A DNA stretch of 32,000 nucleotides. Origin: Deltaproteobacteria bacterium (GTDB taxonomy: Bacteria; Desulfobacterota; Deferrisomatia; Deferrisomatales; JACRMM01). The notes under the pieces were generated by a model that did not search any database, was not told the origin of the DNA, and worked only from the letters and a program-made list of their open reading frames with translations. Numbering within the stretch: the stretch's first letter is position 1; each line of letters begins with the position of its first letter. The position numbers were made by a program, and so were the translations under genes. The stretch spans positions 25,938 to 57,937 of the forward strand of contig JACRMM010000029.1 in assembly GCA_016214985.1 (NCBI GenBank), given 5' to 3'. Below, one piece after another: positions 1 to 32,000 of this stretch.

Positions 1-91
1 GACGATCGCTGGGAATCGTTGACCGGTGCAGCCGTCCGAACGGCCGCGCCGCATGCTCTCCGGTGAAAGGAGCAATGGGCGGAGTAGCCCC

Positions 92-493
92 TCAGTGCGT
101 AAGGCGTTCCCGCCAACGATAGTGCGCGGCGTTGACGACGTCGGGGAGCCGCCACTCATAGCGATCCGCGTTCACGAGCTCGCTCTTGAACGTTCTCCAC
201 TCGTACCGGCCCTCGTTGAGGACTTCGTCGCTGACCGGAGAGTCACGTCGAACCGTTGTTGCCCTCGGCCCGAACGCGAAGCGATCCGCGTTGAGCAACC
301 GGGAAACCGGATCGGGAGCTGGGACCGGGACAGCGACAGCGACCGGGACCAAGACGGAAGCCGATGGCGCCTTTGCCGCGCGGTCTTCTTCCTCCGGTCG
401 CGACGGTTGTGCCGGAGATACCGGCGCCGTCGGTGGGCCAGAAGGGGGCGGAGTCATACCCAGCGCTGTCTTCACCGTGGTCCACACTCCCAT
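92..493 (-). CDS. hypothetical protein with Pro/Ala-rich linker and four C-terminal N-x-x-(R/H)-(Y/F)-x-(W/F)-R repeats
   Basis: Within minus ORF 92..511. The ATG at 493 is preceded by GGGAGGAGG about 6 nt upstream. Third codon positions are GC-rich. The motif recurs as LNADRFAF, LNEGRYEWR, VNADRYEWR and VNAAHYRWR. No family recognised. Confidence 0.45.
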   Translation of the reverse strand: MGVWTTVKTALGMTPPPSGPPTAPVSPAQPSRPEEEDRAAKAPSASVLVPVAVAVPVPAPDPVSRLLNADRFAFGPRATTVRRDSPVSDEVLNEGRYEWRTFKSELVNADRYEWRLPDVVNAAHYRWRERLTH

Positions 494-851
494 GGTCGCC
501 TCCTCCCTCACACCTCACGTCTCTGTGCCGAGCCGGACGCCCGGGGAACGCTTCCCCGGGTCGATTGGTTCTGGACGCGGGCCGTTCGCTGCCATCGAAC
601 AAAATGGCATTCTATTATCGAAGCATCTCTGGTGCAAGATGAAGCTGGCTTGCTCCTCGTCGGCCGTTGGGACTGGAAAGCCATCTGTCTCAGAGTGAGC
701 CCCTGTTTGATCGAGCGCTCCTCTTTCGCGCCGCGGAGACCGGCGAGTGATCGGGGGAGGGGCCATCGTGGCCTCCCTCGGCTCGTTGTGTCACACTGCC
801 GTGCGCGGGGACGGCCCAGGGCCGTCCACCAGCCGGAAGGGAGGGCAGGCC

Positions 852-1067
852 ATGGCGGGCACCCGTGTCGGACTCCTCCTGCTCGCGGCGCCCGTCCTGA
901 TCGGTCAGGGCTGCACGTATCGCGCCTGGTACGAAGGGTTCAAGGAACGCGAGCGACAGGAGTGCTATCGAAACGCAAGCCAGGAGGAAGTTCAGAAGTG
1001 CCTGGATCGCGTGAACAGCACGACCTACGACGACTACAGGAGGAACCGGACGGACGGGAAGGAGTAG
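852..1067 (+). CDS. small secreted (lipoprotein-like) Cys-containing charged protein, 71 aa
   Basis: Internal ATG at 852 of ORF 747..1067, preceded by GGAAGGGAGGG. Hydrophobic signal-like segment MAGTRVGLLLLAAPVLIGQG followed by Cys (lipobox not canonical), then a charged domain with two further Cys. Confidence 0.55.
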   Translation: MAGTRVGLLLLAAPVLIGQGCTYRAWYEGFKERERQECYRNASQEEVQKCLDRVNSTTYDDYRRNRTDGKE

Positions 1068-1343
1068 GAGGGCACTGCGGCGGGTCGTCATGGTTCGTCC
1101 TCCGTGCGGGAACGGGAGCGACGAGTCAAGAGCCGCCCGACCCGAGCTACTCTCGGCCGCGTCGCGGAGCCGGGCACCGGTGGGCCGGATTCGGTCGCGA
1201 TGCGCGGCCTCGTGCCTTGTCCCATCGGTGCCTCCGGCGACTGTCGCTTCGTTGACTTCCGTTCCCGCAAATCCTAGACTGCGCGCGCTGTTTCCCCGAA
1301 CCGCGCGAAGGCCCCGGGTCCTGCCTCGGAGGTGCTGCCCGCC

Positions 1344-2828
1344 ATGGACGTCCTCCTGATCGAGCCGCCGTACAAGAGCCTCAAGGGCGTCTCTCTCGAC
1401 TGTGGCTACGTGATGAGCCTCGTGAGCCTGGCCGCCTATCTCCGCGCCGCGGGGATCGAGGCTCAGGTGCTGAGCGCCGATCTCCTGCTGGATCTCCCGC
1501 CGCAGAACGCCGTGGAGATCGACCTGGTCCGGTACGCCCGGGGCCAGGATCAGTACGAATACGCCGTGCTCCAGGACGACCACCCGGTGTGGCGGGACCT
1601 CGCCGCGGTCGTCCGAAAAGCCCGACCGAGGGCCGTGGGCGTCACGTACATGACGCCGGTGAAGTACGCGGTCGCCCGTGTCGCCGAGGTCGTGAAGGCG
1701 GTCGACCCGGAGATCCCAGTCATCCTGGGCGGGCATCACCCGACCTTCTGCGCCGACGAGGTCCTCGCGGACCCGAACGTGGACTTCGTGGTTCGGGGAG
1801 AGGGCGAGGTCCCCTTCCTGGCGCTGATCCGGCAGCTCCTCGCCGGCCGGCGCGGGTGGGAGAGCGTCCCCGGTCTCACCTATCGGGAGCCGGGCGGGGA
1901 CATCCGAAGCACGGCAGAGCCGCCCCTCCTCGCCGATCTCGACGCCTTGCCGTTCCCGGCCCGCGACGCGGTGATCGGGTGCAACTTCCGACGCTACCGC
2001 ACGCACTTCGCCGCCACGGCGCGGGGTTGCCCGTCCCGGTGTGCGTTCTGCTGCGATCGGACTCTCTGGCACCGCAAGGTCCGCCGCAGGAGCGTCGGGA
2101 ACGTCCTGGAGGAGCTCAAGGAACTCAAAGCGACCTACGACGTGTCGTACGTGGACGTGACCGACGGCACGTTCACCTACGACCCCTCCTATGTCCGTGC
2201 CTTCTGCGAGCGGATGATCGCGGAGGATCTGGGCATCCGCTGGCGGTGCACGGCCCGGTTCGACGGGCTCGACGCCGGTCTGCTCCGGCTCATGCGGAAG
2301 GCGAACTGCTCGGCCCTCTACTTCGGGCTCGAGTCGGGGAGCCGGAGGATCCTCGATTCCATCCACAAGGGGACGAACCTCGAGGAGATCCGGCGGGTCG
2401 GCCGGATGGTCCGAGACAGCGGCCTCGTCTCCATGGTCTCGGTCCTGGTCGGCCTGCCAGACGAGACCGACGCCGACGTGCAGGACACCCTCGCCCTCAT
2501 GCGATCCCTCACGGCCGATCTGTTCGACGTCAACACCTACATCCCCCTTCCGGGGACCCACCTCTACGACGCCCTGGACGAGGAGACCCGCCGCAGCATC
2601 GACTGGCGGAAGATGGGGTATAAATCCCTCGTCGGCCGCTTCTCGCCGCACATTCCTGAGCCGCGGCTGCGCGAGCTCGTGCTCGAGGCCCACGCCGTGG
2701 CGGAAGAGTCCAAGCGGCGGTTTCGCCGTCGCTTGCCGAGGCTCGCCGCGGCCGAGGCGGCGAGCCGGGTCTGGGCGTTGACCCGACGTCTGCTGCCGCG
2801 CCGTCCTCGGCCAGCCGACGAAGGGTAG
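1344..2828 (+). CDS. B12-binding domain radical SAM protein (class B rSAM), substrate unknown
   Basis: ORF 1332..2828; the ATG at 1344 gives MDVLLIEPPYK. N-terminal cobalamin-binding-like region (VILGGHHPT). Radical SAM CxxxCxxC is present in ARGCPSRCAFCCD. Arg-rich C-terminal tail. Confidence 0.88.
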   Translation: MDVLLIEPPYKSLKGVSLDCGYVMSLVSLAAYLRAAGIEAQVLSADLLLDLPPQNAVEIDLVRYARGQDQYEYAVLQDDHPVWRDLAAVVRKARPRAVGVTYMTPVKYAVARVAEVVKAVDPEIPVILGGHHPTFCADEVLADPNVDFVVRGEGEVPFLALIRQLLAGRRGWESVPGLTYREPGGDIRSTAEPPLLADLDALPFPARDAVIGCNFRRYRTHFAATARGCPSRCAFCCDRTLWHRKVRRRSVGNVLEELKELKATYDVSYVDVTDGTFTYDPSYVRAFCERMIAEDLGIRWRCTARFDGLDAGLLRLMRKANCSALYFGLESGSRRILDSIHKGTNLEEIRRVGRMVRDSGLVSMVSVLVGLPDETDADVQDTLALMRSLTADLFDVNTYIPLPGTHLYDALDEETRRSIDWRKMGYKSLVGRFSPHIPEPRLRELVLEAHAVAEESKRRFRRRLPRLAAAEAASRVWALTRRLLPRRPRPADEG

Positions 2829-3083
2829 GGCGCTCGTTGTCGGGTCGGGATCTGGGTCACCGATCGCCCGCTCCTCCACTCCGGTCGTGCCCGGAAGGAG
2901 CTGCAGGACCCGAGTGCGCCCGAGCAGCGAGCTCAAGACCCGGCCCGGTTCGGCCGATCGGTTACGAGCGTGCGGGTCGTAGAGCCCTCGCGCCGAGCGC
3001 GCGGTCTCCAGGGACCGCTCTGCGAGGGGCTTCGGCAGGATGCAGCCCTCCCTCTATCCCGTTTCTCTCGCGAGGATGCTACG

Positions 3084-6000
3084 GTGTGGTCCGACGACGA
3101 GCGCTTCTTCCGCTTGATCGCGGAGAATAGCGACGACCTGATCGCCGTGCTCGACCGGCGCGGACTCTTCGTGTACGCGAGCCCCGGCTACCGGGACGTC
3201 CTCGGCTACGAGCCGGAGGAGCTCGTGGGTGCGGATGCGCTGTCGTTCATCCACTCCGACGACCGGCCCAATGTCGTGGAGAAGCTCGCGCGGCTGCTCT
3301 CCGACGGCACGCCGGACCGCGCCGTGTTTCGGAACCGTCACCGCGACGGATCCTGGCGGGTGTTCGAGGCGGCAGGTCGGCGCGCCGCCGATGACTCCGG
3401 GAGTGGTGCTTCGGTGGTCGTCACGTCGCGGGACGTGACCGAGCGAGTGCGGACCGAGGAGGCGCTGCGGGAGAGCGAGGCGCGGTACGGGAGCCTGTTC
3501 GGGGACAGCCACGCGGTCATGCTCGTCCTGGATCCGGAGAGCGGTGCCATCGTCGACGCCAACCAGGCGGCCTGCTCGTTTTACGGGTACACCCGCGCGC
3601 AACTGAGGGGCAGTTCGGTTTTTGACCTGAATGCGCTCCCGAGAGAGCGGGTCGTCGGCGAGTTGGCCCGCGCCGCCCGCGGGAGCCGCAGACATTTCTT
3701 CTTCCCGCACCGTCTCGCCAACGGGGAGATCCGCGACGTCGAGGTCTATTCCGGGCCCGTCGCCGTCGCCGGCCGAACCCTCCTCTACTCGATCGTCCAC
3801 GACGTTACCGACCGCACCCGGGCACAGGCCGCGCTTCGGGAGGAGCAGGACCGGCTGGAGCGCCAGCTGCGGTTCGCGAGGGCCCTCAACAGCATCTCCG
3901 AGGCCGTGCTCCACTACGACGACGAGCCCACCCTGTTGGAGTCCACGGCGGAGATTGTCGGGGAAACCCTCCGGGTGGACCGGTGCCTGATCTACGACGT
4001 GGATTTCGGCCGCGGGGAGGTTGCAGGCCGGTGCGAGTGGCTGAACCCCTCCACCGCGGTGCTCGAGCCGACCAAAGGCACGTATGGCCTCAATCTCTTT
4101 CGCTCGAGCGTCCAGCACACCTGGGACACGCGCCTGGGGTTGGAGAGTCACACCGACGCCGTGAACCCTTGCCTGGCGGAGGACGGGTCGGCCGAGTGGC
4201 TCCACGACCGGATGGGTATCCGAAGCCTGCTCTGGCACCCCTTCTCCTTCCGGACAAAGGGATTCCACTCGCTGATCTTCCACCAGACCACGGCCCGGCG
4301 GACGTGGCTCCCGGACGAGCATCAATTCCTCGACGCGGCAGCTCGGCAGGTCGACATCGCCCTTCAGAAGATCGGTCTCCTCGCCCAGCGCACCGAGTCG
4401 GAGCGCGCCCTGCGGGCCTCCGAGGACCGCTACCGCGCAATCTTCGAGACCGCCGGGATCCCGATGATCATCATCGACGAGGACACGACGATCTCGCTGG
4501 CCAACGCCGAGTTCGAGAGACTCTCGGGGTGTTCAAAGTACGAGTTGCAGGGGAAGAGGAGCTGGACGGAGTTTGCGGGCGCCGTGGACCTGGACCGGAT
4601 GGTGGGCTACCATCACGGCCGGCGCCTCGACCCGGATTCGGCGCCGCGCAAGTACGAGTTCGAGTTTGTGGACGCTGCGGGGCGCTCCCGAACCGTCGTC
4701 ACCACGGTCGCGATGATCCCCGGTTCGAGGCAGAGCGTGGCGTCGTACCTCGACATCTCCGAGAGCAAGCGGGCCGAGGCGGCGCTTCGCGCGTCCGAGG
4801 AGAAGTACCGCGTGTTCTTCGAAGACGATTTGACGGGCGACTTCCTCTCGAGCCCCGAAGGCCGCCTGACGGCCTGTAACCCGGCGTTCGCCCGAATCTT
4901 CGGGTTCTCGTCGCCCGAAGCGGCCGTGGGGTTCGACTTGACCGGATTGTACCCGTCGCCTGCCCAGCGGCTCGAGTTGATCGAGCGCCTGGTGCGCGAG
5001 CGGAGGCTCGAATACCTGGAGCTCGGGCTTCGCCGCCTCGACGGGGAAGCCGTCCACGTCGTGGCCAACCTGATTGGCCGCTTCGACGAGTCCGGCGAGC
5101 TGCGGGAGATCCGCGGGTATCTCTTCGACGACACGGGCAGGAAGAAGCTCGAGGTGCAGCTCCTGCAGGCCCAGAAGCTCGAGAGCGTGGGGCAGCTCGC
5201 CGGAGGCGTGGCCCACGACTTCAACAACATCCTCGCCGGCATCATGGGGCACGCGGAGCTGGCCGTGGCCCGCGCGCCCGACGGTCACCCGACGCGCCGT
5301 CACATGGCGCAGGTCGTCGACTTGGCGGAGAGGGCGGCCGGGACCACGCGGCGCCTCCTCGCGTTCTCCCGCCGACAGGTGCTGGAGCCGGTCACCGTCG
5401 GGATGAACGACATCGTGGCGAGCCTGCACCGCCTGATCGGCAAGACCCTCGGGGAACGCATCGAGATCTCGGTGTCGGTCGATCCCGACCTTCCTCCGAT
5501 CTTCGCGGACACCGCCCAGATGGAGCAGGTTCTCCTGAACCTGTGCATCAACGCTCGGGACGCCATGCCCGAGGGAGGCAGGCTGCTCATCGAAACGAGG
5601 CGCGCCACGCTCGACGCGGCCTCCCTTCCGGCCCGCACCGGGCTCGCGCCGGGCGAGTACGTCCTCGTCGGTGTCTCGGACAGCGGGTCCGGCATGGAGG
5701 AGGCGGTGCGACGGCGCATCTTCGAGCCTTTCTTCACGACGAAGGAGCCGGACCGGGGCACGGGCCTCGGTCTGGCCATGGTGCACGGCATCGTCACGCA
5801 GCACCGGGGGTTCGTGGACGTGGCCACAGCGGAGGGCCGCGGTACCACGTTTACCGTGTACCTGCCGGCGGCCCAGGGTCTCGAGGAGCGGCCGGACTCG
5901 ACCCTGTCACGGCCGGTCCAAGGGGGGAACGAGACCGTTCTGCTCGTGGAGGACGACGAGGCCCTCCGCGACCTGGCCGTCGACGTCCTCCAGCAGCACG

Positions 6001-6398
6001 GGTATGCGGCCGTGGCTGCGAGCAACGGGGAGGAGGCGCTACGGCTGCTCGAGGAGAGGGAAGGAGAGGTCGCGCTCGTCGTGACCGACGTGGTCATGCC
6101 CAGGATGGACGGCGTGGCACTCTACGACCGGGTCCGGCGACTCCGGGCCGAAACGAGGTTCCTCTTCGTCAGCGGGTACCCGGACGGCGCAATGGACGAG
6201 GGGTTCATGCTCGACGCTCTCGTCCCGTTCCTTCGCAAGCCCTTCAACACGCGCCAGCTTCTGGACAAGGTCCGGGAGGCACTGGACCGGGCTCCTGCTG
6301 CCGCGGCTCCCGTGAGGAGGGATCTGTCGCGCGCGCGCGCGGCAACCGCTCTCGGCGGCCGCGCAACCCCGGTAGCGAGTCTGCGGAGGCGACGGTAG
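3084..6398 (+). CDS. hybrid sensor histidine kinase (multiple PAS, GAF, HisKA, HATPase_c, C-terminal receiver)
   Basis: ORF 2970..6398. The GTG at 3084 has GAGGAT 6 nt upstream; 2970 is an alternative start. Several PAS-like blocks (ERFFRLIAENSDD, YGSLFGDSHAVMLVLD, YRAIFETAGIPMIIID, YRVFFEDDLTGDF). H-box GVAHDFNNILAGIMGHAEL, N-box LLNLCINARDAM, G-boxes SDSGSGM and GTGLGLAMV. Receiver VLLVEDDEALR..VVTDVVMPRMDG..LRKPF. Confidence 0.92.
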   Translation: MWSDDERFFRLIAENSDDLIAVLDRRGLFVYASPGYRDVLGYEPEELVGADALSFIHSDDRPNVVEKLARLLSDGTPDRAVFRNRHRDGSWRVFEAAGRRAADDSGSGASVVVTSRDVTERVRTEEALRESEARYGSLFGDSHAVMLVLDPESGAIVDANQAACSFYGYTRAQLRGSSVFDLNALPRERVVGELARAARGSRRHFFFPHRLANGEIRDVEVYSGPVAVAGRTLLYSIVHDVTDRTRAQAALREEQDRLERQLRFARALNSISEAVLHYDDEPTLLESTAEIVGETLRVDRCLIYDVDFGRGEVAGRCEWLNPSTAVLEPTKGTYGLNLFRSSVQHTWDTRLGLESHTDAVNPCLAEDGSAEWLHDRMGIRSLLWHPFSFRTKGFHSLIFHQTTARRTWLPDEHQFLDAAARQVDIALQKIGLLAQRTESERALRASEDRYRAIFETAGIPMIIIDEDTTISLANAEFERLSGCSKYELQGKRSWTEFAGAVDLDRMVGYHHGRRLDPDSAPRKYEFEFVDAAGRSRTVVTTVAMIPGSRQSVASYLDISESKRAEAALRASEEKYRVFFEDDLTGDFLSSPEGRLTACNPAFARIFGFSSPEAAVGFDLTGLYPSPAQRLELIERLVRERRLEYLELGLRRLDGEAVHVVANLIGRFDESGELREIRGYLFDDTGRKKLEVQLLQAQKLESVGQLAGGVAHDFNNILAGIMGHAELAVARAPDGHPTRRHMAQVVDLAERAAGTTRRLLAFSRRQVLEPVTVGMNDIVASLHRLIGKTLGERIEISVSVDPDLPPIFADTAQMEQVLLNLCINARDAMPEGGRLLIETRRATLDAASLPARTGLAPGEYVLVGVSDSGSGMEEAVRRRIFEPFFTTKEPDRGTGLGLAMVHGIVTQHRGFVDVATAEGRGTTFTVYLPAAQGLEERPDSTLSRPVQGGNETVLLVEDDEALRDLAVDVLQQHGYAAVAASNGEEALRLLEEREGEVALVVTDVVMPRMDGVALYDRVRRLRAETRFLFVSGYPDGAMDEGFMLDALVPFLRKPFNTRQLLDKVREALDRAPAAAAPVRRDLSRARAATALGGRATPVASLRRRR

Positions 6399-6414
6399 GT
6401 TCCGGTGGCCGGTT

Positions 6415-6443
6415 CCTGACGGGCGCGGAGCGCGGCCGCGTCA
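6415..6443. terminator. GC-rich bulged hairpin between convergent genes (candidate bidirectional terminator)
   Basis: CTGACG..CGTCAG outer stem with further inner G-C pairs and a 3-nt loop (paired by hand). Lies between the kinase stop (6398) and the J-domain gene stop (6441..6443). No U-tract. Confidence 0.25.
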
Positions 6444-7298
6444 GGGAGGGGCGCCCTCAGACGGCGTGCCTTCGGCCGGGCATCGGCGGGCCGCGGCGAA
6501 CAGTTCTTCGATCCAGGGGTCCGGGCCCGTCTTCAGGGCCCGGAGCCGTCGCCGGGCCGCCGCGATCTGCCGGTCCAGCCCTCGTGCCATCTCGGCCAGC
6601 AGATCGACGCCTACCCGGTGGGCCCGCTCGACCTTTCGGTGCAACCGGCACAGGTCGGACCGACCGAGCTCTTGGAGCTCTGCGGCGATCGCACCGAGGC
6701 GCCGCCGGGCCTGTTCGATCATCCTGCACACCCGACGAAGCTCGACCTCCGGGTCGTCGCCGGCGACGTGCTCGGCGCGGTTCTCCCAGTCCAGCAGGAG
6801 GTCGCGGAGCGCCTCCTCGTCTCCCTGCGCATAGGCGCGGTTGGCCTCCGCCATGAAGCTCTGCCGCCGCACCCGATCCTCCTCGTCGTCGGCGAGGTCA
6901 GGGTGCAGCGTTTTTGCAGCCCGGCGGTAAAGCTTCTTCAGGTCCTCCGAGGCGTCGAACGGCTCCATTTTCTCGTCCGCCCCCGCCGCCCACTCCGCGG
7001 CCTGCTCGGAGTCCGCGGCCTGGGCTGCTGCGGCCGCCGCCCGCTCTCGCGCCGCCCGATCCCGAGGTGACGCCGCCGCGAGCAGCGCGGCGATCTCGGC
7101 CTCCACGCCGTCGAGCTCTGCGTAGCGAAGGCCGATCGTGCGCAGGTAGACGAGCTCGAAGGACTGGAGCTCGGCGGAAAGGGTCGCGAGCTCGAGCTCC
7201 CGTTCGGCCAGCTCCGACTGCAGGCGCGCCAGCTCAGCGGCCTTCCGGTCGAGCTCAGACTCGGTGGTTTCCGTCGGACCGGCGACGACGAGGTCCAT
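6441..7298 (-). CDS. J-domain (DnaJ-like) protein with N-terminal coiled-coil region
   Basis: 285-aa ORF. J-domain signature LKKLYRRAAKTLHPDLADDEEDRVRRQSFMAEANRAYAQGDEEAL contains the HPD tripeptide. The N-terminus is rich in heptad-like ELA/LQSEL repeats. Confidence 0.8.
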   Translation of the reverse strand: MDLVVAGPTETTESELDRKAAELARLQSELAERELELATLSAELQSFELVYLRTIGLRYAELDGVEAEIAALLAAASPRDRAARERAAAAAAQAADSEQAAEWAAGADEKMEPFDASEDLKKLYRRAAKTLHPDLADDEEDRVRRQSFMAEANRAYAQGDEEALRDLLLDWENRAEHVAGDDPEVELRRVCRMIEQARRRLGAIAAELQELGRSDLCRLHRKVERAHRVGVDLLAEMARGLDRQIAAARRRLRALKTGPDPWIEELFAAARRCPAEGTPSEGAPP

Positions 7299-7320
7299 GG
7301 GCGCAGTTCCTGCCCTCGCC

Positions 7321-7821
7321 TCAGGCCCCGTGGAGGGCCGGGAGAAGCCGCCGAATCGCGCGCAGGAGCTCAGCGAAATCGGCGTTCTTGTGGAGGACCG
7401 CGTCGGCCTGGGTCAGGTCGCCCTCGCCGAGCCCGGCCGACGTGTAGAAGAGGAAGGGTACGCCCGGCAGCAGAAGCCGGCAGGAGCGCAGGAACGCGAC
7501 CCCCTCGGGCTCGCCGTCGCGCCCCTGGCACTCCGCTAGGGAAGAAGAGAGGATCAGGTCCACCCGGTGGTCGCGGAGGAACGAGAGCGCCCCGGCTGCG
7601 GACGACCGGCACACCAGCGAAACGCTGCCCTCCGCCAGGAGCTCGGTCAGCTTTGCCCGAAGCACCTTCTGAATGAACGCGTGGCCGTCCACGTGCAGGA
7701 TGCACCGGCCGCGGGCGAGTTCCGTCAGACCCCGCGCGGCGATGCGGCCGGCACGCAGCGGGTCGAAGGAGGCCAGCGCCCGCGGGGTCACCGCCGGCAC
7801 GCCGCTGCCACCGCTCTCCAT
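7321..7821 (-). CDS. receiver-like (pseudo-receiver) domain protein lacking the canonical phospho-acceptor Asp
   Basis: Within ORF 7321..7908. The ATG at 7821 is preceded by GGGAGGA about 6 nt upstream. CheY-like layout: ILHVDGH (acidic pocket reduced), VDLILSSS where DLILxD is expected, FLFYTS (Thr), VLHKN (Lys). Directly upstream of the J-domain gene and co-oriented with it. Confidence 0.6.
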   Translation of the reverse strand: MESGGSGVPAVTPRALASFDPLRAGRIAARGLTELARGRCILHVDGHAFIQKVLRAKLTELLAEGSVSLVCRSSAAGALSFLRDHRVDLILSSSLAECQGRDGEPEGVAFLRSCRLLLPGVPFLFYTSAGLGEGDLTQADAVLHKNADFAELLRAIRRLLPALHGA

Positions 7822-8060
7822 GAACGTCCTCCCGTGTCTTCCCGGCAACGGCTCCGGTGGGCTCTCGGGGCCGCGGCTCATCTTCGCGGCAGCGGCGGTG
7901 GGCGTCAAGCCCGGTCCTCCGCACTCCGGCGCGACTCCGGGGGATCCTGGGACTTCCCCGCGCCGTTCGCAGCTGTGCAGAGAGAGGGGCCAAGAGGCAG
8001 CGGGCCCACCGGAGGGTTGCTCCGACGGGCCCGCGATGGATCTCGATGGCGGGCGTCGCG

Positions 8061-8738
8061 TCAGCCGAGCTGCCCCAGGATGGACTTGCTCACCTCCTCG
8101 ATGGACGGGGCGCCGTCCACGGAGAGGATCCGGATCCCCGCCACGCCCTTGAAATAGTTGACCGCGGCCATGGTGCCGGCCTTGGCGTCGTAGTAGATGT
8201 CGTGGCGCTTGTTGATGGCCGTCTCATCCTGATCGTCGGCTCGGGTCTTCAAATCACCGCCGCAGACCCGGCAGACGAGCTTGCCGTTCTTCTCCACGGG
8301 TTTGATCGCGTCGAAGGCGACGTGATTGGGATGGTTGTTGTCGTTTACGCACAGCCTTCGGCCCGTGATGCGCAGCTTTGCGATCTCGCGATCGAGGACG
8401 ATCTCGATCACGCAGTCCACGTTCATCCCGGCCTTTCGGAGGGCCTCGTGAAGGCTCTGGGCCTGGGCGGGGTTCCGTGGGAACCCGTCGAGCAGCCAGC
8501 CCTTGACGCAGTCGCTCTCGCGCAGCCGGTCGAGGATCATCGGGATCGTGATGTCGTCCGGGACGAGGTCGCCTCGGTCGATGAAGCTCTTGGCCTTCAT
8601 GCCGAGGGCCGTGCCCTCCGCAATGCTCTTCCGGAAGATGGCGCCGGACTCGATGTGGGGCACCTGGTACTTTTTCTGCACCAGCGTCCCCTGCGTGCCC
8701 TTGCCGCTCCCGTTCGGCCCGAAGATCAGGATGTTCAT
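8061..8738 (-). CDS. adk: adenylate kinase (long form with Cys-containing LID)
   Basis: The ATG at 8738 gives MNILIFGPNGSGKGTQG (P-loop). Also LLDGFPRN, a LID segment with CVNDNNHPNH...CRVCGG, and RADDQDE..KRHDIYY. The start was verified against the plus-strand 'cat' at 8736..8738. Confidence 0.95.
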   Translation of the reverse strand: MNILIFGPNGSGKGTQGTLVQKKYQVPHIESGAIFRKSIAEGTALGMKAKSFIDRGDLVPDDITIPMILDRLRESDCVKGWLLDGFPRNPAQAQSLHEALRKAGMNVDCVIEIVLDREIAKLRITGRRLCVNDNNHPNHVAFDAIKPVEKNGKLVCRVCGGDLKTRADDQDETAINKRHDIYYDAKAGTMAAVNYFKGVAGIRILSVDGAPSIEEVSKSILGQLG

Positions 8739-8847
8739 GCAGCGCCCCTTTCGTGGATGAAGTTGCCGCGGCCAAACGCCTCTTCGTCCCGGTCCGTGGT
8801 CCGGGACCTGGCGCGGGGCTCCTTTTAGCAGGGAATGGCGCAGACGG

Positions 8848-9414
8848 TCAAGGAGCGCGGTGGGCGACCGAAACACGGTTCGCCGCGTCCGTGCCGAAGA
8901 CCTCCGGGCGCCGGGGCACGCCTGGAGGGGGGGGCGGGAAGCAGCGGGCCAGGAAGGCCGAGACGCGCAGCCGGGTGTCGTCCTCGTCGACGCGGTTCTT
9001 CCTCACGGCGAGGCCCCCCAGGAACCCCACGCCGAGCGCGCCGAGGCGCCGCTCCAGGGCCCTCACGTAGCGGTCCTGGTCCCAGCCGCCGCAGGTCACG
9101 GCAACGGCTGTCGGCGGCAGTCGACGGCCGCAGGACGCCAGGAAGGCGTTCACGGGGGGGCAGGAGAGGGTCCACTTGGGCAGCAGGAGCAGGCACGCGT
9201 CGAAGGGAGCCGGGTCGGGCAGCGGGCCCCGGATCGGGACGCGAGACCCGGGAAGGAACGAGAGGGCGAGCCAGAGCGGGTAGGGCAGGTCAAGCCGGGG
9301 CACGAGGATCGCGTCACCGACCTCGTGGCCGGACTCCTGGAGCTCAGATCGGCAGCGTTCGGCAAGGGTTCGGGTGGTCCCGGTCCGAGAGTAGAGGCAT
9401 CGCAGTATCTTCAC
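8848..9414 (-). CDS. flavodoxin-like fold protein (function unknown)
   Basis: The GTG at 9414 gives VKILRCLYSRTGTTRTLAE, which resembles the flavodoxin-type N-terminal phosphate-binding loop (YSxTGNT). 188 aa. No clear SD, so the start is uncertain. Confidence 0.5.
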   Translation of the reverse strand: MKILRCLYSRTGTTRTLAERCRSELQESGHEVGDAILVPRLDLPYPLWLALSFLPGSRVPIRGPLPDPAPFDACLLLLPKWTLSCPPVNAFLASCGRRLPPTAVAVTCGGWDQDRYVRALERRLGALGVGFLGGLAVRKNRVDEDDTRLRVSAFLARCFPPPPPGVPRRPEVFGTDAANRVSVAHRAP

Positions 9415-9541
9415 GGGTCGCCCCGCCCCGCAGCGACGTGGGCCATGCCGGCCTCGGCTTCGCCTGCGGGAACGCCTGCTAAATCGCCCATCGTCGCACT
9501 CCCCGAGCGCACGGGCCCCGCGGCGTGAGCTCTTCGCCGGG

Positions 9542-10156
9542 TCAGGCTCGCGCGACGCGCAGCGCGGGCTTCGGGGGAGGAGGCGAGGGTTCGGCGCCCT
9601 CCCAGCGGCGGTAGAGGTGGTGCTCGACACCGAAGGCGTCGAGCACCTTGCCCACGGTCTGGTCGATGATCTCCTGCACCGTGGTGGGGCGATGGTACCA
9701 GGCCACCATGGGCGGCAGGATCATGGCGCCGAGGTCGGCGGCCTTGAGCATCAGTTCCAGATGACCCTTGTGCAGGGGCGTCTCCCGGGGCAGGAGCACG
9801 AGCCGGCGCCGCTCCTTGAGGGCCACGTCCGCCGCGCGGTTGAGGAGGTTTTCGTTGTAGGAGTGGACGATGCCAGAGAGCGTCTTCATGGAGCACGGCA
9901 CCACGGCCATCCCCTCGGTGAGGAAGGAGCCGCTGGCGATGGAGGCCGCGATGTTCTCCACGTCGTGCACGCAGCTCGCCAGCCGTTCGACATCGGCAAC
10001 CTTCCAGTCGGTCTCGAGCTCGATGTTGCGGCGGCCGGGGTGGGTGAGCACGAGGTGCGTCTCCACGTTCGTGCGGGCGAGGACCTCCAGCAGGCGCACG
10101 CCGTAGATGACGCCAGTGGCGCCGGAGATACCGACCACGATTCGTCTCTTCTTCAT
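9542..10156 (-). CDS. ubiX: UbiX-type flavin prenyltransferase (prFMN synthase)
   Basis: The ATG at 10156 (GGGAGG about 8 nt upstream) gives MKKRRIVVGISGATGVIYGVRLLEVL. Also VPCSMKTLSGI and LVLLPRETPLH, typical UbiX/Pad1 motifs. 4-nt overlap with the upstream UbiD gene. Confidence 0.93.
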   Translation of the reverse strand: MKKRRIVVGISGATGVIYGVRLLEVLARTNVETHLVLTHPGRRNIELETDWKVADVERLASCVHDVENIAASIASGSFLTEGMAVVPCSMKTLSGIVHSYNENLLNRAADVALKERRRLVLLPRETPLHKGHLELMLKAADLGAMILPPMVAWYHRPTTVQEIIDQTVGKVLDAFGVEHHLYRRWEGAEPSPPPPKPALRVARA

Positions 10157-11508
10157 GGGGTGTGCCTCCCTGACAGAAGCGTTCTGGCCCGCTCCAAGGC
10201 GTCGGGACGGAGCGTCGCCGGGCGCCGGCCGCGCACGCGCTCGTAGCCCGTGGCGTCGAGGGCGATCTTGGCCGTGCGGAAGGGCTCGGGACACGAGGGA
10301 TCGATCGGCAGGGCCTTGAGGTCGCTCAGGATCATCGCGTCCTGATCGGGTTGAAACCGGGTGGCCAGCGCCCACTCCACGTGCACGAGGTCTCGAGGAT
10401 CCACGTCCTCGGCGACCGCCACCACCTTCTTTACCACGCCCAGCGTCAGCAGTTGGAGGAGCAAACTGCGAATCTGTTCGCGGGGCGCCGGCGCCAGGCG
10501 AACGACGAGCGAGGTCCCGCAGGTTCCGGGGACGAAGAAGAACTGCTGAGCGAAGGGAAAAAGACTGCGCACCCGGGGCGCAATGTTGGCTTCGGAGACC
10601 ACGGCGAGGAGCAGGTCCCCCTCCCGGCCAGTGGGGAGGAGGGCGTGGTACAGGGGGTCAGCCCGGTGGTAGATGCGGCGGACCCGAAACGTCGGGGTGC
10701 CGGGGAAGACGAGCGAGTATCCCCCTACCTCGCCCATGGGGCCGTCCGGGCGCTCGTCCTGTGGGTCCACCTCTCCTTCCAGGAGGAACTCCGCTCGGGC
10801 CGGTACCGGAATGCCCGTGAGGGGTGCGGCGACCACCTCGACCGGCTGGCCGTGAAGCCCTCCGGCCACGGCGAGCTTGTCCACGCCCGGGACTCCTCGC
10901 AGCGCGAATGACGCGAAGGTGAGGGGGTCGACGCCAAGCGCCACCGCCATCGGCATGGGTCGCCCCTGGGCCTTGAAGCGGGCGTAGAGCTGGGACAAGG
11001 GCGGGTTGACGAGGGCGACCCCCAACTCCCTCTCCCCGCGCAGTCCCATCCGGTGAATCCCCCGGGCGACGTCGCCGGTCTCCGGGGAGAGGGCCGACAC
11101 GAGACCGGTCGTGATGTAGGGGCCGGAGTCCTCCTGGCAATGGGTGAGGAGGGGGAGGATCCGTTCTATGGAGAGATCCGCCGGCGCCGCGCGCTCCAAG
11201 ACGGGTGCCGCTTCGGTCGAGCGAGTGGGAATGGGGTGGGAGAGTCGGCGTGCGAACTCCCCGGCCAGATCGGTCTCGTCGACGCCCATGGCCCAGGCCA
11301 GCACCTCCCGGCCGAAGATGACATTGCCCACCACCGGGACCCCAGGACCGTTGACGTGCGAGAAGTAGACGGCACCTTCCCCCCGCCGATCGGCCTCTGT
11401 CAGGACCGCCGCAACCTCGTGAGCGGGAGACACCGGCTCTGCCACCTCCAGCAGCCGGCCCCGACTCCTCAGCTCCGCCACGGTCTGCCGCAGATCTTCG
11501 AAGCCCAC
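10153..11508 (-). CDS. UbiD-family (prFMN-dependent) decarboxylase/carboxylase, third paralogue in the cluster
   Basis: 451-aa ORF with a GTG start at 11508, 4 nt after the preceding stop. UbiD-like N-terminus DLRQTVAELRSRGRLLEVAEPVSPAHEVAAV...GAVYFSHVNG. Translationally coupled to ubiX. Confidence 0.9.
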   Translation of the reverse strand: MGFEDLRQTVAELRSRGRLLEVAEPVSPAHEVAAVLTEADRRGEGAVYFSHVNGPGVPVVGNVIFGREVLAWAMGVDETDLAGEFARRLSHPIPTRSTEAAPVLERAAPADLSIERILPLLTHCQEDSGPYITTGLVSALSPETGDVARGIHRMGLRGERELGVALVNPPLSQLYARFKAQGRPMPMAVALGVDPLTFASFALRGVPGVDKLAVAGGLHGQPVEVVAAPLTGIPVPARAEFLLEGEVDPQDERPDGPMGEVGGYSLVFPGTPTFRVRRIYHRADPLYHALLPTGREGDLLLAVVSEANIAPRVRSLFPFAQQFFFVPGTCGTSLVVRLAPAPREQIRSLLLQLLTLGVVKKVVAVAEDVDPRDLVHVEWALATRFQPDQDAMILSDLKALPIDPSCPEPFRTAKIALDATGYERVRGRRPATLRPDALERARTLLSGRHTP

Positions 11509-11512
11509 GGGC

Positions 11513-11770
11513 CTACCGCCACGCCTCGGGGATCTTGTCGACGAAGGAGACCACCTCGATCGACCAGGGCTTGCCCACCCACTGACCGCGGCCGAGCCGG
11601 GGCCAGAGACGGTCGGGGTACCGATCGGGGTTGTTCGAGATCTTGGCCCGCACGCACTTGCAGCAGTACTTGGCCCGCCCGGGTGTGAGGTCTCGGATCG
11701 TCATGTCCTGCTCGGTTTCGAACACCGCCTCTTCGAGGTCAGTGAGGATGAAGGTGTCGTACTCTCGCAT
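11513..11770 (-). CDS. ppcD: 85-aa small subunit, positional and size match to the ~10 kDa phenylphosphate carboxylase delta subunit
   Basis: The ATG at 11770 is preceded by GAGGAG. 85 aa (MREYDTFILTDLEEAVFETEQD...CCKC...). It is the last gene of the UbiD-like/HAD/UbiD-like/small quartet. The assignment rests on context and size, not on recognised sequence motifs. Confidence 0.55.
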   Translation of the reverse strand: MREYDTFILTDLEEAVFETEQDMTIRDLTPGRAKYCCKCVRAKISNNPDRYPDRLWPRLGRGQWVGKPWSIEVVSFVDKIPEAWR

Positions 11771-11866
11771 AGGGGACTCCTCGTTGGCTGTCAGCGATCA
11801 GCGGTCCGCTCTCAGCTACTTCTGCTCTGGCCTCAGGCTAAGCGCTGAGATCGGATTGCTGGGTGC

Positions 11867-13315
11867 TCAGTCTTTGAACCCGTAATTCGTCCAGTTGTCC
11901 AGCACCTTCTTCTTGATGTCTTCCGGGTAGACCTTGTCGAACGAGACGAGGATCGGAATGTCGGACTTCTTCCAGTCGAGCGGAGTGAGGCAGTCGAAGA
12001 GCACCTTCGATCCCTTGCCGATCTTTCGCTCGCTCATGGGTGCGAACGGGTTCAGGGGGGTGCCGGCCGAGTTCTTGTACACGTGGATGCCGTCGACCGG
12101 GTGGCACTTGGTCGACAGGGCGTGGATCACCTTGTCCTTGTCGTAGATGTCGGTGTCCTGGTCCACGACGACCGCCATGTGGAACCAGGGGCCGAGCTTG
12201 CTGCCGAAGATCAGCTGGGCGATCTGGCTCGCGATGCCGGCGTAGGCGTTGCGCGTGCCGATCACCACGAGGTGGTGGGTCGACTCGGGCCACATGTAGA
12301 CGCCTGTGATCGGGATTCCCTGACTGCGCAGGAGTTTGTCCATCTCGAGGCCGAGCGAGAAGGAGCGCAGGAGCTGTCCCTCGTCGGTGGGCACGCCCAT
12401 GCACGAGACCGGCACGATCGGCCGGTTCCGGTGGGTGATGGCCCGGACCCGGTACACGGTGCGCGGCTCCCGAGGGGAGGTCCGGTAGCCCGTGTACTCC
12501 CCGAAGGGGGCCTCGTCGAGGGCGATGTTGGGCAGGATGTCGCCCTCGATGATGATCTCGGCGTGCGCCGGGACGTAGAGGTCGCTCAGCTCGCACTTCA
12601 CCATCTCGACCCCCTCGCCCATGAGCATCCCGCAGAACTCGTCCTCCGGGATCTGGGCAGGGGCGCAGGCGGCGATGCCGGCCAGGGGATCCATGCCGAT
12701 CACGGTGGCAAACGGCATGGGCTCGTTGCGGGGCACCGCCTTGTTCCAGAACATCTTGCCCATGTCGGAGAAGGGCAGCACGGGGCCCACCATGGTCCTC
12801 TCGTCGAAGACCATCTGGCGGTACATGCCCCAGTTGATGGCCCCGTCGTCCGGGTCCTTGGCCACGATCATGTGCCACGTCGAGAGGTAGCGCCCGCCGT
12901 CGCCCTCGTGGACCATGGGCGCGGGGAGGTCGAAGAGGTTCACGGCGTCGCCGGTGATCACGTTCTCCTTGCACGGCGCCCGGCTCCGGTCGACGAGCAC
13001 CGGCTTGTGGGGAGTGCCCCGGTCGGTGCGGTCGAGGTAGACCTGGGCGATCTGGGGGATGGGGGTCTCCGGGGGGAGACCGAGGGAGATCGCGAGCTTC
13101 CGGTAGGTGGCCAGGGGCGCACCGAAGGCCTCGAACCCGGGGTAGTCCTTGATCTTCTTGAAGTAGGGGGAGGGCGCCTGCTTTTCGCAGACGCGGCGCA
13201 CGATGGCGCCCATCTCCATGTCCCAGTCCACTTCCTGCTTCACCGTGACCAGGTCCCCGGACTTCTTCAGAGCCTTGATGAACTCGCGATTGTCCTTGTA
13301 GTACTTGTGTGGCAT
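11867..13315 (-). CDS. ppcA: UbiD-like subunit (482 aa), candidate phenylphosphate carboxylase alpha subunit
   Basis: 482-aa ORF (MPHKYYKDNREFIKALKKSGDLVTVKQEVDWDMEMGAIVRR...) with a UbiD-family N-terminal pattern. GGAG about 7 nt upstream. The size matches the ~54 kDa subunit. Confidence 0.8.
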   Translation of the reverse strand: MPHKYYKDNREFIKALKKSGDLVTVKQEVDWDMEMGAIVRRVCEKQAPSPYFKKIKDYPGFEAFGAPLATYRKLAISLGLPPETPIPQIAQVYLDRTDRGTPHKPVLVDRSRAPCKENVITGDAVNLFDLPAPMVHEGDGGRYLSTWHMIVAKDPDDGAINWGMYRQMVFDERTMVGPVLPFSDMGKMFWNKAVPRNEPMPFATVIGMDPLAGIAACAPAQIPEDEFCGMLMGEGVEMVKCELSDLYVPAHAEIIIEGDILPNIALDEAPFGEYTGYRTSPREPRTVYRVRAITHRNRPIVPVSCMGVPTDEGQLLRSFSLGLEMDKLLRSQGIPITGVYMWPESTHHLVVIGTRNAYAGIASQIAQLIFGSKLGPWFHMAVVVDQDTDIYDKDKVIHALSTKCHPVDGIHVYKNSAGTPLNPFAPMSERKIGKGSKVLFDCLTPLDWKKSDIPILVSFDKVYPEDIKKKVLDNWTNYGFKD

Positions 13316-13330
13316 GAGTCGCTCCGCTAT

Positions 13331-13431
13331 GGCTGGAAAGCTTGAAAGCCAGAGGGCTCGAAGGCCTGGAACAAGGAGGACCTAAGGCAGAAGAGAGTCT
13401 TCTGGCCTCCCAGCTTCCCAGCCTTCCAGCC
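13331..13431 (-). promoter_or_regulatory. long imperfect intercistronic RNA stem-loop in the ppcC-ppcA spacer
   Basis: Hand pairing of 13331..13363 against 13431..13399 gives 24 Watson-Crick pairs, plus 5 positions that are G-U only in the minus-sense (mRNA) transcript, out of 33. The right arm is four tandem 8-mers (CTTCTGGC CTCCCAGC TTCCCAGC CTTCCAGC on the plus strand). The ppcA SD lies outside the stem. Confidence 0.5.
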
Positions 13432-13434
13432 GTT

Positions 13435-13977
13435 TCATCCCCATCCCTTGGCGCTGACCTTGTCGACGAGCCCCTGCCACTTGCCTTGGGCGCGCAGGAT
13501 GAACTCCCCGAGCTCCCGGAGCACTCCCTGCCCGCCGGCGCGCCGGGTCACGAGGTGGGAGGCCTCCTGCACCTCCGGCACGCCGTTTGCCGGCGACACC
13601 GCGAAGCCCACCGATCGCATCACTCCCAGGTCGATGATCTCGTCGCCCACGAAGCAGATCTGGTCCAGGGCGAGCCCCATCTCGTCGGCCACCTCCTGGA
13701 GCTTCGTGGCCTTGTCCTTGGCCTGGATCACTCGCTTGATCCCCACCTCGGCCGCGCGCAGCTCGACGATCTTCGACTTGCGGGTCATGAGGGCCACTTC
13801 GATCCCGAGCATCATGAGGCAGTTGGCCCCGAATCCGTCGTCGTGGCAGAAGGCCTGGAACTTCATGCCATCCTCGTTGTAGAGGACGACCCCCGTCGTC
13901 AGGACGCCGTGAACGTCCAGTACGACCATCTTGATCTTCTTTGCCCGCTCGATGGCGTCCATGAAGTCGTATGCCAT
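13435..13977 (-). CDS. ppcC: KdsC-like HAD-superfamily phosphatase subunit (180 aa), candidate phenylphosphate carboxylase gamma subunit
   Basis: HAD motifs: motif I VVLDVHGVLTTG (DxH instead of DxD), motif II ALMTRKS, Lys region QAKDKATKL, motif IV VGDEIIDLGVM. Size matches the ~18 kDa subunit. Located between the two UbiD-like genes. Confidence 0.82.
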   Translation of the reverse strand: MAYDFMDAIERAKKIKMVVLDVHGVLTTGVVLYNEDGMKFQAFCHDDGFGANCLMMLGIEVALMTRKSKIVELRAAEVGIKRVIQAKDKATKLQEVADEMGLALDQICFVGDEIIDLGVMRSVGFAVSPANGVPEVQEASHLVTRRAGGQGVLRELGEFILRAQGKWQGLVDKVSAKGWG

Positions 13978-14053
13978 GACCGCGAATCTCCTTGTCGTCT
14001 GTGGTTTCGAGTTCCCAGTTCCCAGTTCTGGACCCCCTCGTCCCTGACCCCCC

Positions 14054-15472
14054 CTAGTCCAGCCCCAGCTCCGACCACCTCGCCTTGACCTTGTCCAGCA
14101 TCTCCTTGGACATCTCCACCTGCACCGGCTTGTCCTTCCACTCGAAGGGGATGGTGGCGTCCATGATGATGCGGGACGTAATGAACTTGTTGACGTTGTC
14201 GTGCAACGCCGGGTCCAGGGGGGTGGAGCGGCCGCGGTGGATGATCTGGGTTCCGCGTTCGGCGTCGTAGCGTGTGGCCAATGCCCACCAGACCCGGGGC
14301 AGGTCGTCGGCCCGAATGTCGTCGTCGACGATGATGAGGCCCTTCAGCCCGTACGTGCACGTATTGCTCGCGATCACCGCGGCGGCAACCTGGTTCGAGT
14401 GGCCCGGGTACATCTGCTTGACCGAGACGATGGCCCAGAATCGGCCGCAGGCCTCGGGCGGCATGTAGACGGACTGGATGCCGGGGATGCCCATCTTCGT
14501 GAGCTCGGTCCACAGGGTCGCGTTTCGCACGAAGGCCAGCATCATGTGGTTGTCGTTCACCGGCCGACCGACCGAAGCGGCGAGGAAGATCGGGTTGTTG
14601 CGGTGGTAGATCCGCTGGACCTCGATCGCGGGCTTCAAGACCGGCTTGTAGATCTCCTCGGTGTAGTAGCCCGTGTACTCGCCGAAGGGACCTTCGGGCC
14701 GCAGGTTGTCGCCGTCGATATAGCCCTCGAGCACCCACTCGGCCGTGGCCGGGATCGGCAGCCCCGTGAGCGGCGCCTTCACGATCTCCACCGGCTCCCC
14801 GCGCAGCGTGCCCACGATGTCGTATTCGTTGGCGTTCTCCACCATGGCGCTGCCCGCGAGCATCAGGAGCGGGTCGCACCCCACGATCATGCACACGGGC
14901 ATCTTCTTGCCCATCTTCCGGTACTTCTGGAGGATGCGGTCTCCTCGCTTCCCCTTGAGGATCTGGGCGCCGACGGTTTTCGAATCGAGCACCTGGCTGC
15001 GGTAGGTGCCGAGGTTGATCTCTCCGGTCTCCGGGTCCTGGACGACCATGAAGCAGGCTGTGCCGATGTAGCGGCCGCCGTCCTTCTCGTAGAACTTCGG
15101 GGCCGGGATCTTGAAGATGTCGACGGCGTCGCCCTCGATGACGTTCTCGAAGACGGGGCCGGTTTCCACCTCCCGAGCCCGGATGACCTCGCCCACGGAG
15201 AGCTTCATCCACTCGTAGGAGAGCTCGCACATGGTCAGGTTCGTGGGCCTCCCGAGCACCAGGGCCAGACGCTTGGTGCTGCTGTAGGCGCCGAACATCA
15301 CGGACATCGACCGGTCGTGGCCCTTGACGTTCTCGAAGACGAGCGCCGGCCCGTCCTTCTCCTCGACGAGCTTGGCGATGTGGCTCATCTCGAGGTTCCA
15401 GTCCACCTCGGCCGTGACCCGCTTGAGGTCGCCTTCCTTCTCGCAGAGGGCGATGAAGTCGCGCATATCCAT
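14054..15472 (-). CDS. ppcB: UbiD-like subunit (472 aa), candidate phenylphosphate carboxylase beta subunit
   Basis: The ATG at 15472 (GGAGGAACACC upstream) gives MDMRDFIALCEKEGDLKRVTAEVDWNLEMSHIAKLVEEKDGPALVFENVKG, a typical UbiD-family N-terminus. 472 aa matches the ~53 kDa subunit. Confidence 0.82.
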   Translation of the reverse strand: MDMRDFIALCEKEGDLKRVTAEVDWNLEMSHIAKLVEEKDGPALVFENVKGHDRSMSVMFGAYSSTKRLALVLGRPTNLTMCELSYEWMKLSVGEVIRAREVETGPVFENVIEGDAVDIFKIPAPKFYEKDGGRYIGTACFMVVQDPETGEINLGTYRSQVLDSKTVGAQILKGKRGDRILQKYRKMGKKMPVCMIVGCDPLLMLAGSAMVENANEYDIVGTLRGEPVEIVKAPLTGLPIPATAEWVLEGYIDGDNLRPEGPFGEYTGYYTEEIYKPVLKPAIEVQRIYHRNNPIFLAASVGRPVNDNHMMLAFVRNATLWTELTKMGIPGIQSVYMPPEACGRFWAIVSVKQMYPGHSNQVAAAVIASNTCTYGLKGLIIVDDDIRADDLPRVWWALATRYDAERGTQIIHRGRSTPLDPALHDNVNKFITSRIIMDATIPFEWKDKPVQVEMSKEMLDKVKARWSELGLD

Positions 15473-15528
15473 GGTGTTCCTCCGGCTGGCAGCGGTGAGC
15501 GGTCAAACAATGGTTGGAATGCTAGTCG

Positions 15529-15557
15529 ACCCCTCGGGGTGGGTCAATTCACATAAG
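15529..15557 (-). promoter_or_regulatory. candidate sigma70-type internal promoter upstream of ppcB
   Basis: On the minus strand: TTGACC (15557..15552), 17-nt spacer, TAGCAT (15534..15529). It sits in the AT-richer 130-nt gap between the BASS and ppcB genes. An inverted repeat CATAAGTTTATG (15562..15573) lies just upstream of the -35. Confidence 0.3.
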
Positions 15558-15602
15558 TTTATGCGATCTATAAGGAGAACTATGAGAGGCGGGATCGAAT
15601 GG

Positions 15603-16601
15603 TCAGACGCGCGGCGGCTCTCGCCTCCTCGCCGCGATCTTGCCGACGAGGTACGCGTCCGTCGCAAGGTGCACGATGTGGTGGACGACGCAGAAGACCA
15701 GGGCCTGACCCTGGGTCGGGAAGAGCGCGGTCTGGACGAGCACGGCGATCGGGAGGGTCTTCTGCCCTCCCATGAACCACACGACCTCCCGTCGGCCCGG
15801 TCCGAGCCTCGCCGCCTTCGCGCACCCTGCTGCCGTCAGGAGCAGCACGGCGTGGAAAGAGAAGGCGAGGGCACAGGACACCGCCGCCGCGGCGGAAGCG
15901 GCCCGGATGGTGGCGTGAGAACGCGAGAGCGCGATCCATACCACGGCGAGCACGAGGCACTGGTTGATGCTTGCGATCCCTGCCGGAAGGCGGAGCCCGG
16001 CCGCCGCCGATACCCTGCGGAGCCCCATCCCGATCACGAGCGGCAGCGCGACCAGGATCGCCAGATCTCCCGCGAGGGCAGAGGTGTCGAGGGCCGCCGC
16101 CGCCGTGTCCCGAGCTGTTCCGAGCAGCCACTCGAGCGATAGGGGGATGGTGAGGATTCCCAGCCAGCTGGCGGCCACTGTCACAACCAGCGAGGTCGCG
16201 AGGTTGCCGCCCGCGAGCGCCCCCATGACGACCCCGCTGCTCAGCGTCGTGGGCATGATGGAGACGAGAAGGAGGCCGATGCGGATCCCAGGTTCGAGGG
16301 GCAGGAGGCTGTGGGCCAGGGCCACGAGGGGGGCCCCGACGAAGATGACGGCAAGGGACACGGCGAGGACCCGGACGTCGGCGAGCCCTCTCCGGGCCTG
16401 ACGGCCGTCCAGCCCCAGCCCGGAGAACAGAAACATGAGGAACGCGCAGACCTGTGCTCCCCTCCTCGCGCCGAGCCACCGGCCCGCCCCCACCACGAGG
16501 CCGCTTCGGTCGGCGGCGGTCAGGGCGGCGAGGCCGAGCAGCGCGAGCAGAAACCAGTGCCTGCGCAGGACGTCCGGGGAGAACTGCCGAAGGCCCGTCA
16601 C
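15603..16601 (-). CDS. bile acid:sodium symporter (BASS/SBF-like) family permease
   Basis: 332-aa polytopic membrane ORF with a GTG start. Contains LFSGLGLD, IMPTTLSSGVVMGALAGGN and VVWFMGGQKTLP, typical of the SBF-like/YfeH family. Confidence 0.78.
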   Translation of the reverse strand: MTGLRQFSPDVLRRHWFLLALLGLAALTAADRSGLVVGAGRWLGARRGAQVCAFLMFLFSGLGLDGRQARRGLADVRVLAVSLAVIFVGAPLVALAHSLLPLEPGIRIGLLLVSIMPTTLSSGVVMGALAGGNLATSLVVTVAASWLGILTIPLSLEWLLGTARDTAAAALDTSALAGDLAILVALPLVIGMGLRRVSAAAGLRLPAGIASINQCLVLAVVWIALSRSHATIRAASAAAAVSCALAFSFHAVLLLTAAGCAKAARLGPGRREVVWFMGGQKTLPIAVLVQTALFPTQGQALVFCVVHHIVHLATDAYLVGKIAARRREPPRV

Positions 16602-16653
16602 GGGAGCGCCGTCCTCGTCCGTGGGCTCGGGGCGGTCGGAGGGCGTCGCCCGG

Positions 16654-18180
16654 CTAATCCGAAAGCCCGGTGAGGCGGTTCTTCTGGATCTTGCCCATCG
16701 CGTTTCGCGGCAGGGCAGGAATGGGGTGGATCTGCTTCGGGCACTTGTAGCCCGCGAGCTTCCCTCGGCAGAGGGCGATCAGTTCGGCCTCCGGCGGCAG
16801 GTCGGTTCCCTCTTTCGGTGCGACGAAGGCGACGACCTTCTCACCGAAGTCCTCGTCCGGGAGGCCGATTACGGCGGCCTCCTTCACGGCCTCGTGGCTC
16901 TCCAGGACGTTTTCGATCTCCTTCGGGTACACGTTGTACCCGCCCGTGATGATGAGCTCCTTGCCCCGGCCGACCAGGAAGAGCCGTCCCCCGTCCGCCG
17001 GGTCTTGATAACCCAGGTCCCCCGAGCGGAACCAGGCGCCCGCGAAGGACTCTGCGGTTTTTTCGGGCATCTCCCAGTAGCCCTTGAAGACGTTGTCGCC
17101 CCGGATCCACACCTCACCCACGTCGCCCGGCCGAACGTCGGCGCCGTCCGGACCCACGACCCGGATCGCTACGCCCGGGAGCGGATAGCCGACGCTCTTG
17201 GCCACGCGGCCGGCGGGGTCAATGAGGTTCGAGGTGTTCATGCCGGTCTCGGTCATGCCGTAGCGTTCCAAGATCCGAAAGCCCGTGGCGGCCTCGAATC
17301 GGTGGAAGAGGTTGTCGGAGAGGGGGGCCGAGCCCGAGATGAACACCCGCATCCGGCCGAGGTCGGGCTTTCGTTCGAGGGCCTCCCACTCGCTCATCAG
17401 GCGCTGGTAGACCGTGGGGACGGCCATGAGGAGCGTGCACCGCTCCCGTTCCAGGGCCTCCCACGCTCGCCGGGGCTCGAACTTTTCGTCCATGATCAGG
17501 GTCCCGCCCGCGTGGAGGCTCCCGTGGGTCGCCACGTTGAGTCCGTGCACGTGGAAGAGCGGCAGCACGTGGAGGAGCACGTCCCGGTCCGTCCACTGCC
17601 ACGCCTCTTGGAGCGAGAGCAGGTTGGCCACGAGGTTTCGGTGGGTGATCATGGCGCCCTTGGAGCGGCCCGTGGTGCCCGACGTATAGCAGATCATCGC
17701 CGTATCGTCCCCGACGGCGTCGTAGGGGCGACGAAAATCGGTCGGCGCGTTTGCCAACGCGGCTCCGAGACTCCCGGCGGCGGAGCCCTCGTTCCCGTCC
17801 GCTAGGAGCACCCGGAGCGCCCCCAGCCCCGTCAGGGCGTCGGCCACCCTCGCGAACCTCTCGCGGTCGGTCACGAAGAGGGAGCTTCCGGAGTCGGAGA
17901 GGAAGTACGCGACCTCCTCGGCCCGATAGTCGGAGTTCAGCGGCAGCGTGATCGCCCCGAGGGAGAGCGTGGCAAAATGAAGGAAGAGAAACTCCACGCG
18001 CTTCGGGAGTTGGAGGGCGACCCGGTCCCCCGTCCCGATCCCCAGGGAAGAGAGCGCGGCCGCGTAGCGCTCCACCTCGTGGTCGAAGGCCGCGTAGGTG
18101 TATGGTACGCCTTCGAAGACGAGGGCGGTCTTGTCGGGGCGCTTCGCGGCGTTCTCCGAGATCCGGCGGGCGAGGTTCAT
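16654..18180 (-). CDS. AMP-forming acyl-CoA synthetase/ligase (candidate aromatic acid-CoA ligase)
   Basis: 508 aa with GGAGGAGG upstream. ANL-superfamily motifs YTSGTTGRSKGAMITHRN, GYWEMPEKT, FRSGDLGY, ITGGYNVYPKEIE and GKIQKNRL. Confidence 0.9.
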   Translation of the reverse strand: MNLARRISENAAKRPDKTALVFEGVPYTYAAFDHEVERYAAALSSLGIGTGDRVALQLPKRVEFLFLHFATLSLGAITLPLNSDYRAEEVAYFLSDSGSSLFVTDRERFARVADALTGLGALRVLLADGNEGSAAGSLGAALANAPTDFRRPYDAVGDDTAMICYTSGTTGRSKGAMITHRNLVANLLSLQEAWQWTDRDVLLHVLPLFHVHGLNVATHGSLHAGGTLIMDEKFEPRRAWEALERERCTLLMAVPTVYQRLMSEWEALERKPDLGRMRVFISGSAPLSDNLFHRFEAATGFRILERYGMTETGMNTSNLIDPAGRVAKSVGYPLPGVAIRVVGPDGADVRPGDVGEVWIRGDNVFKGYWEMPEKTAESFAGAWFRSGDLGYQDPADGGRLFLVGRGKELIITGGYNVYPKEIENVLESHEAVKEAAVIGLPDEDFGEKVVAFVAPKEGTDLPPEAELIALCRGKLAGYKCPKQIHPIPALPRNAMGKIQKNRLTGLSD

Positions 18181-18199
18181 CTCGGTCCTCCTCCTTCCC

Positions 18200-19525
18200 T
18201 CATCCGATCATCATGGCCGGGAGCCACGTGGCGAGCCCGGGAAAGAAGCACAGGATCAGCATGCCCAGGAACAGGAGCAGGATGAATGGCGTGGAGCCCC
18301 GGAGCACGGTGGAGAGGGGGATGTCCGGCACGATTCCCTGGACGATGTACAGGTTCAGGCCCACGGGCGGAGTAATGAGACCTGCCTCGAGGTTGAGCGT
18401 CATGAGGACGCCGAACCAGATGGGGTCAAAGCCCAACCCCTTGATGATGGGGTGCAGGATGGGAGAGAGGATCAGGATGATCGCGACCGGCGGCAGGAAG
18501 CATCCCGCCACCAGGAGCAGCACGTTGATCAGGAGCATGATCGCCCACCGGTTCACCGGCAGCGCGATGATGTCCTGCGCCAGGGTCTGCGCGACGTAGA
18601 GCTGGGTCAGGACGGCGCCGAACAGGAAGGAGGTGGCGATGATCATCATGATCATCGTGCTCTCCTTGGCGCTGCGGAGCAGGATGTTCTTGAGATCCCG
18701 GGGACGGTAGAGCCGGTAGAGCGCCATCGCGACGACCAGCACCAGAAACGCCCCCACGGCGGCCGCCTCGCTCGGGGTGGCCCAGCCCGTGTACAGGGAG
18801 CCCAGTACGAGGGCCACGACCACGAGGAAGGGGAAGACCTTCCCGGTGAGCGCGAGCTTCTCCGCCCAGGTGAAGGACTCGGCAGGGTGCGGCGCGTGCC
18901 CCGAGCCCTGCCTCTTCCGGTTGTCCCGGCCATAGGCGAAGGGTATCCAGGCGGAGAAGAGGAGCGACACCATGAGCCCGGGGATGATGCCGGCGATGAA
19001 GAGCTTGCCGATGGAGGTCTCCGTGGCGAGCCCGTAGACGATCATGGTGACGCTTGGGGGGATGAGGATGCCGAGGGTGCCGCCGGCCGTAATGATGCCG
19101 GTGGCCAGCCCGTCTGCGTAGCCTCGCTTTCGCATCTCGGGGATTCCCATGGTCCCGATGGCGGCCGCGCAGGCCGGGCTCGACCCCGTGAGCGCTGCGA
19201 AGATCGCGCAGGCGCCGATGTTCCCGATCCCGAGCCCCCCGGGAATCTTGTGCAGCCACCGGTGGAAGCACTCGTAGAGATCGCCCCCCGCCCTCGTCAT
19301 TGCCGCGATCATACCCATGAAGATGAAGAGCGGGATGGAGAGCAGGCTGAAGTCGTTCACGCCCTCGAAGACGTTCTCCGCCACCATGGAGATCTGGACC
19401 GCGTCCGTGAAGAGGAACATGGCCGCCAGGGCCGACACGCCGAGGGCGAAGGTGATGGGCATCCCGCTGAAGAGAAAGACCAGCGCAATCGCGAGGACGA
19501 TGCACCCGATCCAGAGTGGATTCAT
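18200..19525 (-). CDS. dctM: TRAP transporter large permease subunit
   Basis: 441-aa polytopic ORF (MNPLWIGCIVLAIALVFLFSGMPITFALG...) typical of DctM. ATGA overlap with the dctQ stop. Confidence 0.93.
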   Translation of the reverse strand: MNPLWIGCIVLAIALVFLFSGMPITFALGVSALAAMFLFTDAVQISMVAENVFEGVNDFSLLSIPLFIFMGMIAAMTRAGGDLYECFHRWLHKIPGGLGIGNIGACAIFAALTGSSPACAAAIGTMGIPEMRKRGYADGLATGIITAGGTLGILIPPSVTMIVYGLATETSIGKLFIAGIIPGLMVSLLFSAWIPFAYGRDNRKRQGSGHAPHPAESFTWAEKLALTGKVFPFLVVVALVLGSLYTGWATPSEAAAVGAFLVLVVAMALYRLYRPRDLKNILLRSAKESTMIMMIIATSFLFGAVLTQLYVAQTLAQDIIALPVNRWAIMLLINVLLLVAGCFLPPVAIILILSPILHPIIKGLGFDPIWFGVLMTLNLEAGLITPPVGLNLYIVQGIVPDIPLSTVLRGSTPFILLLFLGMLILCFFPGLATWLPAMMIG

Positions 19526-20112
19526 GCCGCTCTCCTCGTGGGCGCGACCCCACGGACCCCGTTACGGCGCGCTGCGAGACGCCCCGGACCCTGTTTGCGC
19601 CCGCCTGCCTCCCCCCCCCGGAGCCCCTTCACCCGTTCTGCCAGCCGCAACAGGTATTGCAGCGACGTGAGGGCCATGCCCAGGGGAAGAAGGGCATAGG
19701 GATAGACCAGCGGGAAGGAGAAGATGCCCGAGGACGTCCAGCCGCCCTCGTACGCGTCCCACCACATGGCGCTGCCCCGCCACGCAAGAAAGAGGCAGAA
19801 CGCGAGCGCGATGACCGACGTCACCAGATCGAGCCACTCCCGCGCCCGACGCGAGAGGTGGAGGATGATCATGTCAATGTTGATGTGGGCGTTTTCCTTG
19901 AGGCCGTAGGGGGCGCCCAGGAAAGTCGCCGCGATGAGCAGGTAGACCGACGTCTCCACCTGCCAGACCGTCGGCACCTTGAAGACGTACCGTACCACCA
20001 CCTGCTCGACGATGATCAAGGTCGCCGCCAGGATGCACAGCGCGCTCACGTAGCCCGCCAGCGTGCTGAGGCCGTTGACGGCGCGAACGATCGGGTTCGT
20101 GCTCTCGGACAT
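19522..20112 (-). CDS. dctQ: TRAP transporter small permease subunit
   Basis: 196-aa ORF with four hydrophobic segments, located between dctP and dctM. Has a basic C-terminal tail. Confidence 0.85.
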   Translation of the reverse strand: MSESTNPIVRAVNGLSTLAGYVSALCILAATLIIVEQVVVRYVFKVPTVWQVETSVYLLIAATFLGAPYGLKENAHINIDMIILHLSRRAREWLDLVTSVIALAFCLFLAWRGSAMWWDAYEGGWTSSGIFSFPLVYPYALLPLGMALTSLQYLLRLAERVKGLRGGEAGGRKQGPGRLAARRNGVRGVAPTRRAA

Positions 20113-20173
20113 GGTTCGCCGCCTGTGGTCGGGAGCCCCGCCGGCACCGCGGCGGCGGGGCTCGTGTCTTGCG

Positions 20174-21181
20174 CTACTTGTTGGCCAGGTCCAGGAGCTC
20201 CCTGCCGGCAGGCACGTCCTGCGCGAACTTGACCCAGGACGTCTCCTCGGCCACTTTCTTCCACGCCTTGAACTCGTCCTTGGTCATGGGATGCACCTTG
20301 ACCTTCTTTTCCGCAAAGACCTTTCCGGCCTCCTTGTTGGCGGCCACGGCGTCGTCGCGCGCCTTCTTCTCGAGCTCCAGCCCCACCGCCTCGACGACCT
20401 TCTGCTGGGCCGGCGTGAGCGACTCCCACACCTTGGTGCTCATCACCAGAGGCTCTGCCATGTACCAGATGGCGTAGGTGTCCGGGCTGTTGAAGTACTC
20501 GAGCTGCTCGTAGAGCCGGTAGGAGACGAAGGACTCGGCCGAGGTCATGCAGGCGTCGAGAACCTTGGTCTGGAGGGCCATGTAGATCTCGGAGGACGGC
20601 ATGCTGGTGATGGACGCACCCTGGGTGTTGAGCAGGTACTCGAAGTACTTGCCCGCGGCGCGGAACTTCAGACCCTTGGCGTCCGCCGGCAGGTTGACGG
20701 CCTTTCCGCGGCTTCCGATGCCCCCGCCGTACCAGAGCCAGGTCAGGATCTTCATCCCCTTGTCCTGGGAGATCTTGGCGACCCTCTTCCCGATCTCCTT
20801 CCCACGCCACGACATCCCTTCGTCGACCGATTCGACGATCCCGGGCATCAGCGTGATCTCTAACTCGGGGACCTTGCCGGAGGCGTAGGCGAGGGGGAAG
20901 ACCGAGAGGTCCAGGGCCCCCTTGGCCATGGCGTCGTACTGGGCGTTGGCCTTGAACAGGGCCGCCGAGGGGAAGATCTTGAAGGTCGGCTCGCCGTTGG
21001 TGGCCTTCTCTACGCGTTTGGCGAACTCCGCGGCGAGCTCGTGGCGGGCGTCGGCCTCGGCGAACTGGTGGGAGATCTTGAGCTCCCGAGCTTCGGCCTC
21101 CAGTGGCACAAAGGCGGCACGCACGCACAGGAACGCGCCAGCGGCCAACAGGGTTGCTGCAACGGTTCTCTTCTGGGGCAT
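20174..21181 (-). CDS. dctP: TRAP transporter solute-binding protein (DctP family)
   Basis: The ATG at 21181 (GGAGGAG upstream) gives MPQKRTVAATLLAAGAFLCVRAAF (signal peptide), followed by LKISHQFAEADARHE...FPSAALFKANAQYDAMAKGALD, typical of DctP. 335 aa. Confidence 0.9.
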   Translation of the reverse strand: MPQKRTVAATLLAAGAFLCVRAAFVPLEAEARELKISHQFAEADARHELAAEFAKRVEKATNGEPTFKIFPSAALFKANAQYDAMAKGALDLSVFPLAYASGKVPELEITLMPGIVESVDEGMSWRGKEIGKRVAKISQDKGMKILTWLWYGGGIGSRGKAVNLPADAKGLKFRAAGKYFEYLLNTQGASITSMPSSEIYMALQTKVLDACMTSAESFVSYRLYEQLEYFNSPDTYAIWYMAEPLVMSTKVWESLTPAQQKVVEAVGLELEKKARDDAVAANKEAGKVFAEKKVKVHPMTKDEFKAWKKVAEETSWVKFAQDVPAGRELLDLANK

Positions 21182-21222
21182 CTTCGCTCTCCTCCGGTCT
21201 GGGGTTGCGCTGCGGGGGCCGT

Positions 21223-21897
21223 TCAACCCGTGGGTTTCGCCGGGGTGTTCGCTTCGTACACGCGCACCAGGGCTTGCCCCTGCCTGACCAGGTGGCTCTT
21301 CATCAGGGCTTCCGCCGCCTCGGCCTCGCGGTTGCGGAAGGCGCTCAAGATGTCTCGATGCTCTTGGATCGACTCGTCGAACCGCTTCGCCTCGAAGATC
21401 TGCCGGTACCGGTACAGAAGGATCTTCTCCCGCAGTCCGTTGAGGATGCCGTTCAAGATCCGGTTCCCCGTGAGCTCCTGCACCAGCTCGTGAAAGACGT
21501 TGTTCGTCTTGATGTACCCGTCCCGGTCGCCGCGGGCGTAGTGCTGCTCCAGCTTGTCGTGGAGTCGCTCCAGCTTGGCGAGCGAGGCCGCGCTCATCCT
21601 CTCCGTCGCCATGCGGGCACAGGTGCCCTCGAGGATGCTCATGACCTCGAACATCTCCCGGACGTCGTCGAGGGACGGTTCGCTTACGAAAGCCCCCTTG
21701 TTGGGGACGAGACAAATCAGTCCCTCTGAGCTCAGAACCCGCAGCGCCTCGCGCAGGGGAGTCCGGCTGACGCCGACAGCCGCACACAGCTCCGCTTCAA
21801 CGACCCGCTGGCCCTTGGTCAAAACACCTTTTCGGATCATCTCGCGGATCCTGGATGCCACGTCCTGATGGAGGGAGCGAGCGGCGATCTTCTGCAA
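21223..21897 (-). CDS. GntR/FadR-family transcriptional regulator
   Basis: wHTH segment LHQDVASRIREMIRKGVLTKGQRVVEAELCAAVGVSRTPLREALRVLSSEGLI plus an FCD-like helical C-terminal domain. The preferred start is the TTG at 21897 (AGGAGAG about 7 nt upstream); the track's start at 21966 is also a TTG. Confidence 0.88.
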   Translation of the reverse strand: MQKIAARSLHQDVASRIREMIRKGVLTKGQRVVEAELCAAVGVSRTPLREALRVLSSEGLICLVPNKGAFVSEPSLDDVREMFEVMSILEGTCARMATERMSAASLAKLERLHDKLEQHYARGDRDGYIKTNNVFHELVQELTGNRILNGILNGLREKILLYRYRQIFEAKRFDESIQEHRDILSAFRNREAEAAEALMKSHLVRQGQALVRVYEANTPAKPTG

Positions 21898-21948
21898 TCG
21901 TGGTCTCTCCTGATCTGCAGAGAAGGAGGGGTGCCGAGCGGCGAGTCG

Positions 21949-21960
21949 ATTGTATACAAT
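21949..21960. promoter_or_regulatory. perfect 12-bp palindrome ATTGTATACAAT, candidate GntR-family operator
   Basis: Self-complementary with a GT..AC core, as in GntR/FadR-type operators. Lies in the AT-rich gap about 50 nt upstream of the gntR-like start and overlaps the predicted -10. Confidence 0.5.
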
Positions 21961-21979
21961 ATGCAATTATGAATGTCAA
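21951..21979 (-). promoter_or_regulatory. candidate sigma70 promoter of the gntR-TRAP-ligase-ppc operon
   Basis: On the minus strand: TTGACA (21979..21974), 17-nt spacer, TATACA (21956..21951). A TACAAT alternative sits 2 nt further on. Confidence 0.45.
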
Positions 21980-22448
21980 TGGTATGAGACGGTGTTTGTT
22001 GTAGTGTAACGCCTGTGGACACCCCCGGTGCGGTGCGGCCGCGGGCGACAGGTCCGGCGGTTGCCGTTCCCGCCTGCCGTCTCTGGGGTCGCCGTCGATG
22101 CAACCTTGACGGCCCGTGCGTCTCCGTTCGGGCAAGACAGAAGCTCGGGAGACGGCCGTCGACGCGCCTCTTCTTCAGGCCGCCCTTCGAGGCCCGACGT
22201 CGGGCGACCGACTTGATTGTCCCCTCCTGCCATGCTAAACAGCCGGCCTTGCACCGATTCCCGCCTTGCCGCTCCGCGGCGCGCGGTGCGCCCGCCGCTC
22301 GGAGACTCCCGGAGCCTGATGACTCCCGGGGTGGCCGGAGGCGGGCAGGGTCTTCGGACTGGCGCCACCCCGATGCCTTGGCAGGGGCCTGCCGTGCCGA
22401 GCGCGTCCGAGGGCCCGGGGCGAGTCGCGACATCGAGGAGGACCGAAC

Positions 22449-23789
22449 GTGGAAGTGCCTGCTGGTGCTCGAACGCGAGGCGTGGCCCTTCTCGTGGCGC
22501 TCCTCAGCCTCGTCTCCGTTGCTGTGGGTGCCGAAACCGGTGCCCGCGTCCTGCTCGAGGACACCTTCGTCGACAACCGCAACGGTTGGGTCGAAGACGA
22601 CAACGAGGCCGCGCGGTTCGCCGTGGCGAGCGGGGCGTACACCCTGGAGTACAAACGCGAGAGCGGGTACTGGATCTCGACCCAGCCGGTCGAGCTCGGC
22701 CAAGACGACGACTTCGAGATCGATGCGGTCATCGACCGAGTTCGCGGCGGGAGCGATCACCGGTCCGGGCTCGTCTGGGGGTGTCGTCCGGAGGCTCCCC
22801 TCTCGTTCTCCTTCTTCGTCGTTTCTGCAGATGGGGTGGTGAGCGCCGGCAGACAGAGGGGCGACCACACTGTCTTCGTCCTGAAGGATGTGCCGTATCC
22901 CCGGATCCAGGGTGACGAAGGAGCACTTCGCCTGACGGTCCGCCGGCACGGGCTCGCCACTGCGTTGTCGGTCAACGGCTTCCGGATCGGTTCGATCTTG
23001 TCGGAGCCTCCCTTTGGCGGTGATGTGGGTTTCTACGTCCGTCATCCGGGCGGGGTCTGCGTCCGCTCGCTGCGTGTGAGCGCGACCCCGGTGCCGGGCC
23101 CGACGTCCCTATCGTCGGGCGCGGAGGAGCGGCAGCCTGGGCCGACCTCGGGCGAAACCTCGGGGAGTGCCCGCGCCGAGTACCGAGAGGCGGACAAGGC
23201 GCTCGGTGACCGGACGCGCCCCGCGGCGGCGCGCGTCGAGAAGGCCTCCGGCCATGCGCAAAGGGCCCTCGAACGCGCCCCGGGCGACGCGCGCGCCCAC
23301 GTCGTGGCAGCTCGCGTCGCGCTCGCGGGCGGCGACCGCCGCGGCAAGGGGTACGACGAGGAGAGCGTTCAAACGAAGGCTCTGCCGCTGATCGAGAAGG
23401 CCCTGGCGCTGGACCCCGATTCGGCCGACGCGCGCAGGACCGAGGCGGAGATCCGACTCGCGCTGCGCGACTCCCGGACGGCGAACCTGGCGCTTGCCCG
23501 AAGCCTCGAGCTCTCCCCCCCGAGAGGGTTGTCCTTCTTCCTGCTCGGCTGGTACTTCCGGCTGACCGGGCGGCCCGACGCGGCGGAAAAGGCGTGGGCC
23601 CAGGGGATCGCTGCTGCGGAGAGCGTCGACGAGCGCGCTGCGCTTCTCGAACGCGTCGCGTTGCAGTTCCTCTGCGACCGGGAGATCGAGCGGGCTACTG
23701 CGCTGCTTGCGGCGAGTCTCGCGCTGGTGCCTGGGTGCCCGGACGCGCTCCGCGATCTGGGAGACCTCCAGGCCGCCGCGGGCCGGTAG
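22449..23789 (+). CDS. secreted protein: signal peptide, unassigned N-terminal beta-rich domain (possibly lectin/jelly-roll-like), C-terminal TPR repeats; 3' end interrupted
   Basis: GTG start. Signal-like GVALLVALLSLVSVAVGAE, then the N-terminal domain (LLEDTFVDNRNGWVEDDNEAARF...). TPR-like helices from about residue 270. The ORF ends at a TAG that falls inside a TPR consensus. Confidence 0.7.
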   Translation: MEVPAGARTRGVALLVALLSLVSVAVGAETGARVLLEDTFVDNRNGWVEDDNEAARFAVASGAYTLEYKRESGYWISTQPVELGQDDDFEIDAVIDRVRGGSDHRSGLVWGCRPEAPLSFSFFVVSADGVVSAGRQRGDHTVFVLKDVPYPRIQGDEGALRLTVRRHGLATALSVNGFRIGSILSEPPFGGDVGFYVRHPGGVCVRSLRVSATPVPGPTSLSSGAEERQPGPTSGETSGSARAEYREADKALGDRTRPAAARVEKASGHAQRALERAPGDARAHVVAARVALAGGDRRGKGYDEESVQTKALPLIEKALALDPDSADARRTEAEIRLALRDSRTANLALARSLELSPPRGLSFFLLGWYFRLTGRPDAAEKAWAQGIAAAESVDERAALLERVALQFLCDREIERATALLAASLALVPGCPDALRDLGDLQAAAGR

Positions 23790-23988
23790 GACGAGGCGGC
23801 TGAGAGCTACCGCAGGGCCCTGGAGAGTGCCGACTCCGCGGAGACGCGGCACCGTCTGGCCCTGGCCCAGGCGAACCGGGCAAGGCACTGGAGGGGGAGG
23901 GGCGGTTCGAGGAGGTTCTCGCGGAGTACCGCGGGGCGGCCGAGTGCGACGGAGCCCAGCCTGACCCCTGAAGCCAGCCTCGGGTTGC

Positions 23989-24028
23989 CCTGGCAGGGGG
24001 AGCGCGTGGTCACAAACCCCCTGCCGGG
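23989..24028 (+). terminator. GC-rich stem-loop (12-bp stem, 16-nt loop) downstream of the TPR gene remnant
   Basis: CCTGGCAGGGGG (23989..24000) pairs with CCCCCTGCCGGG (24017..24028), 11 Watson-Crick plus 1 G-U by hand. There is no U-tract. It starts 18 nt after the frame-shifted ancestral stop at 23969..23971. Confidence 0.35.
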
Positions 24029-24269
24029 CCCCTCGATCGGGAGCGGGGGCGGTGCAACCGCCGGCGTCCGCTCTCCCCTTCCTGGTTCGATGGGCGGGTC
24101 GATTGCGGGTTGAATCCCTGCGAAAGCTGTGGTATTCGGGCTCCATGCTCGTGGGCCGCGTCACAATCCTTCTCTGCGAGCGTTTTCTTGCCGCCCCGTG
24201 TTTTCTGGGGTCGAGTCGGCGTCCCTTCGACGCCAACCGTCCGTTGGAGTTTCCCGAGGAGGACCCGCC

Positions 24270-24332
24270 ATGAAGAAGTCCGCATACTCCAAGCCCAAGA
24301 TCGTCGGCGCCTCGGCTGTGCACCCTTGTTGA
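24270..24332 (+). CDS. 20-codon small ORF MKKSAYSKPKIVGASAVHPC (candidate peptide or leader ORF)
   Basis: ATG at 24270 with GAGGAGGA ending about 7 nt upstream. 15 of 19 third positions after the ATG are G/C. C-terminal Cys. Sits 262 nt upstream of the cytochrome start. No family recognised. Confidence 0.3.
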   Translation: MKKSAYSKPKIVGASAVHPC

Positions 24333-24593
24333 CGCCGTAGCCGAAGCCGCGTTTCGAGCCGGAACCCCTACGCTGGACGGACGCCCCGCAGGGCGCCGCT
24401 CGGCATCCGCGCCGCTCGGGTCGGGCGGGGTCTGACCGTCGGGGCAGACCTGCGCACCGTGGCGTGCGTGTGCGCTGCGGCGGTGTCCGTGATCTTCGGG
24501 CTGTGCGTGCCCTTCTGTTCGCGCGCCCGGGCTCGCAGGGCTTCACATCTCTTCTCGTTTGGCTTCTCATCGGGGAGGCCGGGAGGGTTGGTC

Positions 24594-27500
24594 ATGAGCC
24601 AGGGGCGGATCTTCGCAACCGGAATCTTGCTGGCGGGGGCGCTTTTCACGTCCTTGCCTCCGGGCGCTGGCGCAGAGGAGACCTGCACCATCTGCCACCA
24701 GGCCGGCGGAATCGGGGGATTGCCGAACCACCACTCGCTCAGCTCCTCCCCACCCTGTTCCCAGTGTCATCCGTCCTCCCCTGTGGGCGACAGTTGTCTT
24801 GGCTGCCACCGCGCCTTTGCGCCGCTTCACCACAATAATTTAGGAGTAAACTGGTCATCAGAAGACTGCTTTAGTAAATGCCATCCCCAGCCCCCAGGCG
24901 CGTGTCTCACCCCTTCTTGCCACTCCGTGATCCCTACCACGGCCACCACGGGCCACCACGATCCCACGGTACTCTCGACAAAAGTCTGCCTGGACTGCCA
25001 CACGGCCGACCCAAGACCGGCCGGCGACTGCACGGGTTGCCACTCCGACGTCGGAACCGCGCACGCCAACGCCGAGTGTTTCAGCTGCCACAACAACGCG
25101 ATGAAGAGCAGGCGCCCCATCGGACCCGAGTTCATCCTTCCTTCGCACCATGTGAACGTCCAGGCACCGGCCCAGATCGGCAAGGACCAGTGCAAGGCCT
25201 GTCATGACCTCACGGCCCACATGGCCGGGGCCGTCCTGCTCAAGGACGCAAACGGGGGCGCCTCGATCTCTTACGCCGGCGAGGCCTCGGCCACGCCCTT
25301 CTGCCTGAGCTGTCACGACGAGGATCACAAGACTTCGCAGCCGTTCTCCGACGGCCTGACCCCCGCCTCCTCCGCGTGGGATTTCAAATCCGTGGGCCTG
25401 AAGTTCAATAGCACCGAGGTCGTGAGCTCCAACAAGTATCCTCCCACGGCGCCCGCGCCCAACATGGCGGGGCAACTTTACAACACCGTGCCCGACGTGC
25501 AGAGGGCACTATCGGCCCACGGCAACCCGGCCGGCAACCTGGCCAACGGCAGCGCCTCGGATGCGAGGGTACCCTGCCTGGCATGCCACAACGCCCACGG
25601 GTCGCCGTCACCGAGCCTCCTGTTCAGCAGCGCGACCTACCAGCCGGCCAGCGAAGAGGACTTCTGCTGGGATTGCCACACCAACGCCGCCGCTTCGCCC
25701 CACAAGGCTTGGGACTACCTGCCGAACGATCGGGTCAGGGATTACTTCGGCGATTCGCGCTGGGGCATGAACGACGGCACAGGGTTCACGGTCGAATGGA
25801 TGGGGTCGTTCGCTTACAAGGATGCGCCCTTCAAGGGCTCCCACTTCCGTCCCAGCAAGCGAAAGATCAGCGACACGAACTGGCCCCGGAGCTCCGTCAC
25901 CTGCTCAAGCTGCCACGACCCCCACGGCGTCGACCCGAACAACGCCGCCAAGGCCTACATGGTGCCGCTCCTGAAGGGGACCTGGCTGATCTCTCCCTTC
26001 AAGGAAGACCGCGCGCCCCTGGCAAGCTACCAGAGCCCCCTGCGAGACAGCATCGCCGACCGCAACGGGAAGGCCGACCAGCCGAGGAGCAATCCAGACC
26101 TCTCGTTCAACAACACCCCCAACCCCGGGAGCGGGTACCCGAACGGAACGGGCGGGTCGGGCCACGAGGGGTACTTCATTGAAGACAACACCTTCGGCGT
26201 GTGGAACCCCCGGACCTCGGCGCCCGCGGCCGCCGGGGAGTGGCGGACCGTCCTCTCGAACAGCGAGACGATGCAGATCAACCGGATCGCCGAGACCGAC
26301 GCGCAGTTCGCCGGGCTCTGCCTCCAGTGCCACCCCAAGACGAGCCTCCTGTCGGGCTGGACCGGCCACGGGACTGTCAAGGGGTGGGGAGGCGCCAAGC
26401 GAGACCTCATCCCCAGCTCGCTTGCCAGTAGGGGCGGCGAGGAAGGCCCGGGGAACTCCATGCACGCCATGGGCAAGTACAACAGCGGGGGGGAAGACGG
26501 AATCGCGTACGGCCGCGGCTACCGCTGGGGCGTCAATCCCAGCGCCCAGGGGACGAGCGGGTACATTCAGGCCGACTACCACCAGTTCACCTGCTCCAAG
26601 TGCCACTCCCCCCACGCCGCCAAGGCGCCGAGGCTGCTCGTCACCAACTGCCTCGACTCCAAGGGCAACCACACGAGCTATCCGAAGGCCAAGACCGCAC
26701 AGGCCGCGAACTGCCACAGCACCCAACGCAACCTGGCGTGGAACACGCTGACTCCCTGGACGCAGACCGAAGCTCCCATGCAATACACGATCATGGCGAC
26801 GTCGACGACGGGCGGCACGATCTCGCCGACGGGAAATGTTCTGGTCGACCAGGGCCGCAGCCAGACCTTCACGATGACTCCGGCCAGCTCCAACTTCGTG
26901 CTCTCCTACTTCAGGGTGGACGGGGTCACCCAGCCCGCGGGCGCGAGCTACACGTTCACGAACGTCACCGCCGACCACACGATTGTCGCCACCTTCACGT
27001 CCTTGAATCTGGCCCAGGGCAAGACGGCCACCGCCTCGTCGACCCGCAGTGGGACCAACCCTTCCTACGCCGCGTCCATGGCGGTCGACGGCAGCACGAC
27101 CACCTCCTGGATGAGCAGCTCGACCTCCAGCGCCCAGTGGGTGCGGGTCGACCTCGGGTCGAGCCAGACCCTCTCCGTCGTCCAGGTCGCCTGGCCGGCG
27201 ACCTACTTCGCCAAGAACTTCCAGATCCAGACGTCGACCGACGGGACGAACTTCACGACGCGGTACACGGGCTCCAACGCCACCGGGACGGTCACCTACG
27301 CGAGCTTCGCCGCGGTGAGCGCCCGCTACGTCCGCGTCTACTGCACGACGCCCAACAACACCTCCTACTACGGCGTGTCGGAGCTCCAGGCCTTTGCGTC
27401 GGCGCCGCACAACAACGCGCCCACGGCTGATGCGGGGCCGGACAAGACGGGCACGGTTGGCACCGCGATCTCGTTCGCTGGGTCCGGGACCGACTCCGAC

Positions 27501-28997
27501 GGCACGGTCGTCGGCTACTCCTGGAGCTGGGGCGACGGCACGGCGGACACGAATACCCAGAACGCCAGCCACACCTACGCTGCCGTGGGCACCTACACCG
27601 CGACCCTGACCGTGACCGACGACCGCGGTGCCACCGGGTCCAACACGGCGGTGGTCACGGTCGGCGAGCCTGTGCCGAACAGTCCTCCCACGGCCAACGC
27701 GGGGCCGGACCAGACGGGCACGGCCGGCACTGCGATCTCCTTTGCCGGCTCCGGGACCGACTCTGACGGCACGATCGTCGGCTACTCCTGGAACTGGGGT
27801 GACGGCACGGCTCTTACCAACACGCAGAACGCGAGCCATACCTACGCCGCGGCCGGCACCTACACCGCGACCCTGACGGTCACCGACAACCTGGGCGCCA
27901 CGGGGTCCGACACGGCTGCGGTCACCGTGAGCGCGGTGCCGGTCAACCTCGCCCTGAACGCGGTGGCCACGGCCTCGTCGCAGTCCAGCTCGACCTACTC
28001 GGCCGCCAAGGCAGTCGACGGCAGCACTTCCACCTACTGGAGGAGCAGCTCGGGCGGCAGCCAGTGGCTCCAGGTCAATGTCGGCTCAACCGCCAGCCTC
28101 TCCCGCGTCAAGGTTTCCTGGAGCTCTAGTTACTACGCCCGGAGCTTCCAGATCCAGACCTCGCTCGACGGGACGAACTTCGTGACGCAGTACTCGACCA
28201 GCTCGGGGGGCAGCAGCCCCACGGACGTCAGCTTCCCCGTGGTTGCCGCACGGTACGCGCGCGTCTACGGCACGGTGGCCAACTCCTCCGACTACCGGAT
28301 CACGGAGTTGGAGGTCTACGGGACGACGGTGCACAACGACTCGCCCATCGCCAACGCCGGCTCGGACAAGACCGGGTATGCCGGCTCCCCCATCTCCTTC
28401 ACCGGGTCCGGCACGGACCCCGACGGCTCGGTCGTCGGGTACTCCTGGAGCTGGGGCGACGGCACGGCCGCCACGAACACACAGGACGCGAGCCACACCT
28501 ATGCGGCGGCCGGCATGTACACCGCAACCCTGACGGTCACCGACGATCTGGGTGCCATTGGGACCGACACGGCGGTGGTCACGGTCAGCGCGCCTCCGAA
28601 CAGTCCTCCCACGGCCAACGCCGGAACGGACAAGACGGGCACGGCCGGCACGGCGGTCTCGTTCACCGGCTCCGGGACCGATTCCGACGGGTCGATCGTC
28701 GGCTACTCCTGGAACTGGGGCGACGGCACGGCCGTCACGAACACCCAGAACGCCAGCCACACCTATGTCGCGGTGGGCACGTACACTGCGACCCTGACCG
28801 TCACCGACAACCAGGGTGCAACCGGCAGCGACACTGCGCTGGTCACCGTCAGCGCGGCTCCGCCCAACCAGCCGCCGGTGGCGAACGCCGGAACGGACAA
28901 GACGGGCACTGGAGCTGGGGCGACGGCACGGCCAACACGAACACCCAGAACGCCAGCCACACCTATGCCGCGGCGGGCACCTACACTGCGACCCTGA
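24594..28997 (+). CDS. giant secreted multiheme cytochrome c fused to InlB-B-repeat-like, F5/8-type-C (discoidin) and PKD domains (5' reading frame; leaves its native frame at 28909/28910)
   Basis: ATG at 24594 (GGGAGGG upstream) with signal peptide MSQGRIFATGILLAGALFTSLPPGAGA. 13 CxxCH motifs (CTICH, CSQCH, CLGCH, CLDCH, CTGCH, CFSCH, CKACH, CLSCH, CLACH, CWDCH, CSSCH, CLQCH, CSKCH) plus CFSKCH and CLTPSCH. Then YTIMATSTTGGTISP...YTFTNVTADHTIVATF, discoidin-like blocks (AVDGSxxTxW...WxxVDLG...FQIQTS.DGTNF...ARYVRVY) and PKD blocks (DAGPDKTG...GSGTDSDG.(I/V)VGYSW.WGDGT...HTY...GTYTATLTVTD). Confidence 0.88.
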   Translation: MSQGRIFATGILLAGALFTSLPPGAGAEETCTICHQAGGIGGLPNHHSLSSSPPCSQCHPSSPVGDSCLGCHRAFAPLHHNNLGVNWSSEDCFSKCHPQPPGACLTPSCHSVIPTTATTGHHDPTVLSTKVCLDCHTADPRPAGDCTGCHSDVGTAHANAECFSCHNNAMKSRRPIGPEFILPSHHVNVQAPAQIGKDQCKACHDLTAHMAGAVLLKDANGGASISYAGEASATPFCLSCHDEDHKTSQPFSDGLTPASSAWDFKSVGLKFNSTEVVSSNKYPPTAPAPNMAGQLYNTVPDVQRALSAHGNPAGNLANGSASDARVPCLACHNAHGSPSPSLLFSSATYQPASEEDFCWDCHTNAAASPHKAWDYLPNDRVRDYFGDSRWGMNDGTGFTVEWMGSFAYKDAPFKGSHFRPSKRKISDTNWPRSSVTCSSCHDPHGVDPNNAAKAYMVPLLKGTWLISPFKEDRAPLASYQSPLRDSIADRNGKADQPRSNPDLSFNNTPNPGSGYPNGTGGSGHEGYFIEDNTFGVWNPRTSAPAAAGEWRTVLSNSETMQINRIAETDAQFAGLCLQCHPKTSLLSGWTGHGTVKGWGGAKRDLIPSSLASRGGEEGPGNSMHAMGKYNSGGEDGIAYGRGYRWGVNPSAQGTSGYIQADYHQFTCSKCHSPHAAKAPRLLVTNCLDSKGNHTSYPKAKTAQAANCHSTQRNLAWNTLTPWTQTEAPMQYTIMATSTTGGTISPTGNVLVDQGRSQTFTMTPASSNFVLSYFRVDGVTQPAGASYTFTNVTADHTIVATFTSLNLAQGKTATASSTRSGTNPSYAASMAVDGSTTTSWMSSSTSSAQWVRVDLGSSQTLSVVQVAWPATYFAKNFQIQTSTDGTNFTTRYTGSNATGTVTYASFAAVSARYVRVYCTTPNNTSYYGVSELQAFASAPHNNAPTADAGPDKTGTVGTAISFAGSGTDSDGTVVGYSWSWGDGTADTNTQNASHTYAAVGTYTATLTVTDDRGATGSNTAVVTVGEPVPNSPPTANAGPDQTGTAGTAISFAGSGTDSDGTIVGYSWNWGDGTALTNTQNASHTYAAAGTYTATLTVTDNLGATGSDTAAVTVSAVPVNLALNAVATASSQSSSTYSAAKAVDGSTSTYWRSSSGGSQWLQVNVGSTASLSRVKVSWSSSYYARSFQIQTSLDGTNFVTQYSTSSGGSSPTDVSFPVVAARYARVYGTVANSSDYRITELEVYGTTVHNDSPIANAGSDKTGYAGSPISFTGSGTDPDGSVVGYSWSWGDGTAATNTQDASHTYAAAGMYTATLTVTDDLGAIGTDTAVVTVSAPPNSPPTANAGTDKTGTAGTAVSFTGSGTDSDGSIVGYSWNWGDGTAVTNTQNASHTYVAVGTYTATLTVTDNQGATGSDTALVTVSAAPPNQPPVANAGTDKTGTGAGATARPTRTPRTPATPMPRRAPTLRP

Positions 28998-29452
28998 TCG
29001 TCACCGACAACCTGGGCGCCACGGGGTCCGACACGGCAGCGGTCACGGTCAGCGCAATGCCCACGAACCTTGCGCTCAACCAGACGGCTACCGCCTCGTC
29101 GACGCGCAGCGGAACCTCGTACACGGCGGCCAAGGCGGTCGACGGCAGCGCGTCCACCTCGTGGATGAGCAGCACGACCTCCGGCGCCCAGTGGGTCCGA
29201 GTGGACCTCGGGGCGAGCTACACGATCTCGAACGTCAAGGTCGTCTGGCCTGCGACGTACTACGCTAAGGCGTTCCAGATCCAGACTTCGAACGACGGCA
29301 CGAACTTCACGTCACGGTACTCGACCAGCAGTGGAGCCGGCGGCACCACCACCGCGACCTTCACTGCGGTGAGCGCCCGCTACGTGCGCGTCTACTGCAC
29401 GACTCGCAACAACTCGTCCTACTACGGGGTCTCCGAGCTGGAGGTCTACCCC
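27004..29452 (+). repeat. intragenic tandem domain repeats: discoidin-PKD-PKD-discoidin-PKD-PKD-PKD(truncated)-discoidin
   Basis: PKD copies share long near-identical DNA stretches, for example ggctactcctggaactggggcgacggcacggc. Approximate copy boundaries: 27004, 27402, 27669, 27933, 28327, 28591, 28856, 29057. Confidence 0.85.
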
Positions 29453-29455
29453 TGA
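28910..29455 (+). CDS. 3' continuation of the cytochrome gene in the +2 frame (rest of fifth PKD plus third F5/8-type-C domain)
   Basis: From TGG at 28910 the frame reads WSWGDGTANTNTQNASHTYAAAGTYTATLIVTDNLGATGSDTAAVTVSAMPTNLALNQTATASS... and runs to the stop at 29453..29455. The track lists only the M-started part, 29057..29455. It is followed by a strong terminator. Confidence 0.65.
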   Translation, partial: WSWGDGTANTNTQNASHTYAAAGTYTATLIVTDNLGATGSDTAAVTVSAMPTNLALNQTATASSTRSGTSYTAAKAVDGSASTSWMSSTTSGAQWVRVDLGASYTISNVKVVWPATYYAKAFQIQTSNDGTNFTSRYSTSSGAGGTTTATFTAVSARYVRVYCTTRNNSSYYGVSELEVYP

Positions 29456-29476
29456 CGGGTCGGACGCGGAACACAG

Positions 29477-29510
29477 GGGCGGCGCTCCGCGGGGCGCCGC
29501 CCTTTTTCTT
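29477..29510 (+). terminator. rho-independent terminator
   Basis: GGGCGGCGC (29477..29485), 8-nt loop, GCGCCGCCC (29494..29502), then TTTTTCTT. Begins 22 nt after the stop at 29455. Confidence 0.7.
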
Positions 29511-29559
29511 CGGAGCCGCGCCGCAGCCCCCGATCGGCGTCTTGCTCACCATCCGGAAG

Positions 29560-30987
29560 ATGAGCTGCCACATGCCCATCAAGGTTCCTGTCGTTGCGGG
29601 GGTCTTCCTTCTTTCGGCCCTGGCGGTGGTGTGCCGTGCCGGCCAGGGCGCCGGAACGCCGGCCTCTGTCGACGCGCCGGCCGCGTTCTCCGTCAGCGGC
29701 GTCATCGACCGAGACACGGTCTGGAGCGGAACGGTCTCGGTCGTGGGAAGTGTTCAGGTCCTCTCCGGGGTCACCCTGAACATCCGGCCCGGGACCCGGG
29801 TTCAGTTCGCCCTTCCTCCCCCCAAGGCCGACTCCGGGGAGGAGCGCCTCTACGTGCAGAAGGGAGCAACGCTCATTGCCCGGGGCACGGACGCGCAGCC
29901 GATCGTCTTCCTGTCCGCCACGCCCGGCGTGCGTTGGTTCGGCATCGAGCTCCACTCCGGGCACGACCGAGACGTGTTCGACCGTTGCCGCGTCCGCGAC
30001 TCCCGGATGGGGATCGCCTGCGTTTCCACCTCGCCGGTCATCCAGAACTGCGTGTTCGAGGAGAACCAGCAGGGAGTCAGCCTCTGGCGCCAGGCCAACC
30101 CCATCGTCCGAAACGGCAGTTTCCTCCGCAACGCCGCCGCCGTCGTGGTCAGCATGCAATCGGCCCCGACCATCGCGCACTGTGAGATCGAGGGGTCCGA
30201 AGAGGTCGGCATCCGCATCGACGCGGGGTGTGGCGGCAGCGTGGAGGAGACCCGCCTCAGGGGCAACAAGGTCGGCATCCAGAGGCGGGGTTCGGCCCCC
30301 TTTCGGGTCGCCGGCAACCGTTTCGATGCCAACGCGGTTGCCCTGTCGATCGATCACGAAGGGTCCGTGGCCGAGGTCAGGGGCAACACGTTCTCCGGCA
30401 ACCAGCAGGGGGTTCTTGTAGCCACCAAGGCTTCGGTGCAGATCGCGGGCAACACCTTTTTCGCCAACGGTGTGGCGATCCACTTCGACGGCCGCTCCAA
30501 GGGCATCGCGGAGCACAACGACTTCAGGGGCAACCGGATCGGCATTCGCCTTTCTCGCACGTCGAGCCCGGAGATCACGGGCAACGAGTTCTCCAAGAAC
30601 GAGACGGCCGTGCTCTGCGAGACCTCGTCCTACCCGGTCCTTGCCGACAACAACTTCCGGGGGAACGCCACGGCCGTCCGGGCCGGCGATCATCAGTCCT
30701 TCGAATGGACGCGCAGTATCTGGAAACGAGAGGAATGGGAGGGCTGGGCGGAGAGTTACGGCGCGAACAGGATCGTCGCTCGAGACAACTACTGGGGCGA
30801 AGAGACGACGCGCGAAATGGAAGCCGGAGCGACGCCGATTGGAGCGATCTTCGACGTCCACCAGTCCCGAGACGTCGTGGTCGACGGCAAGCCCTATCGA
30901 CGAGACGAGGTCGACTTCCGCCCCTTCCAGTCGGCGCCGATCGCTGCGGCGGGAGCGCCGCGCTTACCGACGCCACGGACCGAGTAG
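29560..30987 (+). CDS. secreted right-handed parallel beta-helix repeat protein (NosD/CASH-like)
   Basis: ORF 29542..30987 (TTG). ATGs at 29560 and 29572 precede the signal peptide MPIKVPVVAGVFLLSALAVVCRAGQG. About ten PbH1-type repeats (xNxFxxNxxGI/V: IQNCVFEENQQGVSL, VRNGSFLRNAAAVVV, VAGNRFDANAVALSI, VRGNTFSGNQQGVLV, IAGNTFFANGVAIHF, EHNDFRGNRIGIRL, ITGNEFSKNETAVLC, LADNNFRGNATAV). Confidence 0.85.
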   Translation: MSCHMPIKVPVVAGVFLLSALAVVCRAGQGAGTPASVDAPAAFSVSGVIDRDTVWSGTVSVVGSVQVLSGVTLNIRPGTRVQFALPPPKADSGEERLYVQKGATLIARGTDAQPIVFLSATPGVRWFGIELHSGHDRDVFDRCRVRDSRMGIACVSTSPVIQNCVFEENQQGVSLWRQANPIVRNGSFLRNAAAVVVSMQSAPTIAHCEIEGSEEVGIRIDAGCGGSVEETRLRGNKVGIQRRGSAPFRVAGNRFDANAVALSIDHEGSVAEVRGNTFSGNQQGVLVATKASVQIAGNTFFANGVAIHFDGRSKGIAEHNDFRGNRIGIRLSRTSSPEITGNEFSKNETAVLCETSSYPVLADNNFRGNATAVRAGDHQSFEWTRSIWKREEWEGWAESYGANRIVARDNYWGEETTREMEAGATPIGAIFDVHQSRDVVVDGKPYRRDEVDFRPFQSAPIAAAGAPRLPTPRTE

Positions 30988-31103
30988 GCCCGGGGGCGGT
31001 TGCCTGCGCAGCCCTCTCTGCCACCCGCACGGGAGCGCGGCAACCCGAAGACGCCTCAGCCGTCCTGCGCTTGGCGCTCCGAAGTTCTCTGATCCGGTCC
31101 CAG

Positions 31104-31319
31104 CTACTGCCGTTCGGGGTCTGAGTCGAACTGCTCGGGGAGGGGCTGCGGCCCGGGGACGATCCCCGCGATGTCCGGGTCTTCGTCGCCCTCGCCTCGG
31201 GGCGCGCTGGCTTTGCGCTCCTTCGCCTCGAGTCGACGGGCGCTCTTTTGCTGCTGCCTCTCCTGCAGCACCTTTTCTCTCTGTCTCTTGAGCATCTTCG
31301 GTCTGGCGTTTTTCCCCAT
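31104..31319 (-). CDS. small highly charged protein (basic N-terminal half, acidic C-terminal half), 71 aa
   Basis: ATG at 31319 with AAGGAG about 9 nt upstream. Sequence MGKNARPKMLKRQREKVLQERQQQKSARRLEAKERK...DEDPDIAGIV. No family recognised. Confidence 0.6.
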   Translation of the reverse strand: MGKNARPKMLKRQREKVLQERQQQKSARRLEAKERKASAPRGEGDEDPDIAGIVPGPQPLPEQFDSDPERQ

Positions 31320-31437
31320 AGGTTGGGTCTCCTTCTCTGGATTCTATCCGGTCGTGTCGGTCTTCGGTCGGGGCGGCGATGCCCCTGTCCGGGGGGCGTC
31401 CCGCCCCGGGGCGCTCCCATCCCGCGTCGGCAGCCCT

Positions 31438-31998
31438 TTACTCTGGGTCCTCCTCCTTCGCGTCCGCCTGAGCCCAGGAGCGGAAGTCGTCGAGCTCGAG
31501 GTCACCGTGAAGGTCGTCCGGGTCGGCGCCGCCGCGGGTGTTCCCCCGACCCTCGGGACGGGGCGGCCCACCCGGCCTTCCTTCCTTCTTTGAGGTGCGG
31601 CCTTCCTGCCGACGCTTGTTGCGAGGGAGCGCGTCGGGGCCGAAGTTCCGCCGCGGCGCGTTGGGCCGGCCAGGGGCTTCGGACGGCGAGAACTCGCCGG
31701 GCCCATCGTTGAAGCGCGGGGGCGCAGGGGCTCTTGCACTGCTCCCCTCCTCCCGGGGCCGCGCCTCGTTGACCGCGAGGGGGCGCCCCTTGAACAAGGT
31801 CTTGTCGTGGCGGCGGATCGCGTCCTCGGCCTGCGTGCGGTCGCTGAACTCGACGAAACCGAAGCCACGCGGCTTGCCGGTTTCGCGATCCGTCGGCAGG
31901 CGCACGCGGGACGGCGAGCCGGCAGCGGAAAAAAGCTCCGTCAGTTCTTCCTCCGTCACGTCGTAGGCGAGATTGCCCACGTAGAGCTGTATTGACAT
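31438..31998 (-). CDS. RRM-type RNA-binding protein with Arg/Gly/Pro-rich and acidic C-terminal tail
   Basis: ATG at 31998. RNP-2 LYVGNL and RNP-1 RGFGFVEF. 186 aa. Confidence 0.9.
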   Translation of the reverse strand: MSIQLYVGNLAYDVTEEELTELFSAAGSPSRVRLPTDRETGKPRGFGFVEFSDRTQAEDAIRRHDKTLFKGRPLAVNEARPREEGSSARAPAPPRFNDGPGEFSPSEAPGRPNAPRRNFGPDALPRNKRRQEGRTSKKEGRPGGPPRPEGRGNTRGGADPDDLHGDLELDDFRSWAQADAKEEDPE

Positions 31999-32000
31999 CT

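Follow-up and report, generated by a model that had tools for sequence, protein, structure and literature searches.

Our analysis indicates that this locus very probably consists of two independent transcription units placed head-to-tail on the minus strand: a canonical phenylphosphate carboxylase (ppc) operon and a malonate-type module. The stretch of DNA that was analysed, called the window here, is 32,000 nucleotides long. The first unit would run from 15573 down to 9542 and carry beta, delta (HAD), alpha, gamma, a UbiD-like protein and UbiX; the second would run from 21897 down to 15603 and combine GntR control, a TRAP transporter, a MatB-like ligase and an SBF-like permease. An earlier sequence-only reading had counted thirteen co-oriented genes between 9542 and 21979. 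The genes are real, all are on the minus strand and their starts match independent gene calls, but they are 12; to arrive at 14 one has to count in adenylate kinase (8061-8876) and an unnamed ORF of the same orientation (about 8848-9420). The features are as follows.

9542-10156, minus strand: UbiX, 204 aa
10153-11508, minus strand: third UbiD, 451 aa
11513-11770, minus strand: gamma, 85 aa
11867-13315, minus strand: alpha, 482 aa
13435-13977, minus strand: HAD/delta, 180 aa
14054-15472, minus strand: beta, 472 aa
15519-15573, minus strand: conserved ppc promoter region with predicted LysR-type box, -35 and -10
15603-16601, minus strand: SBF-like (SLC10A7-type) permease, 332 aa
16654-18180, minus strand: AMP-forming CoA ligase, MatB-like, 508 aa
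18200-19525, minus strand: DctM, 441 aa (Pfam DctM)
19522-20112, minus strand: DctQ, 196 aa (Pfam DctQ)
20174-21181, minus strand: DctP, 335 aa (Pfam DctP)
21223-21897, minus strand: GntR/FCD regulator, 224 aa (PF00392 and PF07729)

The spacing within these 12 genes ranges from a 4-base overlap (third UbiD/UbiX and DctQ/DctM) up to 130 bp, the widest gap being the one between the permease and beta. A second, independent assembly of this organism shows the arrangement too. The source organism is an uncultured MAG.

The assignment of the two UbiD-like proteins and the 85-aa protein to the phenylphosphate carboxylase type was borne out by the profile searches, and the HAD protein is the probable delta subunit by its position and its motif. 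Beta matches the TIGR02724 equivalog model from end to end with 685.3 bits (cut-off 468.95) and contains three UbiD Pfam domains, alpha reaches 701.9 bits on TIGR02723 (cut-off 564.6), and each of the two scores far lower on the model of the other. Alpha is 93% identical to the alphas of two related loci, L001 and L034, and beta is 82-86% identical to the betas of Deferrisomatales loci (85% in L034, which is flanked by a LysR gene). A gamma subunit of about 10 kDa is peculiar to this enzyme; the 85-aa protein belongs to Pfam PF09662, Phenyl_P_gamma (56.3 bits, cut-off 25), stays under the cut-off of the narrower TIGR02725 model (54.5 bits, cut-off 135.55) and comes after alpha in all related loci that are complete. 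The HAD protein falls below the cut-offs of both TIGR02726 (131 bits, cut-off 282) and the KdsC model NF007019 (138 bits, cut-off 208), and it is placed between beta and alpha in all related loci. Its motif I reads DVHG, as opposed to DVDG in KdsC, and the pattern D-[VI]-H-G is common to all 57 ppc-linked HADs from the window and 39 related loci. The ppcBCAD-style subunit naming used before has to be corrected, as the published names make the 18-kDa HAD subunit delta and the 10-kDa subunit gamma (PMC6114531); the order here is thus beta-delta-alpha-gamma.

The family assignments of the two genes after the quartet were likewise confirmed: the third UbiD narrowly passes the UbiD-family model TIGR00148 (246.8 bits, cut-off 244.85), and UbiX passes NF004685 with 264.9 bits (cut-off 188). 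A UbiD follows gamma in about 30 related loci, and the third UbiD is the counterpart of the UbiD-like ORF8 named in the Thauera phenol cluster (PMC6114531). Residues of Fdc1 were mapped by a HMMER alignment to Fdc1 with MAFFT transfer, at low identity. In Fdc1, R173, E277 and E282 form the catalytic Glu-Arg-Glu motif, and N168, H191 and E233 are cofactor or metal ligands. In this low-identity alignment five of the six residues (N168, R173, E233, E277 and E282) are retained in both alpha and beta, with the H191 position occupied by Lys in beta and by Asp in alpha. In the third UbiD, A, P and K take the positions of N168, H191 and E233, and R, D and E are retained, again at low identity.

The absence of phenylphosphate synthase (pps) genes had been regarded as an unusual trait of this locus. 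It is true that no PEP-synthase-like gene was found inside the 32 kb; however, pps is located 1.3 kb past the right end. The Logan contig SRR12113394_30043 is 100% identical to positions 29008-32000 of the window, and the window and pps are joined through this identical overlap of 2,993 bases with a contig of a second assembly, not within one continuous record. The overlapping contig continues into a 614-aa PEP-utilizers protein that bears the His-carrying mobile domain and a 354-aa PPDK_N protein that bears the ATP-binding domain, followed by a divergent LysR gene. The pair lies 1.3-4.3 kb beyond the window (1.3-6.3 kb together with LysR) and on the strand of the carboxylase genes. The two proteins are 76% and 74% identical to the ppc-adjacent pps pair of locus L003, the 614-aa protein exceeds the cut-off of NF006152 (895 bits vs 723), and the LysR protein shares 72.5% identity with the LysR next to ppc in L034. 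The Pps gamma subunit of Thauera is a 24-kDa protein; a domain search of the 215-aa ORF preceding the 614-aa gene gave no detectable domain. About 18 kb of unrelated genes separate pps from beta, and LysR is about 22 kb from ppc. The sequence-only reading had itself reckoned that pps immediately past the window edge would make this an ordinary phenol cluster, and that is where the pair was found on the overlapping contig. The locus is thus, as far as gene content predicts, an ordinary anaerobic phenol-degradation gene set with pps nearby.

Comparison with related loci and the region upstream of beta separate the ppc genes from their neighbours. The core beta-HAD-alpha-gamma-UbiD-UbiX was found again in 39 loci, a LysR homologue is present in 28 of them and pps is visible in 17 (in 15 of the 20 loci with 5 kb or more of sequence upstream of beta). 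Within the 130-bp gap between permease and beta, the region 15519-15573 contains a palindromic LysR-type box TTAT-N7-ATAA, a -35 element TTGACC and a -10 element TAGCAT, and it holds the sole sigma-70-like site found across 8700-22500. The 29-base promoter motif has a single occurrence in the window, 100 shuffles yielded none, and the region aligns with the beta-upstream regions of seven relatives. DNA homology to L001 ends at 15585, leaving 18 bases up to the permease stop codon, and this end marks the breakpoint of synteny; a genome rearrangement probably put the second unit at the place that the LysR gene occupies in related genomes. The ppc unit thus has its own predicted LysR-type operator and sigma-70-like promoter. 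The pps promoter has GAATTGACC and CTAnACT blocks in common with it, and we infer that LysR controls both pps and ppc.

One would argue that such a rearrangement left the ppc copy as a stranded remnant, cut from LysR and from sigma-54 two-component genes and that phenol no longer induces it. Indeed, the LysR gene no longer adjoins ppc, and a 183-aa ORF, a histidine kinase and a sigma-54 response regulator, which follow UbiX in relatives, are missing from the window. Yet none of the unit's six reading frames is disrupted, five of them have a GC3 of 0.81-0.94 (UbiX did not pass the GC3 filter), operator and promoter are conserved, and a LysR orthologue (72.5%) persists about 22 kb away beside pps, whose promoter has the same blocks. 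We regard the remnant explanation as extremely unlikely.

The second unit is a separate module and no part of the carboxylase. GntR, TRAP, CoA-ligase and BASS genes, which had been described as wired to the carboxylase, accompany ppc in none of the 39 related loci and are self-standing elsewhere. Permease homologues with 59-64% identity adjoin GntR-DctPQM-CoA-transferase modules without ppc (the permease itself matches PF13593 with 150 bits), and the GntR protein of the window is 58-59% identical to those heading orthologous modules in L052 and L054. MatB homologues with 70-73% identity are found without ppc as MCD/MatB-DctPQM in L050 and L051 and as GntR-DctPQM-MatB in L052. In the Deferrisomatales MAG C14-16 a GntR-DctPQM-CoA-transferase-SBF module and ppc are on different contigs. 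MatR, a regulator of Rhizobium, likewise belongs to the GntR family. The best solved relative of the ligase is the malonyl-CoA synthetase of R. palustris (4fuq, E 1.6e-115, full length over residues 16-503); the ligase scores 540.3 bits on the malonyl-CoA synthase model NF005702, just under the cut-off of 558, and its top 25 NCBIfam matches include no aromatic-acid ligase model. DctP is closest to 4MCO (E 5e-73, runner-up 9e-23), a protein that binds malonate (PMC4086125). Judged from these relatives, the unit is a module for uptake and activation of a small dicarboxylate, most probably malonate. The substrate is not certain, since the window contains no malonyl-CoA decarboxylase and a CoA-transferase takes the place of the ligase in the modules of two relatives.

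It had also been suggested that pps lies elsewhere and that the operon merges the phenol and 4-hydroxybenzoate routes. The first part holds, given the pair 1.3 kb past the window, while the merger is unsupported because the ligase resembles MatB and not the benzoate or 4-hydroxybenzoate ligases. In its strongest form this idea would have the MatB-like ligase recruited as a 4-hydroxybenzoate-CoA ligase and the TRAP system importing 4-hydroxybenzoate, giving a merged route from phenol to 4-hydroxybenzoyl-CoA. The phenol pathway does require a 4-hydroxybenzoate-CoA ligase, relatives have a PaaK-like or other AMP-forming ligase inside or close to their ppc cluster, and neither the window nor the 10 kb past its end showed one of this kind. 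Nevertheless, the ligase of the window is only 29-30% identical to those embedded in ppc clusters, whereas it is 70-75% identical to proteins that JGI annotates as malonyl-CoA/methylmalonyl-CoA synthetase, two of which have malonyl-CoA decarboxylase as a neighbour. Among solved relatives MatB (390 bits, E about 1e-115) is far ahead of the benzoate-CoA ligase structures (164 bits, E 4e-47), and the assignment as a benzoate/4-hydroxybenzoate-CoA ligase was rejected. Such a recruitment appears improbable.

The other earlier suggestion was a single operon, in which a Ppc-like complex coupled to TRAP, BASS, CoA ligase and GntR acts on another aryl phosphate or an imported aryl carboxylate, possibly as a decarboxylase. 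It draws on the 12 co-oriented genes with short gaps, on the lack of any terminator-like site between permease and beta, on gamma and delta scoring under the equivalog cut-offs and on the recurrence of the arrangement in the independent assembly. Against it stand pps and its LysR just outside the window, the absence of the module from all 39 related loci and its solitary occurrence in other genomes, the 93% and 85% identity of alpha and beta to the orthologues in the LysR-flanked L034, the retained conserved promoter with its LysR box, and a ligase and a binding protein whose closest relatives activate or bind malonate and not aromatic acids. These data make the single operon highly improbable. 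The rearrangement could still have consequences: transcription of the second unit might read into ppc, as no terminator precedes beta, and would then provide a joint response to dicarboxylate and phenol, or alpha/beta/gamma might act on a second substrate in this lineage; we consider this very unlikely.

Under the preferred explanation of two independent units, the pathway would be one already known: Pps would phosphorylate phenol to phenylphosphate, delta would free phenolate from it, and the alpha/beta/gamma core would carboxylate phenolate to 4-hydroxybenzoate. The flavin prenyltransferase UbiX makes the prFMN cofactor, on which the carboxylation probably depends.

The value of these findings is mainly corrective: an absence caused by the window edge and the adjacency of co-oriented genes gave a false lead. 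In addition, an uncultured, Deferrisomatales-related lineage of iron reducers joins the predicted anaerobic phenol degraders that proceed via phenylphosphate, and its regulation would rely on a LysR-type protein and a sigma-70-like promoter, as opposed to sigma-54 in the denitrifier models. Enzymologists may find modest, testable leads in the D-x-H-G motif of carboxylase-linked HADs and in the changed cofactor ligands of the third UbiD.

Malonate utilisation modules comprise a matB ligase, a matA decarboxylase and matPQM TRAP uptake genes, and matB is paired with matPQM in PMC13134296. The second unit resembles them in its MatB-like ligase, its DctPQM transporter with a binding protein nearest to malonate-bound 4MCO, and the GntR/FCD gene at its head. 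It differs from them by the extra SBF-like permease and by the lack of malonyl-CoA decarboxylase in the window, which L050 and L051 do have. The phenol genes share with the pps-ppc systems of Thauera aromatica and Aromatoleum aromaticum two UbiD-like subunits, one HAD-type and one of about 10 kDa, a further UbiD-like ORF followed by UbiX, and a PEP-synthase-like pair split into proteins of about 70 kDa and 40 kDa (PMC6114531). In contrast to those systems, where pps and ppc are contiguous and sigma-54-dependent PheR is the regulator (PMC10715001), the two gene sets are about 18 kb apart here, a LysR-type regulator and a sigma-70-like promoter are predicted, gamma and delta are too divergent for the betaproteobacterial equivalog models, and a Pps gamma subunit of the CBS/AcuB type did not turn up. 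Desulfatiglans anilini and Geobacter metallireducens, strict anaerobes with dispersed phenol genes and, like this lineage, former Deltaproteobacteria, also have pps and ppc outside one contiguous operon (PMC6114531; PMC7500099). These two organisms lack gamma and carry just part of the quartet close to pps, whereas in the locus described here all four subunits occur and are adjacent.

The locus is, as predicted from its genes, a normal phenol system in which the phenylphosphate synthase (pps, PEP-synthase-like) and phenylphosphate carboxylase (ppc) halves lie about 18 kb apart with unrelated genes between them, and the ppc promoter directly adjoins a malonate-type module. Because the G+C content of the window is high (about 67%), open reading frames were filtered by third-position G+C; they were also compared with gene calls made independently on a second assembly. 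Twelve genes, all on the minus strand, occupy 9542-21897, not the thirteen counted by the sequence-only reading, and their spacing ranges from 4-base overlaps to the 130 bp that separate the permease from the 472-aa gene.

Gene order from 9542 to 21897
9542-15573, minus strand, ppc operon: UbiX; UbiD of 451 aa; 85-aa protein; UbiD-like protein of 482 aa; HAD protein of 180 aa; UbiD-like protein of 472 aa
15603-21897, minus strand, neighbouring module: SBF-like permease; AMP-forming CoA ligase; DctM; DctQ; DctP; GntR/FCD regulator

The flanks encode a B12/radical-SAM enzyme, a hybrid sensor kinase, an adenylate kinase, a TPR protein, a large PKD/CXXCH protein, a NosD-like protein and an RRM protein. 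In the PKD protein (24459-28997, 1,512 aa), four PKD domains are accompanied by two F5/8 type C domains and a paired-CXXCH motif; a break in the second assembly falls inside its gene, at 29008, probably at a repeat. Directly after UbiX, an ORF of about 190 aa (8848-9423) matches nothing in Pfam or NCBIfam and shares 62% identity with an ORF that lies 5 kb past UbiX in the related locus L039; there a 183-aa ORF, a histidine kinase and a sigma-54 regulator stand in between, and the window has none of the three. Scanning the window for Rfam families and tRNAs returned no features.

The 482-aa and 472-aa proteins clear the NCBI equivalog models for the phenylphosphate carboxylase alpha (701.9 bits, cut-off 564.6) and beta (685.3 bits, cut-off 468.95) subunits, and the 85-aa protein is a member of Pfam Phenyl_P_gamma, though it is under the cut-off of the narrower TIGRFAM model. 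The HAD protein (13435-13977) matches the delta and KdsC models about equally and is under both cut-offs. However, its motif I reads DVHG, against DVDG in KdsC, and D-[VI]-H-G is present in all 57 HAD proteins of the ppc clusters (the window and 39 related loci, with HAD genes from L001-L037), the Asp+2 general acid/base being His throughout the carboxylase-linked clade. This clade signature favours grouping the window protein with the carboxylase-linked subunits. The quartet proposed earlier is upheld as a phenylphosphate-carboxylase-type set, with the HAD protein as candidate delta, but not as ppcBCAD: in the published naming gamma is the 10-kDa subunit and delta the 18-kDa phosphatase (PMC6114531), and therefore the order is beta-delta-alpha-gamma. 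In a low-identity alignment to the UbiD-family enzyme Fdc1, alpha and beta retain residues equivalent to its catalytic Arg/Glu/Glu and to two of the three cofactor ligands. In the third UbiD (10153-11508) the catalytic-motif Arg, Asp and Glu are kept, and the Fdc1 prFMN/metal ligands N168, H191 and E233 are replaced by Ala, Pro and Lys; since this pattern recurs in the orthologues from L002, L003 and L014, the protein may lack the usual mode of cofactor binding. A search of a PDB copy found no phenylphosphate carboxylase structure, the best matches being generic UbiD-family decarboxylases.

No PEP-synthase-like gene is found within the 32-kb window, and tblastn of the window with the relatives' pps, LysR and other conserved neighbours gave nothing better than E 0.01. 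Exact-product look-ups located beta, the RRM protein and the ligase; for the sensor kinase, alpha, the NosD-like and the radical-SAM protein they gave no match, probably because copies elsewhere are truncated or start at another codon. A second copy of the RRM gene, which marks the right end of the window, was located on Logan contig SRR12113394_30043; this contig is identical to window 29008-32000 (2,993 bases) and then extends outward.

Genes of SRR12113394_30043 beyond the window (window-equivalent coordinates, carboxylase strand)
32242-32445: cold-shock gene
32767-33219: conserved ORF of 150 aa
33280-34344: PPDK_N protein of 354 aa
34417-36261: PEP-utilizers protein of 614 aa
36332-36979: ORF of 215 aa
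37373-38305: LysR, divergent
38326-38868: conserved ORF of 180 aa
38894-39973: riboflavin-kinase/HAD fusion

The 354-aa/614-aa pair is 74% and 76% identical to the ppc-adjacent pair of L003, its sizes agree with the 40-kDa and 70-kDa Pps subunits (PMC6114531), and the 614-aa protein clears model NF006152. LysR shares 72.5% identity with the one next to ppc in L034. The absence of pps noted earlier therefore holds for the window only: a pps-like pair lies just past it on an overlapping contig, the very finding that the sequence-only reading had said would make this an ordinary phenol cluster. The 215-aa ORF preceding the 614-aa gene is a candidate Pps gamma, but shows no CBS or other domain. 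Beside LysR and pps (L049, the Logan-contig locus, 2026-3673; window-equivalent about 38.3-40.0 kb), a CTP-dependent riboflavin-kinase domain is fused to a HAD phosphatase, and the adjoining 180-aa ORF has no known domain; relatives of both recur in 14-15 phenol clusters, and this region may help to supply flavin for prFMN. We also considered that the window ppc is a second paralogue and that the true copy stands beside pps. This was rejected, as the 10 kb next to pps carry no ppc genes and the unnamed ORF downstream is also syntenic with L039.

A comparative scan with one genome per species yielded 46 loci, 39 of which share the core of beta, HAD (sometimes two), alpha, gamma, UbiD and UbiX. 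The nearest relatives are MAGs of Deferrisomatales and other Thermodesulfobacteriota (alpha identity 77-93%). A LysR-type homologue, usually divergent from beta, accompanies 28 of the 39; the 614-aa/354-aa pair falls inside the fetched flank in 17 of the 39, and in 15 of the 20 loci whose flank extends 5 kb or more upstream of beta. In the closest relatives, L034 (250-6400) and also L008 and L035, about 6 kb of unrelated ORFs separate the end of pps from LysR-ppc, and therefore cluster splitting seems common in this lineage; judged by eye from translations, these ORFs resemble a corrinoid adenosyltransferase, Cu/Zn-SOD, a hydrolase and a CPBP protease. Two architectures occur: in the window group a single HAD gene separates beta from alpha, and the Syntrophorhabdus-type group (L009-L012, L014-L020, L022, L025-L028, L030-L032, L036) has two paralogous ones, each 37-44% identical to the window HAD, with an AMP-forming ligase between them in L010 and L025.

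The sequence-only reading had the carboxylase fused to the GntR, TRAP, CoA ligase and permease genes. Yet relatives of these (above 45% identity for the ligase) occur in 0/39 related loci, and the DNA homology of the window to those loci spans 9597-15585 only, ending 18 bases from the permease stop codon. Among solved structures the ligase is nearest to the malonyl-CoA synthetase of R. palustris (E 1.6e-115, aligned at full length), and benzoate-CoA ligase is a far weaker match (E 4e-47); the top NCBIfam model of the window ligase is malonyl-CoA synthase (540 bits, below the cut-off of 558), and JGI names homologues of 70-75% identity malonyl-CoA/methylmalonyl-CoA synthetase. The best solved relative of DctP is 4MCO (E 5e-73; runner-up 9e-23), whose site is occupied by malonate (PMC4086125). 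Among three homologous ligases, two adjoin malonyl-CoA decarboxylase and DctPQM and the third lies in GntR-DctP-DctQ-DctM-ligase, ordered as in the window; none has ppc nearby. The permease's nearest relatives adjoin GntR-DctPQM-CoA-transferase modules, to which the window GntR, DctP, DctQ and DctM are 57-75% identical; one is in the Deferrisomatales MAG C14-16, where ppc lies on other contigs. These relatives and ppc-free contexts argue for a mobile, self-contained dicarboxylate module, the substrate of which would most probably be malonate. In L053 (3977-6963) DctQ and DctM are called as several short fragments, and this TRAP module may be decaying or poorly assembled.

The 130-bp gap upstream of beta retains a block common to seven relatives (15519-15573): a palindromic TTAT-N7-ATAA box, then GAATTGACC, then a -10-like TAGCAT. 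It is the only sigma-70-like site between 8700 and 22500, and the 29-base promoter motif has a single occurrence in the window and none in 100 shuffles, which argues that the ppc genes keep a predicted operator and promoter of their own; no terminator-like site was found ahead of beta. Besides GAATTGACC and a CTAnACT -10 block, the pps promoter (L049 4790-4920) has some of the upstream box in common with that of ppc, which suggests a single LysR regulon over two operons about 18 kb apart.

Dispersed phenol genes in D. anilini and G. metallireducens are a precedent for the split observed here (PMC6114531, PMC7500099). The departure from sigma-54 control proposed earlier is real, but it was ascribed to the wrong gene: in contrast to the sigma-54 PheR system (PMC10715001), the whole lineage of the window would use LysR instead, and not the GntR gene.

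Follow-up and report, generated by a model that had tools for sequence, protein, structure and literature searches.

A predicted outer-surface multihaem cytochrome with a variable lectin-type tail and a conserved beta-helix partner gene

The window analysed here, a stretch of 32,000 nt, contains a gene starting at position 24594 that is predicted to encode an outer-surface electron-transfer protein, positioned by a C-terminal binding tail and working with a beta-helix partner encoded directly downstream; we hold this reading with a probability of approximately 0.6. It agrees with the earlier note on this DNA, which had proposed an outer-surface electron conduit with a binding tail, and it is the most reasonable reading of the motifs, domains and homology. 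As assembled, the gene is interrupted by a frameshift within the last of its five PKD repeats. The features of the region are as follows.

22449..23789, + strand: upstream gene for a TPR-repeat protein, closing at an in-frame TAG that falls within one of the repeats
24594..24674, + strand: start codon and Sec signal peptide, aa 1-27 (sequence inspection)
24675..24980, + strand: N-terminal haem extension, aa 28-129, with three CxxCH, CX3CH (aa 92) and CX4CH (aa 104)
24981..26759, + strand: conserved haem module, aa 130-722 (alignments A1 and A3)
26772..26984, + strand: InlB B-repeat-like (Flg_new_2) domain (PF18998, E 2.6e-4)
27006..27383, + strand: F5/8 type C (discoidin/CBM32-like) domain 1 (Pfam PF00754/PF22633)
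27402..27935, + strand: PKD copies 1 and 2, 267 nt each (PKD_4; repeat families D1/D2; alignment A2)
27945..28325, + strand: F5/8 type C domain 2 (Pfam; repeat D3)
28326..28853, + strand: PKD copies 3 and 4, 264 nt each (Pfam, repeats and alignment)
28854..29056, + strand: PKD copy 5, broken (repeat spacing; alignment A2)
28910..28997, + strand: out-of-frame 28-aa tail and stop of the open reading frame as assembled (stop at 28995-28997)
29057..29455, + strand: F5/8 type C domain 3 and ancestral stop codon, intact, in the -1 frame relative to the main open reading frame (Pfam)
29475..29504, + strand: intrinsic terminator with a 13-bp stem, 10 G-C pairs and a T tract, directly 3' of the ancestral stop
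29560..30987, + strand: gene for a secreted NosD-like right-handed beta-helix protein (Pfam Beta_helix 1.7e-29, NosD 1.1e-27)

The ATG at 24594 is preceded by GGGAGG and followed, on inspection of the sequence, by the Sec-type signal peptide that had been described before, with the cleavage point MSQGRIFATGILLAGALFTSLPPGAGA|EE and no lipobox cysteine within 24594..24674. From this codon, the main open reading frame runs to the stop at 28995-28997 and comprises 1,467 aa with a gene-like GC3 of 0.87. The single gene of about 1,640 aa read earlier across 24594-29455 is thus closed prematurely in its own frame, and the span itself measures 4,862 nt, which is no multiple of 3. The database gene call, P0002, lacks the signal peptide and five haem sites because its start was placed at an internal GTG (aa 112).

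The haem motifs are all confined to aa 31-671 and number exactly what the earlier note had counted, 13 CxxCH together with a CX3CH (aa 92) and a CX4CH (aa 104). Such a CxxCH series behind an export signal marks the product, by sequence, as a putative multihaem c-type cytochrome, and Paired_CXXCH_1 of Pfam matches it at E 3e-12. The claim that many motifs lie in a CxxCHxxHG context was overstated, this context being present at only two sites (aa 328 and 437) and CxxCHxxHA at one (aa 667). The N-terminal extension, which holds a 33%-GC patch (24825-24885), is missing from the closest homologue, P0003. The conserved module contains ten CxxCH (aa 132, 146, 162, 200, 237, 328, 358, 437, 576, and 667) and nine conserved non-motif histidines (aa 186, 209, 309, 335, 417, 444, 592, 663, and 674). 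Near its end lies a further conserved Cys...Cys-His pair absent from the earlier note, C686-X20-C707-H708, which by its sequence could be a 16th haem site. The ten CxxCH and this C...CH are invariant or nearly so in an alignment of 51 homologues, with C686 present in 50 of 51, C707-H708 in 51 of 51, and n in CXnCH varying from 20 to 89; all 32 cysteines of the haem part fall within motif pairs. The sites of the module are sparsely spaced, 11 in 593 aa, or approximately 54 aa per site. Structure prediction of the haem region, which had been suggested as a check, was run on aa 28-730, but the AlphaFold model was poor (mean pLDDT 52.5), and Foldseek matched it to zero known folds. PDB relatives of the haem module were found neither by single sequence, nor by profile, nor by Foldseek with this low-confidence model; the profile search of the PDB matched only the c7-type front modules and fn3 tails of homologues, and OmcS scored an insignificant E of 0.32.

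The haem module is matched by 484 representative proteins at E<=1e-3, including large cytochromes of Geobacter, Geotalea, Geomonas, and many uncultured lineages. Hundreds of giant Geobacter-type "CxxxxCH/CxxCH" cytochromes contain the module, in most cases as their final one. Named members of this giant family are matched at E 1e-20 to 1e-50, and the core haem sites align in all 51 sequences compared. This class of predicted extracellular proteins has been catalogued but not characterised (PMC11492766). The earlier note had not recognised the architecture as a characterised family; its haem module belongs to this large one, in which fusions to beta-sandwich or lectin domains (fn3, TIG, Laminin_G_3, and others) are common. 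For instance, ABB32695.1 of G. metallireducens (1,521 aa) has the same module of approximately 590 aa with 10 CxxCH and the C...CH. Like the window protein, to which they are 25-30% identical, these giant cytochromes are secreted and predicted extracellular, but they carry 25-37 haems, with long c7-type arrays before the module and mostly no lectin/PKD tail. Judged by accession order, ABB32695.1 is probably Gmet_2470, a cytochrome reported to have 34 haems and to be induced during interspecies electron transfer (PMC10989804). The PF09698/TIGR01904 model is not listed for the window protein by Pfam or NCBIfam, and PF22113 (MtrC/MtrF domain II/IV) has no match in it, matching only N-terminal parts of homologues. 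An exact-product look-up retrieved the gene from no other assembly, and its database cluster has one member; no close orthologue was found in 40 related genomes, the best being 41% identical over part of the haem module, and no close relative was found on metagenome contigs. Of the species genomes searched, the Desantisbacteria MAG alone is close.

The Pfam scan bears out the discoidin and PKD calls, with PKD_4 at E 3.9e-82 (four copies) and F5_F8_type_C at E 2.5e-41 (two copies) in the main frame, while 28910-29452, read in another frame, gives the end of a PKD domain (profile 39-85) and a third F5/8-C domain at E 2.5e-25. The earlier tally of three F5/8-C and five PKD domains is therefore well supported domain by domain, but only two and four of them share the main frame. 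The InlB-B-repeat-like domain is borderline, as PF18998 reaches 21.3 bits where the cut-off is 23.6, although the whole profile is covered and homologues of the stretch carry PF18998. From the haems to PKD copy 4, the open reading frame is unbroken across unique sequence; therefore, the fusion of cytochrome and tail is physical and not a chimera formed at a repeat, the alternative that had been raised against it.

The three closest homologues (49-58% identity) possess fn3 tails in place of PKD and F5/8-C domains, whereas fragments of closer relatives and the ends of their upstream genes show PKD with F5/8-C, an unassigned domain, or Fn3_assoc. A ConA-like lectin domain (Laminin_G_3) is present in distant relatives from Sideroxydans and Thiodiazotropha; in P0122, an NHL domain is fused, and NHL genes adjoin distant relatives. 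Such differences between homologues are how a swappable targeting part would look, and by sequence comparison the PKD/F5/8-C tail appears to vary like a cassette. Fibrillar adhesins, which combine a stalk of repeated Ig-like domains with an adhesive tip (PMC8286594), resemble this tail in its stalk-like PKD repeats (four intact, one broken) with three lectin-type F5/8-C domains interspersed, and in the variation of copy number and tip between relatives. They differ in that the "head" of the window protein is a 700-aa haem domain and that no known surface-anchoring or dedicated secretion signal was found in it, with LPXTG, T1SS, T5SS, T9SS, and PEP-CTERM domains all lacking in the Pfam and NCBIfam matches; the downstream frame ends with an F5/8-C domain.

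PKD copy 5 is 67 nt shorter than copies 1-4, with the junction at 28909/28910, the main frame 5' of it and the -1 frame 3' of it; the repeat spacing is 200 instead of 264-267, and columns 56-122 of alignment A2 are absent. Programmed -1 frameshifting was ruled out as the source of the two frames, as the four sister copies reveal a plain 67-nt gap. Because this deletion, as assembled, is out of frame, the predicted product has 1,467 aa and not approximately 1,640, and the frame loses the final discoidin domain along with half of PKD5, i.e., the last 11% of the protein. It is possible, though we doubt it, that the frameshift arose in assembly or consensus calling and that the intact gene encodes approximately 1,640 aa, including five PKD and three F5/8-C domains. 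The sequence comes from a metagenome-assembled genome of 72 contigs with 5.3% contamination, and the break lies inside a repeat array whose copies are 75-87% identical; moreover, the downstream remnant is undecayed in its Pfam score, GC3 (0.90 over F5/8-C domain 3), and freedom from stops, the terminator is placed after the downstream stop codon (a comparable hairpin follows the upstream gene at locus L088), and the terminal F5/8-C domain is in frame in relatives, whose ends match domain 3 (...YYGVSELEVYK in P0317; ...GVSELQVYQ and stop in L088). The junction itself speaks for a real deletion, having essentially no microhomology and a length of 67 nt that is no repeat unit. Junction words of at least 14 nt occur nowhere else in the genome, and the flanks are identical to other copies over just 26 and 24 nt, so a de Bruijn assembler would need reads containing the junction; the neighbouring gene is defective too. 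Since the cytochrome gene is cut short and an in-frame TAG interrupts the TPR gene beside it, the locus may be decaying, and the lack of a close orthologue among the 40 related genomes would fit. That its product is no longer functional is nevertheless improbable in our judgement, given the small part that is lost, the gene-like composition, the intact beta-helix partner, and the signal peptide, every haem site, two lectin domains, and four PKD domains that are all retained in frame.

The beta-helix gene is 43% identical to the gene downstream of the orthologue P0003, and a beta-helix gene is kept downstream of the haem module in three lineages, Desantisbacteria among them; genes 56-59% identical to it lie at loci L088, L091, L092, L093, and L094. 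On this sequence evidence, the NosD-like protein is a conserved partner of the haem module, and it tracks the module, not the lectin tail. Its score against TIGR04247, the model of true NosD, is 68 bits with a cut-off of 300, which places it outside that family, and there are no nos genes in the window. Distant beta-helix homologues (29% identity) were considered as general cytochrome partners and dismissed, because in Geothermobacter and a Desulfuromonadales MAG they belong to arrays that include CarboxypepD_reg-like genes and lack a cytochrome. The flanking secreted genes had been proposed as one dedicated locus, which is supported for the conserved beta-helix gene but neither for the 20-codon open reading frame nor for the TPR gene, which was rejected as part of the unit since it has no conservation beside orthologues. 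The other neighbours are genes of aromatic and malonate metabolism; the porin-cytochrome or type II secretion partners for which a check had been suggested are absent from the window. GEMM-type elements occur with Geobacter cytochrome genes; here, no GEMM-type riboswitch or leader RNA was found upstream at the Rfam gathering score, and a match at E 0.79 is at chance level. In the Deferrisomatales orthologue locus, L010, the cytochrome/beta-helix pair is followed by genes for a porin-like beta-barrel and a small c7-like cytochrome, and a PpiC-type isomerase gene and, two genes before the orthologue, a Peptidase_S8 gene lie just upstream. Homologues of the L010 porin-like and c7-like genes are found in a cytochrome cluster elsewhere in the source genome, which has 57 open reading frames with at least four CxxCH motifs, two secretins, and several CcsA/ResB paralogues, while an MtrB-type porin is absent from it.

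Two described systems are likened to the window protein by description. OetF, an fn3-bearing cytochrome in the extracellular electron transfer (EET) cluster of syntrophic sulfate reducers (PMC10553843), is likewise an extracellular multihaem cytochrome with an adhesion-type domain, proposed to serve matrix binding or partner recognition, but it is encoded inside a porin-cytochrome cluster and the window gene is not. The Uet cluster of Ca. Tenderia electrophaga and Gallionella comprises the undecahaem cytochrome UetJ, a PPIase, a beta-barrel, c7 cytochromes, NHL propellers, and a TPR protein (bioRxiv 10.1101/2022.05.06.490989; PMC10734462). As described, UetJ resembles the haem module in its eleven sites and doubled-CXXCH motif, and genes of the Uet accessory types occur near orthologues (the PPIase, porin-like barrel, and small c7 cytochrome of L010; the NHL domain of P0122). 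However, extra domains are lacking in UetJ and a beta-helix partner in Uet clusters, and the window has no Uet accessory genes.

The haem module might be a redox enzyme instead of a passive wire; it would act as a terminal reductase or oxidase, using a special haem or site, and be delivered by the tail to a particulate or polymer-bound substrate. Sparse haems, long non-haem segments invariant in the 51 homologues (e.g., VPLLKGTW..SP.KEDR and HG.VKGWG), and the unusual CXnCH conserved at the module end would suit an enzyme, the last recalling the CX15CH haem of the sulfite reductase MccA; the partner is NosD-like, and NosD proper functions in the assembly of metal centres. We consider this reading unlikely, as neither sequence nor profile searches of the PDB detected similarity to MccA, NrfA, octahaem, or OcwA-type enzymes, the conserved non-motif histidines are approximately as many as bis-His ligation of most haems would take, and the partner falls far below the NosD family cut-off. 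Another layout to be weighed is that of the OmcZ (GSU2076) preprotein of Geobacter sulfurreducens, which also consists of a signal peptide, a multihaem domain, and tandem C-terminal beta-sandwich (Ig) domains, the latter removed by the subtilisin-like protease OzpA (PMC9473688). By analogy, a protease would remove the tail of the window protein and the haem module would polymerise into a conductive filament, and the S8 peptidase and PpiC-type isomerase genes upstream of the L010 orthologue lend this some appeal. It is very unlikely in view of the haem domain, which has no homology to OmcZ, OmcS, or OmcE detectable by sequence or profile in the PDB; furthermore, no Peptidase_S8 gene is found among the window genes, adjacent or otherwise, and a variable lectin-type tail of eight to nine domains resembles a targeting device more than a mere pro-region.

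For an outer-surface electron-transfer protein, the following course can be proposed. The host would be a metal-respiring bacterium related to Deferrisomatales that exports the c-type cytochrome through Sec. Periplasmic haem attachment would use 15 classical or near-classical sites, to which CX20CH may add a sixteenth. The haem part would thus be a five-site extension followed by the module of approximately 590 aa with 11 sites, and its final location is most likely on or beyond the outer membrane. The tail would form a stalk with lectin-like binding units, one InlB-B domain and then alternating F5/8-C and PKD domains, and may fix the haem module to a surface that is solid or bears glycans; candidates are the exopolysaccharide matrix of the cell itself, a partner cell, and a coated mineral. 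We infer that electrons from outer-membrane conduits would be passed on at the surface to which the tail binds. A precedent in Geobacter is the anchoring of cytochromes in exopolysaccharide, as cited in a later paper (Rollefson 2011, in PMC5732950). In a bolder version, which we regard as a long shot, the haem module and beta-helix partner would make up a distinct, undescribed surface electron-transfer device whose exchangeable tip (discoidin/PKD in the window protein; fn3, ConA-like lectin, or others in relatives) picks the surface glycan, partner cell, or mineral coating to which the cell is wired, and CXnCH with its 20-89-residue loops would be a new class of covalent haem site needing one of the additional CcsA/ResB lyases of the genome.

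An open question in extracellular electron transfer is how extracellular cytochromes are anchored and aimed at a mineral, a matrix, or a partner cell. Cytochrome/beta-sandwich fusions are already in the literature, such as OetF with fn3 (PMC10553843) and OmcZ with Ig domains (PMC9473688), and the function of the window protein is predicted; hence, the value of the finding lies in a well-defined target family and not in a surprise. By its sequence, the window protein is a further variant of a widespread family of predicted outer-surface electron carriers. The conserved beta-helix partner has not been singled out by genomic surveys of cytochromes, and the long CXnCH, conserved in a family of hundreds of members, could be an unconventional site of haem attachment, which can be tested. 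Together with its relatives, the window protein suggests a modular answer to the question of anchoring and aiming, in which a conserved haem module may be combined with swappable binding domains.

The secreted multihaem cytochrome of the window begins at ATG 24594, and its open frame, the sequence beyond it and the next gene comprise the following features.

24594 to stop codon 28995-28997, forward strand: cytochrome open reading frame, 1,467 aa, GGGAGG 5' of the ATG
aa 1-27 of this frame, forward strand: Sec-type signal peptide without a lipobox cysteine
3' of junction 28909/28910, -1 frame, forward strand: second half of PKD copy 5 (Pfam profile positions 39-85)
-1 frame to stop 29453-29455, forward strand: third F5/8-C domain, intact (Pfam E 2.5e-25)
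29475-29504, forward strand: strong terminator just 3' of the 29453-29455 stop
29560-30987, forward strand: secreted right-handed beta-helix protein (Beta_helix 1.7e-29, NosD 1.1e-27)

By homology, the haem part is a member of a large uncharacterised family of Geobacter-type giant cytochromes, matched by 280 proteins at E ≤ 1e-3 in a database search among word-sharing candidates and by 484 representatives, 61 of them below 1e-30, in an exhaustive profile-free scan. The three closest homologues are as follows.

P0003, Deferrisomatales MAG: 898 aa, 56-58% identity
P0122, unnamed protein: 1,670 aa, 50% identity
P0004, Candidatus Desantisbacteria: 1,161 aa, 49-51% identity

Identity to the remaining homologues is 25-45%; the majority are giant "CxxxxCH/CxxCH domain" cytochromes from Geobacter, Geotalea, Geomonas, and uncultured lineages (Nitrospirota, Krumholzibacteriota, Planctomycetota, Spirochaetota, and Gammaproteobacteria). 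In the long ones, the matched stretch usually closes the haem region on its C-terminal side. The earlier note's count of 13 CxxCH motifs plus one CX3CH (aa 92) and one CX4CH (aa 104), spanning aa 31-671, is exact, and the CxxCHxxHG context it ascribed to many of them occurs at only two sites, together with one CxxCHxxHA. All cysteines of the haem part sit in Cys-pair motifs, the last pair being C686 and C707-H708, which that count had missed. In a 51-sequence alignment numbered by query residue, the sites at aa 162, 200, 237, 328, 358, 437, 576, and 667 are invariant, those at aa 132 and 146 nearly so, and nine non-motif histidines are also invariant; at the module end, C686 is kept in 50 of the 51 sequences and C707-H708 in all 51, with 20 to 89 residues between them. 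This pattern defines the unit as a conserved module of ~590 aa and 11 sites (~54 residues per site), to which the window protein adds a five-site N-terminal extension. MccA is known to have a haem site of the CX15CH type, and by analogy the CXnCH formed by C686 and C707-H708 could bind a haem covalently in an unconventional way; alternatively, the haem could attach there through a single cysteine, with a ligand in addition.

Sequence and profile searches found no solved relative of the haem module, and the AlphaFold model of the haem part (pLDDT 52.5) was too poor for an informative fold search. The PF09698 motif model of the giant-cytochrome family has no match in the window protein, which also did not come out as a member of either MtrC/OmcA or OmcZ. 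Its general class is the one described in a survey of Desulfuromonadia cytochromes, namely, very large, probably extracellular, wire-like, and uncharacterised cytochromes encoded outside porin operons (PMC11492766). Within the cytochrome gene (65-69% G+C), a patch of 51-60 nt at 24825-24885 has only 33-37% G+C and codes for HHNNLGVNWSSEDCFSKCH, CX3CH site included; it may explain the later, internal GTG start of the database gene call (P0002). Rfam gives no RNA element in the 800-nt leader of the gene. This leader contains a 20-codon ORF, MKKSAYSKPKIVGASAVHPC (24270-24332), which the earlier note listed among the flanking genes; no evidence was found that it is real.

The PKD and F5/8-C domains previously assigned to the tail are strongly supported by Pfam, with four copies of PKD_4 (E 3.9e-82) and two of F5_F8_type_C (E 2.5e-41) in the open frame, while the InlB B-repeat-like domain directly after the haems is borderline (21.3 bits vs. 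a cut-off of 23.6, full profile length); PF18998 is present in many homologues of this stretch. The single gene proposed at 24594-29455 is not open throughout in the assembly, as its span of 4,862 nt is not divisible by three and its end lies in another frame. The PKD copies are spaced 267, 657, 264, and then 200 nt from start to start, and copy 5, aligned with copies 1-4, lacks 67 nt at junction 28909/28910; the main frame therefore enters a 28-residue nonsense tail, with which it ends. The ancestral gene appears to have ended at 29453-29455, as supported by a GC3 of 0.90 in the -1 frame up to 29455, the terminator, and the gene ends of relatives (...YYGVSELEVYK or ...GVSELQVYQ), which are likewise followed by a similar hairpin.

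The gap is rather probably a real deletion, since the junction has no microhomology, words of at least 14 nt across it are unique in the genome, and its flanks match the other PKD copies exactly over 26 and 24 nt only, so that a k-mer assembler would need reads bearing the junction; the TPR gene 5' of the cytochrome also has an in-frame TAG within a repeat. An assembly error is the less probable explanation, consistent with a metagenome-assembled genome of 72 contigs and 5.3% contamination, a break site within a repeat array, and an undecayed 3' remnant (half of PKD5 and the third F5/8-C domain). With deletion or error alike, 89% of the protein is in frame, including all haem sites, two lectin-type domains, and four PKD domains.

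Tails differ among relatives. P0003, P0122, and P0004 have fn3 domains at the C-terminal end, P0122 with an N-terminal NHL propeller besides, and Pfam finds fn3, TIG, Laminin_G_3, Big_5, thrombospondin-3, RCC1, and others among the best 120 homologues. Against these 120, F5/8-C or PKD domains occur only in the window protein, and its discoidin/PKD tail is, by domain content, unique among the homologues listed. Closer relatives exist as short metagenome contigs; their beta-helix genes, 56-59% identical to the window's neighbour, led to them. The sequence 5' of the beta-helix gene encodes an F5/8-C terminus at the contig's gene end in L088, two intact PKD copies with a motif near-identical to the window's and then a ~220-aa unassigned domain in L092, and a terminal Fn3_assoc/CHB_HEX_C domain in L091. 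The tail fragments P0317 (PKD-F5/8C-PKD-F5/8C) and P0329 (F5/8C-F5/8C) are 70-80% identical to the window cassette. Domain number, order, and tip thus change fast between relatives, as seen on contigs too short to reach any haem module that may precede these tails. More distant haem-module relatives in Sideroxydans and Ca. Thiodiazotropha (13-haem, ~1,335 aa) have a ConA-like lectin (Laminin_G_3); an NHL propeller gene followed by a Laminin_G_3 cytochrome forms a conserved two-gene unit at L036 and L069 (Ca. Thiodiazotropha) and at L045 and L057 (Sideroxydans).

The beta-helix gene also lies 3' of the orthologue in two other places, the Deferrisomatales MAG, where it is 43% identical over 408 aa, and the Desantisbacteria contig; the pair is thus conserved across three lineages, which supports the beta-helix part of the cell-surface locus suggested earlier. 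The partner tracks the haem module, not any particular tail, and scores far under the cut-off for a true NosD (68 vs. 300 bits). Remote homologues of the partner (29%) belong to unrelated gene arrays that contain no cytochrome. In L087 (Geothermobacter hydrogeniphilus) and L089/L090 (Desulfuromonadales MAG), an 811-aa membrane protein without haem motifs is followed by an array in which three to four NosD-like beta-helix genes are interleaved with CarboxypepD_reg/DUF4198-like genes. The TPR gene, which the earlier note had included in the locus, is absent beside the orthologues. It spans 22449-23789 and stops at a TAG within a TPR repeat (...LQAAAGR*DEAAESYRRALE...), with TPR-like sequence going on past the stop (window 23700-23980), and may be a pseudogene or a sequence error. 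The other genes of the window form a phenol and malonate metabolism block unrelated to the cytochrome.

At the Deferrisomatales locus with P0003 (L010), the stretch immediately 5' of the cytochrome (L010:6799-9981) encodes a Peptidase_S8, a PpiC-type isomerase, and an FxLYD-domain protein, a layout recalling the omcZ-ozpA arrangement. On the 3' side, the cytochrome/beta-helix pair is followed by genes for a 425-aa protein and for a small c7-like cytochrome. The homologues of these two in the window's genome lie together at another place, unlinked to the window gene.

G000:C59:25340-33210, reverse strand: L095 cluster, four genes in a row, both L010 homologues inside

This cluster encodes an MtrC/OmcA-like decahaem cytochrome with collagen-type repeats and a ~30-haem cytochrome, with a 420-aa porin-like beta-barrel and a small c7-like cytochrome between them. 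For the 420-aa protein, an all-beta fold is predicted that best matches the structures of outer-membrane porins, at low model confidence. Of the partners sought elsewhere in the genome, a predicted porin-cytochrome-like module is therefore present, without linkage to the window gene, as are two secretins; MtrB is absent from the genome. There are 57 ORFs with at least four CxxCH motifs and several CcsA/ResB paralogues. Its RpoC shares 83% identity with the one in the Deferrisomatales MAG, so the organism is probably related to the iron-reducing Deferrisoma group. One contig (G000:C64:10401-14674) matches the C-terminal part of rpoC twice (83% and 80% vs. Deferrisomatales rpoC), which could be a duplication, misassembly, or contamination.

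The sequence and its homologues show a signal for export, motifs for haem attachment, a conserved module, a tail of lectin and PKD domains, a conserved partner gene, and a truncation, and we place the probability that the product is an outer-surface cytochrome held by a stalk-and-lectin tail at roughly 0.6. Haems would be attached in the periplasm and the protein then secreted, probably by a type II system, given that no other signal was found and that the genome has secretins. Once outside the cell, the tail may fix the haem module to a glycan-bearing surface, such as the cell's own exopolysaccharide, a partner cell, or a coated mineral, and the protein would work like outer-surface cytochromes with accessory beta-sandwich domains. 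The beta-helix partner may serve as a scaffold for docking, act on polysaccharides, or assist in maturation. Anchoring by the tail is supported by precedents: exopolysaccharide anchors cytochromes in Geobacter (Rollefson 2011, as cited in PMC5732950), matrix or partner binding was proposed for the fn3-bearing cytochrome OetF (PMC10553843), and OmcZ is synthesised with C-terminal Ig domains (PMC9473688). The rival readings are an OmcZ-like precursor whose tail is removed by cleavage, a decaying locus with a non-functional product, and a haem module that is an enzyme rather than a wire, the last favoured by its sparse haems, conserved non-haem segments, and odd last site.

Searching the literature on extracellular electron transfer for multihaem cytochromes that carry PKD domains gave no result. 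Judged by gene content, the nearest system described so far is Uet of Ca. Tenderia, in which an undecahaem cytochrome bearing a doubled CXXCH motif is accompanied by a PPIase, a barrel, c7 cytochromes, NHL proteins, and a TPR protein (10.1101/2022.05.06.490989; PMC10734462). For the outer-surface cytochrome proposed here, what is new is the definition of a conserved 11-site module with a long CXnCH, its conserved beta-helix partner, and the cassette-like variation of its tail.
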